Of a DNA stretch of 64,000 nt, positions 1 through 64,000 are shown in pieces. How positions within the stretch are numbered: the stretch's first letter is position 1; every line of letters starts with the position of its first letter. The position numbers and the translations under genes were made by a program. The stretch is from Gammaproteobacteria bacterium (GTDB lineage: Bacteria > Pseudomonadota > Gammaproteobacteria > Steroidobacterales > Steroidobacteraceae): assembly GCA_037443765.1 (NCBI GenBank), contig JBBINS010000002.1, positions 7,820 to 71,819 on the forward strand. The letters are read 5' to 3'. The notes beneath the pieces are model-generated. The model ran no database searches, had not been told where the DNA came from, and worked only from the letters and a program-made list of their open reading frames with translations.

Positions 1-1
1 C

Positions 2-988
2 TTCCGCGGCCGGCGGGTCGCCGTCGTCGGCAGTGCCGCAAGCGCCGTGCAGATCGTCCCGACGCTGGCCGCACAGGCGGCGCGGCTGACGGTATTCCAG
101 CGGACACCGTCGTGGGTCATCGACCGGCCGGACCGGGCCTACGGCGCGCTGGCGCGCCGCCTGTTCCGGATCCCGCCGCTGGCGATCGCGTACCGCACGT
201 GGCTGTACTGGCGATTCGAGGCCAATTACGCGGCCTTCAAGGGTCGCGGCCCGATGTACCGGCTGCTGACGCGCATGGCGAGGTCGCACCTCGAGCGCCA
301 GGTCGCGGATCCGGCGCTGCGCGCGAAGCTGCGCCCCGACTACCCGATCGGCTGCAAGCGCATCCTGATCAGCAGCGACTTCTACCCCGCGCTCGGCCGC
401 GCGAACGTCGAACTCGTCGCGCAGGCCGCGGCCGGCTTCACGGCGGGCGGCGTCGTCGCGGCCGACGGCGGCGTTCGCGACGTGGACGCGATCGTGTGCG
501 CCACCGGCTTCGAGACCGTCGAGCCGCTCGCGCGCCTGCCGGTCACGGGCGTCGGCGGCCGGATGCTCGCCACGGCCTGGCGCGACGGCCCGGAGGCATA
601 CCACGGCATCACCGTCGCGGGCTTCCCCAACCTCTTCATGCTGCTCGGACCGAACACCGGCACCGGGCATACGTCGGTGCTGATCCCGATCGAGGCGCAG
701 GCGCGCTACGTCCTCGCCTGCATCGGCGAACTCGGCCGGCGCGGCGCCCGTTCGATGGACGTCCGCGCCGACGTCCTCGAACGGTACAACGCCGCGTTGC
801 AGCGGCGGCTCGCGGCGACCGTGTGGGCGTCGCCACGATGCACAAGCTGGTACAAGACGCGCTCCGGCAAGATTCTCGCCACCTACCCCGGCTACATCAC
901 GCGCTACGTGCTCGAGACCCGCCGGCCGCGCTACGCCGACTACGTCTTCGAGCCGGGCGCGGGTGCGCCCCCGTCGCCCAGAACCTGA
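2..988 (+). CDS. Flavin-dependent monooxygenase (FMO / Baeyer-Villiger type), N-terminus cut by window edge
   Basis: ORF 47..988 stays open in frame back to position 2 (FRGRRVAVVGSAASAVQ, a second dinucleotide-binding motif). It has the ATGFE motif and an FMO/BVMO-like C-terminal region. Confidence 0.75.
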   Translation, partial: FRGRRVAVVGSAASAVQIVPTLAAQAARLTVFQRTPSWVIDRPDRAYGALARRLFRIPPLAIAYRTWLYWRFEANYAAFKGRGPMYRLLTRMARSHLERQVADPALRAKLRPDYPIGCKRILISSDFYPALGRANVELVAQAAAGFTAGGVVAADGGVRDVDAIVCATGFETVEPLARLPVTGVGGRMLATAWRDGPEAYHGITVAGFPNLFMLLGPNTGTGHTSVLIPIEAQARYVLACIGELGRRGARSMDVRADVLERYNAALQRRLAATVWASPRCTSWYKTRSGKILATYPGYITRYVLETRRPRYADYVFEPGAGAPPSPRT

Positions 989-998
989 GGCCCACGCC

Positions 999-1928
999 AT
1001 GCCCTGGACCGCCCTGCTGCTCGTCGTCCCTGCCGTGGCGGCGCTGGTGCTCGCGCTCGAGTTCGCTGCGCCGCGATGGATGGCGCGCAGGTGGCTCGCA
1101 CTCGAGCGTGCGCGGGCGGGGCTGCGCGCCGCAAGCGTCGACGTCCCGGGCTTCTCGATGCCCTACCTCGACGGCGGCCGCGGTGAACCGCTCGTGCTGA
1201 TCCACGGCTTCGGCGCCGACAAGGACAACTTCACGCGGATCGCGGGCTCCCTAACGCCGCACTTCCGGGTCGTCGCGCCGGACGTGCCGGGTTTTGGTGA
1301 GGCGAGCCGCGATCCCGCGGCGCGCTACCACATCGACGCCCAGGTCGAGCGGTTGCGCGCCTTCATCGGCCAGCTCGGGCTAGGCGCCGTCCACCTCGGC
1401 GGCAGCTCCATGGGGGGATTCATCGCCGCGCAGTACGCCGCGACGTATCCCGCGGACGTGCGCAGCCTCTGGTTGCTCGACGCCGCGGGCGCGACGCTCG
1501 CGCGCGACACCGAGCTCATCGGCCGCTACATCGAAACCGGCGAGATGCCGCTGCTGGTTTGCCGGGAAGCCGACTACGGCGCGCTGCTGCGCGCGGTCAT
1601 GTACCGGATGCCGCTGCTGCCGCACTCCCTGCGCGTGGTGCTCGCGCGGCGGGCCGTCGCCGACTTCGACCTGCACACCCGGATCTTCCGCGAGATCGGG
1701 ATCGAGTCGCCGGTGCTCGACGATCGTTACCCGGCGATCCGCGCGCCGACCCTGATCGTCTGGGGCCGGGAGGACCGGATCCTCAGCCCGGCCGCCGGCG
1801 AGGCGATGCGCCGGTCGATTCCGCGATCCAGACTCGTATTGATGGACGCCACCGGCCACCTGCCGATGATCGAGCGCCCGCGGGCCACCGCGGCGGACTT
1901 TCTGGCGTTCGTCGCCGCCCCGCCCTGA
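999..1928 (+). CDS. Alpha/beta-fold hydrolase
   Basis: HGFGADKDNF oxyanion region and a GGSSMGG nucleophile elbow. I chose the ATG at 999 (MPWTALLL, N-terminal hydrophobic segment) over the track start at 963, which overlaps the upstream gene. Confidence 0.85.
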   Translation: MPWTALLLVVPAVAALVLALEFAAPRWMARRWLALERARAGLRAASVDVPGFSMPYLDGGRGEPLVLIHGFGADKDNFTRIAGSLTPHFRVVAPDVPGFGEASRDPAARYHIDAQVERLRAFIGQLGLGAVHLGGSSMGGFIAAQYAATYPADVRSLWLLDAAGATLARDTELIGRYIETGEMPLLVCREADYGALLRAVMYRMPLLPHSLRVVLARRAVADFDLHTRIFREIGIESPVLDDRYPAIRAPTLIVWGREDRILSPAAGEAMRRSIPRSRLVLMDATGHLPMIERPRATAADFLAFVAAPP

Positions 1929-2026
1929 AGGCCGGCCGCCGGCCGGCCTGCGGCAACCCCGGACGAGCGCCGGGGGCCGGTTCTGCGATAGTGGCCCATC
2001 CCCTCGGACGACCGGGAGTCGCCGCC

Positions 2027-2503
2027 ATGACCGCCGCCATTGATGCCCTGCGCTCGAGCCCGCTCGCGACCGAACTGACGCCCGCGGAGACCAAGGTGCT
2101 CGCCGAACTCGTCCGCATCCGGGCCCTCAAGGACGGCGAGGTGCTGCTGCCGGAGGGCGCCCGCGACGGTCTGCTGCACGTCGTCGTCAACGGCCGCATC
2201 GACGTGCTCAAGGACGGCGCCCACGGACGGACGCTGCTGCACACCGTCGAGCCCGGCGACCTCGTCGGCGAGTTGTCGTTCATGGACGACGAACCACGCT
2301 ATGCCGCGCTGGTCGCCTCGGGCGCGACGGAGGTGCTGGTCCTCGACCGGCGCGACTTCGAGACGCTCGTCGAGCGCGAACCGCGCGTGGTCTACAAGGT
2401 CATGCGCGCCGTGATGCGCGTCGCGCACAAGGTGCAGCGCCGGCTGAGCCTGCAGATGCGCGACCTCGAGAACTACCTGTACCGGACCGGCGCCAAGACC
2501 TGA
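2027..2503 (+). CDS. Stand-alone cyclic-nucleotide-binding domain protein
   Basis: 158 aa from the ATG at 2027. GELSF...RYAALVA phosphate-binding-cassette-like motif; no fused effector domain. Confidence 0.8.
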   Translation: MTAAIDALRSSPLATELTPAETKVLAELVRIRALKDGEVLLPEGARDGLLHVVVNGRIDVLKDGAHGRTLLHTVEPGDLVGELSFMDDEPRYAALVASGATEVLVLDRRDFETLVEREPRVVYKVMRAVMRVAHKVQRRLSLQMRDLENYLYRTGAKT

Positions 2504-2518
2504 CGCGTCCTGGCGCCG

Positions 2519-3247
2519 CTACGGCGGCGCCGATCCGGGCGGTAGCATCTCGGCCACCGTGACGAAGCGGAAGCCGCGCACCGCGAGCCCGTCGACGATG
2601 CGCGGCAGCGCCTCTGCGGTGTGCCAGCCGCGACCGTTGACGTGCAGAATCAGGATGTCGCCCGGCCGCGTCCGCGCGAGGGTCTGCGCGACCAGGCGGT
2701 CCGCATCGACCGTCGGCGACGGGTCGCCCTCCGCCCAGCGCCAATGGACGACCTGGTAGCCGAGCGAACGCACGAGCGCGACGGTGCGCTCGTCGGCATT
2801 GCCGCCCGGGAACCGGAACAGCGTCGGTCGGCGCCCGGTCAGCGCCACCAACACGGCCTCGGCGCGCCTCACCTCCGCACGCACGCGATCATCCGCGAGC
2901 AGGCGCATGTCGCGCGGATGGCTCCAAGTGTGATTCTGGATCGACACGAAGTCATGACGCGCGAGTTCCCGGACGTCGTCGGCATTGTCGCGCGCGAAGC
3001 GGCCGCCCATGAACACCGTGAACGGAATCCGGCGCTGGATCAGAAAGTCGGTGATCCCGTGGTCGAGGCGCATGCGCTCGAAGGCCTCGCAGGCATCGAA
3101 GGTCAGAGCCACCACCCGATCGCGCGTTGGCAGCCGCGTCACGATGCCCGCCGGCACTGCGTCGGCGGCTGCGGGCGTCGCGGCGGCGAGCGCCGGCACG
3201 CTGGCAAGCCAGCAGAGCACCGCCGCGCCGACGCGCACGCCGTTCAC
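2519..3247 (-). CDS. Polysaccharide deacetylase (NodB-type) family protein, secreted
   Basis: TFDAC, HTWSHP and FRFPGG motifs plus a signal-like N-terminus. The GTG start at 3247 overlaps the stop of the upstream GNAT gene (GTGA). Confidence 0.85.
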   Translation of the reverse strand: MNGVRVGAAVLCWLASVPALAAATPAAADAVPAGIVTRLPTRDRVVALTFDACEAFERMRLDHGITDFLIQRRIPFTVFMGGRFARDNADDVRELARHDFVSIQNHTWSHPRDMRLLADDRVRAEVRRAEAVLVALTGRRPTLFRFPGGNADERTVALVRSLGYQVVHWRWAEGDPSPTVDADRLVAQTLARTRPGDILILHVNGRGWHTAEALPRIVDGLAVRGFRFVTVAEMLPPGSAPP

Positions 3248-3753
3248 GGCGTACGCCACTCGCTGCGCAGGATCGACATGATGCAGCGATCGGCGCGCGT
3301 GCCGTCCGGCATCCGGTACGCCGACCGGAGCAGTCCATCCTCGCGCATGCCGGCGCGCCGGTAGACGTGGCGCGCACGCTCGTTGTGGGTGAAGACGTCG
3401 AGCCACAGGCGCTCGTTGGTCGTGGCCGTGAAGACCCAGTCGACGACGACGCCGAGGAATGGCGCGCCAAAGCCGCTGCCCGGCCGGGTCACGCAGATGC
3501 GCTTGAGCTTCGCCCCTTCGTGCGGGTCGGCGAGCGGCTGCAGGATCGCGAAGCCCTCGAGCTCGCCGCCCGGCCGGCCGCCGACGAGATAGCACGTGTC
3601 CGCCCGCGCCATCGCCGCGGCGTGCTCGTCCCGCGTCCACTGCGCCGTCAGCCGCTCGTAACCGGGAAGCCGCTCGGTCGCGAAGACGAAACCGACGTCC
3701 GCCGTCGTCGCGCGGCGCAGTTGCGAAACCGCACCCTGACCGGCCGCACGCAT
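3244..3753 (-). CDS. GNAT family N-acetyltransferase
   Basis: 169 aa with an RxxGxG/A-like acetyl-CoA loop (TRPGSGFGAPF) and the HNERARHVYRRAGM motif. Confidence 0.85.
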   Translation of the reverse strand: MRAAGQGAVSQLRRATTADVGFVFATERLPGYERLTAQWTRDEHAAAMARADTCYLVGGRPGGELEGFAILQPLADPHEGAKLKRICVTRPGSGFGAPFLGVVVDWVFTATTNERLWLDVFTHNERARHVYRRAGMREDGLLRSAYRMPDGTRADRCIMSILRSEWRTP

Positions 3754-3756
3754 TCC

Positions 3757-4005
3757 TCAGATCCCCGCCTTGCCGAGCAGGTCGCCGACCTGGCGCAGCG
3801 TTGCCGCGACGGCCGGGTGGTCCGCCTCGAAGCGGACCGCCAGCGCCTCGAAGCCGCCCGGCGTCGTCGGCGCCGCGAGCCCGAGCCTCTCGATGTCGGA
3901 GACGACGACCCCGAGCAACCGCCAAGACTCCGCGTCAAGCGTTGCCGCCCGCGCCAGCTCGTCGTGCAGGCGCTGGAGGAGCGAGTTGAGTTGTTCACTG
4001 GACAT
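3757..4005 (-). CDS. DUF4404-like small protein
   Basis: 82 aa from the ATG at 4005 (MSSEQLNSLLQRLHDEL ... FEADHPAVAATLRQVGDLLGKAGI). The rest of ORF 3757..4218 is Arg-rich and unlikely to be coding. Confidence 0.65.
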   Translation of the reverse strand: MSSEQLNSLLQRLHDELARAATLDAESWRLLGVVVSDIERLGLAAPTTPGGFEALAVRFEADHPAVAATLRQVGDLLGKAGI

Positions 4006-4082
4006 GAGGCCACTCCCGGGCGTAGACACCGCACCGATTCTACGTGATCCGGAGGCCGGCCCCGGCGGCCACCGCAATAAAC

Positions 4083-4109
4083 GGGGCGGGCCCACCAGGC
4101 GCCCGCCCC
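4083..4109 (-). terminator. GC-rich hairpin downstream of hsp20 (candidate intrinsic terminator)
   Basis: GGGGCGGGC-N9-GCCCGCCCC is a perfect 9-bp stem. On the minus strand it is followed by GTTTATTG. Confidence 0.4.
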
Positions 4110-4136
4110 ACCGAGACCTCGCTCGAGTCAGGTCCG

Positions 4137-4589
4137 CTACTGGACGGCGATCTCGATCGGCTTCGGCATCGCCGCGACCACCTTCGGAATGTGGACCGTC
4201 AGCACGCCTTCCGCGCATTCGGCGCGGATCTTGGCGACGTCCACGTTCTCGGGCAGCGTGAACGTACGGACGAACTTGCCGTAGAACGTCTCGACGCGAT
4301 GCACCGTGTCCTTCTTCTCGTCGACGGCGAACTTGCGCTCGCCACGGATCTTCAGGAGGCCGTCAACGACGTCGATCTTGACGTCTTCCTTCTTGACTTC
4401 CGGGAGCTCGGCCTTCACGAGGTACTCGTCCTTCTTCTCGATGATGTCGGCATTCGGACGCCACTCGGCGGTGATGTCGAGCTTCCGCGGCCAGGCGATC
4501 CGCGGCATGAAATCGCCGCTGAAGAACGGCTCGAACCGATCCAGATAACCTTCAAACGCCTTTACTGGGAATAGATCGCGGGCAAGCAT
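4137..4589 (-). CDS. Hsp20/alpha-crystallin family small heat-shock protein
   Basis: 150 aa with an alpha-crystallin domain (YLVKAELPEVKKEDVKI ... GVLTVHIPK). AGGAGG Shine-Dalgarno at 4595..4600. Confidence 0.92.
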   Translation of the reverse strand: MLARDLFPVKAFEGYLDRFEPFFSGDFMPRIAWPRKLDITAEWRPNADIIEKKDEYLVKAELPEVKKEDVKIDVVDGLLKIRGERKFAVDEKKDTVHRVETFYGKFVRTFTLPENVDVAKIRAECAEGVLTVHIPKVVAAMPKPIEIAVQ

Positions 4590-4788
4590 GGCATCCTCCT
4601 AACCCCCACCCGCTGCGGCTGGTGTTGCCGCGTCGTCTTGGGTGGGCAACGGAAGCGTGCGCGTTCGTGCCGCGCCGTGCCATTGGCAGAGTGGCGATAT
4701 ATCTAGGCGCACGCCCATGGCGGGCTTCGCCGCCCGAAATACCCGCACCCTGCAGAATCAGCGTGTTGCGCGCCGTGCGCCCAGCGCG

Positions 4789-5382
4789 TCACACCGTCGC
4801 GAATCGCCTCGCGTGTGCGCTCCACGGCGGCGCGCTCGCGAGCGCCGCGACGACCTCGTCAGCGCTCGCGACGACCTGCCACATCTCGAGATGACGCGCG
4901 TCCATGAAGCGCTCGCGCACCGCGGACGCGAACAGGGCCAGCAGCGGGGCGTAGTAGTCGCGCGTGTTGACGATCACGATCGGCCCGAGGAACACGCCGA
5001 GCCGCTTGAGCGTGATCGCCTCGAGCAGCTCCTCGAAGGTCCCGCAACCGCCCGGCAGCGCGACGACGGCCTCGCTGCGCGACAACATCAGGTGCTTGCG
5101 CGTCCGCATGTCCTCGACGATGTGCAGCTCGGTGAGGCCGTCGTGCGACACCTCGAGGTCCTTGAGGAAGCGCGGCAGGACACCGATCACGCGCCCGCCG
5201 CGCGCGAGCGCGCCGTCGGCGAGCGCACCCATCGAACCGATCCGGCTGCCGCCATAGACGATCGCGCGGCCATCATCGGCGAGCAGCCCGCCGAGCCGCC
5301 GAGCCGCCGCGTGGTACTCGGCATCGCAGCTGCCGCTCGAGGCGCAGTACACGCACACGGTGCGCGCCAGTCGCTCGCTCAT
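4789..5382 (-). CDS. LOG family (TIGR00730-type) nucleotide 5'-monophosphate nucleosidase
   Basis: 197 aa from the ATG at 5382, with PGGCGTFEELLE and GVLP motifs. The 1012-aa ORF containing it is a shadow-ORF extension. Confidence 0.9.
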   Translation of the reverse strand: MSERLARTVCVYCASSGSCDAEYHAAARRLGGLLADDGRAIVYGGSRIGSMGALADGALARGGRVIGVLPRFLKDLEVSHDGLTELHIVEDMRTRKHLMLSRSEAVVALPGGCGTFEELLEAITLKRLGVFLGPIVIVNTRDYYAPLLALFASAVRERFMDARHLEMWQVVASADEVVAALASAPPWSAHARRFATV

Positions 5383-5460
5383 CGCTTCACCCTGCCGGCG
5401 AGGAGGGAGCCGCCATTCTAGCGAATGCCGGCGGCGCGGCGCGGCGCATAATGCCCGCGC

Positions 5461-6522
5461 ATGGCAGCCGACTCCTTTTTGGGCGGCGCGGCGCGGGCCT
5501 TTGCCAGCCCGCCGCTCCTGCTCACGGCGGTCACCACCGCCGTGCTGGCGATCGGCGACGCCGCTGGAATGATCGGCATCCCGGTGCTGCTGATCGGCAG
5601 CTCGTGGGTCTGGACCTACACGTACCTGCTGGTCAGCGCCACCGCGCACGGGCGGCCGCTGCCGGTGCTCGCCGTCGAGAACGCCAACCCGTGGCACGAG
5701 CCGCGGCCGCTGCTGCAACTCGCGATGCTCGGGACCGCGGCGAGCCTCGCATGGTGGCTCGGCGAGCACGTCGGGCGGTGGGCCGCGGTCGGCGTCGCGG
5801 CCGCGACGCTGCTGTCCTTCCCTGCCTCGCTCGCGCTGCTCGCCGTCGAGGGCGAGCCGCTGCGCGCCGCGTCGCCCGTTGCGATCGTGCGCGTCGCGCT
5901 GGGCCTCGGACCGCGCTACCTCGCCGTGGTCGCGCTCGGTGGTGCCTACGGGGTCGTCACGATCGGGCTCGCCCGAGTCGTGCCGACGTTCGTCGTGGTC
6001 GCCGTCGGACAGATGCTGCTGTACTCGCTGGCGACGGCACTCGGCGTCGCGCTGTACGCGCGCCGCCACGAACTCGGCCTCGAGGCATGGCACTCGCCGG
6101 AGCGCGACGCGGCGCGTGACGCCGCGCTCGCCGACCGCGACCGGACGGCGCTCGCGGCCGAGATCTACGGGCTCATGCGCGCCCGCCACCCCGAGGTCGC
6201 GTGGTCGCGGGCGACCGCATGGCTCGAGGCGGCCGGTCGCGATCCGGCGGCGATCCTCTGGCTGCGCGATCGTGCGCTCGAGTGGGACGAGCGGCGCTTC
6301 GCCGACCGGCTCGGCGAGGAACTCGTGTCGCGACTGATCGCCCTCGGCCGCCGCGGCGAGGCGCTCGCGGAGGTCGAGGCCTGCTGGCGGCGGGGCGGCA
6401 GCTTCGCGCCTATCGACTACCGCGACCGCGACGTGCTCGAAGGCGTCGCCCGCGAGCTCGGGCGCGACGTCGTGCGCGAGCGCCTGCGGGCCGAGCGCGG
6501 GCGGCGCGGCGAACCGGCCTGA
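5461..6522 (+). CDS. Hypothetical polytopic membrane protein with soluble helical C-terminal domain
   Basis: ATG at 5461. Several hydrophobic helices in the first ~210 aa, then an Arg/Glu/Ala-rich helical tail. I recognise no family. Confidence 0.55.
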   Translation: MAADSFLGGAARAFASPPLLLTAVTTAVLAIGDAAGMIGIPVLLIGSSWVWTYTYLLVSATAHGRPLPVLAVENANPWHEPRPLLQLAMLGTAASLAWWLGEHVGRWAAVGVAAATLLSFPASLALLAVEGEPLRAASPVAIVRVALGLGPRYLAVVALGGAYGVVTIGLARVVPTFVVVAVGQMLLYSLATALGVALYARRHELGLEAWHSPERDAARDAALADRDRTALAAEIYGLMRARHPEVAWSRATAWLEAAGRDPAAILWLRDRALEWDERRFADRLGEELVSRLIALGRRGEALAEVEACWRRGGSFAPIDYRDRDVLEGVARELGRDVVRERLRAERGRRGEPA

Positions 6523-6570
6523 CGCCCGCCCGGAATTGCGGCGCCGGTGCGATCCCGTCAGACTTCCCGC

Positions 6571-7941
<1,371 letters not shown>

Positions 7942-8254
7942 CGGCGCTGCCGCGGACGCGACGGTTCAGCGGGGCGCGGGGCCCCGCGGGCGCCGTGGGC
8001 AGGCGGCGGGCGGCCGGCCTGTACTCGCGGCCAGATGCCGGCGCCAGCGGATGCCCTGCACGAGCCCCGCGTACAAGAGCCACACTGCGCTCTCGGGCGT
8101 CATCAGGGATTCCGGATCTCGAGGGGCATTGGGTTTCACGACGACCTCCCGGCTTCCCTCCATGGATCGGCCGGACCGGGCGACGCTTGAGCCGCGCCAC
8201 TTCAGGAAGCCGAAAGCGTGACCGGCTGCCCGTCCCGGGCCGCCGCGCACCGCC

Positions 8255-10975
8255 CTACCCGGTCGCCTGCAGGCCCTGGGCGATGCCGGCGATGCTGGCG
8301 ATCAGTGCGTCCTGCAGGTCGAAGTCCTGCCGATCGGTCGCCCGCCAGCGCCGCAGCAGGTCGATTTGCATCAGGTGCATGGGGTCGACGTAGGGGTTGC
8401 GGAGCTTCATCGCCCGCTGGATCCCCGGTTCGCCGTCGAGCAGGCGTCGCTGGCCGCGCAACCGCAGCAGCCACTCGCGCGTGCGCTCGAACTCGGCGCG
8501 CACCGTCGTGAAGTGACCGCGGTGCGCCGGCGCGGCGAGCTCGGCGTACCACGCCGCGATGTCCATGTCGGCCACCGTCATGCCGAACTCGACCTCGTCG
8601 AGGAGCAGCCCGAAGAACGACCACTGCGCGAGCATCCGCTCCAGTACCGGCGCACCGTGGCGCGCGGCCGCGGCGTCGAGCCCGGAGCCGATCCCGAACC
8701 ATGCCGGCAACAGGTGGCGGCTCTGGCTCCAGGCGAAGCCCCACGGCACCGCGCGCAGCGCGTCGAGACCGGAGCGCCCCGCGCGGGTCGCCGGCCGCGA
8801 CCCAATCTGCATCCGCTCGATGACGTCGATCGGCGTCGCGTCCCGGAAGTACTCGTAGAAGCCGTCGGCCCCGTGGACCAGGTCGCGGTACGCGGCGCGG
8901 CTCGCCGCCGCGAGGACGTCGAGCGCCTCGCCGAACACGGGCTCCGGCGCCGGCCGGGCGGGCCGGCCGGCGAGCGCCTGTAACGCGCCGCCGAGCGACT
9001 GCTCGAGGCTGCGCATCGCGATCGGCCGCAACGCGTAGCTCTGGTTGATCACCTCGCCCTGCTCGGTGACGCGCAGCACGCCGTGAAAGCTGCCGGGCGG
9101 CGCGCTCTTCAGGATCGTCTCGATTCGGTTCGTGCCGCGCCCGGTCGTGCTGCCGCGGCCGTGAAACACGGTCAGCGCGACACCCGCCTCCGCCGCCGCC
9201 GCGGCCAGGGCGCCCTGCGCGCGATGCAGGGCCCAGCGCGACGCGGCGAAGCCGCTCTCCTTGTTGCTGTCGGCGTAGCCGATCATGACCACCTGCCGAT
9301 CGCCGCGCGCGGCGATGTGGCGCCGGTAGATCGGCTCGGCCAGCAGCACGCGCAGCGTGCCGCCGCTGCCGTCGAGCGCGTCGACCGACTCGAACAGCGG
9401 AGCGACGTCGAGCGGCACCTCGCCGATCCGCTTGTCGACCATCTCCGCCCAGCGCGCGAGCAACAGCACCGACAGTACGTCGTCCGGCCCCGTCGCACCG
9501 CTGACCACGTAGTCGCCGATCGCCTCCCGGCCGTGCCGGTGGCGGCCGTGCATCAGCTGCTCGAAGACCGCGAGCGTGCGACGCCCGACGGCATCGAGCG
9601 GGTGCGCCGGTCCCTCGTCCCGCTCGAGGGCGAGCCGTACGCGCTCGAGTCGCTCCGCGGCCGACCGGACGCCGAACTCGGCCTCTCCGAGCCCCTGCCC
9701 GACCACGGCGCGGTGGACATCCGCATGCTGGCGCACGTCGAGCGTCGCGAGATGGAAGCCGAAGGTTCCGACGCGCCGCAGCAGGCGCTCGACATGGAAC
9801 AGTCCGGCGCGCGTGCCCTGGTTGCTGGCGAGGCTCTCGGCCATGACCTGCACGTCGGCGAGGAACTGGCCGGCGTTCTCGTAGTGGTGCGGGCGTCCGT
9901 CGTAGGTATTGCGCAGGCGCGCGGCGAGCTGGGCACAGAACTGCCGGTACGGCATGCGGTCGTGGCGCGCCGGGGCGCCCTGCTGCGCCGCCGGCATCAG
10001 CATCGAGTACTGGTCGATGCGCGACTCCAGCGCCTTCGACACGCCGACCCGGCTCGCGCTCTGCGACAGCCGCTCGCCGAGGCGCTGCACTTCGACGTAG
10101 TAGGCGTTGACGATCACCAGCTGCTGCCGCTGCAGCGTCTCGCGAATCGTCTTCGCGTGGACGTCGGGCGCGCCGTCCATGTCACCTCCGACCCACGAAC
10201 CGAAGCGCAGCACCCGCGGCAGGTCGTGCGCGGTCAGCGTCGCGCCGAAAGCCTTCTCGATCGCGGTCGCGAGCTCCTCGTAGAAGCCGGGCAGGATGCG
10301 GTACAGGATCTCGGCGAGGAAGAACAGCACGTGCTCCCGCTCGTCGGCCACCGTCAGGCGCTCGCGCGGGTGCTCCTCGGTCTGCCAGCCGGAGGTGAGC
10401 TCGGTGCGGATCTGCTCCCAGGTCGCGCGCCGCTCGCCGGGCGTGATCGACGGATCCAGCCGATCGAGCAGCAGCTCCGCGATCTGCTGCTGCTTGCGCA
10501 GGATCGTGCGCCGGGTCGACTCGGTCGGATGCGCCGTGAACACCGGGTAGACGCACAGCTGCGACAGCCGCCCGCGGATGTCGGCGAGCGTGCAGCCGTC
10601 CTTCGCGAGGCGCGCGAGCGCGTCGTCGAGGCCCCCCGGCTGGGGCTGCGCCGAGTTGTTGAGGTACTCGCGGCGTCGCCGGATCCGGTGCACCTTCTCG
10701 GCGAGGTTGACGACGTGGAACCAGGTCGAGAACGCGCGCACGAGGTCGCGCGCCTCCCTCGGGTCGCGGCCGCGTGTTCGCCGCAGCAGCTCCGCCTCGC
10801 CGCCGTCCACGCCCTCGCGTCGCTGGATCGCGGCGACGCGGTCGCCCTCGACCAGGTCGAAGCGCTCGCGTCCGCACTGCTCGAGGAGGATCTCGCCGAC
10901 GAGGGCGCCGAGCGCGTGGACGTCCTCGCGTAGCGGCGCGTCCTTGGCGGGGAACTGGATGTTCTGACGGTACAT
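8255..10975 (-). CDS. ppc: Phosphoenolpyruvate carboxylase
   Basis: 906 aa with VFTAHPTE, GYSDSNKESG-like (GYADSNKESG) and FHGRGSTTGRG motifs and a C-terminal ...GLQATG. Confidence 0.95.
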   Translation of the reverse strand: MYRQNIQFPAKDAPLREDVHALGALVGEILLEQCGRERFDLVEGDRVAAIQRREGVDGGEAELLRRTRGRDPREARDLVRAFSTWFHVVNLAEKVHRIRRRREYLNNSAQPQPGGLDDALARLAKDGCTLADIRGRLSQLCVYPVFTAHPTESTRRTILRKQQQIAELLLDRLDPSITPGERRATWEQIRTELTSGWQTEEHPRERLTVADEREHVLFFLAEILYRILPGFYEELATAIEKAFGATLTAHDLPRVLRFGSWVGGDMDGAPDVHAKTIRETLQRQQLVIVNAYYVEVQRLGERLSQSASRVGVSKALESRIDQYSMLMPAAQQGAPARHDRMPYRQFCAQLAARLRNTYDGRPHHYENAGQFLADVQVMAESLASNQGTRAGLFHVERLLRRVGTFGFHLATLDVRQHADVHRAVVGQGLGEAEFGVRSAAERLERVRLALERDEGPAHPLDAVGRRTLAVFEQLMHGRHRHGREAIGDYVVSGATGPDDVLSVLLLARWAEMVDKRIGEVPLDVAPLFESVDALDGSGGTLRVLLAEPIYRRHIAARGDRQVVMIGYADSNKESGFAASRWALHRAQGALAAAAAEAGVALTVFHGRGSTTGRGTNRIETILKSAPPGSFHGVLRVTEQGEVINQSYALRPIAMRSLEQSLGGALQALAGRPARPAPEPVFGEALDVLAAASRAAYRDLVHGADGFYEYFRDATPIDVIERMQIGSRPATRAGRSGLDALRAVPWGFAWSQSRHLLPAWFGIGSGLDAAAARHGAPVLERMLAQWSFFGLLLDEVEFGMTVADMDIAAWYAELAAPAHRGHFTTVRAEFERTREWLLRLRGQRRLLDGEPGIQRAMKLRNPYVDPMHLMQIDLLRRWRATDRQDFDLQDALIASIAGIAQGLQATG

Positions 10976-11120
10976 CGCGGAGCAGCGGGGCCGGCGGGTC
11001 GGGGTGGGCGGCCCGAATGATATCAGGCGGCCTCCGGAGCCACGTCGCGGGTACCCCGCACCCGCCCCCGACGCCGCGAGGACTCGCGCCCGCCAGCGCC
11101 GCTGCGGCGCAAGCGCCGAA

Positions 11121-11771
11121 TCAGCGCGTCGCGCGCGTCGACCGCAGGGCCGCCGCCTGGCGTGCGAGCGCGGTCACCGCGCCGTAGTCGCGGGCGGCGA
11201 GCGCCGCTTGCGGGGCCAGCGAGGACATGCCGACGCAGAGCACGTTCGGCAGCGCGAGGTAGTCCGCGGCCGAGCGCAGGTCGATGCCGCCGGTCGGGCA
11301 GAAGCGCACGCCCGGGAACGGCGCGGCGAACGCCTTCAGCATCCCGACGCCGCCGGCGTGAGCCGCCGGAAAGAACTTCAGCGTGTCGAGCCCGGCGGCG
11401 AGCGCCGCCATCAGCTCCGTCGGCGTCGCGACGCCGGGGAGCATCGCGGCGCCTTGGCGCGCCCCTTCGGCGCAAAGCGCGGCGGAGAACCCGGGTGAGA
11501 CGACGAACTGGCTGCCGGCCGTGAGCGCCGCGGCGAGTTGGGCCGCGTCGACGACGGTGCCGGCGCCCACGATCGCCTGCGGAACCTCCGCGCGGATCGC
11601 CGCGATCGCGGCCAGCGCCGCGCTCGAACGCAGCGTGACCTCGAGGACCGGCAGGCCGCCCGCGATCAGCGCGCGCGCGAGCGGCACGGCCGTCTCGGCG
11701 TCGGTGATCGTCAGCACCGGAATCACCGGCGCCCGCGTCAGGATTTCGCCGATCCGAAGGCTCACAGACAT
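11121..11771 (-). CDS. eda: KDPG / KHG aldolase
   Basis: 216 aa from the ATG at 11771 with [14 protein letters not shown] and KFFPA motifs. Overlaps the edd stop by 10 nt. Confidence 0.9.
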
Positions 11772-13591
11772 GCCAGCGCTCCCCGTTCGGCATCGCCCAC
11801 CGCGGCACGCAGCGTAGCGAACAACTCCCGCCCGTGTCCCGTCGTGGCCGCGCCGGACGGCACCGCCGCGGGCCTGGCCGCGAGCACCTCCGGCGCGAGG
11901 CGCACCTCGAGCGAGCGCGCCCCGGCGTCGAGCCGGATCAGGTCGCCGTCGCGCACCCGGGCGAGCGGCCCGCCCACCGCGCACTCCGGCGTCACGTGGA
12001 TGGCCGCCGGCACCGAGCCGGAGGCACCCGACATGCGACCGTCGGTGACCAGCGCCACGCGGAAGCCGCGGCCCATCAGCGAGCCGAGGATCGGCGTCAG
12101 CTGGTGGAGTTCCGGCATGCCGTTGGCGCGCGGACCCTGGAAGCGCACGACGGCGACGAGGTCCCGGTCGAGCGCGCCGGCCGTAAACGCCGCGGTCAGC
12201 GCCTCCTGGCTGTCGAACACGACCGCTGGAGCCTCGACGACGTGGTCCTGCGGCGCGAGGGCGGAGGTCTTGATGACGCAGCGACCGAGGTTGCCGCGCA
12301 GCACGCGGGCTCCCCCTTCCGGGCTGAACGGCGCGCTGACCGGCCGCAGGACCTCGAGATCGAGGCTCGTCGCCGGCACGTCCCGCCAGCGCAGGGCCCC
12401 GTCGAGCAGTTGCGGGTCGCGCGTGTACGCCTCGAGGCCGCCGCCCATGATGGTCCGCGTGTCGCGGTGCAGGAGCCCGGCGTCGAGCAGTTCGCGGATC
12501 ACGAAGCCCGTGCCGCCGGCCGCGTGGAAGTGGTTCACGTCGGCGACGCCGTTCGGATAGACGCGCGCGATCAGCGGCACGGCCGACGACAGGTCGTCGA
12601 AGTCGTCCCAGTTCACGACCAGGCCCGCGGCCGCCGCGATCGCGACCAGGTGGATCGTGTGGTTGGTCGAGCCACCGGTCGCGAGCAGCGTGACGATGCC
12701 ATTGACGAGCGCGCGCTCGTCAACCATCCGGCCGAGCGACCGGTAGTCGTCGCCGAGCGCGGTGATCGCGGCGAGCCGCGTCGCCGCGAACGCGGTCAGC
12801 GCGTCGCGCAGCGCCGTGCCGGGCGGCACGAAGGCGCTGCCGGGAACGTGCAGACCCATTGCCTCCATCAGCATCTGGTTGCTGTTGGCGGTGCCGTAGA
12901 ACGTGCAGGTGCCGGGCGCGTGATAGCTCTGCGCCTCGGCCTCGAGCAGCGCCTCGCGGCCGATCTTGCCCGCCGCGTAGTCGCGCCGCACTTGGGACTT
13001 CTCGGCGTTTGGCAGCCCGGACGGCATCGGGCCGGCCGGCACGAACACCACCGGCAGGTGGCCGAAGGACAGCGCGCCGATCAGCAATCCCGGGACGATC
13101 TTGTCGCAGACGCCGAGGCACGCGGCGCCGTCGAACGCGTCGTGGGTCAGGGCCACCGCCGTCGCCATCGCGATCACGTCGCGGCTGAACAGCGACAGCT
13201 CCATGCCGGGCTGGCCCTGCGTGATGCCGTCGCACATCGCCGGGACGCCGCCCGCGAACTGCGCGACCGCGCCCGCCTCGCGCGCCGCAAGCTTGATCAG
13301 CGCCGGGTAGTGCGCGAGCGGCTGGTGCGCCGACAGCAGGTCGTTGTAGGCGGAGACAATCGCGAGATTGGGCCAGCGCGCACCGCGCAGCGCCGACTTG
13401 TCGTGCGCGCCCGCGGCCGCGAAGACGTGCGCGAGGTTCCCGCAGGAGAGCCGCCCGCGCGCCGCGCGGTGCGCGAGCGCCGCCTCGATCCGCTCGAGAT
13501 AGGCCGCGCGCAGGGGCGCGCTGCGCGCCGCGATACGGGCCGTGACGTCGCGGACGACCGGGTGCAGAGTCGAAGGGGACGTCGAGGGCAC
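11762..13591 (-). CDS. edd: Phosphogluconate dehydratase
   Basis: 609 aa, IlvD/Edd family (CDGITQG, CDKIVPG). GTG start at 13591. Confidence 0.95.
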
Positions 13592-13625
13592 GGCGGGGTT
13601 CCACTGGCACCGGATGGCAATTGCA

Positions 13626-13640
13626 TGTAGTTTATCTACA
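13626..13640. promoter_or_regulatory. Candidate HexR operator (perfect palindrome TGTAGTTTATCTACA)
   Basis: TGTA-N7-TACA palindrome in the AT-rich divergent edd/zwf region. It matches the form of the published HexR consensus, and hexR is encoded in this cluster. Confidence 0.6.
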
Positions 13641-13743
13641 TTGTATGTCGATGTTCTATCGATGGATGAAATTCACGTTATTAAATACAACCTGTTACAA
13701 ACTTATTAACATAAGATGAAACCGCTGAAGCGAGCCAAGTCTT

Positions 13744-13758
13744 TGTATATTAACTACT
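13744..13758. promoter_or_regulatory. Second, imperfect HexR-like site (TGTATATTAACTACT)
   Basis: TGTA-N7-TACT, one mismatch from a palindrome, directly upstream of the zwf start. Confidence 0.35.
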
Positions 13759-13770
13759 GTGAGTAGGCCC

Positions 13771-15269
<1,499 letters not shown>

Positions 15270-15273
<4 letters not shown>

Positions 15274-16169
15274 GCGCGCGCACCCCGCCGCTCGAGGGCG
15301 AGGACGGCAACGCGCCGGACGCGGAGATCCTGAAGCGGATCCGCGGCTTGCGCGGGTCGCTGTCACCGGCCGAGGCGCGCGTCGCGGACGCGGTACTCGC
15401 CGCACCCGCGTGGGTGCTGCAGAGCACGCTCACCGCGGTGGCCGCCCGCGCCGAAGTCAGCGACCCGACCGTGATCCGCTTTTGCCGCTCGCTCGGCCTC
15501 GACGGCTACCAGACGTTCCGGCTGCGGCTCGCGCACAGCCTCGGCAGCGGCGCCTCGTTCCTGCACCGGGACATCGACCGCGGTGACTCGGCCGCCGACC
15601 TCGCCGCCAAGGTGTTCGAGCGCGCGGGGCGCACGCTGCGCGACGTGTCGGGCCAGCTCTCGCCCGCGCAGCTCGAGGCGGCCATCCGGCTGCTGGCCGG
15701 CGCGCGGCGCATCGAGTTCTACGGGCTCGGCAGCTCCGGCATCGTCGCCGCCGACGCGCGCCACAAGTTCTTCCGGCTGGGCCTGCAGGCCGTCTCCTAC
15801 GCCGACGCGCACGTTCACGGCATGGCGGCGACGATGCTCGCGCGCGGCGACGTGGTGGTCGCGATTTCGAGCACCGGGCGCACGATCGACCTGATCTCGA
15901 GCGTCGAGCTCGCGCTCGAGGCCGGCGCCGACGTCATCGCGATCGCGCCGCCGGGCTCGCCGCTCGCGCAACGCTGCAGCGTACCGCTCGAGCTCGCGGT
16001 CGACGAGGACACCGACATCTACACGCCGATGACCACCCGGCTCGCGCAGCTGACGCTGATCGACGTGCTGTCGATCGGCGTCGCCTTGCGCCTCGGACCG
16101 GAGCTCGCGGCGCGGCTCGAGCGCGCCCGCGACAGCCTGCGCGACAAGCGCCTCAGCAAGGCCGAGTGA
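15270..16169 (+). CDS. hexR: RpiR/HexR family transcriptional regulator (HTH + SIS domain)
   Basis: GTG at 15270 overlaps the zwf stop (GTGA). N-terminal HTH_6-like region ([13 protein letters not shown]...[10 protein letters not shown]) and a SIS domain ([11 protein letters not shown]). Confidence 0.85.
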
Positions 16170-16261
16170 GTCGCACGCGCGCGGCCTGACCGGTCGCGGC
16201 GTGGCGCGTGCGGCGCGGCGGCGGATCGCTTACATTGTCCGGGTTTCCGCATTCCGGACCG

Positions 16262-16948
16262 ATGATGGACGTCGACACCGCCTTACGCACCCGGGGCTCG
16301 ACCCGTGCGTTCCTCTCCCGACCCGTCGCCCGCGCCACCATCGAGGCCGTCCTCGGCCAGGCGCGTTTTGCGCCGAGCGGCAGCAACATCCAGCCGTGGC
16401 AGGTGCACGTCGTCGCCGGCGTGGCGCGCGACGAGATCTGCCGAGCGGTCCGCGAGGCGGCGGCCGGGGCGTCGGGCGGCCCGTTCTGGCCTTACCAGTA
16501 CTACCCCGCGGTGTGGCGGGAGCCGTATCTCGCCAGGCGCCGGGCCTGTGGCTGGGGTCTGTACACGCTGCTCGGCATCGCTCGGGGTGACCGCGCGGCG
16601 ATGCTCGCGCAGGAACGCCGGAACTACGAGTTCTTCGATGCGCCCGTCGGGCTGTTCTTCTTCATCGACGCCGACCTCGGCCCCGGCAGCTGGCTGGACT
16701 ACGGCATGTTCCTGCAGTCGATCATGCTGGCCGCGACGGCGCACGGCCTCGCGACCTGCCCGCAGGCGTCCTGGGCGCCGTACCACGGCGTCGTCCGCGC
16801 GCAGCTGCGGGTCCCGGAGTCGCAGATGCTGATCTGCGGCATGGGCCTCGGCTACGCGGACCCGGCGGCGTCGGTGAACCGCTTCCGCCCGGAACGGCTC
16901 GCGGTCGACGAGTTCACCCATTGGCACGACGCCGCGGTGCGGGCTTGA
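16262..16948 (+). CDS. Nitroreductase family protein
   Basis: RGSTRAFLSRPV and APSGSNIQPW motifs. ATG at 16262. Confidence 0.85.
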   Translation: MMDVDTALRTRGSTRAFLSRPVARATIEAVLGQARFAPSGSNIQPWQVHVVAGVARDEICRAVREAAAGASGGPFWPYQYYPAVWREPYLARRRACGWGLYTLLGIARGDRAAMLAQERRNYEFFDAPVGLFFFIDADLGPGSWLDYGMFLQSIMLAATAHGLATCPQASWAPYHGVVRAQLRVPESQMLICGMGLGYADPAASVNRFRPERLAVDEFTHWHDAAVRA

Positions 16949-17886
16949 GGCGCCTGCCGCCCGCCGGTGGTGGCGGTACGCTCGTCGGCATCGCGCTGAC
17001 CATGATCGGCGCGGCCGGGTTCGCATCGAAGGGCGTCATCGCCAAGTACCTGTACGCGGACGGCTGGGGGGCCGACGCCGTGCTGACGACGAGGTCGCTG
17101 CTCGCGCTGCCGGTCATCGCCGCGTGGGCGCTGTGGGCCGCCGGACCGCGCGCCCTCTTGCGGCCACCGCCGCGCGCCGCGATCGGCGCCGCGATCGCGG
17201 GTTGTCTGTGCTACTTCGTGGGCGCGATGCTCGACTTCCGCGCGCTGACGATGATCGACGCGAGCGTCGAACGCGTACTGCTGTTCTCTTACCCGTCGAT
17301 GGTCGTCGTGCTGTACGCCGGGATCTACCGCGAGTGGCCGGAGCTGCGCTCGCTGGCGGCGCTCGTGATCACCTACGCCGGCATCTTCATGGTCGTCACG
17401 GGACTCGACGCCGGCGTGCTGCGCGGCAACGCCGCCGGCGGCGTGCTGGTGCTCGCCTGCGCGCTGACGTCGGCACTCTATTACCTCGCGAGCGACCGCT
17501 GGACCGGCGCGATCGGCAGCGTCGCCTTCACTTTCTATGCCCTATCCGCGGCCACGGTGTGCCTGCTGATGCACCGCGTGGTGGCCGGCGGGGCCAGCGC
17601 GACGGTGTGGCATGCGCGCGACCTCTGGCTGCTGCTCGCGCTCGTCAGCGTCGCGACCGTCGTGCCGATGCTGGCCATGGCGGAGGGCGTGCGCCGCCTC
17701 GGCGCGCCGCGCGCCTCGGTCGTCGCAACGGTCGGCCCGCCGACGACGATCGTGCTCGGCGCGTGGCTGCTCGACGAGCGGCTGCGGCGCGCGCAATGGC
17801 TCGGCGTGGCGCTGATCGTCGCCGGCATTCTCGCGCTGGAACTCGCGAAGCGCCCCGCCGCTGCCGCCGGCAGCCGCGCTCCCTGA
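16921..17886 (+). CDS. EamA/DMT family transporter
   Basis: About 10 hydrophobic helices arranged as two EamA-like halves. The start is uncertain (TTG at 16921 or 16945). Confidence 0.75.
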   Translation: MARRRGAGLRRLPPAGGGGTLVGIALTMIGAAGFASKGVIAKYLYADGWGADAVLTTRSLLALPVIAAWALWAAGPRALLRPPPRAAIGAAIAGCLCYFVGAMLDFRALTMIDASVERVLLFSYPSMVVVLYAGIYREWPELRSLAALVITYAGIFMVVTGLDAGVLRGNAAGGVLVLACALTSALYYLASDRWTGAIGSVAFTFYALSAATVCLLMHRVVAGGASATVWHARDLWLLLALVSVATVVPMLAMAEGVRRLGAPRASVVATVGPPTTIVLGAWLLDERLRRAQWLGVALIVAGILALELAKRPAAAAGSRAP

Positions 17887-17907
17887 GCCCCGCGGCCGAG
17901 GCCGCGC

Positions 17908-18300
17908 CTACCAGCGACGCGGGTCGGGGTCGTGGTGCAGCGCCGTACCGACGATGTAGCCAAGCGCCGCCAGTGCGCCGACGAGCGCGACGGTGCGGAC
18001 CAGCGGGGTCCGGCCGCGCCGAATCGCGATCGAGCCGAGCACGACGTAGACGACCAGCGCCAACACCTTCGCGGTCAGCCAGGCAGCGACGAACGGATAC
18101 TGCCTCAGGATCAGCGACAGGAGCACGGCGCTCGCCAGCAGCACAGTGTCCACCACGTGCGGCGCGATCCTGAGCAGCGGATGCTGCAGCAGCGCCGAGT
18201 CCGCGAACCGCAGCGCCGCGCGCAGCACGAACAGGCTGATCGACGTAACGACCGCAGCGACGTGCAGCGCCTTCAGCTCGACGTAGAAGCCCGCCAGCAT
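17908..18300 (-). CDS. SirB2-family inner-membrane protein
   Basis: 130 aa, closely resembling enterobacterial SirB2/YchQ (LKALHV..., LRQYPFVAAWLTAKVLALVVYVVLG). Confidence 0.8.
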   Translation of the reverse strand: MLAGFYVELKALHVAAVVTSISLFVLRAALRFADSALLQHPLLRIAPHVVDTVLLASAVLLSLILRQYPFVAAWLTAKVLALVVYVVLGSIAIRRGRTPLVRTVALVGALAALGYIVGTALHHDPDPRRW

Positions 18301-18308
18301 CCCGGCGG

Positions 18309-19229
18309 TCAGGCCGGGAAGAAGTCGATCGGCTTGGTCGTCGTGATGACCTCCACGTCCTTGTCGTCGAAGTGGAACATCTTGATGCGGGCGACAAGCT
18401 TGCGCTCGAGCTCCTCATCCTTCAGCTCGCTCGACAGGACCTTGCAGTCGGTGACCTCGCCGGTCGGCGCGATCGTCAGCTGCACCACAAGCTTGCCCTG
18501 CAGCTGGGGGTTGTCCCGCAGCGCGCGGTTGTAGAGCGCGTAGATGGCTGCCTTATTTCGGTCGAAGACCATCTCGATCTCTTCGCGGCTGCGCGACGCC
18601 TTGCCGCTAGAACCGGTGCGCTTGGCCTCGGCGTGATCCTTGCGGATGCCGTCGGCGAACGACTGCACGCCCTGCATCGTCGAGTGCCCGTGCAGCGAGC
18701 CCGGTCCGCCGCCGAACCCGGAACTCAGCGCCGCGGTGTTGATGCCGCCGCTGCCTCCCGCCAGGTTCGAGGTGATCAGCGAGCGCTCGGCGCGCGACGG
18801 GCCGTCGACCTTGTCCTTCAGCGGCTTCGCGCTCGCGAGCTGCTCGGTGTTCAGGGCCGCCCGCAGGTCGGCGAGCTCGTCCTTGACCGCGTTCAGCGCC
18901 TTCTGCGCCTTCTTGCGCGCCTGCTCGGTCTTGTCGACGACCGGCGGCGGCACGACCGGCTTCGGCTGCACGATCGGCTTCGGCTCCGGCTTCTTCTCCT
19001 CCACGGGTTTCGGCGGCGGCAGCGGCGGCTGCAGCACGAGCTTGACGACCTCCTCCGGCAGCGGGCGGGCGATCGGGCGCTCGGGCGTCGGCAGCAACTG
19101 GGTGCCGACGACGATGATCAACCACAGGACGAGGCCGATCGTGAGCAGCCGCTTAAAGTGGCGCTCCTCGGCGTCGTTCGGTGTCCAGGGTAGTTCGAAT
19201 ACCCGGTAATTGGCTGCAAGCACTGTCAT
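18309..19229 (-). CDS. TonB-like energy-transducer protein with AgmX/PglI-type C-terminal domain
   Basis: N-terminal membrane anchor, a Pro/Lys-rich spacer (PPLPPPKPVEEKKPEPKPIVQPKPVVPPP) and a C-terminal block (AAIYALYNRALRDNPQLQGKLVVQLTIAPTGEVTDCKV...FHF). Confidence 0.75.
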   Translation of the reverse strand: MTVLAANYRVFELPWTPNDAEERHFKRLLTIGLVLWLIIVVGTQLLPTPERPIARPLPEEVVKLVLQPPLPPPKPVEEKKPEPKPIVQPKPVVPPPVVDKTEQARKKAQKALNAVKDELADLRAALNTEQLASAKPLKDKVDGPSRAERSLITSNLAGGSGGINTAALSSGFGGGPGSLHGHSTMQGVQSFADGIRKDHAEAKRTGSSGKASRSREEIEMVFDRNKAAIYALYNRALRDNPQLQGKLVVQLTIAPTGEVTDCKVLSSELKDEELERKLVARIKMFHFDDKDVEVITTTKPIDFFPA

Positions 19230-19250
19230 CGGGGGCTCGCTCGGCGATTC

Positions 19251-19766
19251 TTAGCCAGGATTCGGGCCACGGTAGGCCCGCTCTTTCTCGATGACCGCGA
19301 GCGACATCTTGCCGATGTCCGCTGCGGTCGCCGCCATCATGATCTTCTTCAGCAGGCTGTACGGCAGACCCTTGTCCGCCATGACCGTGACCTCGCGCGC
19401 GGTCGGGTCGTTCGGTGCCATCAGCGTGCGCTTCTGCGTCTCGCTCTTGAGGCTGGCCTGCAGCGACTCGCGTGCTGCGGCCACGTCGCCCTCGATGTCC
19501 GCGACCGTCGCGGTCGCCATGCCGTTCACGAAGATCGTGTCGCGCGTGACCATCAGCACCGTCGACTCGTGCGGCCGCGACTCGGAAATCGACTGCGGAA
19601 TCGAGATGTTCTTGGTGTTCGGCAGGATCTCGTAGTCCGCCGTGTGCACCAGCATGTACACCACGAGGATCACGAGCATGTCGATCATCGGGACGAGCGC
19701 GGGCATGCCGTGGCCGCGGTGGTGGCCACCGGGCCTGCGGTTGCGCTTCAGCCGTGAGCCAATCAT
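19251..19766 (-). CDS. exbD: ExbD/TolR family protein
   Basis: 171 aa with the single TM segment LVPMIDMLVILVVYML, typical of ExbD. Overlaps the upstream gene's stop by 4 nt. Confidence 0.85.
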   Translation of the reverse strand: MIGSRLKRNRRPGGHHRGHGMPALVPMIDMLVILVVYMLVHTADYEILPNTKNISIPQSISESRPHESTVLMVTRDTIFVNGMATATVADIEGDVAAARESLQASLKSETQKRTLMAPNDPTAREVTVMADKGLPYSLLKKIMMAATAADIGKMSLAVIEKERAYRGPNPG

Positions 19767-20272
19767 GTCGGCGCGTCTCCGAGCGAGATCTGCGGGAACA
19801 ACTCCCCGCGGGCCGGCTGGCCGTCGAGGGTACCTTCGTAGGACTTCACGGCGTCCATCGTCGCGATGATCGTGTCGTACGGGATGTTCTGCTCGAGCAG
19901 CACCGTCGCCGACTTCATCTCGGGAAATTTCGCCTTGACGCGCGTCAGGAACGAGTTCAGGCCGTCGAAGTCGTAGCCGTCCGCCGTGTTCGGAAACGGC
20001 TGCAACGGGCCGGAATTCTTGTCCTGCACGACCAGGCCGTCCTTGCGCACCACGATCTCGAGCACGAGCCCCTCGGGAAGCGAAAGGGGCTCGGAGCTCT
20101 GTGCCGGCAGGTTCATCTCGACGATGTGCGTCTTCGAGAATACTGCCGTGAAGATCAGGAAGAACAGCAGGATCGTGAAGATGTCGAGCATCGGAACGAT
20201 GTTGATATCGTTCCGACCCTTGTATCGCGCATGGTTGCGCGATTGCCGGCGGGCGATCGAGGATCCGCTCAT
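19763..20272 (-). CDS. exbD: ExbD/TolR family protein (second copy)
   Basis: 169 aa with the NIVPMLDIFTILLFFLIF anchor. 4-nt overlap with exbB. Confidence 0.85.
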   Translation of the reverse strand: MSGSSIARRQSRNHARYKGRNDINIVPMLDIFTILLFFLIFTAVFSKTHIVEMNLPAQSSEPLSLPEGLVLEIVVRKDGLVVQDKNSGPLQPFPNTADGYDFDGLNSFLTRVKAKFPEMKSATVLLEQNIPYDTIIATMDAVKSYEGTLDGQPARGELFPQISLGDAPT

Positions 20273-20979
20273 GCGCGCGCCCCGCGCACCTCGCCGGTCC
20301 GCGCGGCCGCGCCCGCGGCCGCCGGCGCCTCAGCGCCCGGCGTGCGCTGCTGACGCTCGGTGATCGCGTTCAGGAACTTGACGCTCGCGACCTCGAGGCT
20401 GTCGACGATGTTCGTCGTCTTGGTCTCGAGATAGAGGTGCGACAGCAGCAGCGTGATCGCAACGAGCAGGCCGAGCGCGGTGTTGTTCATCGCGACCGAG
20501 ATGCTGGCGGACAGCAGGCTCGCCTTCTCGGCCGGGTTCGCCTGGGCGACCGCGGCGAAGGCGTTGATGAGGCCGAGAACGGTGCCGAACAGGCCCATCA
20601 GCATGCCGATGTTGGCGAGCGCGGCGAGGTAGTGGGTGCGCCGTTCGAGGTGCGGGATGACCTCGACCAGGCTTTCCTCCATCGCCTTCTCGATGTCCTC
20701 GCGACGGCGAGCCGTCGTGATCCGGCTCAAGCCGTAGCGCATGACCTGCGCGAGCGCGGTGTCCGAATCGGACACGGCGTTGGTCGCCTGCTTGAAGTTG
20801 CCCGCCTCGAACAGCGGCTGCAGCTGGTCCCACAGGCGCTTGTTGCCCGTGCCGACCTTCATCAGGTAGGCGAAGCGCTCGATGGCGATGACGAGGCCGA
20901 TCGCCCAGATCAGGGCGATGGGGTACAGGAAGAAACCTCCCTGCTTGAAGAAGTTCACAATTACGTCGTAGGCATGCAT
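20269..20979 (-). CDS. exbB: MotA/TolQ/ExbB proton-channel protein
   Basis: 236 aa with three TM segments and the ANIGMLMGLFGTVLGLINAF motif. Confidence 0.9.
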   Translation of the reverse strand: MHAYDVIVNFFKQGGFFLYPIALIWAIGLVIAIERFAYLMKVGTGNKRLWDQLQPLFEAGNFKQATNAVSDSDTALAQVMRYGLSRITTARRREDIEKAMEESLVEVIPHLERRTHYLAALANIGMLMGLFGTVLGLINAFAAVAQANPAEKASLLSASISVAMNNTALGLLVAITLLLSHLYLETKTTNIVDSLEVASVKFLNAITERQQRTPGAEAPAAAGAAARTGEVRGARA

Positions 20980-21060
20980 CTCCGCTGCTCCGTTCGATTC
21001 CGCGAGTTATGCCGGCACGGCCGGTCCATTTCACTCAAGTTATGTTACGAATACCGTGGC

Positions 21061-21549
21061 TTACTTCTCAGGCTGCGGCCCGGCCGCCCGACCTGTGATG
21101 TGCGTCTCGCCCCGCGCCCGATCCGGCGCCAGCGCATTGAAATAATCGACCTCGCGCCGGAAGACCTCCCGGTCCACCGGCGCCAGCGCCTCGTCGACCA
21201 GGCTGTTGACCGGCCGGCCGGCCAGGTCGCCGATGTCCGACCGCTTCCAGGGCACGATCACCATGACCTTCGGCAGCTCGCGGTTGCCGGTGATCTGGGT
21301 CGTCTCGAGTTCGAGCCGGTCCATCGCCTTGGCGGTCTTCTCGGCGGTGCCCGCGTCGCCCTTGGCGGCGGACTTGCGGGGCCGCGTGGCGGCTGCGCGC
21401 GGCGCGGCGACCGCCGGCTCGGCGTCCCGGACAGCCGCGGAAGCCGCCCGGGCGGCCGCTTGCGGCTCAGCCGGCGGCGCGTCCGCCGCCCGGGCGGCGC
21501 CGAGCGCCACCAGGGCGCCGAGCAAGGCGATCAGCGGACTCGTCTTCAT
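21061..21549 (-). CDS. Secreted hypothetical protein
   Basis: Signal peptide (MKTSPLIALLGALVALGAARA), an Ala/Pro-rich linker and a conserved-looking C-terminal ~80 aa. ATGA overlap with the upstream TPR gene. Confidence 0.6.
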   Translation of the reverse strand: MKTSPLIALLGALVALGAARAADAPPAEPQAAARAASAAVRDAEPAVAAPRAAATRPRKSAAKGDAGTAEKTAKAMDRLELETTQITGNRELPKVMVIVPWKRSDIGDLAGRPVNSLVDEALAPVDREVFRREVDYFNALAPDRARGETHITGRAAGPQPEK

Positions 21550-24500
21550 TTGGCCTCCGCGCGTGCGCTTTTTTGCCCGGCGCCGAGGCGCTGCCGGATC
21601 TCGGCAATCCAGGCCGACATGACCTTGTCCTCGCCACCGACCAGCGCCAGCGCCCGCTCGTACTCACCCAGTGCCTCGGCGGGCTTCTGCACGTACAGGT
21701 CGAGCAGCACGCCGAGGTTACGGTGCGCACGGGCATCGCTGGCGTCCAGCTCCAGCGAGTGGCGGTAGGACTGCTCCGCCTCGGCAAACTTGCCGAGCTG
21801 CCGGTAGACGATACCGAGCTGCGCGGCGGCCGTCGCGCTCGCCGGGTGGCGCTTCAGCGCCTCGCCGAGCGCGGCCTCGGCTTCCGGCCACTGCTGCGCT
21901 CGCGACAGCAGGATGCCGTGATTGAGCGGCGGCCCTGCGAGGGCCGGCGCCTGGGTCGCGAGCGCGACGAACTCCGTGTCGGCCTGAGCGCCGCCACTTT
22001 CGGCGGCCGCGACCGCCTCCTGGAAGCGGACCGCGATCGGCAGCGGCACCGCGGGCGCGACCGGTTGCGGCGCCGGCGCGGCGCCCTTGCCGTTCGCCGG
22101 CGGCGGGCTGGCCGGCGGCGGTGGCATGGCCCCCGCGGCGGCGTCGATGACGAGATCCTCGTTCTCCTCGGTCTTGCCGAAGCGCGCCGGCTTGAGCTTG
22201 GCGAGGGCCGCATAGCTCGCGCGAACCGGCTCGTTGTAGAGCCCCTGCGCTGCGCGCGCGGTGTTGACGAGGTGGATGTCGATCGCCTTTTCCTCGAACG
22301 GATAGGCCTGTTCCTCGAGCAACAGGTCGTACTGCTCGAGCTCCTCCCCGGCGAGACTCTTCGGGCGCTCCGACTTCAGCAGGTCCACGCCCAGCTGGCG
22401 GTACAGCTCGGCCATCTCGAAGGTCGCCGCGGTCGAGACCTCGGCGATCGCGTAGGCGTCCGCCGCCTCGAAGGCCTTGAGCGCACGCTGCATCGCCGCA
22501 CGCTTGGCTTCCAGCGACTTCTTGAGCGGCAGCACGAGGCGCACGGCATTGAACGCGTCGCGCGTCGGCTGCGCGAGCTCGAGGGAGGCTTTTGCGGCGA
22601 GGTAGCGGCTGCGGTCGGTGCGCGCGGCACCGGCGCCCTGGTCCGCCTTGATGATGTCGTCGAGCAACGCGGCGCGACGGGGCGCGTCGCCGCGCTGCTG
22701 AGCGAGGTCGGCGAGCTTCTGCCGCGCCTCCAGCGCCGCCTCGAAGGGCTGCGGGTAGCGCTTGACGTAGCTCTCCCACGTGGCGACCGTCCTCGCGACG
22801 TCGCCGGACTTCTCGTACAGGGCCGCCGCTTGCGACAGCGCTTCGCGCTGCACGTCGGCGTTGCCTCCGGGCGCGGAAGCGATGCGCTCGAACTCGACGG
22901 CCGCCGGGCCCGGCCGGCCCGCCTCGACGTAGGCGACGGCGAGCTTGCGGGTGACCTCGGGCTGGAGCTCGCTGGCCGGGAAGTTGCGCCGGAAACCCTC
23001 GAGCACCTCGATCGCCTTCGGCCAGTCCTTCATCCCGATCAGCAGCGCCGCGGCGTCATAGTCCGCGGTGGCGCGGATCTTGGCGAGCGGCGCCAGCTGC
23101 GCGACGCGCAGGAAGTCGCCGACCGCGCCGGCATCGTCGCCGGCCGCCTTGCGCGCCTCGCCCTGCTTGTACACGGAGGCCGCGACGCGTTCGTCGATCG
23201 CCGGGCGTTGCGGGTCGTTCGCCGCGAGCAGCGACTGCACCTGCAGGTACGCCCCTTCGGACTTGTCGAACTGGCCGAGCTCGAACTGGCCGTTGGCGAT
23301 CACCGTCCAGACGGTCCGCTGCTTCTCGACGTCGACCGGCGGCTGGCGCGCCAGCACGATGTCGGCAACGTCGATCGCCTTGGCGTAGTCCTTGAGGTCG
23401 TAGTACTCGCGTGCCGTGCGCACCAGCACCGGCGCGCTCTCCGGGTGGGCCTGGAACGTCGTCGCGAAGCGCAGACCGCTCTCGAGGCCCTGGCGGTGCC
23501 AGGCGCTCTTGGCCTCGCCCTGGAGCGCCGCCTCCTCCTTCTCGTAGGACACGAGCGCGGCGTAGCCGGCGGTCGCGGACTTGTCGTTCGGCGGGTAGCC
23601 GTATGCGGCGTGCTCGTACTCGAGCGCGGCATCGTGAAACTGGTGGCTCTCGAACAGCGTGTCGGCGAGCAGGTAATTGGTGGTCGCGGCTTCCTTGTCG
23701 TCCGGGAACGACTTCAGGTATTCGCGGTACCAGCGCGCCGCCTCCTGGTAGTCCGCCGGCTGTTTGGTCGCCTGCGCCTGCGCGTGGTAGTAGGAAGCGA
23801 GGTCCTTGACGTTCGTCTTGAGCTCGCGGACGACGAGCGGCGCGTCGGCCGGCTGGCGGTGCGCCCAGAACGACGACCCCAGGCGATACTGCTCGACGTA
23901 CTCGCGCTTGCCGTCGAGCACGAGCGAGGCGAAGCCGCCGCGCTTGTAGGCATCGATGGCCTGCATCTGCAGCAACGGCGCCCGCTCGTGATCCGGGTCG
24001 CGCTTGGCGAACGCACGGTAGGCGTTCGCGCCGTCGGTCCAGCGCTCCTTGCTGACGTACAGGTCGCCGAGCGTGCCGTACAGCAGGTAGGCGTACGGCT
24101 TCGCGCCGTGGCGCGCGAGGAAGCTATCGACACCCTTCGCCTCGTCCTCGAACGAGAATGTGATGGCGCACACCCGCAGCGTGTCCTCGACCAGCTCGCG
24201 CTGCGGACGCGTGAAGCCGTCGATGTCCCGTTCCTTGCCTTTGGCGTCGACGAGCTTGAGGTCGAGGAGCTTCGCGAACGAGTCGAGGGCGCCCTCGGAC
24301 TCACCGCGCTTGAACTGCGCCCAGCCGTGCTTGTACAGGCTCTGCTCGTAGAACTCCGACTTCGGCCCGAAGGCAATCACGCGGGCGTAGGCGCCCTCGG
24401 CATCCGCCCAGCGCTTGTCCATGAACATGATTTCGCCGCGCCGGAACTGCGCCTCGTCGACGTAGCGGCTCGCCGGATACCGCTTGACCAGCTGGTCGAG

Positions 24501-24941
24501 CGACGCGAGCGCCCGGTCGCCCTGCTGGTTGGCCTCGTAGGCGCGCGCCAGCTGATAGAGGACGGCGTCGTTGCGCTCGTAGTCCGGATAGGCCTTGAGG
24601 AGCCTCGTGTAGAGCACGATCGCGTCCGCCGTGTCGAGGGGCGAACCCTCGGCGAGCTCCTTCTCGATGCGGTTGAGCTCGCCGGCCTCGAGCTTGAGGT
24701 CGCCGAGCCGGCGCATCGCCTCCGCCCGCAGTGCAGCATCGCCGCGCTCGAGGTTCAGGAATTCCTGGTAGTTCTGCCGCGCCTTGTCGGAGTTCGCGTC
24801 GCTCGGCCCGTCCGGCTGGACGTCGACCTGACGGTCCTTGAGGTCGCCGATCGTCGGCTGCTTCTTAGGCGCCGCGCCGGCGACGCCGGCGGCCAGCGCC
24901 GCCGCGCAGACGAAGGCCAGCAGGGAGGCGGCCTTGCTCAT
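21546..24941 (-). CDS. Large secreted TPR-repeat protein (1131 aa)
   Basis: Signal peptide followed by many TPR-like A-x-x-x-Y/F helical pairs along the whole length. ATGA overlap with the upstream gene. Confidence 0.85.
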   Translation of the reverse strand: MSKAASLLAFVCAAALAAGVAGAAPKKQPTIGDLKDRQVDVQPDGPSDANSDKARQNYQEFLNLERGDAALRAEAMRRLGDLKLEAGELNRIEKELAEGSPLDTADAIVLYTRLLKAYPDYERNDAVLYQLARAYEANQQGDRALASLDQLVKRYPASRYVDEAQFRRGEIMFMDKRWADAEGAYARVIAFGPKSEFYEQSLYKHGWAQFKRGESEGALDSFAKLLDLKLVDAKGKERDIDGFTRPQRELVEDTLRVCAITFSFEDEAKGVDSFLARHGAKPYAYLLYGTLGDLYVSKERWTDGANAYRAFAKRDPDHERAPLLQMQAIDAYKRGGFASLVLDGKREYVEQYRLGSSFWAHRQPADAPLVVRELKTNVKDLASYYHAQAQATKQPADYQEAARWYREYLKSFPDDKEAATTNYLLADTLFESHQFHDAALEYEHAAYGYPPNDKSATAGYAALVSYEKEEAALQGEAKSAWHRQGLESGLRFATTFQAHPESAPVLVRTAREYYDLKDYAKAIDVADIVLARQPPVDVEKQRTVWTVIANGQFELGQFDKSEGAYLQVQSLLAANDPQRPAIDERVAASVYKQGEARKAAGDDAGAVGDFLRVAQLAPLAKIRATADYDAAALLIGMKDWPKAIEVLEGFRRNFPASELQPEVTRKLAVAYVEAGRPGPAAVEFERIASAPGGNADVQREALSQAAALYEKSGDVARTVATWESYVKRYPQPFEAALEARQKLADLAQQRGDAPRRAALLDDIIKADQGAGAARTDRSRYLAAKASLELAQPTRDAFNAVRLVLPLKKSLEAKRAAMQRALKAFEAADAYAIAEVSTAATFEMAELYRQLGVDLLKSERPKSLAGEELEQYDLLLEEQAYPFEEKAIDIHLVNTARAAQGLYNEPVRASYAALAKLKPARFGKTEENEDLVIDAAAGAMPPPPASPPPANGKGAAPAPQPVAPAVPLPIAVRFQEAVAAAESGGAQADTEFVALATQAPALAGPPLNHGILLSRAQQWPEAEAALGEALKRHPASATAAAQLGIVYRQLGKFAEAEQSYRHSLELDASDARAHRNLGVLLDLYVQKPAEALGEYERALALVGGEDKVMSAWIAEIRQRLGAGQKSARAEAK

Positions 24942-26914
24942 CGGGCGCCGTCCGGGGGTGGTGGCATCGCCGGCGCGGCGGGCGCCGGGCGCTCGCTGCG
25001 CTTGGCGTCGGTGTCCGAGGCGCGATCATAGATCGTCGCGAGCGAATAGCGCGCCTGCAGCATGTACGTGGAGATGCGTTCCTTCTGGGACTCCAGCTCG
25101 CGGACGGCGATGTCGGCGAGGTAGTCGGCCTGGGCACGCTGCAGCGCGGCAAGGCGGTCGCGCGCGGCCTCGATCCGCGGACGCAGGGCCGCGATGCGGC
25201 CGGCGAACTCGCCGTTTCGGTCCGGCACGGCCTGCTTGGCCTCCTGCACCAGCGACCAGCGCTTCTCGGTCTCGCGCAGCGCCTGCGAGACCTCGCGCAC
25301 GCCCTTGCGGACGGCCCAGGCGCGCGCCTTGAAGCCGTCGTTCATCTCCCAGTACAGCACGCCGCGGATCAAGCGCAGCTTCTCGCGCGCATCGTCGAGG
25401 TCCGGATCGGCGCCGGCGGTCGCGAGGACGGCCTCCATCTGCTCGACCTGCGACCAGAGCTCGCGCTCGCGGGGCGTGCCGAGCGCCGCCACGTCGCCGT
25501 TGTTCTCCGCGCTGACGACCCGCGACTCGATCTCGGTGCGGCGGCGCTGAAGCTCCTCGAGATCGACGCCGTCGAGCTTGGCGAGCACGGCCGGCAGCCG
25601 CGTGGCGTAGCGCTCGCGGCGCGTCGCGAGCATGTCGTCGAACGCCTCGACGCTCGTCGACCACGCATCGAGGTTGCGCTCCATGTAGCGCAGCATCCGG
25701 AAATTCTTCAAGCCTTCCTGGAAGTCGTTCTGCGCCAGCAGGTGGTAGAGGTAGCGCGACTCCGGCGCGTCCGGCAGCGATGATAGCTGCCAGAACCAGC
25801 CCAGCTGGTTGCGCGACTCGTTCTTCACGATCGTCTCGAGCATGCCGCCGCGCCGAATCGCCGCGATCGACTCGTCGAGGCGGCCGGTCTCGGTACCGAA
25901 CTCCCGGATCGCCGCCTCGTAGTATTCGGCCGCCTGCCGGTTCGCGTTCAGCTTCGCGTAGGCGTACGGAACCGCGAGGTAGCTCTCCTGTACTGCCGAG
26001 TCGAGCATGTTGCGCCCGTGCAGCTCGAGCCAGGGGACCAGCGCCTCGCGGTACTGCTGCTCGTCGCTCGCAGCCCAGCCGACGCCGAGCAGCGCCTTGG
26101 TCGACAGCGGCCCGTCGAGCCGGACGCGCTCCAGCACCGGCCGCGCCTCGGCGGGCCGCTTGGCCTGCAGCAGCGCGTAGCCGAGCGCCACGTTGGCCTT
26201 GTCGCGCAACGCGTCGAGTTCGGCGTTGGTGCGCTCCAGCCGGCCGATCTCGTCGAGGAGGCGCGAGCCGTTCTCGAGCTGGCCGCTGCGGACGAACGCG
26301 ACGCCGAGATTGAACTTGGCGTACGACTGCCAGACGACCGGGCCCTTCCAGTTGTCGAGCACGGCGATCGCCGCCGGGTACTTGCCCTGATAGAGCAGTG
26401 CCTGCGCGAGCAGCATATGGCGCTCGGCGTCCATCGCCGGCGTCAGCCCGGCCTTGCCCGACGCGGCCAGCGCGTCGGCGGCCTTCTCGTAGTAGCCGCG
26501 CTGGTACCAGACCTTGCCGAGGAAGAAGCGGGCGCGATCGCGCACTGGTTGCGGCACGTTCTTGCGGTCGAGCACCTCGGCGAAGATCTGGCCGGCCTCG
26601 CGGTGCTGGCCGAGCGACAGGTACAGACCGCCGAGCAGCAGCTGGGCGTCCTCTTGGTGGTGCGACAGTCGACCGTTCTGCTGCGCCGCGGTCAGCCGGG
26701 TCAGGGCGTCGAAGTAGTCGTCCTGGTAGAAGTAGAAGAGGACGTCGCCGTAATACAGGTCACGGACCTTGACGGGCGGCAACGCACCCGGCGTCGCGGC
26801 CTTCTTCGGCGCAGCCGCTCCCGCCCCCGGCGCCACGGCCAGGGCGAGCGCCAGTGCGCACACCCGCAGGCGTGCGCCGCAGCGGGTCGCGATGCCGACT
26901 CGGCTCACTCCCAC
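24938..26914 (-). CDS. Secreted TPR plus coiled-coil protein (658 aa)
   Basis: Signal-like N-terminus, TPR-like N-terminal half and a long heptad-like C-terminal half. GTG start at 26914; the start is uncertain. Confidence 0.8.
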   Translation of the reverse strand: MGVSRVGIATRCGARLRVCALALALAVAPGAGAAAPKKAATPGALPPVKVRDLYYGDVLFYFYQDDYFDALTRLTAAQQNGRLSHHQEDAQLLLGGLYLSLGQHREAGQIFAEVLDRKNVPQPVRDRARFFLGKVWYQRGYYEKAADALAASGKAGLTPAMDAERHMLLAQALLYQGKYPAAIAVLDNWKGPVVWQSYAKFNLGVAFVRSGQLENGSRLLDEIGRLERTNAELDALRDKANVALGYALLQAKRPAEARPVLERVRLDGPLSTKALLGVGWAASDEQQYREALVPWLELHGRNMLDSAVQESYLAVPYAYAKLNANRQAAEYYEAAIREFGTETGRLDESIAAIRRGGMLETIVKNESRNQLGWFWQLSSLPDAPESRYLYHLLAQNDFQEGLKNFRMLRYMERNLDAWSTSVEAFDDMLATRRERYATRLPAVLAKLDGVDLEELQRRRTEIESRVVSAENNGDVAALGTPRERELWSQVEQMEAVLATAGADPDLDDAREKLRLIRGVLYWEMNDGFKARAWAVRKGVREVSQALRETEKRWSLVQEAKQAVPDRNGEFAGRIAALRPRIEAARDRLAALQRAQADYLADIAVRELESQKERISTYMLQARYSLATIYDRASDTDAKRSERPAPAAPAMPPPPDGAR

Positions 26915-27510
26915 TCCTTGACCTTGAACTCCGGCTGCTGCGCGCTCTGCCGGTCGGAAATCTTGAGCTCGAGATACTTCGCGCCGACGCCCTTCTCGAA
27001 GTTCAGGTTCGCACCACGCTTGTAGTCGCGCTCGTGCGGCCCCTTGCCCGTGAAGAAGGCGACCAGCTCGTGCTTGCCGGTCTTCAGGTTGCCGATGAAG
27101 ACGCGGTGGACGCCGCCGCGATTCAGGGCCTCGACCTCACGGTCCGTGTACAGATAGTTCGCTACTACCTTGTTGTCGAGCCTGATCTGCACCGAATCCA
27201 GTTCGAAGAAGGTGCCGACGTCGAGCGACAGGAACACCGCGACCTGGGTGTTCGCGGGGAACAGCAGTTCTTCCTCGAGCATGAACAGGTCGCGATTGAG
27301 GTCGAGGACCTCCTTCTTGAGACCCTGGACCTCGCCGTCGAGGCTCTTGAAGTCGCCACCGCTGGCGGCCGGTGCCGCCGGAGCGCCTGCCGGGACTGCG
27401 GCCGGGGCCTCGTCGGCGGGCGGCGTGGCGCCGGCCGGCGCGGCGAGCGCGAGCAGCGCGCAGGCCGCGGCCGAGCGGATGAACAGTGCGAGAGATTTGG
27501 TGGTTACCAT
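26905..27510 (-). CDS. Secreted hypothetical protein (coiled-coil plus beta-rich domain)
   Basis: ATG at 27510 gives MVTTKSLALFIRSAAACALLALAAPAGA (signal peptide). Overlaps the downstream gene start by 10 nt. Confidence 0.65.
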   Translation of the reverse strand: MVTTKSLALFIRSAAACALLALAAPAGATPPADEAPAAVPAGAPAAPAASGGDFKSLDGEVQGLKKEVLDLNRDLFMLEEELLFPANTQVAVFLSLDVGTFFELDSVQIRLDNKVVANYLYTDREVEALNRGGVHRVFIGNLKTGKHELVAFFTGKGPHERDYKRGANLNFEKGVGAKYLELKISDRQSAQQPEFKVKEWE

Positions 27511-27677
27511 CGTCCGAGCCTTTCTGGTCATGCGCGCCGGAGCGCGCCGGTAAGCCAAAGCAGCCAGCGGGGCAGCCGGAGCGCGGAGCGCATCGCGGTG
27601 CGGCGACGCGAGCCTCTGCCGCAGTCGAGCATCGCCATTGCAATCCGAGGGCTGTCCATCGCGGTCTCCGTCAGTCG

Positions 27678-28253
27678 CTATTCGTCGAGAAGCTGCCGGA
27701 CCTCGGCGACGAGGTCGGCGTCGCCGGCGGCATCCAGCTCGCCGTGCGCGTAGCGCACGACGCCGGCGCGGTCGATCAGCAGCGTCAGCGGCACGTCCGG
27801 CACCGAGAAGCGACGGCCGAGGACCTTGTCCGCGTCGACGCCGTTGCGGAACTTGGCGCCGACCGCGCGCGCCAGCTCGGTCGCGCGGCTCGGGTCGTCG
27901 TCGAGGCTGATGCCGACGACGACCAGGCCGGCCTGCGCGTAAGTCGCATCGAGCTTCGCAAGACGCTCAAGGTACGTCCGGCACGACCCGCACCAGCTGG
28001 TCCAGAAGCCGATCGCCACGACCTCGCCGCGCCGTTCGGACAGGCGGAAATTGCGGCCGGTACCGGAGAACAGGCGCTGCACGATCTCGGGCGCCGGCTT
28101 GCCGATCAGCGGGTGATGCGCAGCGGGATCCGCCGCGCTCGAGGTCGCGACGACGCCGATGAGCGCGAGTGCGAGCACGAGGCACGCAGCACTGCGCCGG
28201 GACCGGGCATTCAACAGAGACAGCCGCCGCACCACCGTCGCCACGAACTCCAT
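27678..28253 (-). CDS. TlpA-like periplasmic thiol:disulfide oxidoreductase
   Basis: Signal/anchor plus a WCGSC redox motif in a thioredoxin-fold context (VVAIGFWTSWCGSCRTYL). Confidence 0.85.
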   Translation of the reverse strand: MEFVATVVRRLSLLNARSRRSAACLVLALALIGVVATSSAADPAAHHPLIGKPAPEIVQRLFSGTGRNFRLSERRGEVVAIGFWTSWCGSCRTYLERLAKLDATYAQAGLVVVGISLDDDPSRATELARAVGAKFRNGVDADKVLGRRFSVPDVPLTLLIDRAGVVRYAHGELDAAGDADLVAEVRQLLDE

Positions 28254-28587
28254 GTTGTCGAGCCCAGGGCAACACGCTCAGCTCGCGTGTCGCGAGCGGC
28301 TGGCGTCCAGCGACGCACGGGCCGCCACAAAACCGGACACGGCCACTCGCGGCAACCCCGCTTTCCGTCGTTCAACGGACCGGTAGCTTTGCGTCCTCGC
28401 CTCGCGACGAGTTTGCCCTTGGCAGATTTTGTAAAGCTCGCACGCACGCCCGGCACTGTCAACGCGCAGGAACGACACAGAGTGATGGACGCTTCACAAA
28501 AACGCCCGCTAGCGGTTTTGAGCTATTCCGAGTCGCCGGATGGCGACAGGCGCACGCACCACCCGCGCCATCACGGCGTGGGACGTG

Positions 28588-29952
28588 TCACGCGCCGTCG
28601 GCTCGCTCGCCGTTGCGATGCAGGCGTTCGAGGAGCCCGCGCAGCGCGCTGCGGGCCTGTGCCGCGGGCAGGAGGCCCTGCTCGGCGACGATCCGCGTCA
28701 GCTCGTCGAGTGACCGCCGCCCGTCGACGAGCGCGAGCAGCACGGCCTGGATGCGGCTGGCGTCCGCCGCGAGCGCCAGCGCGTCGGAGCGCGGCACGGG
28801 CACGGAACCGTCTCGCAACCACGGCGGCGCGGTGGACTCCTCCGGCTCGCGCGGTCCGCGGCGACGCTTGTCGGCCGCAAACAGCGCCACCGTCTCGACG
28901 CGGCCGTGCCGGCTCGCGGGTGAGCGCATGTAGGGCAGCGTGGCATCGCGCTGCGAGGCGACCTCGAAGCCCGCCGCGGTCACGATGTCGCGCACCTCCT
29001 CGGGCCCGTACCGGAGACCCGGGCGGCGCCACGGGAACGCGAGCGACCCGAAGTTGACCCAGCGCCCCCCCGGCACGAGCAACCGGTTGATCGCGAGCGC
29101 GACCGATTCAAAATCGAGGTCGACGATGTCGATGAGCCACGGCGTGACGACCGCGTCGAAGCTCTGCGCCGCAAACGGCGCGCGCCAGGCGTCGGCAAAC
29201 ACGAGCTCGAGGCCCGGCCGTGCGGGCGCCGGCGCCGCCAGCTCGCGCCGGATGGCTGCATCGGCGCCCGTGCGCGGGGCGATCGGGAACTCGTACAGCT
29301 CGACCCGGCCGCCACGGACCACACGCTCGGCGACGAGCAGCAGCAGCGGGTTGATGTCGAGCGCGACGGTCAGCGACTGCGCACCGTGTTGGTGCAGGTC
29401 GTACGCGAGCCGTCCGCCGCCGGCGCCGAGCACGAGCAAGCGCCCGCCTCGCCCGGCGAGCGCCGCCGCCACCTCCGCGTGCGAGGCTTCGTTCTCCTCG
29501 GTGCCCCAGCACCAGTCGCGGTGCACGTTGGCGTAGTAGGAATGCAGGTCCTGGCTGAGGGGCAGGCGCTCGCCGAACGCGAGCGGCGTCGCGCGCGGCA
29601 TCGGCAGCGGCGCGAGCATCAGCGGCTGCAGCAGGAGCCGCACCAGGCGTGCCTGCTCGCGGTAGGCGTCGCGGAGCGCGACCAGCCGGCTTCGGGTGCT
29701 GTCCCGGGGGGCAATCACCAGGTCGGCCTCCGCGGCGCGCTCGGCGGCCGCAAACTCCTCGAGATACAGCGTCAGGCGATTGCGCCATTCCCCGAGGGCG
29801 AGTTCGGGGTCCGCGAACAGCCACGGCAGGCCGTCGAGCCGCGGGTACTCGACGCGGCAGCCGCGGCACGCAAAACCGTCGGTCGCCGCCACCAGCGGCG
29901 CGCGCCGGCAGCGCGGGCACTGCAGCGAGTCGAGGAAACCGGGATCCGCCAT
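28588..29952 (-). CDS. SAM-dependent methyltransferase with N-terminal zinc ribbon and C-terminal winged-helix-like tail
   Basis: CPRC...CRGC Trm112-like ribbon and LVLGAGGGRLAYDL SAM motif I. I preferred the ATG at 29952 over the TTG at 29970. Confidence 0.8.
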   Translation of the reverse strand: MADPGFLDSLQCPRCRRAPLVAATDGFACRGCRVEYPRLDGLPWLFADPELALGEWRNRLTLYLEEFAAAERAAEADLVIAPRDSTRSRLVALRDAYREQARLVRLLLQPLMLAPLPMPRATPLAFGERLPLSQDLHSYYANVHRDWCWGTEENEASHAEVAAALAGRGGRLLVLGAGGGRLAYDLHQHGAQSLTVALDINPLLLLVAERVVRGGRVELYEFPIAPRTGADAAIRRELAAPAPARPGLELVFADAWRAPFAAQSFDAVVTPWLIDIVDLDFESVALAINRLLVPGGRWVNFGSLAFPWRRPGLRYGPEEVRDIVTAAGFEVASQRDATLPYMRSPASRHGRVETVALFAADKRRRGPREPEESTAPPWLRDGSVPVPRSDALALAADASRIQAVLLALVDGRRSLDELTRIVAEQGLLPAAQARSALRGLLERLHRNGERADGA

Positions 29953-30032
29953 GGGCACAGCATGCCGCAAGGAGCCACCGGACGCAGCCCGGCCCGCCCC
30001 GGACGGGCGGGCCGCCGGCGGTCGGCGTCGCG

Positions 30033-31646
30033 TCAGCCGCCGATCTTGCCGTTGACGATCGGGGCGAAGGCCGTCAGCGCGTCGAGCGCCGAGCCCGTAC
30101 CGAGCGCCTGGTCCGGGAAGACCTGCGAGAACATGGCCTGCTGGCCGTGCAGCGCCATGTAGTTGAGGAGCACCGTCTGCACGAGCAGCAGCACGTTGTT
30201 CGCCGCGGGACTTGCGGACGCGTCGACGTTGCCGCCCGGGTTCGTGAATGCCCCGATCTGCTGGTGACGGGCCGCCGCCAGCCCGCCGGCGCCGTCGAGC
30301 AGCTGCGGCCGTCCGCCGGGGTTATAGACGAGGAAGTAGGTCGCGGCGACGCCGCCGTTGTCGCTCGTCCACATGAACTTGCCGCGGCCGTCGACCGAGG
30401 TGTCGACCTGGCCACCGGCGGAGATGCCGCCGTCGCTGAACACGTAGACCATCAGCGGCTTCTGCATGCGCGCCGCATATTCGAGGCAGGCGCCGATGCA
30501 GCGGCCGGCACGCAGGTCGCGCAGCTCGCCGGTCGCCCGGCCCTGTCCGTGGTAGTCGTAGCCGCCCATGCTGATCGTGCCGGCCCCCGCGTAGCCGTTG
30601 ACGACCATCTTCATGATCGCGGCCGTCTTCTGGAACTCCGGATCGCCCTGATACTCGGCCTGGCTGAAGATACCCGAGCCGCGGGTCGCGCTCTGGTCGA
30701 CGATCTGCGGATCGAGGTCGGGGTTGAGCGCCGACGGGCTGGAGAAGTTCTCGGCGAGGTACGCCGACTTCACGTAGTTGCAGTTGGCCGCGGACTTCAC
30801 GGCGGCGTCGGCCGCGAGCTGAGTCGAGACGTTGGAGAACTTCTGGCCGCTGATGCGCGACATCGACTCGAGCACCGAGACCGCGTCGGCCGGGTTCGTG
30901 AAGAGCTGGCCGAGCACGCCGGTGTCGACCAGGCCGGTGACGTTGCTCGCCTGGGTCACGACGGTGGGCGTCAGCGCCGGATTGACCATCGACAGCGGCG
31001 CCATCGAGTTGCCGCCGGACTGGCTCGCCTGCGAGCCGATCAGCGTCAGCAGCTCGCCCTTGGCGCCGGCCATCGCGATGCCGTACATCGGATTGTGCGG
31101 GTTCGTGTTCGTGTCGTTGTTCGACAGCGCCGGGATCACGACGCCGTTGGTGGCCGCCTGCGTCGAGGGCGCCGTCCGTTCGAGAATGCCGCGGACGTGC
31201 GCGCTGTCGGAGTGGAACAGCAGGCCGAGCCGGTTCTCGATAAAGCTGCCCGTCGCGGAGGAGTTCGGCACCATGCTGCCGGGCAGACCCATCGCGCCGT
31301 ACGCCGCCGTCGGCAGGAAGTCGGTCTGACCGCCGGCGCCGCCCACGAGCACGTTGGAGCCGGCGATGTTGCCGCCGCCCGCGAGATCGAAGCAGATGAA
31401 CGGGATCTTGCCGGCACCGCCCGTGATGCCGCAGGCGACCTTCTGCGCCAGGATGTCCGGATCGAGCGCCATCGCCCGCCCCGGATTGAGGAGCAGCCCG
31501 AGCGCCGTCGGCGCGATGACCGTGGCGGAGCCCGTCATGAAGCCCTGCGCGATGAAGTCGCGCCGCGTGACGGGACGCTTGTGGGACCCGTGGCGGATCG
31601 GCTCGTCCAGCTCGAGGGTCCGCGGCGGCTTGTTCCGGATGATCAT
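30033..31646 (-). CDS. Tat-exported DUF1501/DUF1552-like protein
   Basis: ATG at 31646 with GAGG upstream. Twin-arginine motif TRRDFIAQG, a GGGN loop near the N-terminus and an MGGYDYHG motif. Confidence 0.7.
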   Translation of the reverse strand: MIIRNKPPRTLELDEPIRHGSHKRPVTRRDFIAQGFMTGSATVIAPTALGLLLNPGRAMALDPDILAQKVACGITGGAGKIPFICFDLAGGGNIAGSNVLVGGAGGQTDFLPTAAYGAMGLPGSMVPNSSATGSFIENRLGLLFHSDSAHVRGILERTAPSTQAATNGVVIPALSNNDTNTNPHNPMYGIAMAGAKGELLTLIGSQASQSGGNSMAPLSMVNPALTPTVVTQASNVTGLVDTGVLGQLFTNPADAVSVLESMSRISGQKFSNVSTQLAADAAVKSAANCNYVKSAYLAENFSSPSALNPDLDPQIVDQSATRGSGIFSQAEYQGDPEFQKTAAIMKMVVNGYAGAGTISMGGYDYHGQGRATGELRDLRAGRCIGACLEYAARMQKPLMVYVFSDGGISAGGQVDTSVDGRGKFMWTSDNGGVAATYFLVYNPGGRPQLLDGAGGLAAARHQQIGAFTNPGGNVDASASPAANNVLLLVQTVLLNYMALHGQQAMFSQVFPDQALGTGSALDALTAFAPIVNGKIGG

Positions 31647-31668
31647 GATGATTGCCTCGATAGTTCCG

Positions 31669-34197
31669 TTACTGCACCAGCATCGCGGCACTGCCCGCGA
31701 CGGCCGCGCAGGCGGCCTTCGCAATCGTCGCGGTGCCCGTCGTATCCGCCGACACGGATGCCGCCAGCTTGTCGATCAGTGCGTTGACCTCGGTCGTGAC
31801 CGACGCCGCGGACGGCTGGGTGGCCAGGAACTTGCCCGCCGCCGTGTTGGCGGTGAGCATCTGGTTGATCAGCGGCGTGATCAGCGCGTTGCGGCCATTC
31901 GTGTCGTAGGCCGCCGCCGGCGCCGCCCCGAAGTTCAGGCCCGGGAAGTACGCCGGGGCGAGCGTCGGGTCGCGAACCAGCGCGTCGCAGTACTGGATCG
32001 ACAGCTGCGCGATCGCGGTCTGGTGCGACGCAACGAAGGCCTGGAAGTCCGTCACCGCCGGCAGCGACTGCTGCAGCTTCGTGTACAGCGCGCTGACCGC
32101 CGCGTTGGTCTTCGGCACCGTGGTCATCGTCGACAGCGTCGTATTGATCCGCTCGAAGGTCCGCACGCCGATGTCCGACGGCAGCGGCGAATCGGTCGGG
32201 ATCGGCGCGATCGGCGTCGGATCGGTGTGCACGTGGGTCGCGGTCCCGATCTGCTCGAACGTCAGGAAGAACTGGTCGTACGACGGCCCCTTCTGCAGCG
32301 CGATCGTCGTACCCACCTTCGACAGCGCGACGGCACTGACGGCGCTCTTGGTCGGGTCGAAGCCCTGGCCGGTCACCGTCGTATTCAGCGGCGCGTACGC
32401 CTGGCCGACCGCTGCCTCGGCGCCGTTCACGCCGATGCGCATGCCCTTGATGACCAAGCCGCTGTAGTTGACCGTCGGATCGAGGCTCAGGAACACCGGC
32501 TGGTCGAACAGGTACGAGTAGCTGTCGTACTGCGACACCACGAACATCACGTAGCTCTGGTTGAGGCCCGTGAACTTGTCGACGTTGAACAGCAGGTAGT
32601 AGCGCTCGCCGACGCCGGCATTGAAGTTGGACTGCACATCGCTCGCCGACATGGCCTTGTTGTAGAGCGCGACCATCTTGATCAGTCCCGAGAACGGCCG
32701 GTCCGACGAGACCTCGTTGCCGAGCACGAGCGCGAAGGTATTGTCCCACTGCGACAGCGAGCCGCCCTTCTGCGGGTCACCGCTCGCGACCAGCGCGCCG
32801 TTGACGTAGATCTGGCGGCCGTTGATCGGATCGTAGGTCATCACGACGTGCTGCAGCGACGCCTGCAGGACCTGCTTCGCGTTCGGCGTCGACAGCGGCG
32901 GCATTCCGTTCGCGTCGGTGTTCGTGCTGCGCACGAACGCGTCGTAGTTGTACTGCGTCTGGCCGAGCGTGAAGTTCCGCTGCGTCGTGCCACCCGAGTA
33001 GGAAACGATGTACGCCTGCGTCTGCGTCACGTTGGCCGGCGCGACCCACGCCTCGACGCTGTACTCGCCCGTCGTCAGGATCATGTCGTGCAGCTTCGCG
33101 CTGCCGGTGGTCGTGCCCTGCAGCTTGCCCTTGTTCTGCACCTGCACGCCCCAGCCGCCGACCCAGGTCACGTCGCCCGACATGTCGAGGTTCAGCGCCG
33201 GTTCGACGCCGCTCGTGTCGTAGGCGACCGTGCCGGTTCCGGTCTTGAACTCGAACTTGGCGATCAGCCCCGTCTCGACGCGCGAGCCGCCGTTGTCGAC
33301 GACGCCGTCGTACAGCGTCAGCGCCTTCGACAGGACGAGGTTCGGGTCGACCTGCGTGATCGGCACCTGGTTCGCGAACGCCTGGATCGCGGCCAGCATC
33401 TGGGCCGATGCCGCGGCGCAGTCGCCGCCCCAGCAGTTGTGAAACTCGTCGTGCAGGCGAACGTAGAACCGCGACAGCGCCGGCGCGTCGAGATTCATCT
33501 TCGGCTGCGCGGCCGCGTAGGCCGCGTCGACGTCGGACTGCGCGAAGTACGGCGACTGCGCCGTCACCGCGCTCGGCGAGTGGCAGCGCGAGCAGTACTG
33601 CGTCAGCAGCGGATACACCGTCGACGCGAACAGCGACGAGTTCGTCGGGAAGGTCCGCGACCCGCCGGCGTCCATGAGCGTCGGCGCGACCAGCTGCACG
33701 GCCGCCTTCGAGGCGCCCATCGTAACGCCGGCCCAGTTCTGGATCCAGGTCGTCATCGTGTCGGAGCAAGCCTGCGTGCTGGCGAGCCAGCAGTGGTGGC
33801 CGCTAGCGACCTTCGCGACGATCTTCGAGCCGGCGGGATTCGTGAGGTCGACCACCGTCTGCGCCGCCTGATAGGCCAGGTTGACGTCGTCGCTGCGGGC
33901 GAACATCGGGCTCTGGTTGCCCTGGATGTGGCACGCGCCGCACTTGTCGGTGGTCTTGACGTTGTTCCAGAAGTTGACGACGAACGCCTGGACGTCGCCG
34001 CTCGCCGGTGCCGGGCCCGTATAGCTCTGCGTACTGCTGCTGGGCGGCGTGACCGGGTTGGCGGCGGTCTGGACGCTGCCGGCGCCGCAACCGGCGACCA
34101 GCGCGCCGGCGACGACGGCCAGCGCCGCGAGGCGCAGTTGAGCCAGGACTGCCGATGTGCGCGGCAGGAGGGTATCGATTGAGCCGAAAGCCTTCAT
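31669..34197 (-). CDS. Lipoprotein with two CxxCH haem motifs and a LamG/concanavalin-like domain (842 aa)
   Basis: Lipobox LVAGC. CGACH at 33928..33942 and CSRCH at 33580..33594. LamG-like block EYSVEAWV...GLIKMVALYNKAMS. Confidence 0.8.
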   Translation of the reverse strand: MKAFGSIDTLLPRTSAVLAQLRLAALAVVAGALVAGCGAGSVQTAANPVTPPSSSTQSYTGPAPASGDVQAFVVNFWNNVKTTDKCGACHIQGNQSPMFARSDDVNLAYQAAQTVVDLTNPAGSKIVAKVASGHHCWLASTQACSDTMTTWIQNWAGVTMGASKAAVQLVAPTLMDAGGSRTFPTNSSLFASTVYPLLTQYCSRCHSPSAVTAQSPYFAQSDVDAAYAAAQPKMNLDAPALSRFYVRLHDEFHNCWGGDCAAASAQMLAAIQAFANQVPITQVDPNLVLSKALTLYDGVVDNGGSRVETGLIAKFEFKTGTGTVAYDTSGVEPALNLDMSGDVTWVGGWGVQVQNKGKLQGTTTGSAKLHDMILTTGEYSVEAWVAPANVTQTQAYIVSYSGGTTQRNFTLGQTQYNYDAFVRSTNTDANGMPPLSTPNAKQVLQASLQHVVMTYDPINGRQIYVNGALVASGDPQKGGSLSQWDNTFALVLGNEVSSDRPFSGLIKMVALYNKAMSASDVQSNFNAGVGERYYLLFNVDKFTGLNQSYVMFVVSQYDSYSYLFDQPVFLSLDPTVNYSGLVIKGMRIGVNGAEAAVGQAYAPLNTTVTGQGFDPTKSAVSAVALSKVGTTIALQKGPSYDQFFLTFEQIGTATHVHTDPTPIAPIPTDSPLPSDIGVRTFERINTTLSTMTTVPKTNAAVSALYTKLQQSLPAVTDFQAFVASHQTAIAQLSIQYCDALVRDPTLAPAYFPGLNFGAAPAAAYDTNGRNALITPLINQMLTANTAAGKFLATQPSAASVTTEVNALIDKLAASVSADTTGTATIAKAACAAVAGSAAMLVQ
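33373..33960 (-). repeat. Tandem duplicated CxxCH module inside the LamG lipoprotein (protein-level repeat)
   Basis: Two ~80-aa units share the pattern CxxCH-x(5-8)-SP[MY]FA[RQ]SD-x3-AYxAAQ-x(5)-[DN]L-x2-PAxS-x(8-10)-[HF]H[CN]CW-x(5-8)-C. Confidence 0.6.
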
Positions 34198-34210
34198 GTT
34201 CGATACTCCC

Positions 34211-35431
34211 TCAATTACCCATGCAGTAGGCAGCGGTCTCGGCGAACACGTTCTTCAGGGAGTAGCCCTGCGTGAAGTGCCCGACCATCGTGCTGACCTG
34301 GTTACGATCGGCGGCGTTCGACGGCGCGCGTAGGCAGACATTCGTGAACACCTTCTGGACCTGGCACTGCGCGAACTGGGCGCTCGCGCCGAACTCGGCG
34401 CCGAGCGACTTGGCGCCGTTGCCGCTACCGGGCTGCGACTGGTCCCAGCCCATCAGGGCGTTCTGGCCGGCGCGCCAGCGGTTGTCCCAGTGATCATCCG
34501 GCGTGATGTACCCCTGGGGGAACACGGTGTTGTTGTGGAAGTACTTGCCGACGACAGTGCCCGGCGTGTACGCGATCGCGCCGTTGTCGGTCGTGGTCGT
34601 GTCGATGTAGTCGTAGAAGGCGAAGGCCTGGGCCATCGGATCCATGCCGGAGTGGCAGCCGACGCAGTTGTTCAGGAACACGCGGCTGTCGCCGCCCGGG
34701 CTGCGGCTGACGTCCTGGCGGATCCGGTCGGTCGGCCGGCTCGTGTCCATCACCTGCGCCAGGTCCGTGCACATGTGGTTGATCATCGTGAAGCGGAACA
34801 TCCGACGGTTCGTACCGGCGCTGAAGAACGCGCGGGCGGCGGCGCGGGTCGTCAGCACGCCCGCGGTCGCGGCGGCCGGCAGCCCGGTCGTCGCGGACTG
34901 GGGGGCGCTGACCAGCACGTCGCGCAGGTTCAGCGACTGCGCTTCCATCTGCACGTAGTGATCGTTGGCGGAGTTCGAGTAGGCCGGCAGCCCGAGGCCG
35001 CTCTTGCCGACATAGATGATGTCGGCCGACAACACCGTATTGAACGGCACCTCGTCGCGCACCATGCCGACGACGGTCGCGACGTAGTCGTTGAGGGGCG
35101 CGAAGGCGGTCTGGTCCGTGTTCGTCCACGGCATCACGAAATTCTTCAGCACGACCGAGTAGAAGTTGCCGTTGGCATCGTCGATTGCGAGCAGCGCGGC
35201 ACCCTTTGCATCGCCGCCGCCGATCTTCGCCTGCATGGCGTCGAGCACGGCCTGCGTCGGCGGCGCGCCGTTCAGCCGGTCGTGGATGCGCATCGCCTGC
35301 TCGCGCGACGCCGCGAGCGCCTGCCCGGCCGGCATCGCCAGCACCGCGAGCAGCAGCGCGAGCAACGTCGCGCTCATCGCCCGCGTCGGGCGTGCTCCGT
35401 TCGTCTGCCTCATTTGCATCGCTGCGTTCAT
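34211..35431 (-). CDS. Secreted monohaem protein, DUF1588/DUF1585-like
   Basis: Signal peptide (ATLLALLLAVLAMPAGQALA). CVGCH at 34652..34666 followed by SGMDPMAQAFAFYD. The start is uncertain. Confidence 0.7.
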   Translation of the reverse strand: MNAAMQMRQTNGARPTRAMSATLLALLLAVLAMPAGQALAASREQAMRIHDRLNGAPPTQAVLDAMQAKIGGGDAKGAALLAIDDANGNFYSVVLKNFVMPWTNTDQTAFAPLNDYVATVVGMVRDEVPFNTVLSADIIYVGKSGLGLPAYSNSANDHYVQMEAQSLNLRDVLVSAPQSATTGLPAAATAGVLTTRAAARAFFSAGTNRRMFRFTMINHMCTDLAQVMDTSRPTDRIRQDVSRSPGGDSRVFLNNCVGCHSGMDPMAQAFAFYDYIDTTTTDNGAIAYTPGTVVGKYFHNNTVFPQGYITPDDHWDNRWRAGQNALMGWDQSQPGSGNGAKSLGAEFGASAQFAQCQVQKVFTNVCLRAPSNAADRNQVSTMVGHFTQGYSLKNVFAETAAYCMGN

Positions 35432-35760
35432 GGCAACTCACTCGCGGTCAGATTGAAACTCGAAACGACTATATCGATAGGCATTCGCAACGGTAATGTC
35501 TCAGGACTGCGACATTCGCGCAGATGTGAATCCCATCTCAGACCACATGAAAGTCGCTGTGCTGCGACATTACGGGCGGTGGGCGGTGCGGGTTACTCTC
35601 GCGTTATTCGAAGGCCTCGGAACACATGAATACGGGATTCGTCATGGCCGAGGCTGTGAGCGTGTTAACAGAATCTGGTGTCGGCGGACGACATGATGCG
35701 GTTCGCTTCACTCGTGCTGCGCGCTTCACGCGCGGCGCGAGCGGCGCGGCCGAAGCGAGG

Positions 35761-38634
35761 ATGCGGATGGATACGTGGAACGGAACACTGCTGGTACGCG
35801 CGCAGCGCCTGCTCGTCGTCGGCATCGTCGCGGTGCTCGCAGCCGCGTGCTCGAGTAGCAGCGGCACCGCCGGCGGCGGCAACAGCGGCATCAGCCTCGG
35901 TAGCGGCGGGTCGACGAACGACCCGGTGTCGCCGGACTTCGCGATCGCCTACATCAAGCGCACGCTGCCGAAGGCCGCCGACCCGAACGCGATCACGCTC
36001 GTCGACGACCTGCGCGTACAGCGTGTTTGGAACGGCACCGCGGATGTCATCGTGCGCGAGAGCGCGAGCCCGTCGGCCGGCGAGAAGAACATCACGGCGG
36101 CGCTCGCCTGCCCGCTGGCGTCGGACCCCAACCAGAATTCGGGACCCGACCACGACGTGCGCGATCTCGACACCTCCTTCGATGGCGCGAAGCTCGTGTT
36201 CTCGTTCCGCTGCCGCCCGATCAAGAACGCCAAGGAATCGCAGCAGCCGCGCTGGACGATCTTTGAGTACAATCACGCGACCGGCAAGCTGCGCCAGGTC
36301 ATCTCGGATCCGATCGCGGCCGCGCTCGGCCACGACGTCGGCCCGCACTACCTGCCCGACGGCCGCCTCGTGTTCTCGTCGTCACGTCAGCACGACGCCA
36401 AGGCGGTGCTGATCGACGAGGGCAAGGCTCAGTTCTCTGCCGGCATCGAGGGCGACCGCAACCTGCCGGCGTTCGTGCTTCACGTGATGACGATCGCGGA
36501 CGCCAACGGCAACCCCGTCGACGGCAGCACCAGCATCCGGCAGATCTCCTTCAATACGGGCCACGATCTCGACCCGTCCGTGCTCAACGACGGCCGCATC
36601 GTGTTCACGCGCTGGGACCAGAACTCCGGTGCCGGCATGCACCTCTACGCCATCGACCCCGACGGCGGCGACATGCAACTGCTGTACGGACGCAACAGCC
36701 ACGACACGGGCAACCCGACGACGGCGCAGGGCGGCTCGCTGGTTCAATTCACGCAGGCGCGGGCGCGGCCGGATGGCAAAGTCGTCGCGCTGCTGCTGCC
36801 GTTCATGGGGACGAACTTCGGCGGCGACATCGCCCTGATCGACTCGGCCAGCTGGGTCGAGAACCTGCAGAGCGTGCTCGGCGCGACCGTGGCGCCGGGC
36901 GCGACCGGTCAGGTACGGATGGTGGTCAACGACGTCATCACGACACAGGCGCCGACCGCCAATCCGAACGCGCCGGCGGGCACGCCGGCGCCCTCCGCGC
37001 CGGCCTCGCCCGGCGGCCGCTTCTCGAGCGTCTATCCGCTGTGGGACGGGACCAACCGGCTGCTCGTCACATGGTCGCAGTGCCGGCTGACGATCCAGAC
37101 CCTCGTCGTCCCCTGCACCTCGGACAACCTCGCGAACGCCACGGCCGTGCCGGCTCCGACGATCTACAGCGTCTGGATCTACGACCCCACCAACAACACG
37201 CAGCTGCCCATCGCGCCGCCGGTCGAGGGCATCATGTACACGAACGTGGTCGCGCTGCAGCCGCGACTGCCGACCCCGACGCCGATCCCGGACGCCCAGC
37301 CGAGCACGACCGGGTCCTATACGTTCACGCTCGCCGCCGAGGGCGTCGGCATCCTCGATATAAAGAGCGTCTACGACTTCGACGGCGTCGACACGGCGCC
37401 GGGCGGCATCGCCGCCGTCCGCGACCCGACGACGCGCGTGGCGAGCCCGACCCGGCCGCGCTTCGTGCGCATCGAGAAGGCCGTGAGCCTGCCCGACAAG
37501 GAGGTGCTGCCGAACGCCGCCCTCCCCAACTTCGCCTTCGGCGCCGCCGGCAACTTCATGCGCGAAATCATCGGCTACGCGCCGGTGGAACCGGACGGCT
37601 CGGTGCGTGTGACGGTGCCGTCGAATATTCCCTTCCAGATCAGCATCCTCGATGCCAACGGCCGGCGCCTCGACGGCGCCTTCCCGCGTCATCGCGCCTG
37701 GCTGCAGGTCCGCACTGGCGAGACGGTGGTCTGCAACGGCTGCCACACCCAGCAGCAGATTCCGCCGTCGAATTCGCACGGCCGCACGGGACTGTTCTCG
37801 CTCGTGAATACGGGTGCAGCCGCCGGCGTGGCGTTCCCGAACACGGCCCTGCAAGTGACCAACCGCACCGGTGCCAACGTGGCCCCGGCCCGCCTGCCGA
37901 ACGGCGGCGAAACGATGGCCGAGTACCGCGCCGCGGAGCAGGTCACCTGCGTCGACGTGGCGTGCTCGGCCAACCCGGCGGTCGATCTCGTCTTCGCCGA
38001 CGTATGGACGATCACCGGCGTGGGCACGGCCGATCCGGCGTTCTCATGGACCTACGCGCAGCTTGGGACGCCCGCCCCGGTCCGCGCCGACTGCGAGACC
38101 AACTGGCAGGGCAACTGCCGGATCACGATCCATTACCCGCTGCACATCGCCCCGCTCTGGACCAGTCCGCGGTCGACCATCACCGCGATCGACCCGACGT
38201 CGACGGTGGCGTACACGACCTGCACGGGCTGTCACAGCCCCAAGACGACCGCGGGCGTCAAGCAGGTCCCCGCCGGCCAGCTCGACCTCTCCAGCTCGCC
38301 GGCCTCGACCAATCCCTGCGTCCAGCAGGAGTTCACGTCCTTCTGCCAGCTGCTGTTCCCGCACCCGCAGCTCGACCCTGTTACTATGCAGCCGGTCATC
38401 GTGCCCGGACCGCCGGACCCGGTGACGGGCCTGCCCACGCAGGTCATCGTTCAGGTCAATCCGCCAATGAGCGGCGCGGGAGCGAATGCTTCGGCGGCCT
38501 TCTTCAACGAGTTCGCCACCGGTGGCACGCACGCCGGCTGGCTGACCGGGGCCGAGCTGAAGCTGATCTCCGAGTGGCTCGACATCGGCGCCCAGTACTA
38601 CAACGATCCGTTCGCGATCCCACCTGCCAACTGA
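35761..38634 (+). CDS. Lipoprotein with PD40/TolB-like beta-propeller repeats and two CxxCH motifs (HzsA-related-like)
   Basis: Lipobox LAAAC. PD40-like blades. CNGCH at 37732..37746 and CTGCH at 38221..38235. Start at ATG 35761 or 35767. Confidence 0.8.
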   Translation: MRMDTWNGTLLVRAQRLLVVGIVAVLAAACSSSSGTAGGGNSGISLGSGGSTNDPVSPDFAIAYIKRTLPKAADPNAITLVDDLRVQRVWNGTADVIVRESASPSAGEKNITAALACPLASDPNQNSGPDHDVRDLDTSFDGAKLVFSFRCRPIKNAKESQQPRWTIFEYNHATGKLRQVISDPIAAALGHDVGPHYLPDGRLVFSSSRQHDAKAVLIDEGKAQFSAGIEGDRNLPAFVLHVMTIADANGNPVDGSTSIRQISFNTGHDLDPSVLNDGRIVFTRWDQNSGAGMHLYAIDPDGGDMQLLYGRNSHDTGNPTTAQGGSLVQFTQARARPDGKVVALLLPFMGTNFGGDIALIDSASWVENLQSVLGATVAPGATGQVRMVVNDVITTQAPTANPNAPAGTPAPSAPASPGGRFSSVYPLWDGTNRLLVTWSQCRLTIQTLVVPCTSDNLANATAVPAPTIYSVWIYDPTNNTQLPIAPPVEGIMYTNVVALQPRLPTPTPIPDAQPSTTGSYTFTLAAEGVGILDIKSVYDFDGVDTAPGGIAAVRDPTTRVASPTRPRFVRIEKAVSLPDKEVLPNAALPNFAFGAAGNFMREIIGYAPVEPDGSVRVTVPSNIPFQISILDANGRRLDGAFPRHRAWLQVRTGETVVCNGCHTQQQIPPSNSHGRTGLFSLVNTGAAAGVAFPNTALQVTNRTGANVAPARLPNGGETMAEYRAAEQVTCVDVACSANPAVDLVFADVWTITGVGTADPAFSWTYAQLGTPAPVRADCETNWQGNCRITIHYPLHIAPLWTSPRSTITAIDPTSTVAYTTCTGCHSPKTTAGVKQVPAGQLDLSSSPASTNPCVQQEFTSFCQLLFPHPQLDPVTMQPVIVPGPPDPVTGLPTQVIVQVNPPMSGAGANASAAFFNEFATGGTHAGWLTGAELKLISEWLDIGAQYYNDPFAIPPAN

Positions 38635-38638
38635 CCGA

Positions 38639-39412
38639 ATGCGTACAGTTCTGAAGCTCGCGAGCTTACTTATTCTGGCAACGGCGGCGGGACTCGCGCA
38701 CTCGGCAGACGGCGCGCGGCAATTCGACCGCGACGCCGGCCGCTACGTCGACGTCGCCGTCGCCGACCCCTACCTCGAACTGCACACCGGTGCTGGCGCG
38801 AGCTACCCGGTATTCCGCGTCATCCCGCGCGGCGAGCACATCGAGATCCTGTTCCGGCGCACCGACTGGTTCAAGGTCCGCGACGACCACGACCGCGAGG
38901 GCTGGGCGCACCGCGACAACATGCAGGAGACCCTGCTCGCGTCGGGCGAGAAGCTGCCGCTCGAGGACCTGTCGCACCGTGACTTCGACATCTGGCCGTG
39001 GGAATCCGGCGTCCAGAGCGGCAACTTCGGCGGCGGCAACGTCAACAGCATCTACGTCGGCTATTCGCTGAACCCGAACCTGGCCACCGAGCTCGGCGTG
39101 TCACAGACCCTCGGGCGCTCCGCCAATGGCGTGCTCGCGGTCCTTGGCCTCACACACTCGCCGCGTCCCGACTGGCGCCTCGCGCCGTTCGTGCAGCTCG
39201 GCAGCGGTGTCATCAGGATCCAGCCGAAGGCGACGATCATCTCGCCGCCGGAGCGCACCGAACAGGTCGCCTACTACGGCGCCGGCGTCAAATGGTACCT
39301 GTCGCGTCGCTTCATCCTGCGTGCGGACTACCGCAGCTACGTGCTCTTCACGCGACGCGACACAAACGAGGATCGGAACGAATGGAAAGCAGGCTTCGCG
39401 TTCTTCTTCTGA
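38639..39412 (+). CDS. Outer-membrane beta-barrel protein with N-terminal SH3-like domain
   Basis: Signal peptide, an SH3_3-like segment (YPVFRVIPRGEHIEILFRRTDWFKVRDDHDREGWAH), alternating beta-strand pattern and a C-terminal ...GFAFFF. Confidence 0.75.
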   Translation: MRTVLKLASLLILATAAGLAHSADGARQFDRDAGRYVDVAVADPYLELHTGAGASYPVFRVIPRGEHIEILFRRTDWFKVRDDHDREGWAHRDNMQETLLASGEKLPLEDLSHRDFDIWPWESGVQSGNFGGGNVNSIYVGYSLNPNLATELGVSQTLGRSANGVLAVLGLTHSPRPDWRLAPFVQLGSGVIRIQPKATIISPPERTEQVAYYGAGVKWYLSRRFILRADYRSYVLFTRRDTNEDRNEWKAGFAFFF

Positions 39413-40071
39413 TCGTCTGCGCGCTCGCGCTCGGGGGCTGCTCGATGTGGCCGTTCCACAAGAAGCAGCGCGCTGAGGAATTGCCGGTCGAGGCGACGTC
39501 TGCCGAGGGCACCGCGCCCTCGGTCGTCGAACCGCAGGTCGCGCGCCGCACGGTCAAGACGCCCAAGATAAAGAACTCCAACTTCGAGATCGGACCGTAT
39601 ATCGGCACCTACAGCGCCGAGGACTTCGGCGTCAATCCCGTGCTCGGGGCCCGCCTCGTCTATCACATCAGCGAGGACTTCTTTGCGCAGGGCCTGATCG
39701 GCCGGACCACGGTCGGCCTGACGAGCTACGAACGCCTGTCGGGCGGGGCGCAGCTGCTGACCGATAGTCAGCGCAAGCTCACGTATTACAGCCTCGACTT
39801 CGGGTACAACCTGCTGCCGGGAGAGGTGTTCGTCAGCCCGCGGCGGGCGTTCAACTCGGCGCTGTACGTGACCGGCGGCGTCGGCGCGACGCACTTCGCG
39901 GGCGACAACCGCTTCACGGTCGCGATCGGGGCCGGCTACCGCCTGCTTCTGAACGACTGGCTGGCGGCGCACTTCGACGTGCGCGACAGCATCTTCGACG
40001 AGAACCTCTTGGGCACGAACAAGACGACGCACAATCTCGAGACCGGTCTCGGCGTGACCGTGTTCTTCTGA
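39382..40071 (+). CDS. Outer-membrane beta-barrel lipoprotein (OMP_myx_plus-like)
   Basis: ATG at 39382. Lipobox LGGC, beta-strand periodicity and C-terminal ...GLGVTVFF. Overlaps the upstream gene by 31 nt. Confidence 0.75.
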   Translation: MESRLRVLLLIVCALALGGCSMWPFHKKQRAEELPVEATSAEGTAPSVVEPQVARRTVKTPKIKNSNFEIGPYIGTYSAEDFGVNPVLGARLVYHISEDFFAQGLIGRTTVGLTSYERLSGGAQLLTDSQRKLTYYSLDFGYNLLPGEVFVSPRRAFNSALYVTGGVGATHFAGDNRFTVAIGAGYRLLLNDWLAAHFDVRDSIFDENLLGTNKTTHNLETGLGVTVFF

Positions 40072-40096
40072 CGCGACTACCGGACGGAGACGACGC

Positions 40097-40606
40097 ATGA
40101 GCCTGAAGTCCCTGTGCATCGCGATCGCGCTTGCCGCGAGCGCTGGCGTTTCGACGACGGCGCTCGGCGCGGACCCGATCGGGCAGCCGGCACCGGCGTT
40201 CACGCTGCCACTGCGTGGCGGCTCCGCCCCGCTCGCGCTCGACAAGCTGCGTGGACAGGTCGTGATGGTCAACTTCTGGGCGTCGTGGTGCGAGCCGTGC
40301 CGCAAGGAGTTCCCGCTGCTCGACCAGATCTACAAGAAGTACAAGGCCGCCGGCTTTACGCTCGTCGGCGTCAACGTCGAACCGGACGCGAAGGACGCGG
40401 AGAGCTTCATCGCCAAGACGCCGGTGACGTTCCCGATCCTGTTCGACAAGGACAGCGCCGTCAGCAAGCTGTACCACGTCGCCGGCATGCCGACGACCGT
40501 GCTGATCGACCGCAAGGGTGTGCTCCGCTGGGTGCACCGCAGCTACGTGCCGGGCGACGAGAACGAGTACCTGAACCAGGTTCGCGCCATTCTGATGGAG
40601 AAATAG
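40097..40606 (+). CDS. TlpA/ResA-like thioredoxin-fold protein
   Basis: Signal peptide and a WCEPC motif (VVMVNFWASWCEPCRKEFP). Confidence 0.88.
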   Translation: MSLKSLCIAIALAASAGVSTTALGADPIGQPAPAFTLPLRGGSAPLALDKLRGQVVMVNFWASWCEPCRKEFPLLDQIYKKYKAAGFTLVGVNVEPDAKDAESFIAKTPVTFPILFDKDSAVSKLYHVAGMPTTVLIDRKGVLRWVHRSYVPGDENEYLNQVRAILMEK

Positions 40607-40608
40607 CC

Positions 40609-40836
40609 ATGACGAAGCCCTGCTTCCTCGTGCTGCTGGCAGTGATGGCCATGACCTCGGGCTGCGGCCGGATCCAGCCTTGGGTCAAGCCGTACGAGCG
40701 CGAGCGACTCGCCGACAAGGTCATGGCCTGGGACCGCGATCCGATCGCCCAGAGCTACATCACGCACGTCCACGAGAACCGCGAGGGCGCGCACGGCGGC
40801 ACCGGCGAGGCCGGCGGCGGCTGCGGCTGCAACTGA
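40609..40836 (+). CDS. DUF4266 small lipoprotein
   Basis: 75 aa with a lipoprotein-type signal ending SGC and the characteristic C-terminal GGGCGCN. Confidence 0.8.
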   Translation: MTKPCFLVLLAVMAMTSGCGRIQPWVKPYERERLADKVMAWDRDPIAQSYITHVHENREGAHGGTGEAGGGCGCN

Positions 40837-40865
40837 CGCATCGGGCGGTAACGGATTCCACGGCC

Positions 40866-42038
40866 ATGAGCTTCACCTTCAGCCTACGCCGCATCGCCTG
40901 CATGGCGGTCGCCTATCTTGCGGCGGCGAGCGCCCTCGCGGACGTCCTGCCCGAGGAGCGCGCCGACCTCAGCTGGCGCACCTACGACGGCGGCGGCCTG
41001 AAGGTGGAAGGTCCTGCGATGCTGGTCCGGAAGAACTTCTCCGACAACGTCTCCGTCAGCGCCGGGTACCAGGTCGACCAGGTGACGGGCGCCTCGATCG
41101 ACATGGTCGTGCTCGGCGCGAGCCCGCTGCACGAGGTGCGCAAGCAAAAGCAGCTCGGCGTCGACTACCTGTACGGCAAGACGACCTACAGCGTCGGCGT
41201 CGAGAGCAGCATCGAGAACGACTACGACTCGAGCAACGTCAACGCCGGCATCTCGCAGAGCATGTTCGGTGACCTGACCACGATCACGATCGGCGTCAGC
41301 CGCGGCTGGGACATCATCACGCGCGTCATCAACGCCGCGCACCAGAAGGATCCGAACTTCCGCAAGCGCCTAGACCGCAAGACCTGGTCGCTCGGCGTCT
41401 CGCAGATCCTGACGCGCAACCTGATCGCCGGCTTCGACTACGAGGCGATCACCGAGCAGGGCTATCTGCAGAACCCCTACCGGGCGATCCGCTACCTGGC
41501 CGCACCGGGCTCGACGATCTACCTGACGGCCCCGGAGGTCTTCCCGGGCACCCATACGAGCAACGCAGCCGCATTCAGGCTCAAGTACTTCCTGCCGTGG
41601 CACGCCTCGGTCGCCGGCAAGTACCGCTATTCCTTCGACACCTGGGACATCCGCGCCCAGACCGCCGAGGCCGACTACACACAGCCGTTCTTCGACGAGG
41701 CGCTGATCGCCGACCTGACCTACCGCTACTACAGGCAGAATTCGGCGTCGTTCTACTCGGACCTGTTCCAGTTCGCGAACCAGCAGAACTACATGGCGCG
41801 CGACCGGGAGCTGGCTGCCCAGGACAACAACACCGTCGGCGCCGCCGTGTCCTACGACTTCCTCAAGTCGAAGCACTGGATCGTGAAGAAGGCGTCCGGG
41901 TCGCTGCACTACGACTACATCATGTACAAGTACAAGGACTTCCGCGACGCGACGCAGCGCCAGCTGCCCGCCGGGACGGAGCCGCTCTACCACTACAACG
42001 CCAGCGTCGTGCAGGCGTTCGTCTCGATCTGGTTCTGA
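40866..42038 (+). CDS. DUF3570 domain protein (predicted flavinylated outer-membrane beta-barrel)
   Basis: Signal peptide, beta-strand periodicity and a C-terminal aromatic (..VSIWF). Carries the DQVTGAS motif. Confidence 0.85.
   Translation: MSFTFSLRRIACMAVAYLAAASALADVLPEERADLSWRTYDGGGLKVEGPAMLVRKNFSDNVSVSAGYQVDQVTGASIDMVVLGASPLHEVRKQKQLGVDYLYGKTTYSVGVESSIENDYDSSNVNAGISQSMFGDLTTITIGVSRGWDIITRVINAAHQKDPNFRKRLDRKTWSLGVSQILTRNLIAGFDYEAITEQGYLQNPYRAIRYLAAPGSTIYLTAPEVFPGTHTSNAAAFRLKYFLPWHASVAGKYRYSFDTWDIRAQTAEADYTQPFFDEALIADLTYRYYRQNSASFYSDLFQFANQQNYMARDRELAAQDNNTVGAAVSYDFLKSKHWIVKKASGSLHYDYIMYKYKDFRDATQRQLPAGTEPLYHYNASVVQAFVSIWF
41076..41096 (+). other. Candidate ApbE flavinylation site (DQVTGAS) in DUF3570
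   Basis: The codons gac cag gtg acg ggc gcc tcg match Dxx[ST]GA[ST]. apbE is the convergent neighbouring gene. Confidence 0.6.
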
Positions 42039-42042
42039 GTCG

Positions 42043-42061
42043 GGCGCGCCGGTCGCGCGCC
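42043..42061. terminator. GC hairpin between convergent DUF3570 and apbE genes
   Basis: GGCGCGC-cggtc-GCGCGCC, a 7-bp stem. There is no U-tract on either side. Confidence 0.3.
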
Positions 42062-42062
42062 G

Positions 42063-43040
42063 CTACTTCGGCGGCTCGAGGCCCTTCGTGTACCAGACCT
42101 TGCCGTACTTATCGACGACGACGGCGTCCATCTGCGGATACCGCTCGATCAGCCGGATCCCCTCGATCGGGCCCTTGATGAATACACCCTTCGACCAGCC
42201 CTCGGTGTCGGTCGCGGTCGGGCCGATGATCGTCACGCTACGCACACCGATCGGGCTCTTGCCGGTCTTCGGATCGATGATATGGTGGTACCGGATACCG
42301 CCCTCGTCGAAGAAGCGCTCGTAATCGCCCGACGTCGAAATGCCGACGTCGGCGAGCGGCATGCTGAGGACGACCTTGTTCTTGTTGTCGGGATTGCGGA
42401 TCCCGACGACCCATGGCCTCCCGCGCCGGTCGCCGAGCAGGCGCGTGTCGCCGCCGGCCATCACCATCGCGTGGGCGACCCCGAAACCCTTGAGAATCCC
42501 GACCGCCTGGTCGCAGGCGTAGCCCTTGGCGATGCCGCCGAGATCGATGCGCATGCCCTCGCGCGCGAACTTGACGGTGTGGTGCTCGGCATCAAGCACG
42601 AGGTTGCGGTAGTTGACGCCCGGCAGCGCCGCCTTGATCTCCGCGTCGCTCGGATGGATGTGGCGCGGGTAGTCGTAGAGGTAGCCGACGCTCGCGTAGG
42701 TGATGTCGAACGCGCCCTCCGTGATCTCGGAGTAGTGGATCGAGGTCTTTATCAGGTCGAAGAGCTCGGGATCGACCGCGACCGGCTCGACGGCGGCGTG
42801 CATGTTGATCCGCGAGAGCTGGCTCTCCGGCTTGTAGTGACTCATCAGCTCGTCGATGCGGCGCATGTTGTCCATGACCGCGTCGATCGCCGCCTCGCCC
42901 TGGATCCGGTCGTCGTGCCAGACCTCGACGTAGATGCGGGTCCCCATGATTGATTCTTCGCGATGCAGCCAGTCGGCGCGGGCCGGAGTGACTGCAAACA
43001 GCGACAGTGCGATGGCGAACAGACTCGCGGCAAGCTTCAT
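42063..43040 (-). CDS. apbE: FAD:protein FMN transferase
   Basis: 325 aa with a signal peptide. ApbE family motifs (IMGT..., DLGGIAKGYA, SGDYERFF, HHIIDPKTG). Confidence 0.92.
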   Translation of the reverse strand: MKLAASLFAIALSLFAVTPARADWLHREESIMGTRIYVEVWHDDRIQGEAAIDAVMDNMRRIDELMSHYKPESQLSRINMHAAVEPVAVDPELFDLIKTSIHYSEITEGAFDITYASVGYLYDYPRHIHPSDAEIKAALPGVNYRNLVLDAEHHTVKFAREGMRIDLGGIAKGYACDQAVGILKGFGVAHAMVMAGGDTRLLGDRRGRPWVVGIRNPDNKNKVVLSMPLADVGISTSGDYERFFDEGGIRYHHIIDPKTGKSPIGVRSVTIIGPTATDTEGWSKGVFIKGPIEGIRLIERYPQMDAVVVDKYGKVWYTKGLEPPK

Positions 43041-43181
43041 GTAATTTCTCCGTGGACCGCCATTATCGGCCCGCGGGCGGCGCGACGCAGCCTCAGCGTG
43101 CGGTCGGTTATCATGCGGCCAAGGAACCCGGCGCCGCGTCCGCGGTCATTGAGTAAGAGAAATCATCACAGGGGATCGACC

Positions 43182-44009
43182 ATGACAGCGCGACGCATCG
43201 TCTACACGCTGGTGCTCTTCCTGGCCGCGAACGCCGCGGCCTACGCCGGCAACCGCGAAGAAGCGCGCATCCTCCAGGCGACCCAGGTGTTGCAGGACAC
43301 CCAGGCGATGCCGGACCAGCGCGTGCCGGACTGGCTGCTGCAGCGGGCGCAAGGCATCGCGGTCATCCCGAACGTGGTGAAAGTCGCCTTGATCGCCGGT
43401 GGCCGCGGCGCGAAGGGCATTCTTATGGTGCGCGACCCGCAGGGGCGCTGGAGCAATCCGGTGTTCCTGACCCTTGGCGGTGGCAGCTTCGGGTTCCAGT
43501 GGGGCCTCGAGGTCAGCGACGTCATCCTGGTGTTCACGACCCGGCGCAGCATCGAGGGTGTGACCGGCGGCAAGCTCACGCTCGGCGCCGACGCATCGGT
43601 CGCCGTCGGCCCAATCGGACGCTCGGTCTCCGGGGCGACCGACATCGGGCTCGCCGAGGTGTACTCGTATTCGCAGTCCAAGGGACTGTTCGCCGGCGTC
43701 GCCATCGACGGAACCGTGCTCGCGATCGACCATTCGGCGAACGCGGCGTACTACCAGCGACCGGGCGTGCTGGCCTCGGACATCCTGGCGCCGACCGCCC
43801 CCGCGCCGCCGCCGAGCGCGCAACGGCTGCTTGACGCGCTCCGTCGGTTGCCGAGCGGCGGCGATGGCGTTGCTCCGGCGGCGCGCTCCCCGACGGCGGC
43901 GGCCGGATCGCCTGCCGCTGCGGCGCAGCAAGCGGCGCCGGACGCGCGTGGTTTAGAGTCCGGCGGTGCGACGACGTACCCGCTCAACGACCCTAAGCCG
44001 CACCGCTAG
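43182..44009 (+). CDS. SYLF (Ysc84/DUF500) lipid-binding domain protein with Pro/Ala-rich tail
   Basis: Signal peptide plus SYLF motifs (GIAVIPNVVKVALIAGGRGAKG, GADASVAVGPIGR, YSYSQSKGLFAGV). Confidence 0.85.
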   Translation: MTARRIVYTLVLFLAANAAAYAGNREEARILQATQVLQDTQAMPDQRVPDWLLQRAQGIAVIPNVVKVALIAGGRGAKGILMVRDPQGRWSNPVFLTLGGGSFGFQWGLEVSDVILVFTTRRSIEGVTGGKLTLGADASVAVGPIGRSVSGATDIGLAEVYSYSQSKGLFAGVAIDGTVLAIDHSANAAYYQRPGVLASDILAPTAPAPPPSAQRLLDALRRLPSGGDGVAPAARSPTAAAGSPAAAAQQAAPDARGLESGGATTYPLNDPKPHR

Positions 44010-44103
44010 AGCCCGTTCGACCCTTCCGGCGATCGCGAGCGCCCTGCTCGCCAAGGTGCTGCCGGATGGCCGCTCGGGCGCCCGCTGCGCGGGACGGCGG
44101 CGG

Positions 44104-44600
44104 CCGGTGCAGATCGTCGCCACGCAGCCCGCTGCGACGGACGCGTACGACGATGTGCTCGCGGTGGCACGCGTGCGGATCGGCCGCAACGGCCTCGCCC
44201 GCGATCCGCAGATCGTGTACGCGAACGGGCCCGGCCACGGCGCCGACCTCGTCTTCGGGGTCCTCTCGCGGATCGTGCGCCGCGCTCGGTAGACGCCCGC
44301 CGAGATCGACGGCAAGCCGGTCGAGGTGGACTACTTCGGGTCGTTCCGGGACATCCGCGCAGGACAACCTGCGGCGGGTGCAGACCGCGCTCGTTGCCGC
44401 GGCGAGCGGCCTCGAACACCTCGAACACCGCAACGAGCCGCAGGCACTCGATGCGGCGGCGGCCGGATGCGCCGCCGCCCGCCTGTTCGGTCAGGCGCAG
44501 AATCGGGAGCGGTTGGCGATCAATTGCGCCGCGAACTTGCACTGGACCACGGCCGCGAAGGAGCGACCGCTCGTGAGCTACGGTGCGCACCAGCTTTGGC
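44104..44600 (+). pseudogene. Possible decayed gene (TonB-C-like frame with in-frame TAG and a frame change)
   Basis: The frame of ORF 43966..44292 reads ...IVRRAR, then TAG at 44290..44292, then TPAEIDGKPVEVDYFGSF in the same frame. Protein-like sequence then continues in the +1 frame (QDNLRRVQTALVAAASGLEHL...). No intact ORF covers 44010..44684. Confidence 0.3.
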
Positions 44601-44684
44601 GCGGGGTCTGTTCGACGCGCCGCCGCGCCACTCGCCGATGCCCGCCGGGGAGCCGAGGCCCCGCCGGCGCGACGCGTCGGGCGC

Positions 44685-46967
44685 TCACGGCGAACGGTCG
44701 CCTGCGAGCGGCACCGCGAAGCGCGCGCCGCGAAACGCCGCGTCGTCACGGTCCGTGGCGCGCCGCCGCTCCGGTGCAGCCGCGAGCCGCGTCGCCAGCC
44801 TCGGTACGCCGGCAGACGTCAGCACGCGGACATCGAGCCCGTCGTCGCCGACCTCCGCGATCAGCGTATCGTCCGCCGCCACCGCGAACCGCCGCACCGG
44901 GAACGGCGGCAGGTCGAGGGTGAGCGTCGCGGCTTGTCGCGCCAGTCGGTAGACGTAGCGGCGGTGCCCGGCCGTCCGATCGTATACGCCCCGCAGCGAC
45001 CCGGCGCCGACGCGCACCGAGAAGTCGACTGCTCCGAGCGCCGCCGGCAATCGCGGCGCGAGCAGGATCTCGCCGCGGACGAGATCCGGGCGAACACCCA
45101 GGACGACCTGGTACCAGACCCGTAGGTGCTCGGCGTTCGACCAGGCCTGCAGGAACGTCCCGGTCAGTCGCGGCCACCGCTCCCCGGGGTGCGGGTAGGC
45201 ATCGGACGTCTCCGGCAGGCCGCCGACCACGCCGCGCGCGAGCGCCATCGCGTTCAGCTGGTCGAACAGCGGCCACGCGAGCTCGATCTGGCCGGCCTCG
45301 ACCATCCGCTCGATCGCGATGCCGTCGAGCCACGGCCACACCGTGCCGTTGTGGTAGGCCGCGTCCTTCGGGTAGCTCCCGGGCGCGAGGTGATAGCGGT
45401 GGAAGTTCGGGTCGCGCGGGTCGAGCGTCGCGACACCCCAGGGAAACACGAGCGACTCCCAGCACTGGCGGAGCGCCGCGGCCGATACGGACTCCTCCCG
45501 CAGCAGCGGCAGCGCGAACAGCAGGTTCGGACGCAACGTGTAGTCGGGCCGGCCGTCGGCCATCAGGCGATCCGCGATCCGGGCGCCCGTGGCGTCGACA
45601 AAATCGCGGGCGAACGCGTCGCGGAGCCGGTCGGCAGCGGCCGACCAGCGCCGCGCCGCCGCGTCGTTCCCCGTCGCCGTCGCGAAATCGGCGCCGGCCC
45701 GCAGCTGCTCGTACCAGAGCGCCTGGACGTCGTTGCCGCGCGTGCCGCGCGGCGAGTAGGAAGCGAGGTCTGAGCTGCGCCGGGCGTCCATCCAGGTCTC
45801 GTTGTCGCAATGGACGAGGTACCCGGACGCGTCCGTCCAATGGACGAGCGCACCCTCGATGCTGGCCGCGACGTTCCGGTAGAGATCCCCGATAATCGCG
45901 CGGTCGCCCGAATACCGGACGTAGTCCCGCAACGCGATGACGAAGCGCGGCGTGCCGTCGGTCGTGTGGTAGTCGAGGCTGTCGGCCTTGACGATGTTCG
46001 GCACGCGGCCATAGAACACCGACGCCGGATCCAGATCCTGGAACCGTGCGAACGACTTCAGGATCTGTCGCGCGGTCTCGAAGTGCCCGGTCGCAAGCGC
46101 AGCCCCCGCCAGCGAGACGAACGTGTCCCGGCCCCAGTACTCGTCGAACCACGGCAGGCCGGCGTAGATGCCGGCGCCGCGCTGGCGCGTGACGAGCGCG
46201 TCCGTCGAGAGCGTGATCCAGCGCAGCGCCGCAGTCCGGACCGGATCGTCGGTCGCCAGGAAATGCTCGCCGTTGAGGAGATGCGCGAGCCGGCTCCGTC
46301 GCTCGGACTGCCACTGCTCGGCGTCGCGGAAGCCGGCGGCGAGTAACGCCGCCGCCGCGCCGCGGCTCGACGCGACGGCAATCAGGAACCGCTGGCGGTG
46401 CACGCCCACTGCGACGTGATCCACGCGCCGAGGCGGCGCGGTGGAGCCGGCCACGTACCAGTCGACGCCATTCCGGCTGCCCTCGCTGCGGATCTGGTCG
46501 CCGACGAGTTCGAGGCGGACGGCGCCGGCCACACCGATGACCGCGACCTCGACGAGGTCGCGGTCGTCGAAGAGGCGCAGCATCTCCGTCGTGCCGTTCG
46601 GATACGCCCGGACCAGTGCATCGGGCGAGACCGCGGCGCGGGCCGTGGATGGGTCGAGTGCGGTCCCGTTCACGCTCAGACGGTATTCACTGAAGATGCC
46701 GCGCCCGGCGATGTGGAAGCCGCGGAAGGCGGCGTGCTCGACGTGCGTATTGCGGTGCGTCTGCGTGTAATAGTAGGCGGAGCGCTTGTTCGTGAAGACG
46801 ACCGCGCGGTTGTCTTCCGCGGCCACGGGCACGGTCAGGCTGGCCAGCGTCACGTCACCGCGCGCAGGCATCGGCGGCGGGGACGCCTGTGCGGCGCCGC
46901 ACGCCACCAGGACGATCCAGCGGGCCGCCGACGAGCGACTCTGGCATCGCGCGCTGCTGCGGGTCAC
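44685..46967 (-). CDS. Amylo-alpha-1,6-glucosidase / glycogen-debranching-enzyme-like (GDE_C) protein, predicted lipoprotein
   Basis: GLPWFDEYWGRDTF, ETWMDA and HNGTVWPWL motifs. GTG at 46967 gives (M)TRSSARCQSRSSAARWIVLVAC, a positively charged n-region followed by the lipobox LVAC. Confidence 0.78.
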   Translation of the reverse strand: MTRSSARCQSRSSAARWIVLVACGAAQASPPPMPARGDVTLASLTVPVAAEDNRAVVFTNKRSAYYYTQTHRNTHVEHAAFRGFHIAGRGIFSEYRLSVNGTALDPSTARAAVSPDALVRAYPNGTTEMLRLFDDRDLVEVAVIGVAGAVRLELVGDQIRSEGSRNGVDWYVAGSTAPPRRVDHVAVGVHRQRFLIAVASSRGAAAALLAAGFRDAEQWQSERRSRLAHLLNGEHFLATDDPVRTAALRWITLSTDALVTRQRGAGIYAGLPWFDEYWGRDTFVSLAGAALATGHFETARQILKSFARFQDLDPASVFYGRVPNIVKADSLDYHTTDGTPRFVIALRDYVRYSGDRAIIGDLYRNVAASIEGALVHWTDASGYLVHCDNETWMDARRSSDLASYSPRGTRGNDVQALWYEQLRAGADFATATGNDAAARRWSAAADRLRDAFARDFVDATGARIADRLMADGRPDYTLRPNLLFALPLLREESVSAAALRQCWESLVFPWGVATLDPRDPNFHRYHLAPGSYPKDAAYHNGTVWPWLDGIAIERMVEAGQIELAWPLFDQLNAMALARGVVGGLPETSDAYPHPGERWPRLTGTFLQAWSNAEHLRVWYQVVLGVRPDLVRGEILLAPRLPAALGAVDFSVRVGAGSLRGVYDRTAGHRRYVYRLARQAATLTLDLPPFPVRRFAVAADDTLIAEVGDDGLDVRVLTSAGVPRLATRLAAAPERRRATDRDDAAFRGARFAVPLAGDRSP

Positions 46968-47056
46968 CGGCCGCTCAGACGGTCCGGGCGCCGTCGATGT
47001 CCCTCGGCGGCCGCGAATCCCCGCCCAGCGCTGGATCGCACCGACCGCGGAACACC

Positions 47057-47824
47057 TCAGCCCCCGAGGTCCTGCAGGAAGCGGGCGACGTCCATCCACG
47101 CGCCGGTGCCCGACACGAGGACGGCTGCCACGTTGGTGACAATGACCACCAGTCCGCCATAGACATAGGCCTTGTGTGGCCGCCCGATGGTGCGCCAGTC
47201 GTACACGATCGCGATCACCACGAGCAGCGCGGCGACGATCGTCGGCGGGATCACCACGAACGGTGGCGGCGGCCCCGCCGCCATCGCGCCGGGCGGCGCG
47301 AGAAACGTGACAAAGACGCGCGCGAGTGCGGGGATCATCAGGCCCGACATCAGCACGTACATCAGCCGTTTGTGCACTTCCGGCCTGCGAACGTTCGCGA
47401 TCGCGAGTGCGAAGACCCCGACCATCGTCGGCAGCGTGCAGAGGGCGACCGCGGAGAAGCGCCGCGCCGCGTCGCCGAGGCCACGCGCATCATCGAGCCG
47501 GAGCATGGTGATCTTCAGCACGACGATCGAGCAGATCGTGAGCGTGAACAGCGAAATCCCCGCCAGACCCCACGCGCGATGGGCCGGCACCCGCCCGGCC
47601 GCCACCCAGGCGGTCTGGGCGAGATAGAAGAGCGTCCAGCCGAACAGCAGGAAACCGTGGATGTGTGTGATCGGCGGCGAGCGGAAGGCCCCCTGTGCCA
47701 CCGGCACCCAGTAGGTCGGCGTGAAGCCACCGAATGCGATCAGCACGAAAACCACCGCCATCCACAGGTGGAAGCGCCGGACACCGGATCGAAGTGCCAC
47801 GTCGCCGTTGAGCGTCGCTTCCAT
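47057..47824 (-). CDS. Hypothetical polytopic membrane protein
   Basis: 255 aa from the ATG at 47824 with about 7-8 hydrophobic helices. The upstream part of ORF 47057..48193 is Arg/Gly-rich and non-coding-like. Confidence 0.65.
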   Translation of the reverse strand: MEATLNGDVALRSGVRRFHLWMAVVFVLIAFGGFTPTYWVPVAQGAFRSPPITHIHGFLLFGWTLFYLAQTAWVAAGRVPAHRAWGLAGISLFTLTICSIVVLKITMLRLDDARGLGDAARRFSAVALCTLPTMVGVFALAIANVRRPEVHKRLMYVLMSGLMIPALARVFVTFLAPPGAMAAGPPPPFVVIPPTIVAALLVVIAIVYDWRTIGRPHKAYVYGGLVVIVTNVAAVLVSGTGAWMDVARFLQDLGG

Positions 47825-48008
47825 ACCACCCCCCCGCATAGCCGATCTCGCGGCCGATTGTGCACTGTTGCCGCGTCCTTTGCCGGAGCGAGCGATCCCG
47901 GCCGCGCCGCCAGCCGGGTCGTCCGAATCGAACGATACTGAGGTACCGCATCCGGCGCTCCGGTCGCCGCGCCCGCGGACGGGGATCCCGGTCCGCGGAC
48001 CGACCCCG

Positions 48009-48545
48009 TCAACCCCGCCGCGCGGGCAGGAATCGGCTGTTTCGCAGCAGACCCGCGGACACCACGGATACCAGCCCTCCGACCGGGAAAATCTCCGCGA
48101 AGGCCATCGGCAGGCGGTCGAGAGGATTCGCGTATTCGCTCTCGAACCGTTCCATCTCTGCCGTGAACCGCGCGAGCGCCGCGCCCGTGACACCCTTGGC
48201 CTGTTGCTGCTCGATCATCGCCTTGGCGTAACCCGCGGCGAAATCGACGTGCGTGACCGCGACCGCCGCCTCCCAGGCCAGGACGTACAGGATGCCGGCG
48301 ACGACGCTGATGCCGAGCCCGAGGCCGACGGCGGGCCAGAACCGGATCACCCCGCCGAGGTCGACGTCGCGACGTCGCTTGATCGCTGCGAAGACCGAAC
48401 TGAGCGCGATCAGCATCGTCAGGTAGCCGAGCGCCACGCCGTACTTCAACGGCGGATGGCCGTTCATCGCGACAGTCAGCCCAAATAGCGGTACTCCGGC
48501 GATCAGGCCCGCGATCGCGCCATAGGACAGGATCTTGCGAAGCAT
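48009..48545 (-). CDS. DUF4199-like membrane protein
   Basis: 178 aa from the ATG at 48545. Four hydrophobic helices with a soluble helical insert. Confidence 0.65.
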   Translation of the reverse strand: MLRKILSYGAIAGLIAGVPLFGLTVAMNGHPPLKYGVALGYLTMLIALSSVFAAIKRRRDVDLGGVIRFWPAVGLGLGISVVAGILYVLAWEAAVAVTHVDFAAGYAKAMIEQQQAKGVTGAALARFTAEMERFESEYANPLDRLPMAFAEIFPVGGLVSVVSAGLLRNSRFLPARRG

Positions 48546-48649
48546 TGAGCCCCCCTTCCACAGCCTGGGCGGCCATTGGTCCCGACGGGGTCGGCCTTGG
48601 CAACCATCCAATAGGGTGATTTTCGTGAAATCACCCTCACGGGTGCCCG

Positions 48650-49069
48650 TCAGGGCAAGATCCCCAGCCCGCGCGCCTTGTTGATCGCATCGGTGCGCCG
48701 CTTCGCCCCGAGCTTGCCGAACAACCGTGCGACGTGGGTCTTGATCGTATTCGGCGAGACCTCGAGCCGCGCGGCGATCTCCTTGTTCGAGCGGCCGGCG
48801 GCAATCTCCGGCAGAACCGCGAACTCCGCCGAACTGATGCCGAGGGCGGCCCGCGCCTTCGGGTTGCCGTCGAGGGTTTCCGGCCCCGGCGGTGGGGCGC
48901 CGATGACCCGCGTGCCGATGAAGACGCCGACGACGAGAAAGGCGACCGCGACCACCGCGACGTAGATGTCGGCCGAATGCGACCGTGCCAGACGCTGGTA
49001 GTCGAGCCATTGCAGCGCGAGCGTCCCCGCCGCGAGCACTGCCCCGTAGAACACAATTCGCTGCCACAT
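48650..49069 (-). CDS. Membrane-anchored LuxR-family HTH protein
   Basis: Two N-terminal TM helices, then a LuxR/GerE C-terminal HTH (SSAEFAVLPEIAAGRSNKEIAARLEVSPNTIKTHVARLFGKLG). Confidence 0.8.
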   Translation of the reverse strand: MWQRIVFYGAVLAAGTLALQWLDYQRLARSHSADIYVAVVAVAFLVVGVFIGTRVIGAPPPGPETLDGNPKARAALGISSAEFAVLPEIAAGRSNKEIAARLEVSPNTIKTHVARLFGKLGAKRRTDAINKARGLGILP

Positions 49070-49641
49070 TGCCCGCCCCTCGCCCGCACCCTATCACGGC
49101 CGCGGCCAGCCGGCCGCGAGAGGGTGTCGCGTGCCGGGAGTCCGCGCATCCCGCGCAACCGCCCCGACGATCCCGATTCCGGACGCCGCACAGGCGCCGA
49201 AGCGATCGGCGCTGCCGGCATGGGACCGCGAGACCTTGCGCGTGACGGCCGCGTGACCGCAGACGTCGGAATCGCGCCGAGCAAGGCTGCCCTCCGCCGG
49301 GATCGCGACGCCGGCCCGTGGATCCGCGACGTTCCGGCGCCCTGGATCGCCGTCACAGCCGGCACGCGACCGGCACCGGCGGAATGTCGCCCACGTCGGT
49401 TCGCGGATTCCGGGGTGTTGTTTCGAACGGGTGACTCCCATGCGGCGCCGCGCAACGCGACGGCGACACGCTTCGGGAGCCGTCGCGTCGGGGCGCGGAC
49501 GAGCCCCCGCTCACGGCCGAGCATTCGGTCCGCGTAGTATCTGCGATCCACGTGGGACGGATCGGCAGGGCACACCGCCCGTCGACCGTCGCGCGGCGGC
49601 CATTCCGGCCGGGCGACACAGGTCTGCGGAGTGCGGCCCAC

Positions 49642-50385
49642 ATGCGGAACATCCTGATCACCGGCGGCAGCCGCGGCATCGGTCGCGCGACGGCGCGTCT
49701 CTGCGGCGCGCGCGGCTGGGCTGTCGCGATCAGCTTTCGTCGTGACGAAGAGGCCGCGCGCGAGGCGGCTGCGGCGGTCGCGGCGTCGGGCGGCCGCGCG
49801 GTGACGATAAAGGGCGACGTGGCCGCGGAATCGGACGTCATTCGGGCTTTCGACGATGCGGAGGCGTCACTCGGGCAGCTCGACGGCGTCGTGATCAATG
49901 CAGGAATCGTCGCTCCGTCCCTCCCGCTCGCGGACATGACGGCCGAGCGCCTGCGGCGAATGCTCGAGGTCAACGTGTATGGCGCGTACCTCTGCGCGCG
50001 CGAATGTGCGCGGCGCTTGCCGAGCGACCGCGGTGGCCGCGGCGGATCGATCGTGCTCGTGTCGTCCGCCGCGTCGCGCCTCGGGTCCCCCTTCGAGTAC
50101 GTCGACTATGCGGCGTCCAAGGGGGCCCTCGACACGCTGACGATCGGCCTCAGCAAGGAACTCGGGCCGCAGGGCGTCCGGGTCAATGCCGTCCGTCCCG
50201 GGCTCATCGTGACCGACATCCACGCGAGCGGTGGCCAACCCGACCGGGCGCAGCGTCTCGGCTCCGCAACTCCACTCGGCCGCCCCGGGACGGCGGACGA
50301 GGTCGCCGAAGCCATCGTCTGGCTCCTTGGGAACGACGCGTCGTATGTCACCGGGGCGATCCTGGACGTCGCCGGCGGTCGCTAG
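49642..50385 (+). CDS. SDR family oxidoreductase
   Basis: TGGSRGIG cofactor motif and the YAASK catalytic motif. ATG at 49642. Confidence 0.9.
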   Translation: MRNILITGGSRGIGRATARLCGARGWAVAISFRRDEEAAREAAAAVAASGGRAVTIKGDVAAESDVIRAFDDAEASLGQLDGVVINAGIVAPSLPLADMTAERLRRMLEVNVYGAYLCARECARRLPSDRGGRGGSIVLVSSAASRLGSPFEYVDYAASKGALDTLTIGLSKELGPQGVRVNAVRPGLIVTDIHASGGQPDRAQRLGSATPLGRPGTADEVAEAIVWLLGNDASYVTGAILDVAGGR

Positions 50386-50685
50386 TACCCGCGAACACGA
50401 CGCGCCGCCACACCCACGCCGCTGACGCGCCCAGCGATCGGCCGCGCGCGCGACCGCTGCCGGCCCCTGGGGCGCGCCCGGACCGCCGGAACGCGCCGTC
50501 CACGGCACTCCGAGCGCACCCCGGCGACCGGCCGCACCGGGATCCCGCTGCACCGAACGGTCCGCTGGCGGTGGCAAGCCCGCCGCGTCCGGGGCTTCGA
50601 CAAGCACGGATTGCCGCCATCGGTGCGCGGGACTATTCGGGATGGGTGGCCTTGTGAATTCATCCGATCTCATCGGCGACGCACC

Positions 50686-51873
50686 ATGGACCGCCCGCTT
50701 CGTTGGAAACTGATCGTGCTCTTGGCGGCCGGAACCGCGGTCGTCGTCGGCGGCGGCACGTACTGGCTCGCGAACCGTGCCGCCGCACCGAGTTACGAGG
50801 CGGCGGCGGCCACGCGGGGGGACGTCACCACGACGATCACCGCCAGCGGCTCCGTCAATCCGGTGGTGATCGTCTCCGTGGGTACCTACGTGTCCGGGAC
50901 CATCGAGACCCTCAGCTGCGATTACAACACCCGGGTCCACAAAGGGCAGCGGTGCGCCAAGATCGACCCGAAGCCGTATCAAGTCATCGTGGACGAGGAT
51001 CAGGCAGACCTCGACGTTGCCAAGGCCCAACTCGTCAAGGACCAGGCCAACGTCGCCTATGCGAAGGTCAGCCACGAGCGTGCCGATCTCCTCTACAGCC
51101 AGGACTCGACGTCGCACGATGCCGTGGACGCGGCGCTCAATGCCTACCAGCAGGCCGTCGCTGTCGTCGGGCTCGACACCGCCCAGATCGCACAGAAGGC
51201 CGCGGCGCTCAGGGCCGCGCGGATCAATCTCGAATACACCGACATCGTCTCGCCGGTTGACGGCACCGTGGTGTCGCGCAGCGTCACCGCCGGACAGACC
51301 GTCGCCGCGAGCTTCCAGACGCCAACTCTCTTTCTCATTGCCACCGATCTGACGAAGATGCAGGTCGACACCAACGTCAGCGAGTCGGACATCGCCGGCG
51401 CCACGGTCGGCGCGACCGCGACGTTCACCGTCGACGCGTTCCCGAAGCTGACGTTCCAGGGGCGCGTGACGCAGGTTCGACAGGCACCCGTCAGCGTGCA
51501 GAACGTGATCACCTACGACGCCGTAATCACGGTCGACAATCCCGATCTGCTGCTCAAGCCCGGAATGACGGCCACTGCCCGCATCGTCACCGCGCAGTCG
51601 CCGAACGTGCTCCGAGTCCCATCGCAGGCGCTGCGGTTCGCGCCGTCGGCGGCCTCCCGACCGGGACTCGCCAAGACCGCCGGGCCGCCCGAGCGGCTGA
51701 TCTGGGTGACGCGCGCCGGCAAGCTGGTCCCGGTCGCCGTCACCGTAGGACTCGTCGGCGACGCGTTCGCCGAAATCGTGGCCGGCGACCTCAGGCCCGG
51801 AGATCTGGTCGTCACATCGGAGACTTCCGCCGCAGCGCCCCGCGCGTCCTCGAGCCCACCGCCGAGGCTGTAG
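50686..51873 (+). CDS. macA: Efflux periplasmic adaptor (HlyD/MacA family)
   Basis: TM anchor, lipoyl/barrel motifs and a coiled-coil hairpin. It sits directly upstream of macB. Confidence 0.85.
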   Translation: MDRPLRWKLIVLLAAGTAVVVGGGTYWLANRAAAPSYEAAAATRGDVTTTITASGSVNPVVIVSVGTYVSGTIETLSCDYNTRVHKGQRCAKIDPKPYQVIVDEDQADLDVAKAQLVKDQANVAYAKVSHERADLLYSQDSTSHDAVDAALNAYQQAVAVVGLDTAQIAQKAAALRAARINLEYTDIVSPVDGTVVSRSVTAGQTVAASFQTPTLFLIATDLTKMQVDTNVSESDIAGATVGATATFTVDAFPKLTFQGRVTQVRQAPVSVQNVITYDAVITVDNPDLLLKPGMTATARIVTAQSPNVLRVPSQALRFAPSAASRPGLAKTAGPPERLIWVTRAGKLVPVAVTVGLVGDAFAEIVAGDLRPGDLVVTSETSAAAPRASSSPPPRL

Positions 51874-51886
51874 GAGGCCGGCCGCC

Positions 51887-54004
51887 ATGACCGACCCCGT
51901 TGTCCGTCTCAGCGAGCTGACCCGAACGTTCCAGCTCGGGGACACCGCGGTGCACGCCGTGCAGGCCGTCAGCGTCTCGGTCGATCGCGGCGAGTTCCTC
52001 GCCATCATGGGCTCGTCCGGGTCGGGGAAGTCGACGATGATGAACATCGTCGGCTGCCTCGACCGGCCGACGAGCGGACAGTTCTTCTTCGAAGGCCGCG
52101 ACGTCGCCCGGCTGTCGGAGCCGGAACTGGCCGACATCCGCAGCACGCGTATCGGCTTCGTGTTTCAGAGCTTCAATCTGCTCGCCCGCACGAGCGCGCT
52201 CGAGAATGTCGTCCTGCCGCTGCTGTACGGGGCGGCGGCGGCGCTCACTTCGACCGAGCGCCTCGAGCGCGGACGCGCCATGCTCGCCCGCGTCGGTCTG
52301 GCGGACCGAGCGCGCAACACGCCGAACCAGCTGTCGGGGGGGCAGCAGCAACGCATTGCGCTGGCGCGTGCGCTGATCAACCATCCCGCCGTTCTGCTCG
52401 CCGATGAGCCGACGGGAAACCTCGACTCGCGCACGTCCCACGAGATCATGGAGATCATTCGCCGGCTGAATCGCGAGCAGAGCGTCACGGTGATCGTGGT
52501 CACGCACGAGCCCGACATCGCGGCGTACGCGGACCGGGTCCTCGTGATGCGCGACGGACGGATCATTTCCGACGAACGCCAGACGGCCGTCGCGACCGCG
52601 GACCGGGCCGATGCGGGCGCCGTCCCGACGGCCGCTGCGGCCGCGGTCCGCGACGCCGCTCCCGACTCCGCTCCCGACGGCGCGAACGGGGTTCGCGCCG
52701 CGTTCCTGTCGATGATCATGTCCGCGTCGCTGCAGGCCTTGGCCCGCAACAAGCTCCGGTCGGCGCTGACGATGCTCGGTGTCTTCATCGGCGTGGCCGC
52801 GCTCATCGCGATGGTGGCCATCGGCGACGGCGCAAGCGCCGCGGTCCGCAAGCAACTCGAAAGCCTGGGGACGAATATGGTCGTGGTTCAGCCGGGCGCC
52901 ACGACCACCGGCGGCGTCCGCGCCGGCGCGGGCAGTGCCTCGACGCTGACCGTGGTCGACGCGAATGCGATCCTGCGCGAAGACCCTGCCGTCCAACGGG
53001 TCAGCTACCTGACTCGCCAGGCCGGCCAGGTCGAGTACGGCGACCGGAACTGGAGCACCGCGATTCAGGGCGTGACGCCCAGTTACCTGGACATCGTCAG
53101 CTGGCACATCGCGCGCGGCGACGCGATGACCGAGCAACAGAACGACGCGGCCGAAGTCGTCTGCCTGATCGGCGCGACGGTGCATCAGAACCTGTTCCCG
53201 GCGGGCGAGGATCCCGTCGGCGCGACGATCCTGATCAAAGGCGTCCCGATGCGGGTCATCGCGCTCCTCGCTGCCAAGGGGCAAACGGGCTTCGGGCAGG
53301 ATCAGGACGACGTGGTCATGATTCCGTTCACGACGGCCGAGCGCAAGGTGCTTGGTGTGGCGGCGCCGCAAACCGCCCAGAACCTCGTCAGCGCCAACTA
53401 TCCCGTGGCGGCAAACCCGCTGGGGATCAGCCCGCGAATGACCGGCTACGTCAACAGCATCTACGTCCAGGCCGAGCGCGCCGATCTGGTGATCACTGCG
53501 ATCAATCAGGTTCGCGCGACGCTGGCGCGTCGCCACCACATTCGCAGCGGGCAACTGGACGATTTCAGCGTGCGCAACCTCAGTCAGATCGCGCAGGCCC
53601 AGGAGGGCAGCAGCCGGGTCATGGCCGCGCTGCTCGCGATGGTTGCGTCGATCTCGCTGCTGGTCGGCGGCATCGGCATCATGAACATCCTGCTCGTGTC
53701 GGTCACGGAGAGGACAAGGGAGATCGGCATCCGCATGGCGATCGGAGCACATCGCCTGCAGGTGCTGCTCCAGTTCCTCGCCGAGTCGGTGCTGCTGAGC
53801 GTGACGGGCGGCGTGGCCGGAATCCTGTTCGGACTGCTGGTATCGTTCGTCGTCTCCAAGCTTTCGCACTGGCCAACGCAGGTATCGCTCGCCGCAGCCC
53901 TCGGCGGCTTCGCGTTCTCGGCGGCAGTGGGAATATTCTTCGGCTACTATCCCGCGCGCAAAGCGGCCGACCTCAATCCAATCGACGCGCTCCGCTACGA
54001 ATAG
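51887..54004 (+). CDS. macB: MacB-type ABC transporter, fused ATPase-permease
   Basis: Walker A GSSGSGKST, signature LSGGQQQR, Walker B LLADEPT, and an FtsX-type permease with a large periplasmic loop. Confidence 0.93.
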   Translation: MTDPVVRLSELTRTFQLGDTAVHAVQAVSVSVDRGEFLAIMGSSGSGKSTMMNIVGCLDRPTSGQFFFEGRDVARLSEPELADIRSTRIGFVFQSFNLLARTSALENVVLPLLYGAAAALTSTERLERGRAMLARVGLADRARNTPNQLSGGQQQRIALARALINHPAVLLADEPTGNLDSRTSHEIMEIIRRLNREQSVTVIVVTHEPDIAAYADRVLVMRDGRIISDERQTAVATADRADAGAVPTAAAAAVRDAAPDSAPDGANGVRAAFLSMIMSASLQALARNKLRSALTMLGVFIGVAALIAMVAIGDGASAAVRKQLESLGTNMVVVQPGATTTGGVRAGAGSASTLTVVDANAILREDPAVQRVSYLTRQAGQVEYGDRNWSTAIQGVTPSYLDIVSWHIARGDAMTEQQNDAAEVVCLIGATVHQNLFPAGEDPVGATILIKGVPMRVIALLAAKGQTGFGQDQDDVVMIPFTTAERKVLGVAAPQTAQNLVSANYPVAANPLGISPRMTGYVNSIYVQAERADLVITAINQVRATLARRHHIRSGQLDDFSVRNLSQIAQAQEGSSRVMAALLAMVASISLLVGGIGIMNILLVSVTERTREIGIRMAIGAHRLQVLLQFLAESVLLSVTGGVAGILFGLLVSFVVSKLSHWPTQVSLAAALGGFAFSAAVGIFFGYYPARKAADLNPIDALRYE

Positions 54005-54166
54005 GCCCGCGGGCGCCGGCGACGCCCGTTGCGCAGTCGATCGGCGGATTGGCTCCCGGCAGGATTCGCCGCTATCCCGTGGGGCCGAGGCGCCGTGGCC
54101 GGCGATGGACGACCGCCATGCCATTGCCGCCACGGCGACCGGCTGCGGCGCGCAGCGCCGCGACGG

Positions 54167-55538
54167 CTACTGCTCGACGATCCGATCCAGAAAGTCCCCC
54201 GCCGCCGCCAGGTAGGTCGCGATATCGCCATCCGTGTGCGCGATCGAGGCCTGCGGCCCGGCTGCGGCGACGGCATCCCATATTCCGTGGTTCGCCATGA
54301 ACACGCGCCGCGCGTCGATGATCTCGTAGTCTAGTGAGCGAAAGCCGTCCGTTCCGGTCCGCGGCAGTTGCGGCTCGAGGCAATACCCGGAGCGGGGACC
54401 GCACCTGAACGCCTTCCACGGCAATTGGCGTCGGACAAAGGCGGCGTCCAGACCATCCGCCAGCGCCGCCCCGAGCGAGCGGACACGCTCGTAGGCATCG
54501 GCGATCATGACCTCCTCGAGAACCACCCGCGCGACCGCCGTCGCGAGCGCGCTTCCGTACGTGGTGCCGCCGGTGGCGATGCCTCGCGGGCCGATATCCA
54601 CGTCGAGGTGCTTGGCAAAGCAGTCCGCGACCTCGTCGCGCATCCCGTAGAGGCGAACGACACTCCGCTGCCGAGGCCTTTCCCCAGCACAGCGAAGTCG
54701 GGCGCCAGATGCCATGCGCGGCTGAGACCGCCAAACGCAAACTGGAACGTGTGCGCCTCATCGATGCAGAGCATCGAGCAGTATCGCCGCGTCAATTCCC
54801 GGACCCCGCGATGGAAGCCCTGGTCGGGCATGATCAGGTTGCCGTTCGTCATCACGGGTTCGGTCAGCACGAGCGCGACGTCGGCCGCCGACAGGGCCCG
54901 CTCGAGAGCGTCGAGGTCGTTGAACGGCAGGATCGTCGTGTGCGCTGCCGACCCGGGCGACAGGCCCGCCGTGTCCGGCACGCTCCTTCCGTCCTCCTCG
55001 CGGACGAGCGTCTCCTCGATATGCCCGTGGTAGTGCCCCCCGAAGATCACGATGCGCGGTCGCTTGGTCATGAACCGCCGATCCGGATGACCTCCGTATT
55101 GGATCCCGAGGCCGAAAGCGTGAATTGCCAGAACGGCAGCCCCATCCGCTCGGCAAGGATCTCGCTCACGGCGATCGCGTCTTCCGTCGGCAGCAGAAAA
55201 TGGGCACCCCGCCTCGCCTGCGCAGCGAGAGCGTCCGCCACGGCCTCGTTGCCATAGCCGATCGTCATGCTGAGATCGCACAGGTTGAAGTCGAGGTAGT
55301 CGTTGCCATCCACGTCGGTGAAGCGCGCGCCGCTTCCGGCCGCGATATAGATCGGCGGCGTCCGGTAGAGGCCCGACATCCAGGACATCGGCACGCCCAG
55401 AGGCAGATGCACACTTGCCCGCTGCCGGAGGGAGCGGGAACGGGTCGTCCGTTGCGCGAATTGGCGGTCCTCGGAAAGTCGCAGTGCGGCCAATCGGCGC
55501 CGGTCGACCATCGCCGCATGCCGATTCGAAGTGCTCAT
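54167..55538 (-). pseudogene. Class-III (GSA-aminomutase-like) aminotransferase interrupted by two frame changes
   Basis: N-terminal, middle and C-terminal thirds lie in three different minus-strand frames (ORFs 55068..55559, 54505..55887 and 54167..54715). The junctions are near 55078 (..NTEVIRI / RFMTKRPRIVIFGGHYHG) and near 54648 (..VLGKGLGSGVSF / LYGMRDEVAD). Confidence 0.7.
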
Positions 55539-55890
55539 CGGTTCCCCTGCCGACCTCACGGGCTCGAAAATGCGCCGTGGCCGCGACGGGCAACACTATC
55601 TCACGAACTCCGCCCCACGGAGGCACCCCGCCGTTGCGCGAAATGCAGCATTCAGCGCCGCTCACGCGACGGGCGCTTCGCGGATCCCCAGCTCTGCCGT
55701 TCCGCGGTCGCAGGGGCGGTACGCGGCGCCGACGCGGTGTCGCGAACCGGAGCTGCGGCGCCGGCTGCATCCGCGCGGGGAACCGGAAGCGGCCCGGCCG
55801 ATCCGGGCGCCGATCCAGCCGCCGGCCGGCGGTGTCCGAGCGAGTGTCGCCCACTTCGCCCCGGCCGCTGCCGCCGTCGGCACCCATGAC

Positions 55891-55920
55891 TTGACAGGCA
55901 AGTCCGCGCTTGCATATTAT
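55891..55920 (+). promoter_or_regulatory. Sigma70-type promoter of the arsR operon (TTGACA-18 nt-TATTAT)
   Basis: TTGACA at 55891..55896 and TATTAT at 55915..55920, 30 nt upstream of the arsR ATG. Confidence 0.5.
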
Positions 55921-55940
55921 TTCGGCAAGTACTCACTTGC
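55898..55940. promoter_or_regulatory. Two inverted repeats (GCAAG-N6-CTTGC and GCAAGT-N4-ACTTGC), candidate ArsR-type operators
   Basis: The first repeat (55898..55913) lies in the promoter spacer. The second (55925..55940) lies between the -10 element and the start codon. Confidence 0.45.
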
Positions 55941-55949
55941 GTATAGGCC

Positions 55950-56282
55950 ATGGCGGAGCGCCGCGACACCGACTTGCTGTTCAAGGCCCTGGGCGATCCG
56001 AGCCGCCGCAAGCTGCTGGATCTGCTGCACGCGAATGACGGGCGCACGCTCCGCGAGCTGTGCGAACACCTGGACATGACGCGGCAGGGCGTGACGCAGC
56101 ACCTCGAACTGCTGGAAGCGTCGAACCTGGTGACCACGGTACGGCGCGGCCGCGAGAAGCTGCACTTCCTCAATCCAGTACCGCTGCAGGAAATCTACGA
56201 GCGCTGGATTGCCAAGTTCGAAAAGCCGCGCCTCAAGGCGCTCTCGGATCTGAAACGACGTCTGGAGAAAGGCAATGGCTAG
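55950..56282 (+). CDS. ArsR/SmtB family transcriptional regulator
   Basis: LFKALGDPSRRKLLDLL ... LCEHLDMTRQGVTQHLELL winged HTH. Confidence 0.88.
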   Translation: MAERRDTDLLFKALGDPSRRKLLDLLHANDGRTLRELCEHLDMTRQGVTQHLELLEASNLVTTVRRGREKLHFLNPVPLQEIYERWIAKFEKPRLKALSDLKRRLEKGNG

Positions 56283-56712
56283 ATCGACCTTCGTCTACGT
56301 CACGTACATCCGCACGACGCCCGAGAAGTTGTGGTCGGCACTGACCGACGACTCGGAATTCATGAAGCAGTACTGGTTCGGCGTGCACTGCCAAAGCCAG
56401 TGGACGGCGGGATCGGCGTGGAGGATGGTGTCCGCCGACGGCCAGATCCTCGATGCCGGCGAGATCGTGGAGGCCGACCCCCCGCGGCGCCTCGTGATCC
56501 GCTGGCGGCACCAGAAGAGACCCGAACTCGCGGCCGAAGGCGAGTCGCTGTGCACGATGGAACTGGAGCGAAGCGGAGCGGCGGTCAAGCTTTCCATCAC
56601 CCACTCCATCGAGTGCGATCCGTCGAAGCTGATCGCGGCGGTGTCCGGCGGGTGGCCGAAGATCCTCTCCAACCTGAAATCCCTGTTAGAGACCGGCTCC
56701 GTCGTCCTGTAG
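56275..56712 (+). CDS. SRPBCC/AHSA1-like domain protein
   Basis: 145 aa overlapping the arsR stop by 8 nt. PEKLWSALTD... is typical of AHSA1-type partners of ArsR regulators. Confidence 0.85.
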   Translation: MARSTFVYVTYIRTTPEKLWSALTDDSEFMKQYWFGVHCQSQWTAGSAWRMVSADGQILDAGEIVEADPPRRLVIRWRHQKRPELAAEGESLCTMELERSGAAVKLSITHSIECDPSKLIAAVSGGWPKILSNLKSLLETGSVVL

Positions 56713-56783
56713 GGATGGGTTGTCGGACCGATATCACCGTTGGATGGCACGCCGAGCGAGCGACGTCGACAAAGGAGGCTGGC

Positions 56784-57548
56784 ATGGCGACGATTCCGAG
56801 GCTTCTTGGGGCGCTGACGGCACTGACCGTTGCTGCCGGCGTGAACGCGCAGCCGACGTCGTCGCCGTCGCCGGCCGCGACGATCGTCCTCGTTCACGGC
56901 GCTCTCATCGACGGGTCGAGTTGGAAGGGCGTCTACGACGTCCTGACGAGGGACGGATATCGCGTCCGAATCGTGCAGCAGCCGCTCACCGGGCTCGACG
57001 AGGACGTGGCTGCAACTAAGCGCGTCCTCGACCAAGAGGACGGCCCGATAATCCTTGTCGGCCACAGCTACGGCGGCTCGATCATCACCGTCGCCGGCGT
57101 CGACCCCAAGGTGAAGGCGCTGGTCTACGTGGCCGCTCTGCAACCCGACGTCGGGGAGTCCAGCGGCGAGGTGGCTCCCCCCATGCCGCCGGCGAGCCAT
57201 GATCTGAAGCCGACCAAGGACGGCTTCGTGTTCCTCGATCCCGCCAGGTTCGCCGCCGACTTTGGCGCCGACCTGCCGAGAGCGAGGGCCGAGTTCATGG
57301 CGCGCTCGCAGATGCCGGTGGCCGGCGCCGCCTTCAGCGCCAAGCTGCCCGCCGCCGCCTGGCGCGACAAGCCGAGCTACGCGATCATCGCAACCGAGGA
57401 CCGTGCGCTGGACCCCGCAGTTGCGCGGCGGATGGCCGAGCGCGCCCGGTCAAAGGTGACGGCCGTGCAGGCGAGTCACGCCGTCCTCATCTCCCACCCC
57501 CGGGCCGTCGCCCGGGTCATCGAGGCCGCCGCTCGCGACGTCGAATGA
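56784..57548 (+). CDS. Secreted alpha/beta hydrolase
   Basis: AAAGGAGG Shine-Dalgarno at 56771..56778, a signal peptide, and the LVHGALIDGSSW and GHSYGG motifs. Confidence 0.85.
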   Translation: MATIPRLLGALTALTVAAGVNAQPTSSPSPAATIVLVHGALIDGSSWKGVYDVLTRDGYRVRIVQQPLTGLDEDVAATKRVLDQEDGPIILVGHSYGGSIITVAGVDPKVKALVYVAALQPDVGESSGEVAPPMPPASHDLKPTKDGFVFLDPARFAADFGADLPRARAEFMARSQMPVAGAAFSAKLPAAAWRDKPSYAIIATEDRALDPAVARRMAERARSKVTAVQASHAVLISHPRAVARVIEAAARDVE

Positions 57549-57664
57549 ACCGCCGCGCCGGACTGTCCTGCGGCCGTAGTGCGGGCCCGCAACGATCGCC
57601 CGTGCCCGAGTCTCCGGCTTGCGCGGACTTGAGGCAGCTGCGATTGCCGGCTGCCAAAAAGCGA

Positions 57665-57688
57665 AGACCCTGGCCTACGCCAGGGTCT
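57665..57688 (-). terminator. Orphan intrinsic-terminator-like hairpin (minus-strand orientation)
   Basis: AGACCCTGG-cctacg-CCAGGGTCT is a 9-bp stem. Read on the minus strand it is followed by TCGCTTTTTGG. Confidence 0.35.
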
Positions 57689-57721
57689 CCATACAAGACA
57701 GTCGAAGCTCGTCAGGCCGAA

Positions 57722-58087
57722 CGGCGTCTGCGCATCACCCTGCGGGACTACGCGCGTTTTGGCCTGTTGATCGCGAAAGGCGATTCTGGGCCCGCGGGCA
57801 CCGTGCTGCCGGCGGGGTGGATCGACAAAGCCCAAACGCCGGTATGGCCTGCAACTGATGAGGGTTCCGGCATAGGTTGGTTTTGGTGGGTGCGCCAGGA
57901 CGGAGGGTACGAGGCCCAGGGCGCCTACGGTCAGTCGATCACCATTTATCCCAAGGACGATGTCGTCATTGCCATCAACTCGGCCACGAGCAACCCGCAT
58001 GGGTTTGGCCTTGTTCGCTGGAGACTCTTGCAGGCGCTTGACGCTGCCGCGGTCGGCCGGTCAGATCCGAACGACACGACGAAGTAG
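57722..58087 (+). pseudogene. 3' fragment of a beta-lactamase-related serine hydrolase
   Basis: Only the C-terminal ~120 aa look homologous (TLRDYARFGLLIAKGD..., GIGWFWW, AQGAYGQSITIYPKDDVVIAINS). There is no SxxK-containing N-terminal part in any frame upstream. Confidence 0.5.
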
Positions 58088-58311
58088 CGCCAAAATCGTC
58101 ACCCGTGACCGGCAGCAACGAGTCGGAAGCGGCTGGTTTGCACCCCGCCCATTCTTCGCCGCAGATTATCCTGAGCCGCGGTCGACGATAGACTTCCGGT
58201 AGACGTCAGCGCCGATCACGCTCTGGATTTTTCTGCAGAACCAGGCGGGGTCTTGTCTGAGGACGCCGCTAACCAGCGGATTTCTTGACGGAATTCTCGG
58301 TATAGCTTCCG

Positions 58312-58425
58312 CTACGCCTTCTCCCCCACCGGTAACTCCGCGATTTTGAAGGGCACCCCACACCCTCCAATCCCGCAGTGCCCAATTGGATTCTTCGCCA
58401 GATATTGCTGATGATAGTCGGCGCT
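58312..58425 (-). pseudogene. msrA: 3' remnant of msrA (peptide-methionine-S-oxide reductase)
   Basis: The minus strand reads ..[37 protein letters not shown] then stop, which matches the MsrA C-terminal signature (DYHQQYL.KNP.GYCG.GG.GV). An upstream stop at 58456..58458 leaves no catalytic N-terminus. Confidence 0.6.
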
Positions 58426-58560
58426 TAGAATGGCTTGGCCAAGTAAATCAGCGCGTTATGCGGCCGCTGGAGATTGGTCGGTCGAATTCCAGTAGACGTT
58501 AAAGTCGTTCCGCCGGTAGACCTACCATCCGCATTTCCAGTCTGAGAAGCTCAATCGGTA

Positions 58561-58578
58561 GACATCCTATAGGATGTC
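58561..58578. promoter_or_regulatory. Perfect 18-bp palindrome GACATCCTATAGGATGTC, candidate toxin-antitoxin operator
   Basis: Ends 15 nt before the PIN toxin ATG. CATAAT follows at 58580..58585. Confidence 0.5.
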
Positions 58579-58593
58579 ACATAATATTTCGCA

Positions 58594-59016
58594 ATGCGCG
58601 TAGTACTCGATACCTCCGTCTTGGTGGCAGGACTTCGGAGCCAGCTCGGAGCTGGTAGCCGAGTGCTGTACGCGGTAGCCGAACGGCGTTGCATACCTCT
58701 CGTTACAACGGCTGTATTCCTTGAGTATGAGGCAGTGCTGCTGCGATCAGAGCAACGGTTGGCAACAGGCATGAGTCCGGAGGATGTCGAAGGATTCCTC
58801 TCGGCATTCGCCAGCGCAGCAGAACCGGTCGAACTCAATTTCCTGTGGCGCCCGCAACTTCGCGATCCGGCTGACGAGTTGATGCTGGAGGCCGCAGTGA
58901 ACGGGCGAGCAGAGGCACTAGTAACCCACAACATCGGCGATTTTCAGTCGGCAACAGAACGCTTCGGTGTCAGAACCCTGACTCCAGGCGCGTTTCTCAA
59001 GGAGCTAGCAAAATGA
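58594..59016 (+). CDS. PIN-domain toxin (PIN_3/TIGR00305-like)
   Basis: MRVVLDTSVLVAG start with conserved acidic residues (D6, E44-region, D92-region, and the NIGDF tail). Confidence 0.85.
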   Translation: MRVVLDTSVLVAGLRSQLGAGSRVLYAVAERRCIPLVTTAVFLEYEAVLLRSEQRLATGMSPEDVEGFLSAFASAAEPVELNFLWRPQLRDPADELMLEAAVNGRAEALVTHNIGDFQSATERFGVRTLTPGAFLKELAK

Positions 59017-59261
59017 GCAAGAGCACATACCCACTGAAGCTGCCGAATTCAGTCAAGGAAGCTGCTGCTGAACTCGCCAAAATCGATGGGGTATCGTTGA
59101 ATCAATTCATCGCTTCGGCGGTGGCCGAGAAGGTCGGAACTCTGCGTACCGCTAGCGCGTTTCTTCAGCAGCGCGCGGGATCGGCCAAACCCAAGGATCT
59201 GATTAAATTCCTTCGACGGGCACCCAAAGTCGCCCCTGTAAAGGGAGATGAACGGGTCTAG
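59013..59261 (+). CDS. Antitoxin-like ribbon-helix-helix / HicB-family DNA-binding protein
   Basis: 82 aa. ATGA overlap with the toxin stop. YPLKLPNSVKEAAAELAKIDGVSLNQFIASAVAEKV is RHH/HicB-C-like. Confidence 0.7.
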   Translation: MSKSTYPLKLPNSVKEAAAELAKIDGVSLNQFIASAVAEKVGTLRTASAFLQQRAGSAKPKDLIKFLRRAPKVAPVKGDERV

Positions 59262-59325
59262 TGTTGTGGCTGAGGCGGCGGTGTTGGCTGCGGAGCAGCT
59301 GCGTGCCCATTCTTCACCGTATCTG

Positions 59326-59841
59326 CTACCCACTTTTCATTCTGCTTCGCCAAGATAACCAACTTGCACGGTCGGCCAGATCGTCGTGGTCATATCGCAC
59401 TTCGACATCGACCCCTTGAAACGAGGCCACATAGAGCGGAAGCCACGTGCGATTTGGCACGTGGATCTCGAGTCTCGTGCTGTCGATCCAGCGAAGCTGG
59501 GCCAGCGTGGTCGGTTCCCACTGACCCTCTGGCGCCAAAACGGTCATCGGCTCTCCGGAGTCATTGCTCCGACGGAGGTCAACCGTATTGCTGATGTATC
59601 CCGTACCGAATCCCCCGCCGCAACCATCCGCATGGGCGCTAGCGACCCAGGTTCGGTCAGGTGACGTAGAGGCCGCAGAACTCAGCCGCTCGCACTTTCG
59701 GCTGCAGCCCTCGATATAGACAAACACCGGGAGCAGACTCAACGCCACGACCAGCCGCGCCAAGATCACGGGCCCTCTGAAATCAATTTGTCGCTGCGTA
59801 GGTATCAATGCTTCCCCGAGGACTGCAATTCGCGGCCGCAT
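59326..59841 (-). CDS. Hypothetical membrane-anchored protein
   Basis: The only non-Arg-rich ORF in this AT-richer stretch. It has one hydrophobic helix (VILARLVVALSLLPVFVYI). I recognise no family. Confidence 0.4.
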   Translation of the reverse strand: MRPRIAVLGEALIPTQRQIDFRGPVILARLVVALSLLPVFVYIEGCSRKCERLSSAASTSPDRTWVASAHADGCGGGFGTGYISNTVDLRRSNDSGEPMTVLAPEGQWEPTTLAQLRWIDSTRLEIHVPNRTWLPLYVASFQGVDVEVRYDHDDLADRASWLSWRSRMKSG

Positions 59842-60067
59842 ACCCGATTGACGGCCTCCCCAGAAGCGCGCCGACCAAGGCCATGGAAGCGCCGGTCAGG
59901 CTGCAGAATTGCCTTACGGCCCGCAACCTACTGTCCCTTCGCGCAGCGAGCTGACAGCCGGCGCCGTTCGCCTCCGCTACTTCGCGTCGCCGCCGCCGCA
60001 TCCAGTCCCGCTCGGCGACCCTGACAATGCCCCGGGAGATCGTCGCGGTCAGTGCTCGTGCACTTCG

Positions 60068-60859
60068 TCACAGCAGGGGCGGCGCCACTTTCGGCAGCGA
60101 CTTGTCCACGAAAGTGCCGAGCCGAGTCTGAACTTCGGGGCCGGTCTGCACGACCGCCGCCATCAGCGACTCCGCGAACATCCCATCGGTCGCCGACATG
60201 TCGCCTATCCGGCTGATCGACGTCACGACGGCATAGTTCGACAAGGATGCGTTGTCCGCGATCTTCGCCGCCGTCGCGAGCGCAGTCTCAAGCGATTTTC
60301 CGGGCGCGCAGATTTCGTGAGCAAGCCCAAGCCTGAGTCCGGCCTCGGCGTCAAGCACCCTTCCGGTCAGCATCATCTCGACCATGCGTCCTGGCGTAAT
60401 GATTCGTGCGACGCGAACCGTCGCGCCGCCGCCGGTGAAAATCCCCTTGATGCCCTCCGGTAAGGCAAAGTAGGTCGTCGGGTCCGCGATCCGCACGTGC
60501 GTCGCAGCCGCCAACTCAAGTCCGCCACCGACGACCGCACCATGCAGGGCGGCGATCACCGGAATTCCGCCATACTGCAGTCGATCGAACACACGATGCC
60601 ACTCTTGGCACACGCGCATGAAATCGACTGCCGACCGCGCGAGCCCGTGGTGTTCTTTGAGGTCAAGCCCGGCGCAGAAATGCGGTCCTTGACCGTGCAA
60701 CACGATTGCTCGGGTGGCGGCTGGCAGCCGGCCAAGCGCAAGATCGAGCGCCGCGAGCAGCTCCTCGCTGATCGCGTTCCGTTGCGCGGGTCGGTTCAGC
60801 GACAGGACTGAGACCTGGCCTCTGACCTCAAGTGTCACTAACTCAGACATCCGATTCAT
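60068..60859 (-). CDS. Enoyl-CoA hydratase/isomerase (crotonase) family protein
   Basis: LNRPAQRNA, FCAGLDLKE and GGGLELA motifs. Confidence 0.9.
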   Translation of the reverse strand: MNRMSELVTLEVRGQVSVLSLNRPAQRNAISEELLAALDLALGRLPAATRAIVLHGQGPHFCAGLDLKEHHGLARSAVDFMRVCQEWHRVFDRLQYGGIPVIAALHGAVVGGGLELAAATHVRIADPTTYFALPEGIKGIFTGGGATVRVARIITPGRMVEMMLTGRVLDAEAGLRLGLAHEICAPGKSLETALATAAKIADNASLSNYAVVTSISRIGDMSATDGMFAESLMAAVVQTGPEVQTRLGTFVDKSLPKVAPPLL

Positions 60860-60918
60860 CCCTTATCTATCAAGACCACGCAGATTTGAGCCACAGGAGC
60901 ACAGGAAACGGAATCCTC

Positions 60919-62022
60919 CTACAGGAACGGCAGCTCGCGGAGCACCCCACGCACCGGCTTTCCGTCTTTGAGGACCTCGACGGCGTCACCCGCTGGAACT
61001 GCGATGTCGATCAGTGCAAAACCGATGTTTTTCTTCAGTCGGTATGACCAGGCACAGTTCGTCAACTCGCCGACCTTCTGCCCGTCGCGATAGATCGCAT
61101 GCCACAGGAAGCCTAGCTCCGTTGGCTCGTCGCCTTCCAGCGTGACGCCGAGCTGATGCCGCCTCACACCGCTGGCGTGGATCCGACGCAACGCCTGGAT
61201 TCCGATCACATCGTCGGCAACGTCGAGGTCGACGTATTTCCCCAGTCGCACCTCGTATGGATTGGTATGGTCATCGGTGTCCCCACCGTAAGACAGAAGG
61301 CCGCTCTCCACGCGCTCGCAAACATTGGGCGCGCCGGGGCCGATGTTCCTTGACCTGCCAGCTTCCTTGACGAGTTGCCACAGCCGGGTGCCCTGAGACC
61401 CATCCATCAGGTAGATCTCGTAACCGCCCTGCTTCGACCAGCCTGAACGCGCGACCGCGACCGGAATGCCCTCCAGAGTCGTCTCCCGGAACCAGAAATA
61501 TTTGAGCTCACGCACCCAGTCGCCGAAGAGATCCGCCACGACGCTTTCGGCCTTCGGCCCCTGGATTGCGAGGGGCGATACGTCGGGCTCGCTGACCTCG
61601 ACGGCGAGCTTGCGCTCCGCCGCGATGGCCCGCGCCCAGAACCAGATATTCGAATCCGCGATCGACAGCCAGTATCGATCGTCCGCGAGCTTCAGCAGGA
61701 TTGGATCATTGATCAGCGTGCCCGCATGGTTGCACAAGGGCACATACTTTCCCTGGCCGACTTTCCCCTTCGACAGGTCCCTTGCAGCGAGGATCTGGGC
61801 GAGCCGTCCAGCGTCGGGGCCGCGCAGCTCAACCTGCCGTTCGCATGCGACGTCCCACATCGAAACGCTATTGATAAGGCGCCAGTACTCCGCCTCGGGA
61901 TGCCCGAAGCTCGTCGGCATCAGCATGTGGTTGTAGATAGTAAAGGCAGTGACTCCATCGTCGCGCGTCGCCTCGAAGAACGGCGAGGGTCGCAGTCGGG
62001 CGGATGGTGAAATTCCGAACAC
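60919..62022 (-). CDS. GcvT-family aminomethyltransferase, DmdA-like
   Basis: GGAGA-N6-GTG start at 62022. WDVACERQVELRGPDA, EPDVSPLAIQGPKA, ARSGWSKQGGYEIY and GLLSYG motifs. Confidence 0.85.
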   Translation of the reverse strand: MFGISPSARLRPSPFFEATRDDGVTAFTIYNHMLMPTSFGHPEAEYWRLINSVSMWDVACERQVELRGPDAGRLAQILAARDLSKGKVGQGKYVPLCNHAGTLINDPILLKLADDRYWLSIADSNIWFWARAIAAERKLAVEVSEPDVSPLAIQGPKAESVVADLFGDWVRELKYFWFRETTLEGIPVAVARSGWSKQGGYEIYLMDGSQGTRLWQLVKEAGRSRNIGPGAPNVCERVESGLLSYGGDTDDHTNPYEVRLGKYVDLDVADDVIGIQALRRIHASGVRRHQLGVTLEGDEPTELGFLWHAIYRDGQKVGELTNCAWSYRLKKNIGFALIDIAVPAGDAVEVLKDGKPVRGVLRELPFL

Positions 62023-62235
62023 GATGGATCTCCTACGGTCAATGGAGGATGACGGCCGCCAGGTTGTTGCACCGCTCGAGGTTGTCGGCACACGACACGA
62101 ACCGTCACGTCCTCGTGACCGAATTGTTGCAACTGTCGCCAGTTCAATACCGGCCGTATCATGCAAGGTCCGAATTTAGACGGCTTTCCGTTGCTCGCGT
62201 TTGCGAATACCGCCAATTAATGTGCAGAATCCGCC

Positions 62236-63294
62236 ATGCGCGACAGAAAGCCAGGTCCAGCCAACTCAACCCTTCAAGTCACGGTGCCAACTGCGTTCGT
62301 TCAGCGGATGCTCGCCGGTGCACGGCGCCATCTCACGTCGGCCGAGTTGACCGAGGCAGTGCGCACCGCCGGCATCGCGCCGGCCCTGCTTAATGTGGCT
62401 ACGACCCGCGTCACACGCGCACAGTTCACGCGCCTTTATGGCTGTCTGGCGTTGGCGATGGAGGACGAAATGCTGGGGCTGTGGTCGCGGCCCATCCGAT
62501 CGGGCACGTTGAAGTATCTCGGGCTCAACCTGCTCGATGCGCCGTCACTGCTGGTCGCTCTCTACCGCTTCACGCGATTCTGGAATCTGCTTCTCGACGA
62601 CTACCGCCTCGACCTATTCCGCCACGAGCGAATCGCGACGATCCGCCTCTCTAGTCGGCAGTCGCCTCCACGCATTAACGTCTTTGGGCACGAACTGATG
62701 GTCAAACTGGTACACGGTACTGCGTCCTGGCTCATCGGCGAGAAACTCCCCGTGGACTCCGTCGGCTTTATGTTCCCGCAGCCGCGGGATTTCCGCGAAT
62801 ACGCCGCGCTCTTTCCGGAGCGAGTCGACTTCGACCAACCGCACACCTTCATCCGGTTCGCAGAGACGCCGCCGCAGCGACCGTTCCGGAGAACGAAGGC
62901 TGAACTGCTGCAGTTCGTTCGCAAGGCGCCGGACGACTGGATCTTCGTCGCTCTCGACTATACTTCCCTCGCACAGCGGGTGCGGCACTTCGTCGTCGCT
63001 CGCATCCGCGACGACCCGAGCCTCGCACAAACGGGGCTCGCACTCCGCCAGTCCACTCGCTCGCTCTCTCGCCGGTTGGCACTTGAGGGCCAGACATATC
63101 GGGCAATCAAAGACGGCGCGCGCCGCGATCTGTCGATCGAGCGTCTCGTCAAGACCCGGGACCCTGTGGCACAGATTGCAGCGGACGTCGGCTTCGAGAA
63201 CCTGTCCGCATTCCATCGGGCGTTTCGCACCTGGACCGGCAGTACGCCTCGGTCGTATCGACGACAGCAGCTCGTCGACGAGTCCGCATCATGA
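62236..63294 (+). CDS. AraC family transcriptional regulator (AraC-binding-like N-domain plus HTH)
   Basis: C-terminal AraC HTH (IAADVGFENLSAFHRAFRTWTGSTPRSYR). Divergent from the aminomethyltransferase gene. Confidence 0.88.
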   Translation: MRDRKPGPANSTLQVTVPTAFVQRMLAGARRHLTSAELTEAVRTAGIAPALLNVATTRVTRAQFTRLYGCLALAMEDEMLGLWSRPIRSGTLKYLGLNLLDAPSLLVALYRFTRFWNLLLDDYRLDLFRHERIATIRLSSRQSPPRINVFGHELMVKLVHGTASWLIGEKLPVDSVGFMFPQPRDFREYAALFPERVDFDQPHTFIRFAETPPQRPFRRTKAELLQFVRKAPDDWIFVALDYTSLAQRVRHFVVARIRDDPSLAQTGLALRQSTRSLSRRLALEGQTYRAIKDGARRDLSIERLVKTRDPVAQIAADVGFENLSAFHRAFRTWTGSTPRSYRRQQLVDESAS

Positions 63295-63508
63295 TCGGCA
63301 GAGCGCGCAGGCCGCGCTTGAAGCTGTTGGCCGCTTGGGCGTCGACACCCTTGCGCGCCCGCCGATTCACAAGGCCGCTCTTCGACGCTGCGGTACCGTC
63401 GTGGCGCCAAAGGTTAATTTCGCGACAGAACCTAGCTTCTGAGGATTAGCAGGGTGTTGAAAATCGCCGCACATGGTGCACAGTTCGGTATCGGCGGCGT
63501 TTGGAGCG

Positions 63509-64000
63509 ATGCGGATGCGCGGAGCGGATGTGCAGCGGAGCGGGCTATTCAGTTACGTGTCGCTCGAGGAGCGGATACCAGCGGATCACCCGCTGCGCGG
63601 GATACGGGCGCTGCTGGATGAGGCGCTGTGGAGCATGAGCCGTGACTTCGACCGGGTGTACGCCGAGGGGGGCCGTGCCTCGATCGCGCCGGAGCGGCTG
63701 GTGCGGGCGCTGACGCTGCAGATTCTGTACTCGATCCGCAGCGAACGGCTGCTGTGCGAGCAGCTGGACTACAACCTGCTGTTTCGCTGGTTCGTGGGCC
63801 TGGCGGTCGACGAAGCGGTGTGGGACCACTCGACGTTTACCAAGAACCGGGAGCGGCTGATTGAGGCGAAGGTGGCGAGGAAGCTGCTGCGCCGGGTGGT
63901 CCGGAACGCCAAGGCGGCGCGGCTCCTTTCGAACGAGCACTTCAGTGTCGACGGCACGCTGATCGAGTCGTGGGCGGCGGTGAAGAGCATGCGCCGGCGG
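63509..64000 (+). mobile_element. IS5-family transposase gene (DUF772/InsH N-terminal domain), 3' end beyond the window
   Basis: The + frame from ATG 63509 reads MRMRGADVQRSGLFSYVSLEERIPADHPLRGIRALLDEAL...YNLLFRWFVGLAVDEAVWDHSTFTKNRERL and stays open to the window end. It is absent from the ORF track because it has no stop. Confidence 0.85.

Follow-up and report, generated by a model that had tools for sequence, protein, structure and literature searches.

The 64,000-nucleotide stretch analysed here (the window) carries four adjacent genes between positions 40097 and 43040, all of them intact and each above the Pfam gathering score in a profile search of the window proteins. On the plus strand, a TlpA/ResA-type periplasmic thiol-disulfide oxidoreductase with a Sec signal peptide (169 aa, 40097-40606; Redoxin, 99.7 bits, 1.8e-28; AhpC-TSA, 98.3 bits, 4e-28) is followed by a DUF4266 lipoprotein (75 aa, 40609-40836; PF14086, 80.3 bits, 2e-22) and by the ApbE substrate DUF3570 (390 aa, 40866-42038; PF12094, 142.4 bits, 2.3e-41). 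The ApbE FAD:protein FMN transferase (325 aa, 42063-43040; PF02424, 271 bits, 1.3e-80) lies on the minus strand, convergent with DUF3570. The original prediction had placed a thioredoxin-fold gene, DUF4266, DUF3570 and a convergent apbE at these positions and had suggested a profile search as a check; all four assignments were borne out by it. The set is almost certainly a genuine extracytosolic flavinylation module of the ApbE/DUF3570/DUF4266/TlpA kind, carried by a gammaproteobacterium of Steroidobacteraceae type. DUF3570 and apbE converge with 24 nt between their stop codons, and this gap contains a 7-bp all-GC hairpin, GGCGCGC-cggtc-GCGCGCC (42043-42061), found by sequence inspection; no T tract follows it, and the terminator scan did not call it.

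Gene sets of this type are already known, with their function unsolved, and the present stretch contains a real copy. The survey referred to in the original prediction, in which DUF3570 is an ApbE substrate of unknown role clustered with a thioredoxin-like protein and DUF4266, is that of Méheust et al. (2021, eLife 10:e66878, PMC8238504). It found the TlpA-DUF4266-DUF3570 cluster across phyla, counted 227 clusters of ApbE, DUF3570, thioredoxin-like protein and DUF4266 that include DsbD and 316 that do not, and called the function uncertain. The Chlorobium luteolum DUF3570 (tested example ABB24424.1/ABB24423.1) was flavinylated in an ApbE-dependent manner at two acceptor motifs, both serines, and labelling was abolished only when both were mutated (PMC8238504). 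This protein was insoluble and was purified under denaturing conditions, yet it was flavinylated all the same, a behaviour consistent with a membrane barrel that receives its flavin in a non-native state; the paper does not use the word "barrel" and does not present DUF3570 as a barrel or outer-membrane protein. The present module shares with the published cluster the same four Pfam families in one neighbourhood, the tandem acceptor serines, the C-terminal CxC of DUF4266 and the extracytosolic location of every product, and it falls in the class of 316 clusters without adjacent DsbD. It differs in its thioredoxin, which is of the Redoxin/AhpC-TSA (TlpA) type rather than PF13899, in having LGAS as the second acceptor site, in forming the tail of a six-gene operon with an HZS_alpha-like dihaem lipoprotein at the head and two small outer-membrane proteins, and in adjoining a TolQR/TonB-like/TPR operon.

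The DUF3570 gene starts at the ATG at 40866 and not as the longer TTG ORF from 40680, a choice supported by homologues of 384-396 aa; its product has a signal peptide ending ALA/DV and a C-terminal Phe. ApbE recognises the motif D-x-x-[ST]-G-A-[ST] and forms a phosphoester bond with the last residue, a 7-residue linear motif being enough (PMC12052999). The DQVTGAS expected at 41076-41096 (plus strand) reads as D71-Q-V-T-G-A-S77, a canonical motif, and the numbering of the acceptor as Ser77 was correct. By chance, a 390-aa protein with this composition should contain 0.003 such motifs and the 16,146 aa of window proteins 0.13; exactly one was observed in the latter. In the alignment of the motif column, also proposed earlier as a check, Ser77 was kept in 116/116 close homologues, and S or T stood there in 68 of the 72 diverse representatives; we consider its flavinylation highly likely. 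The original prediction named this acceptor motif alone; two sites are reported in C. luteolum, and a second, V82-L83-G84-A85-S86 (41109-41123, plus strand), is retained here in a degenerate form, with Leu at -3 where the motif has S/T. Ser86 was kept in 115/116 close homologues, and 62 of the 72 diverse representatives have S or T at this position; within the present clade, the second site most often reads LGAS (67/116 close homologues). FMN on Ser86 is reasonably likely. The acceptor is indeed a serine, as had been predicted, but the remark that Ser is less common than Thr does not hold within the DUF3570 family (at site 1, 63 have S and 5 have T), and so a Ser acceptor is unusual only relative to other ApbE substrates.

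The FMN_bind-domain substrates of ApbE (NqrC, NqrB, RnfG, RnfD, NosR, PplA) are modified by the same transferase, on the same motif and through the same phosphoester to its last residue, and they resemble DUF3570 further as extracytosolic electron carriers. In contrast, DUF3570 has no FMN_bind domain, uses Ser instead of Thr, and bears a pair of sites, spaced 9 residues from each other, in a loop of what is predicted to be a transmembrane beta-barrel, not within a soluble alpha/beta domain. Among the 72 diverse family members, only 22 have the strict [ST]GA[ST] pattern at site 1 and 8 at site 2, so that the family accepts deviations from the canonical motif. These counts could also be taken to mean that the motif is vestigial or fortuitous and that the present DUF3570 is not flavinylated, which is most improbable given the low chance expectation, the invariance of Ser77 among close homologues, the modification shown for a homologue (PMC8238504) and the intact secreted ApbE 24 nt away. 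The latter has a Sec signal peptide ending ARA/DW and no lipobox, and its PDB relatives are FMN transferases (1vrm_A, 2.9e-47; 7esa_A, 3.5e-45) with the GGIAKGY, TSGDYE and YHHI.DP.TG blocks aligned.

The AlphaFold2 model of DUF3570 (pLDDT 93.2, pTM 0.85) is all-beta after the signal helix, its strand list giving 16 or 18 strands, and its top Foldseek matches are outer-membrane barrels only (PelB, FadL, AlgE, PgaA, OmpG, MtrB); a sequence search found no relative of solved structure. On this modelling, and with its C-terminal Phe, DUF3570 is very probably an outer-membrane beta-barrel of 16-18 strands, with Ser77 and Ser86 on the predicted beta3-beta4 connection. Sides were assigned by strand parity, counting from the periplasmic C-terminal strand. 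By the strand list, the long connections (76-87, 200-228, 292-318 and 361-373) all lie on the acceptor-loop side and the short turns opposite, and 38 of the 43 positions with at least 85% identity fall in the acceptor-loop half, against 5 in the other (Fisher p = 2e-6). The flavin sites are thus modelled, and probably located, on the outer, cell-surface side of the barrel, on a loop that could extend outwards, cap the barrel or dip into its lumen. The best structural matches (TM ~0.5) are the barrel-lipoprotein pairs PelB-PelC (9h80) and LptD-LptE and the AlgE and PgaA barrels. DUF3570 resembles the pairs in being matched with a small outer-membrane lipoprotein of its own and in having neighbours rich in TPR, but sequence identity is about 6-12% in the top Foldseek matches, the gene block has no polysaccharide synthesis genes, and invariant Asp, Arg and Tyr residues line the lumen end around the flavin sites.

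The partner lipoprotein, found in 77/77 related loci, has the lipobox MTSG/C with Gly at +2 and a Gly-rich C-terminal tail ending G-G-G-C72-G73-C74-N75. The GGGCGC[NST] terminus is present in all 78 locus sequences read and in loci L085 and L086, that is, in 80/80 loci whose DUF3570 retains the acceptor Ser. The CxC is missing in L083, L167, L168 and the fusion proteins, all of which are without acceptor sites; tail and serines have been lost together in about three lineages, counted as about three independent events. This co-loss speaks for a coupling of the CGC with the flavins. Wherever they are present, the CGC, the acceptor serines and the residues around them are strongly conserved. In P0267, DUF4266 (aa 27-66) is fused to the DUF3570 that follows it, with no separate DUF4266 gene at the locus, which argues for a physical association of the two; P0226 and P0172 are two further probable fusions. 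Lineages without CxC and acceptor serines retain the barrel, the DUF4266 body, a TlpA with intact CxxC and the neighbouring outer-membrane proteins, and the complex therefore has a flavin-independent role and TlpA a client other than the CGC.

The TlpA-like protein has the active site W64-C65-E66-P67-C68, matches ResA/TlpA/DsbE-like NCBIfam models, and has 3gl3_A (1.5e-31), ResA, TlpA and CcmG as PDB relatives. It occurs in 75 of 76 related loci, with CxxC in every one. TlpA/ResA/CcmG relatives are reductases. The module thus has in common with the DsbD/CcdA to TlpA/ResA/CcmG pathways a secreted TlpA-type redoxin with W-C-x-P-C, but its proposed client is a CGC lipoprotein and not an apocytochrome or copper chaperone; DsbD is linked in many published DUF3570 clusters (PMC8238504), whereas no DsbD/CcdA was found within the 64 kb window.

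Taken as a whole, we favour, with modest confidence, an electron relay from TlpA through the DUF4266 CGC to FMN at the outer membrane. Since ApbE acts in the periplasm on a short linear motif, FMN (+438 Da each) would be attached to the unfolded DUF3570 precursor before BAM inserts the barrel. The outer-membrane lipoprotein DUF4266 would dock within the barrel or on its periplasmic side, and the flexible tail of the lipoprotein would let the CGC dithiol/disulfide exchange electrons with the FMNs. The periplasmic TlpA-like redoxin, itself supplied by DsbD/CcdA encoded elsewhere, would hold the CGC reduced, the net effect being delivery of reducing equivalents to the outer mouth of the barrel. 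For the coupling of the CGC with FMN we see an even chance; the outward, reductive direction of flow is tentative, although 227 of about 543 published clusters include DsbD as the reductant supplier (PMC8238504) and the redoxin has reductases as its relatives. Several points count against the relay: the FMNs may lie too far from the periplasmic face for a relay by thiols, the flavin-less lineages keep the barrel, DUF4266 body and TlpA, the window has no DsbD, and ApbE is adjacent in only 20 related loci (21/72 when all of the downstream flank at hand is counted) and, in the large SSAS/KLS clade, is missing from the 10 kb next to the module.

The same thiol-flavin pairing could run in the opposite direction, the covalent FMNs acting as a sulfhydryl oxidase like Erv/Ero1 that oxidises the CGC to a disulfide and hands the electrons on, whether to O2, to a quinone-like acceptor or to the c-type cytochromes nearby; the oxidised CGC would then be an outer-membrane-located disulfide donor or isomerase. 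The co-loss pattern backs the pairing and is silent on direction, DsbD is missing from the window, and potential electron-accepting haem proteins are strictly co-conserved in the present clade. The potential of a CGC peptide is reportedly PDI-like and fairly oxidising, about -167 mV (Woycechowsky and Raines 2003). We nevertheless regard an oxidase as unlikely, because the partner is of a class working reductively, about 40% of published DUF3570 clusters carry DsbD as a source of reductant, and the module is found in strict anaerobes, Chlorobium among them (PMC8238504), which excludes O2 as an acceptor for such modules in general.

The module belongs to a fixed block of haem proteins (one HzsA-like) and small outer-membrane proteins in 55-77 species. 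The first gene of the six-gene plus-strand operon encodes an HZS_alpha-like beta-propeller lipoprotein with two CxxCH (35626-38634; PF18582, 3.6e-14; 61/61 loci); this protein matches hydrazine synthase alpha (5c2v_A) weakly in three collinear stretches, and its true start probably lies at an internal ATG near 35761. The gene is followed by a 257-aa protein with an SH3 domain and a small outer-membrane beta-barrel (38639-39412; SH3_3, 8.4e-10; OMP_b-brl, 2.7e-5; 69/69 loci) and, directly upstream of the TlpA-like gene, by a 229-aa small outer-membrane beta-barrel lipoprotein, OMP_myx_plus (39382-40071; TIGR04565, 1.2e-46; 74/74 loci). A divergent minus-strand trio (30033-35431) encodes a monohaem protein (34211-35431; 58/58 loci, CxxCH conserved in 57/57), a dihaem LamG_3 lipoprotein (31669-34197; 55/55 loci, CxxCH in 55/55) and a Tat-signal protein without assigned fold (30033-31646; 55/55 loci, Tat-like motif in 41/54). 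In this setting the TlpA-like protein, being of the ResA/CcmG/TlpA type, might instead help to mature the c-type cytochromes nearby, as the reductant of apocytochrome CxxCH, and be a bystander to DUF4266 and DUF3570: it is co-transcribed with the dihaem protein, lies beside two more haem proteins and retains its CxxC where the CGC is lost. That is very unlikely, as the TlpA-DUF4266-DUF3570 triad also occurs in L083, L084, L085, L167 and L168, loci without cytochrome genes, and across phyla (PMC8238504).

Downstream of the module lies a Ysc84/SYLF-domain secreted protein (43182-44009, plus strand; PF04366, 7e-38; BPSL1445-family, 5e-13; 59/67 loci), also present in the flavin-less loci L083 and L167. 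A minus-strand envelope operon (18309-28253) encodes a second TlpA-like protein, a 217-aa protein, TPR proteins of 658 and 1131 aa, a 162-aa protein, a TolQ/ExbB-like protein, two TolR/ExbD-like proteins and a TonB-like protein with a GltG/GltJ-type C-terminal domain. Its gene order is kept in 34/34 metagenome loci of at least 9 kb, and it directly adjoins the DUF3570 operon in L083 and L167. The operon agrees in composition with what Luciano et al. (2011, PLoS Genet 7:e1002268) describe as the Agl-Glt "core complex" of Gammaproteobacteria, a set without assigned function, with one TolQ-like and two TolR-like proteins, a TonB-like protein, two large TPR proteins and an extra small gene; that paper does not mention thioredoxin or contain the term DUF3570. 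With the AgmX/PglI (GltJ/GltG) domain model, the C-terminal domain of the TonB-like protein scores 67.8 bits, above the cut-off of 40, but the GltG, GltE and GltJ equivalog models score far below their cut-offs; the comparison with the core complex is by description and domain models.

These neighbours suggest another reading, in which the barrel-lipoprotein pair is primarily a structural or transport part of a larger envelope machine, together with the small outer-membrane proteins, Ysc84 and the Agl-Glt core-like operon, and the flavins and CGC are an accessory regulatory or sensing feature rather than an electron conduit. The flavin-less, CxC-less lineages keep DUF3570, DUF4266, TlpA, the SH3-OMP, the OMP and Ysc84 directly beside the TPR/TolQR operon, the fused form is likewise followed by an OMP and a TPR protein, ApbE and a TlpA-like gene stand at the head of the TolQR/TPR operon in 9 marine-type loci, and the closest folds (PelBC, AlgE, PgaA) are polysaccharide-export barrels with lipoprotein and TPR partners. 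We hold this to be unlikely too, since the acceptor serines, the CGC and their surroundings are so strongly conserved where present, and covalent FMN is costly and is an electron carrier in every characterised ApbE substrate (PMC8238504, PMC12052999). Such a machine is compatible with the relay. For the relay itself, the porin-cytochrome conduits MtrAB-MtrC (6r2q) offer a comparison of possible working, as a barrel with a periplasmic redox partner could carry electrons across the outer membrane. MtrB ranks 25 among the Foldseek matches of DUF3570, but the module is not a member: its barrel has 16-18 strands versus 26, homology is limited to the generic fold, the partner is without haems, and the cofactors would be two covalent FMNs and a dithiol.

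All four genes of the ApbE module at 40097-43040 have domain assignments above the Pfam gathering thresholds, as the original prediction had proposed, and together they span 3 kb. The secreted, all-beta DUF3570 protein (40866-42038, forward strand; 390 aa) matches PF12094 with 142.4 bits against a cut-off of 25 (E 2.3e-41), a domain present in every one listed of its 2113 homologues; its signs of export, a hydrophobic N-terminal helix at aa 7-22 in the structural model and an A-L-A/D cleavage-type site, were read from sequence and model rather than from a signal-peptide predictor. The convergent apbE gene (42063-43040, reverse strand) encodes a secreted protein of 325 aa with a signal peptide ending in ARA/DW, which scores 271 bits against PF02424 and aligns over its full length (aa 30-307 to 1vrm_A) with solved FAD:protein FMN transferases (1vrm_A, 2.9e-47; 7esa_A, 3.5e-45), keeping the GGIAKGY, TSGDYE and YHHI.DP.TG blocks. 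The DUF4266 protein (40609-40836, forward; 75 aa) covers all 50 profile positions of PF14086 with 80.3 bits, and has a TSG/C lipobox and the C-terminus GGGCGCN. The secreted TlpA-like redoxin with its W-C-E-P-C motif (40097-40606, forward; 169 aa) is a Redoxin/AhpC-TSA protein by Pfam (~99 bits) and matches a ResA subfamily model at 2.2e-32, under that model's own equivalog cut-off; the nearest solved structures in a PDB sequence search are DsbE-like proteins, ResA, TlpA and CcmG. The 24-nt gap between the convergent stop codons of the DUF3570 gene and apbE holds a perfect 7-bp all-GC hairpin (42043-42061) that lacks a T tract; a scan of the window for promoters and terminators, uninformative as a whole, did not call it.

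The module is a further member of a cluster type published by Méheust et al. 2021 (PMC8238504), in which orphan apbE genes adjoin DUF3570 genes and the clusters comprise ApbE, a DUF3570 protein with two conserved [S/T]GA[S/T] motifs, a thioredoxin-like protein (PF13899) and DUF4266 with a C-terminal CxC, their function being uncertain. The earlier description of DUF3570 as an ApbE substrate of uncertain function in this company agrees with that study, where the C. luteolum DUF3570 protein was flavinylated on co-expression with its ApbE and labelling was lost only when both serines were changed to alanine (PMC8238504). The window redoxin differs from the published cluster in being of the Redoxin/AhpC-TSA type, PF13899 (Thioredoxin_7) being absent from its seven thioredoxin-type Pfam matches. 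In the literature searched we found no other paper treating DUF3570 in substance. NCBI annotation already names the module genes by domain, and the module alone, as first described, adds nothing new.

The acceptor motif DQVTGAS at 41076-41096, residues 71-77 of DUF3570, was read correctly. Given the amino-acid composition of the window proteins, its chance expectation is 0.003 in a protein of this length and 0.13 in all 16,146 of their residues; the full motif was seen once, in DUF3570, and no further ApbE substrate was found by it among the window proteins. The Asp is missing from three other [ST]GA[ST] tetrapeptides (in PEP carboxylase, a dehydratase and Ysc84), whose number agrees with the 2.3 expected by chance. 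When 116 close and 72 diverse full-length DUF3570 homologues were aligned, they showed a tandem pattern, D-x-[VI]-[ST]-[GSAN]-A-S-[IV]-D followed about nine residues on by x-(G)-A-S-P, with A-S as the invariant core of both sites. The original prediction was therefore right about site 1 and its Ser77, but the family has tandem sites, the second being kept in the window protein as V82-L83-G84-A85-S86 (41109-41123), and a serine in place of threonine is the family norm rather than an oddity of this protein. Ser77 stands in a conserved column (S in 116/116 close homologues; S in 63 and T in 5 of the 72 diverse ones, together 68/72), as does Ser86 (S in 115/116 close, S/T in 62/72 diverse homologues). 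The strict tetrapeptide occurs in 22/72 diverse sequences at site 1 and in 8/72 at site 2. Site 1 of the window is fully canonical, and site 2 is the LGAS form common to 67/116 close homologues, which keeps the G-A-S core and the Ser with Leu at position -3; in mutants of the ApbE motif, D-to-A, G-to-A and A-to-V changes were tolerated with partial loss (PMC12052999). FMN attachment at Ser86 is probable, though less so than at Ser77. That the motif is vestigial is very unlikely, the parts being intact, the sites conserved and the family a proven ApbE substrate through its C. luteolum homologue. In a large clade of related loci (many of L009-L063, e.g. L010:10001-11146) site 1 reads D-M-I-S-S-A-S, with Ser for the motif Gly, and site 2 K-L-S-A-S; no ApbE lies within 10 kb there, and DUF4266 still ends in GGGCGCN.

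DUF3570 is predicted to be an outer-membrane beta-barrel. Its AlphaFold2 model, based on an 82-sequence alignment (pLDDT 93.2, pTM 0.85), has the signal helix followed by 16 long strands and a short hairpin (207-211 / 219-223) that may represent two more transmembrane strands, giving 18 instead of 16, and the protein ends in ...VSIWF, with Phe as terminal residue. The top 50 Foldseek matches in the PDB are all outer-membrane barrels (PelB, FadL, AlgE, PgaA, OmpG, OprD-type and MtrB among them; TM ~0.5), and by sequence a profile search of the PDB turned up no solved relative. In the model, strand 3 (62-75) and strand 4 (88-103) are joined by a connection that contains a short helix (78-82), with one acceptor serine on either side of it. 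The C-terminal strand of BAM-assembled barrels ends in the periplasm, and because strands can be counted back from it, this connection would lie on the cell-surface side whether there are 16 strands or 18, an orientation taken from strand parity and loop lengths rather than from model coordinates. The long connections 200-228, 292-318 and 361-373 are all on the same side as the acceptor loop, with short turns opposite, and the loop may cap the barrel lumen or dip into it.

Conservation follows the same asymmetry. Among the 43 barrel positions with at least 85% identity in the diverse alignment, 38 belong to the half that bears the acceptor loop and 5 to the opposite half (Fisher p = 2e-6); they include Y40/G42, D71-D79, A85, R92, D119, P204-Y205-R206, P227, D258/W260, R287/Y289/Q291 and F296/Y297/D299. 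It follows that the family has its conserved functional site built around the flavin loop, and the model places both flavin sites and nearly all invariant residues at one barrel mouth, probably the outer one. The C. luteolum protein was insoluble and was purified under denaturing conditions with its flavin still attached (PMC8238504), as would be expected of a membrane barrel that receives its flavin while not natively folded; since ApbE requires only a 7-residue linear motif (PMC12052999), a periplasmic enzyme could modify the precursor before its insertion by BAM. The eLife paper makes no mention of a barrel or an outer-membrane location for DUF3570 (PMC8238504), and a literature search found no paper joining ApbE, outer membrane, barrel and flavinylation. 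At the acceptor-loop end of the barrel, within the conserved PxTRT motif, residue 230 (41553-41555) is His in the window in place of a nearly invariant Arg (R in 110/121 and H in 11/121 close sequences, window included). For the conserved mature N-terminus, VLPEERAD, interpretation as a TonB box was dropped, as the evidence spoke neither for nor against it.

The flavin sites co-vary with the cysteines of DUF4266. In 78/78 related genome loci where it is readable, DUF4266 ends in GGGCGC[NST], and the DUF3570 protein of each keeps both A-S sites; the same pairing holds in two distant loci, L085 and L086. In three other loci, L083 (7783-9164), L167 (7771-9161) and L168 (5684-6998), DUF3570 lacks the acceptor serines, DUF4266 matches profile positions 1-42 of 50 only and has no CxC, and no ApbE lies within the flanks, the TlpA CxxC being retained. 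The DUF3570 homologues P0141, P0162, P0237 and P0267 are the proteins of this group, to which locus L084 also belongs. P0267 (L084:1064-2323) is a fusion, in which a lipobox and DUF4266 (aa 27-66; sub-threshold, 24.4 bits) precede DUF3570; it has neither CxC nor acceptor serines, and its locus has no separate DUF4266 gene. P0226 and P0172, with an N-terminal lipobox and the DUF4266-type RPYER motif, look like further DUF4266::DUF3570 fusions. The co-losses of CxC and acceptor serines, about three of them independent, together with the P0267 fusion, argue for binding of DUF4266 to the barrel on its N-terminal, periplasmic side and for joint action of the CGC with the FMNs. Since the serine-less lineages retain the barrel, the small outer-membrane protein (OMP) neighbours and a TlpA with intact CxxC, the barrel-lipoprotein pair and TlpA must serve a role that outlasts the loss of both redox sites.

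These features most likely work together in the following way. ApbE would flavinylate Ser77, and probably Ser86, on the unfolded precursor, and the barrel would then be inserted in the outer membrane with its FMNs at the outer mouth, in the pocket of invariant residues. The DUF4266 outer-membrane lipoprotein would sit on or in the periplasmic end of the barrel, its 18-residue Gly-rich tail carrying the CGC to the flavins, and TlpA would keep the CGC reduced, being itself recharged by a DsbD/CcdA encoded elsewhere. Electron exchange between thiols and flavins is the standard chemistry of flavoprotein disulfide reductases and sulfhydryl oxidases, and the reverse, oxidase direction is a rival reading. 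We prefer the reductive, outward direction because DsbD occurs in ~40% of the published clusters and because TlpA-type proteins are reductases. DsbD is present in 227 published DUF3570 clusters and absent in 316 (PMC8238504). In contrast to the former, the window has no DsbD adjacent to the module: no DsbD/CcdA (PF02683) was found among ~55 ORFs scanned across the 64 kb, nor within 10 kb in the contigs of the related loci L001 and L002 and of the DUF3570 homologue P0105.

The conserved unit is much larger than the four genes originally described. We compared 82 species-level DUF3570 genome loci of 44-87% identity (80 from a genome scan plus L001 and L002) from Steroidobacteraceae, Nevskiaceae, Ectothiorhodospiraceae, Ca. 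Thiodiazotropha and one Pseudomonadales MAG; the search, made with a 21-sequence alignment, returned the query's own subfamily only, more distant DUF3570 contexts lying outside its reach. The window itself has a G+C content of ~69%, and its nearest relatives are Steroidobacteraceae metagenome-assembled genomes. Counting only loci whose flanks extend far enough, DUF3570 is accompanied by DUF4266 (77/77), TlpA (75/76), a small OMP_myx_plus barrel lipoprotein (74/74), an SH3 + OMP protein (69/69), an HZS_alpha-like lipoprotein (61/61) and a Ysc84/SYLF protein (59/67), and by three divergent genes for a monohaem protein (58/58), a dihaem LamG_3 lipoprotein (55/55) and a Tat-signal protein (55/55). 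ApbE lies within the flank in 21/72 loci, and is directly adjacent in 20/23 loci with any ApbE match.

In the window, the genes from 35626 to 42038 are separated by gaps of 2-29 nt or overlap, and the operon that ends in DUF3570 is headed by the HZS_alpha-like gene (35626-38634, forward). Its product, a beta-propeller lipoprotein of ~950-1000 aa with two CxxCH, contains the HZS_alpha middle domain (PF18582, 3.6e-14) and aligns weakly with hydrazine synthase alpha 5c2v_A in three collinear stretches, located in the propeller, the haem-binding middle domain and the C-terminus; among its homologues, 27 have two CxxCH and 35 have one. HZS_alpha-domain proteins are widespread, with a function known in anammox only (PMC12758564), and the text searched of the eLife supplement mentions none of PF18582, HZS_alpha, PF12094 and PF14086. 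The divergent trio (30033-35431, reverse) comprises the monohaem protein (406 aa; one CxxCH in 57/57), with a faint sub-threshold PSCyt3/DUF1588 match at its CxxCH (Pfam, NCBIfam), the LamG lipoprotein (two CxxCH in 55/55) and the Tat-signal protein (537-563 aa, TRRDFI), which has no Pfam, NCBIfam or PDB match. The layout of the trio resembles planctomycete cytochrome/Tat-protein pairs, although no family membership was found for it. In the window's clade the co-conserved haem proteins would be candidate electron acceptors.

Beyond the cytochrome block lies an operon (18309-28253, reverse) encoding a second TlpA-like redoxin, a 217-aa protein, TPR proteins of 658 and 1131 aa, a 162-aa protein, one TolQ/ExbB-like, two TolR/ExbD-like and one TonB-like protein. 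The C-terminal domain of the last scores 67.8 bits against the AgmX/PglI (GltJ/GltG) domain model (cut-off 40), and the 217-aa and 162-aa proteins have no match in Pfam or NCBIfam. With the 217-aa protein as query, 34 metagenome loci of 9 kb or more were retrieved, and the gene order is the same in 34/34. The second redoxin (27678-28253, reverse) has WCGSC and ~30% identity to the first; beside it, a 460-aa methyltransferase-domain protein (28588-29970, reverse) travels with the cytochrome block in most, not all, related loci.

Loci L083 and L167, which are flavin-less, have this operon directly back-to-back with the SH3-OMP / OMP / TlpA / DUF4266 / DUF3570 / Ysc84 genes, its proteins having 52-79% identity to those of the window (79% for the 217-aa protein of L083); in the window's clade the two operons are separated by an insertion, the cytochrome block. 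At the locus of the fused P0267, an OMP and a TPR protein come next. A role of the first TlpA in cytochrome maturation only is a rival reading, to be weighed with its likeness to CcmG and its place beside the haem proteins on one side, and with its presence in L083 and L167, which have no cytochrome genes, on the other. The same loci speak for a second rival, that the barrel-lipoprotein pair works mainly in structure or transport as part of the TolQR/TPR machine; the conservation of the flavin sites and of the CGC wherever they are present speaks against it. In nine marine or sediment metagenome loci (L163:7832-10014, L116, L137, L139, L148, L152, L154, L158, L159), ApbE and TlpA-like genes head the TolQR/TPR operon, with Ysc84 and M48 peptidase genes nearby; no DUF3570 or motif-bearing protein was found there in real reading frames within 10 kb. 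At the domain level (one TolQ-like, two TolR-like, a GltG-type TonB-like and TPR proteins) the operon resembles the Agl-Glt core complex, a set of aglRQS, gltC, D, E, G and one extra gene, of unknown function, clustered in several Gammaproteobacteria (Luciano et al. 2011, PMC3169522). Its scores against the GltG, GltE and GltJ equivalogs are far below their cut-offs, and the likeness is one of domains and published description rather than of comparison with M. xanthus proteins; we treat the relationship as a lead, not an assignment.

Taken as a whole, it is a speculative and on balance improbable proposal that DUF3570 and DUF4266 form a haem-free conduit across the outer membrane, with two FMNs at the outer mouth, the CGC as swinging arm of a plugging or capping lipoprotein and recharge by TlpA, which in Steroidobacteraceae and relatives would be part of a machine with the HzsA-like and LamG cytochromes and a pmf-driven, Agl-Glt-core-like TolQR/TonB-like/TPR system. 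The likeness to porin-cytochrome (MtrAB-like) conduits is a functional analogy only, as these hold a multihaem protein in a 26-strand barrel, whereas DUF3570 is predicted to have 16-18 strands and neither it nor DUF4266 has a CxxCH. If the conduit is real, DUF3570 would be the first covalent flavoprotein exposed on the Gram-negative cell surface; flavins facing outward would provide a new Gram-negative route for electrons across the outer membrane and a first way into the function of the gammaproteobacterial Agl-Glt core complex. A proposal ranks flavinylation by ApbE with cytochromes and thioredoxins, as a third general currency of extracytosolic electron transfer, and to our knowledge only two families of ApbE substrates other than FMN_bind are known, DUF3570 being one. 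In the literature searched we found none of the following: the predicted barrel with flavin sites at a conserved mouth, the CGC/flavin co-variation and the DUF4266::DUF3570 fusion, the strictly kept block that includes HzsA-like and LamG haem proteins, and the recurrent link of the module to an Agl-Glt-core-like operon. The barrel, the co-variation, the haem block and the operon link make the question of DUF3570 function more testable.

At the distal end of the window (58001-64000) G+C falls from ~0.69 to 0.58-0.63. This end region may have a foreign source or be a recent acquisition; the genes there are for a PIN-domain toxin (58594-59016), a beta-lactamase-family fragment (57545-58087), an enoyl-CoA hydratase, a GcvT-like protein and an AraC regulator.
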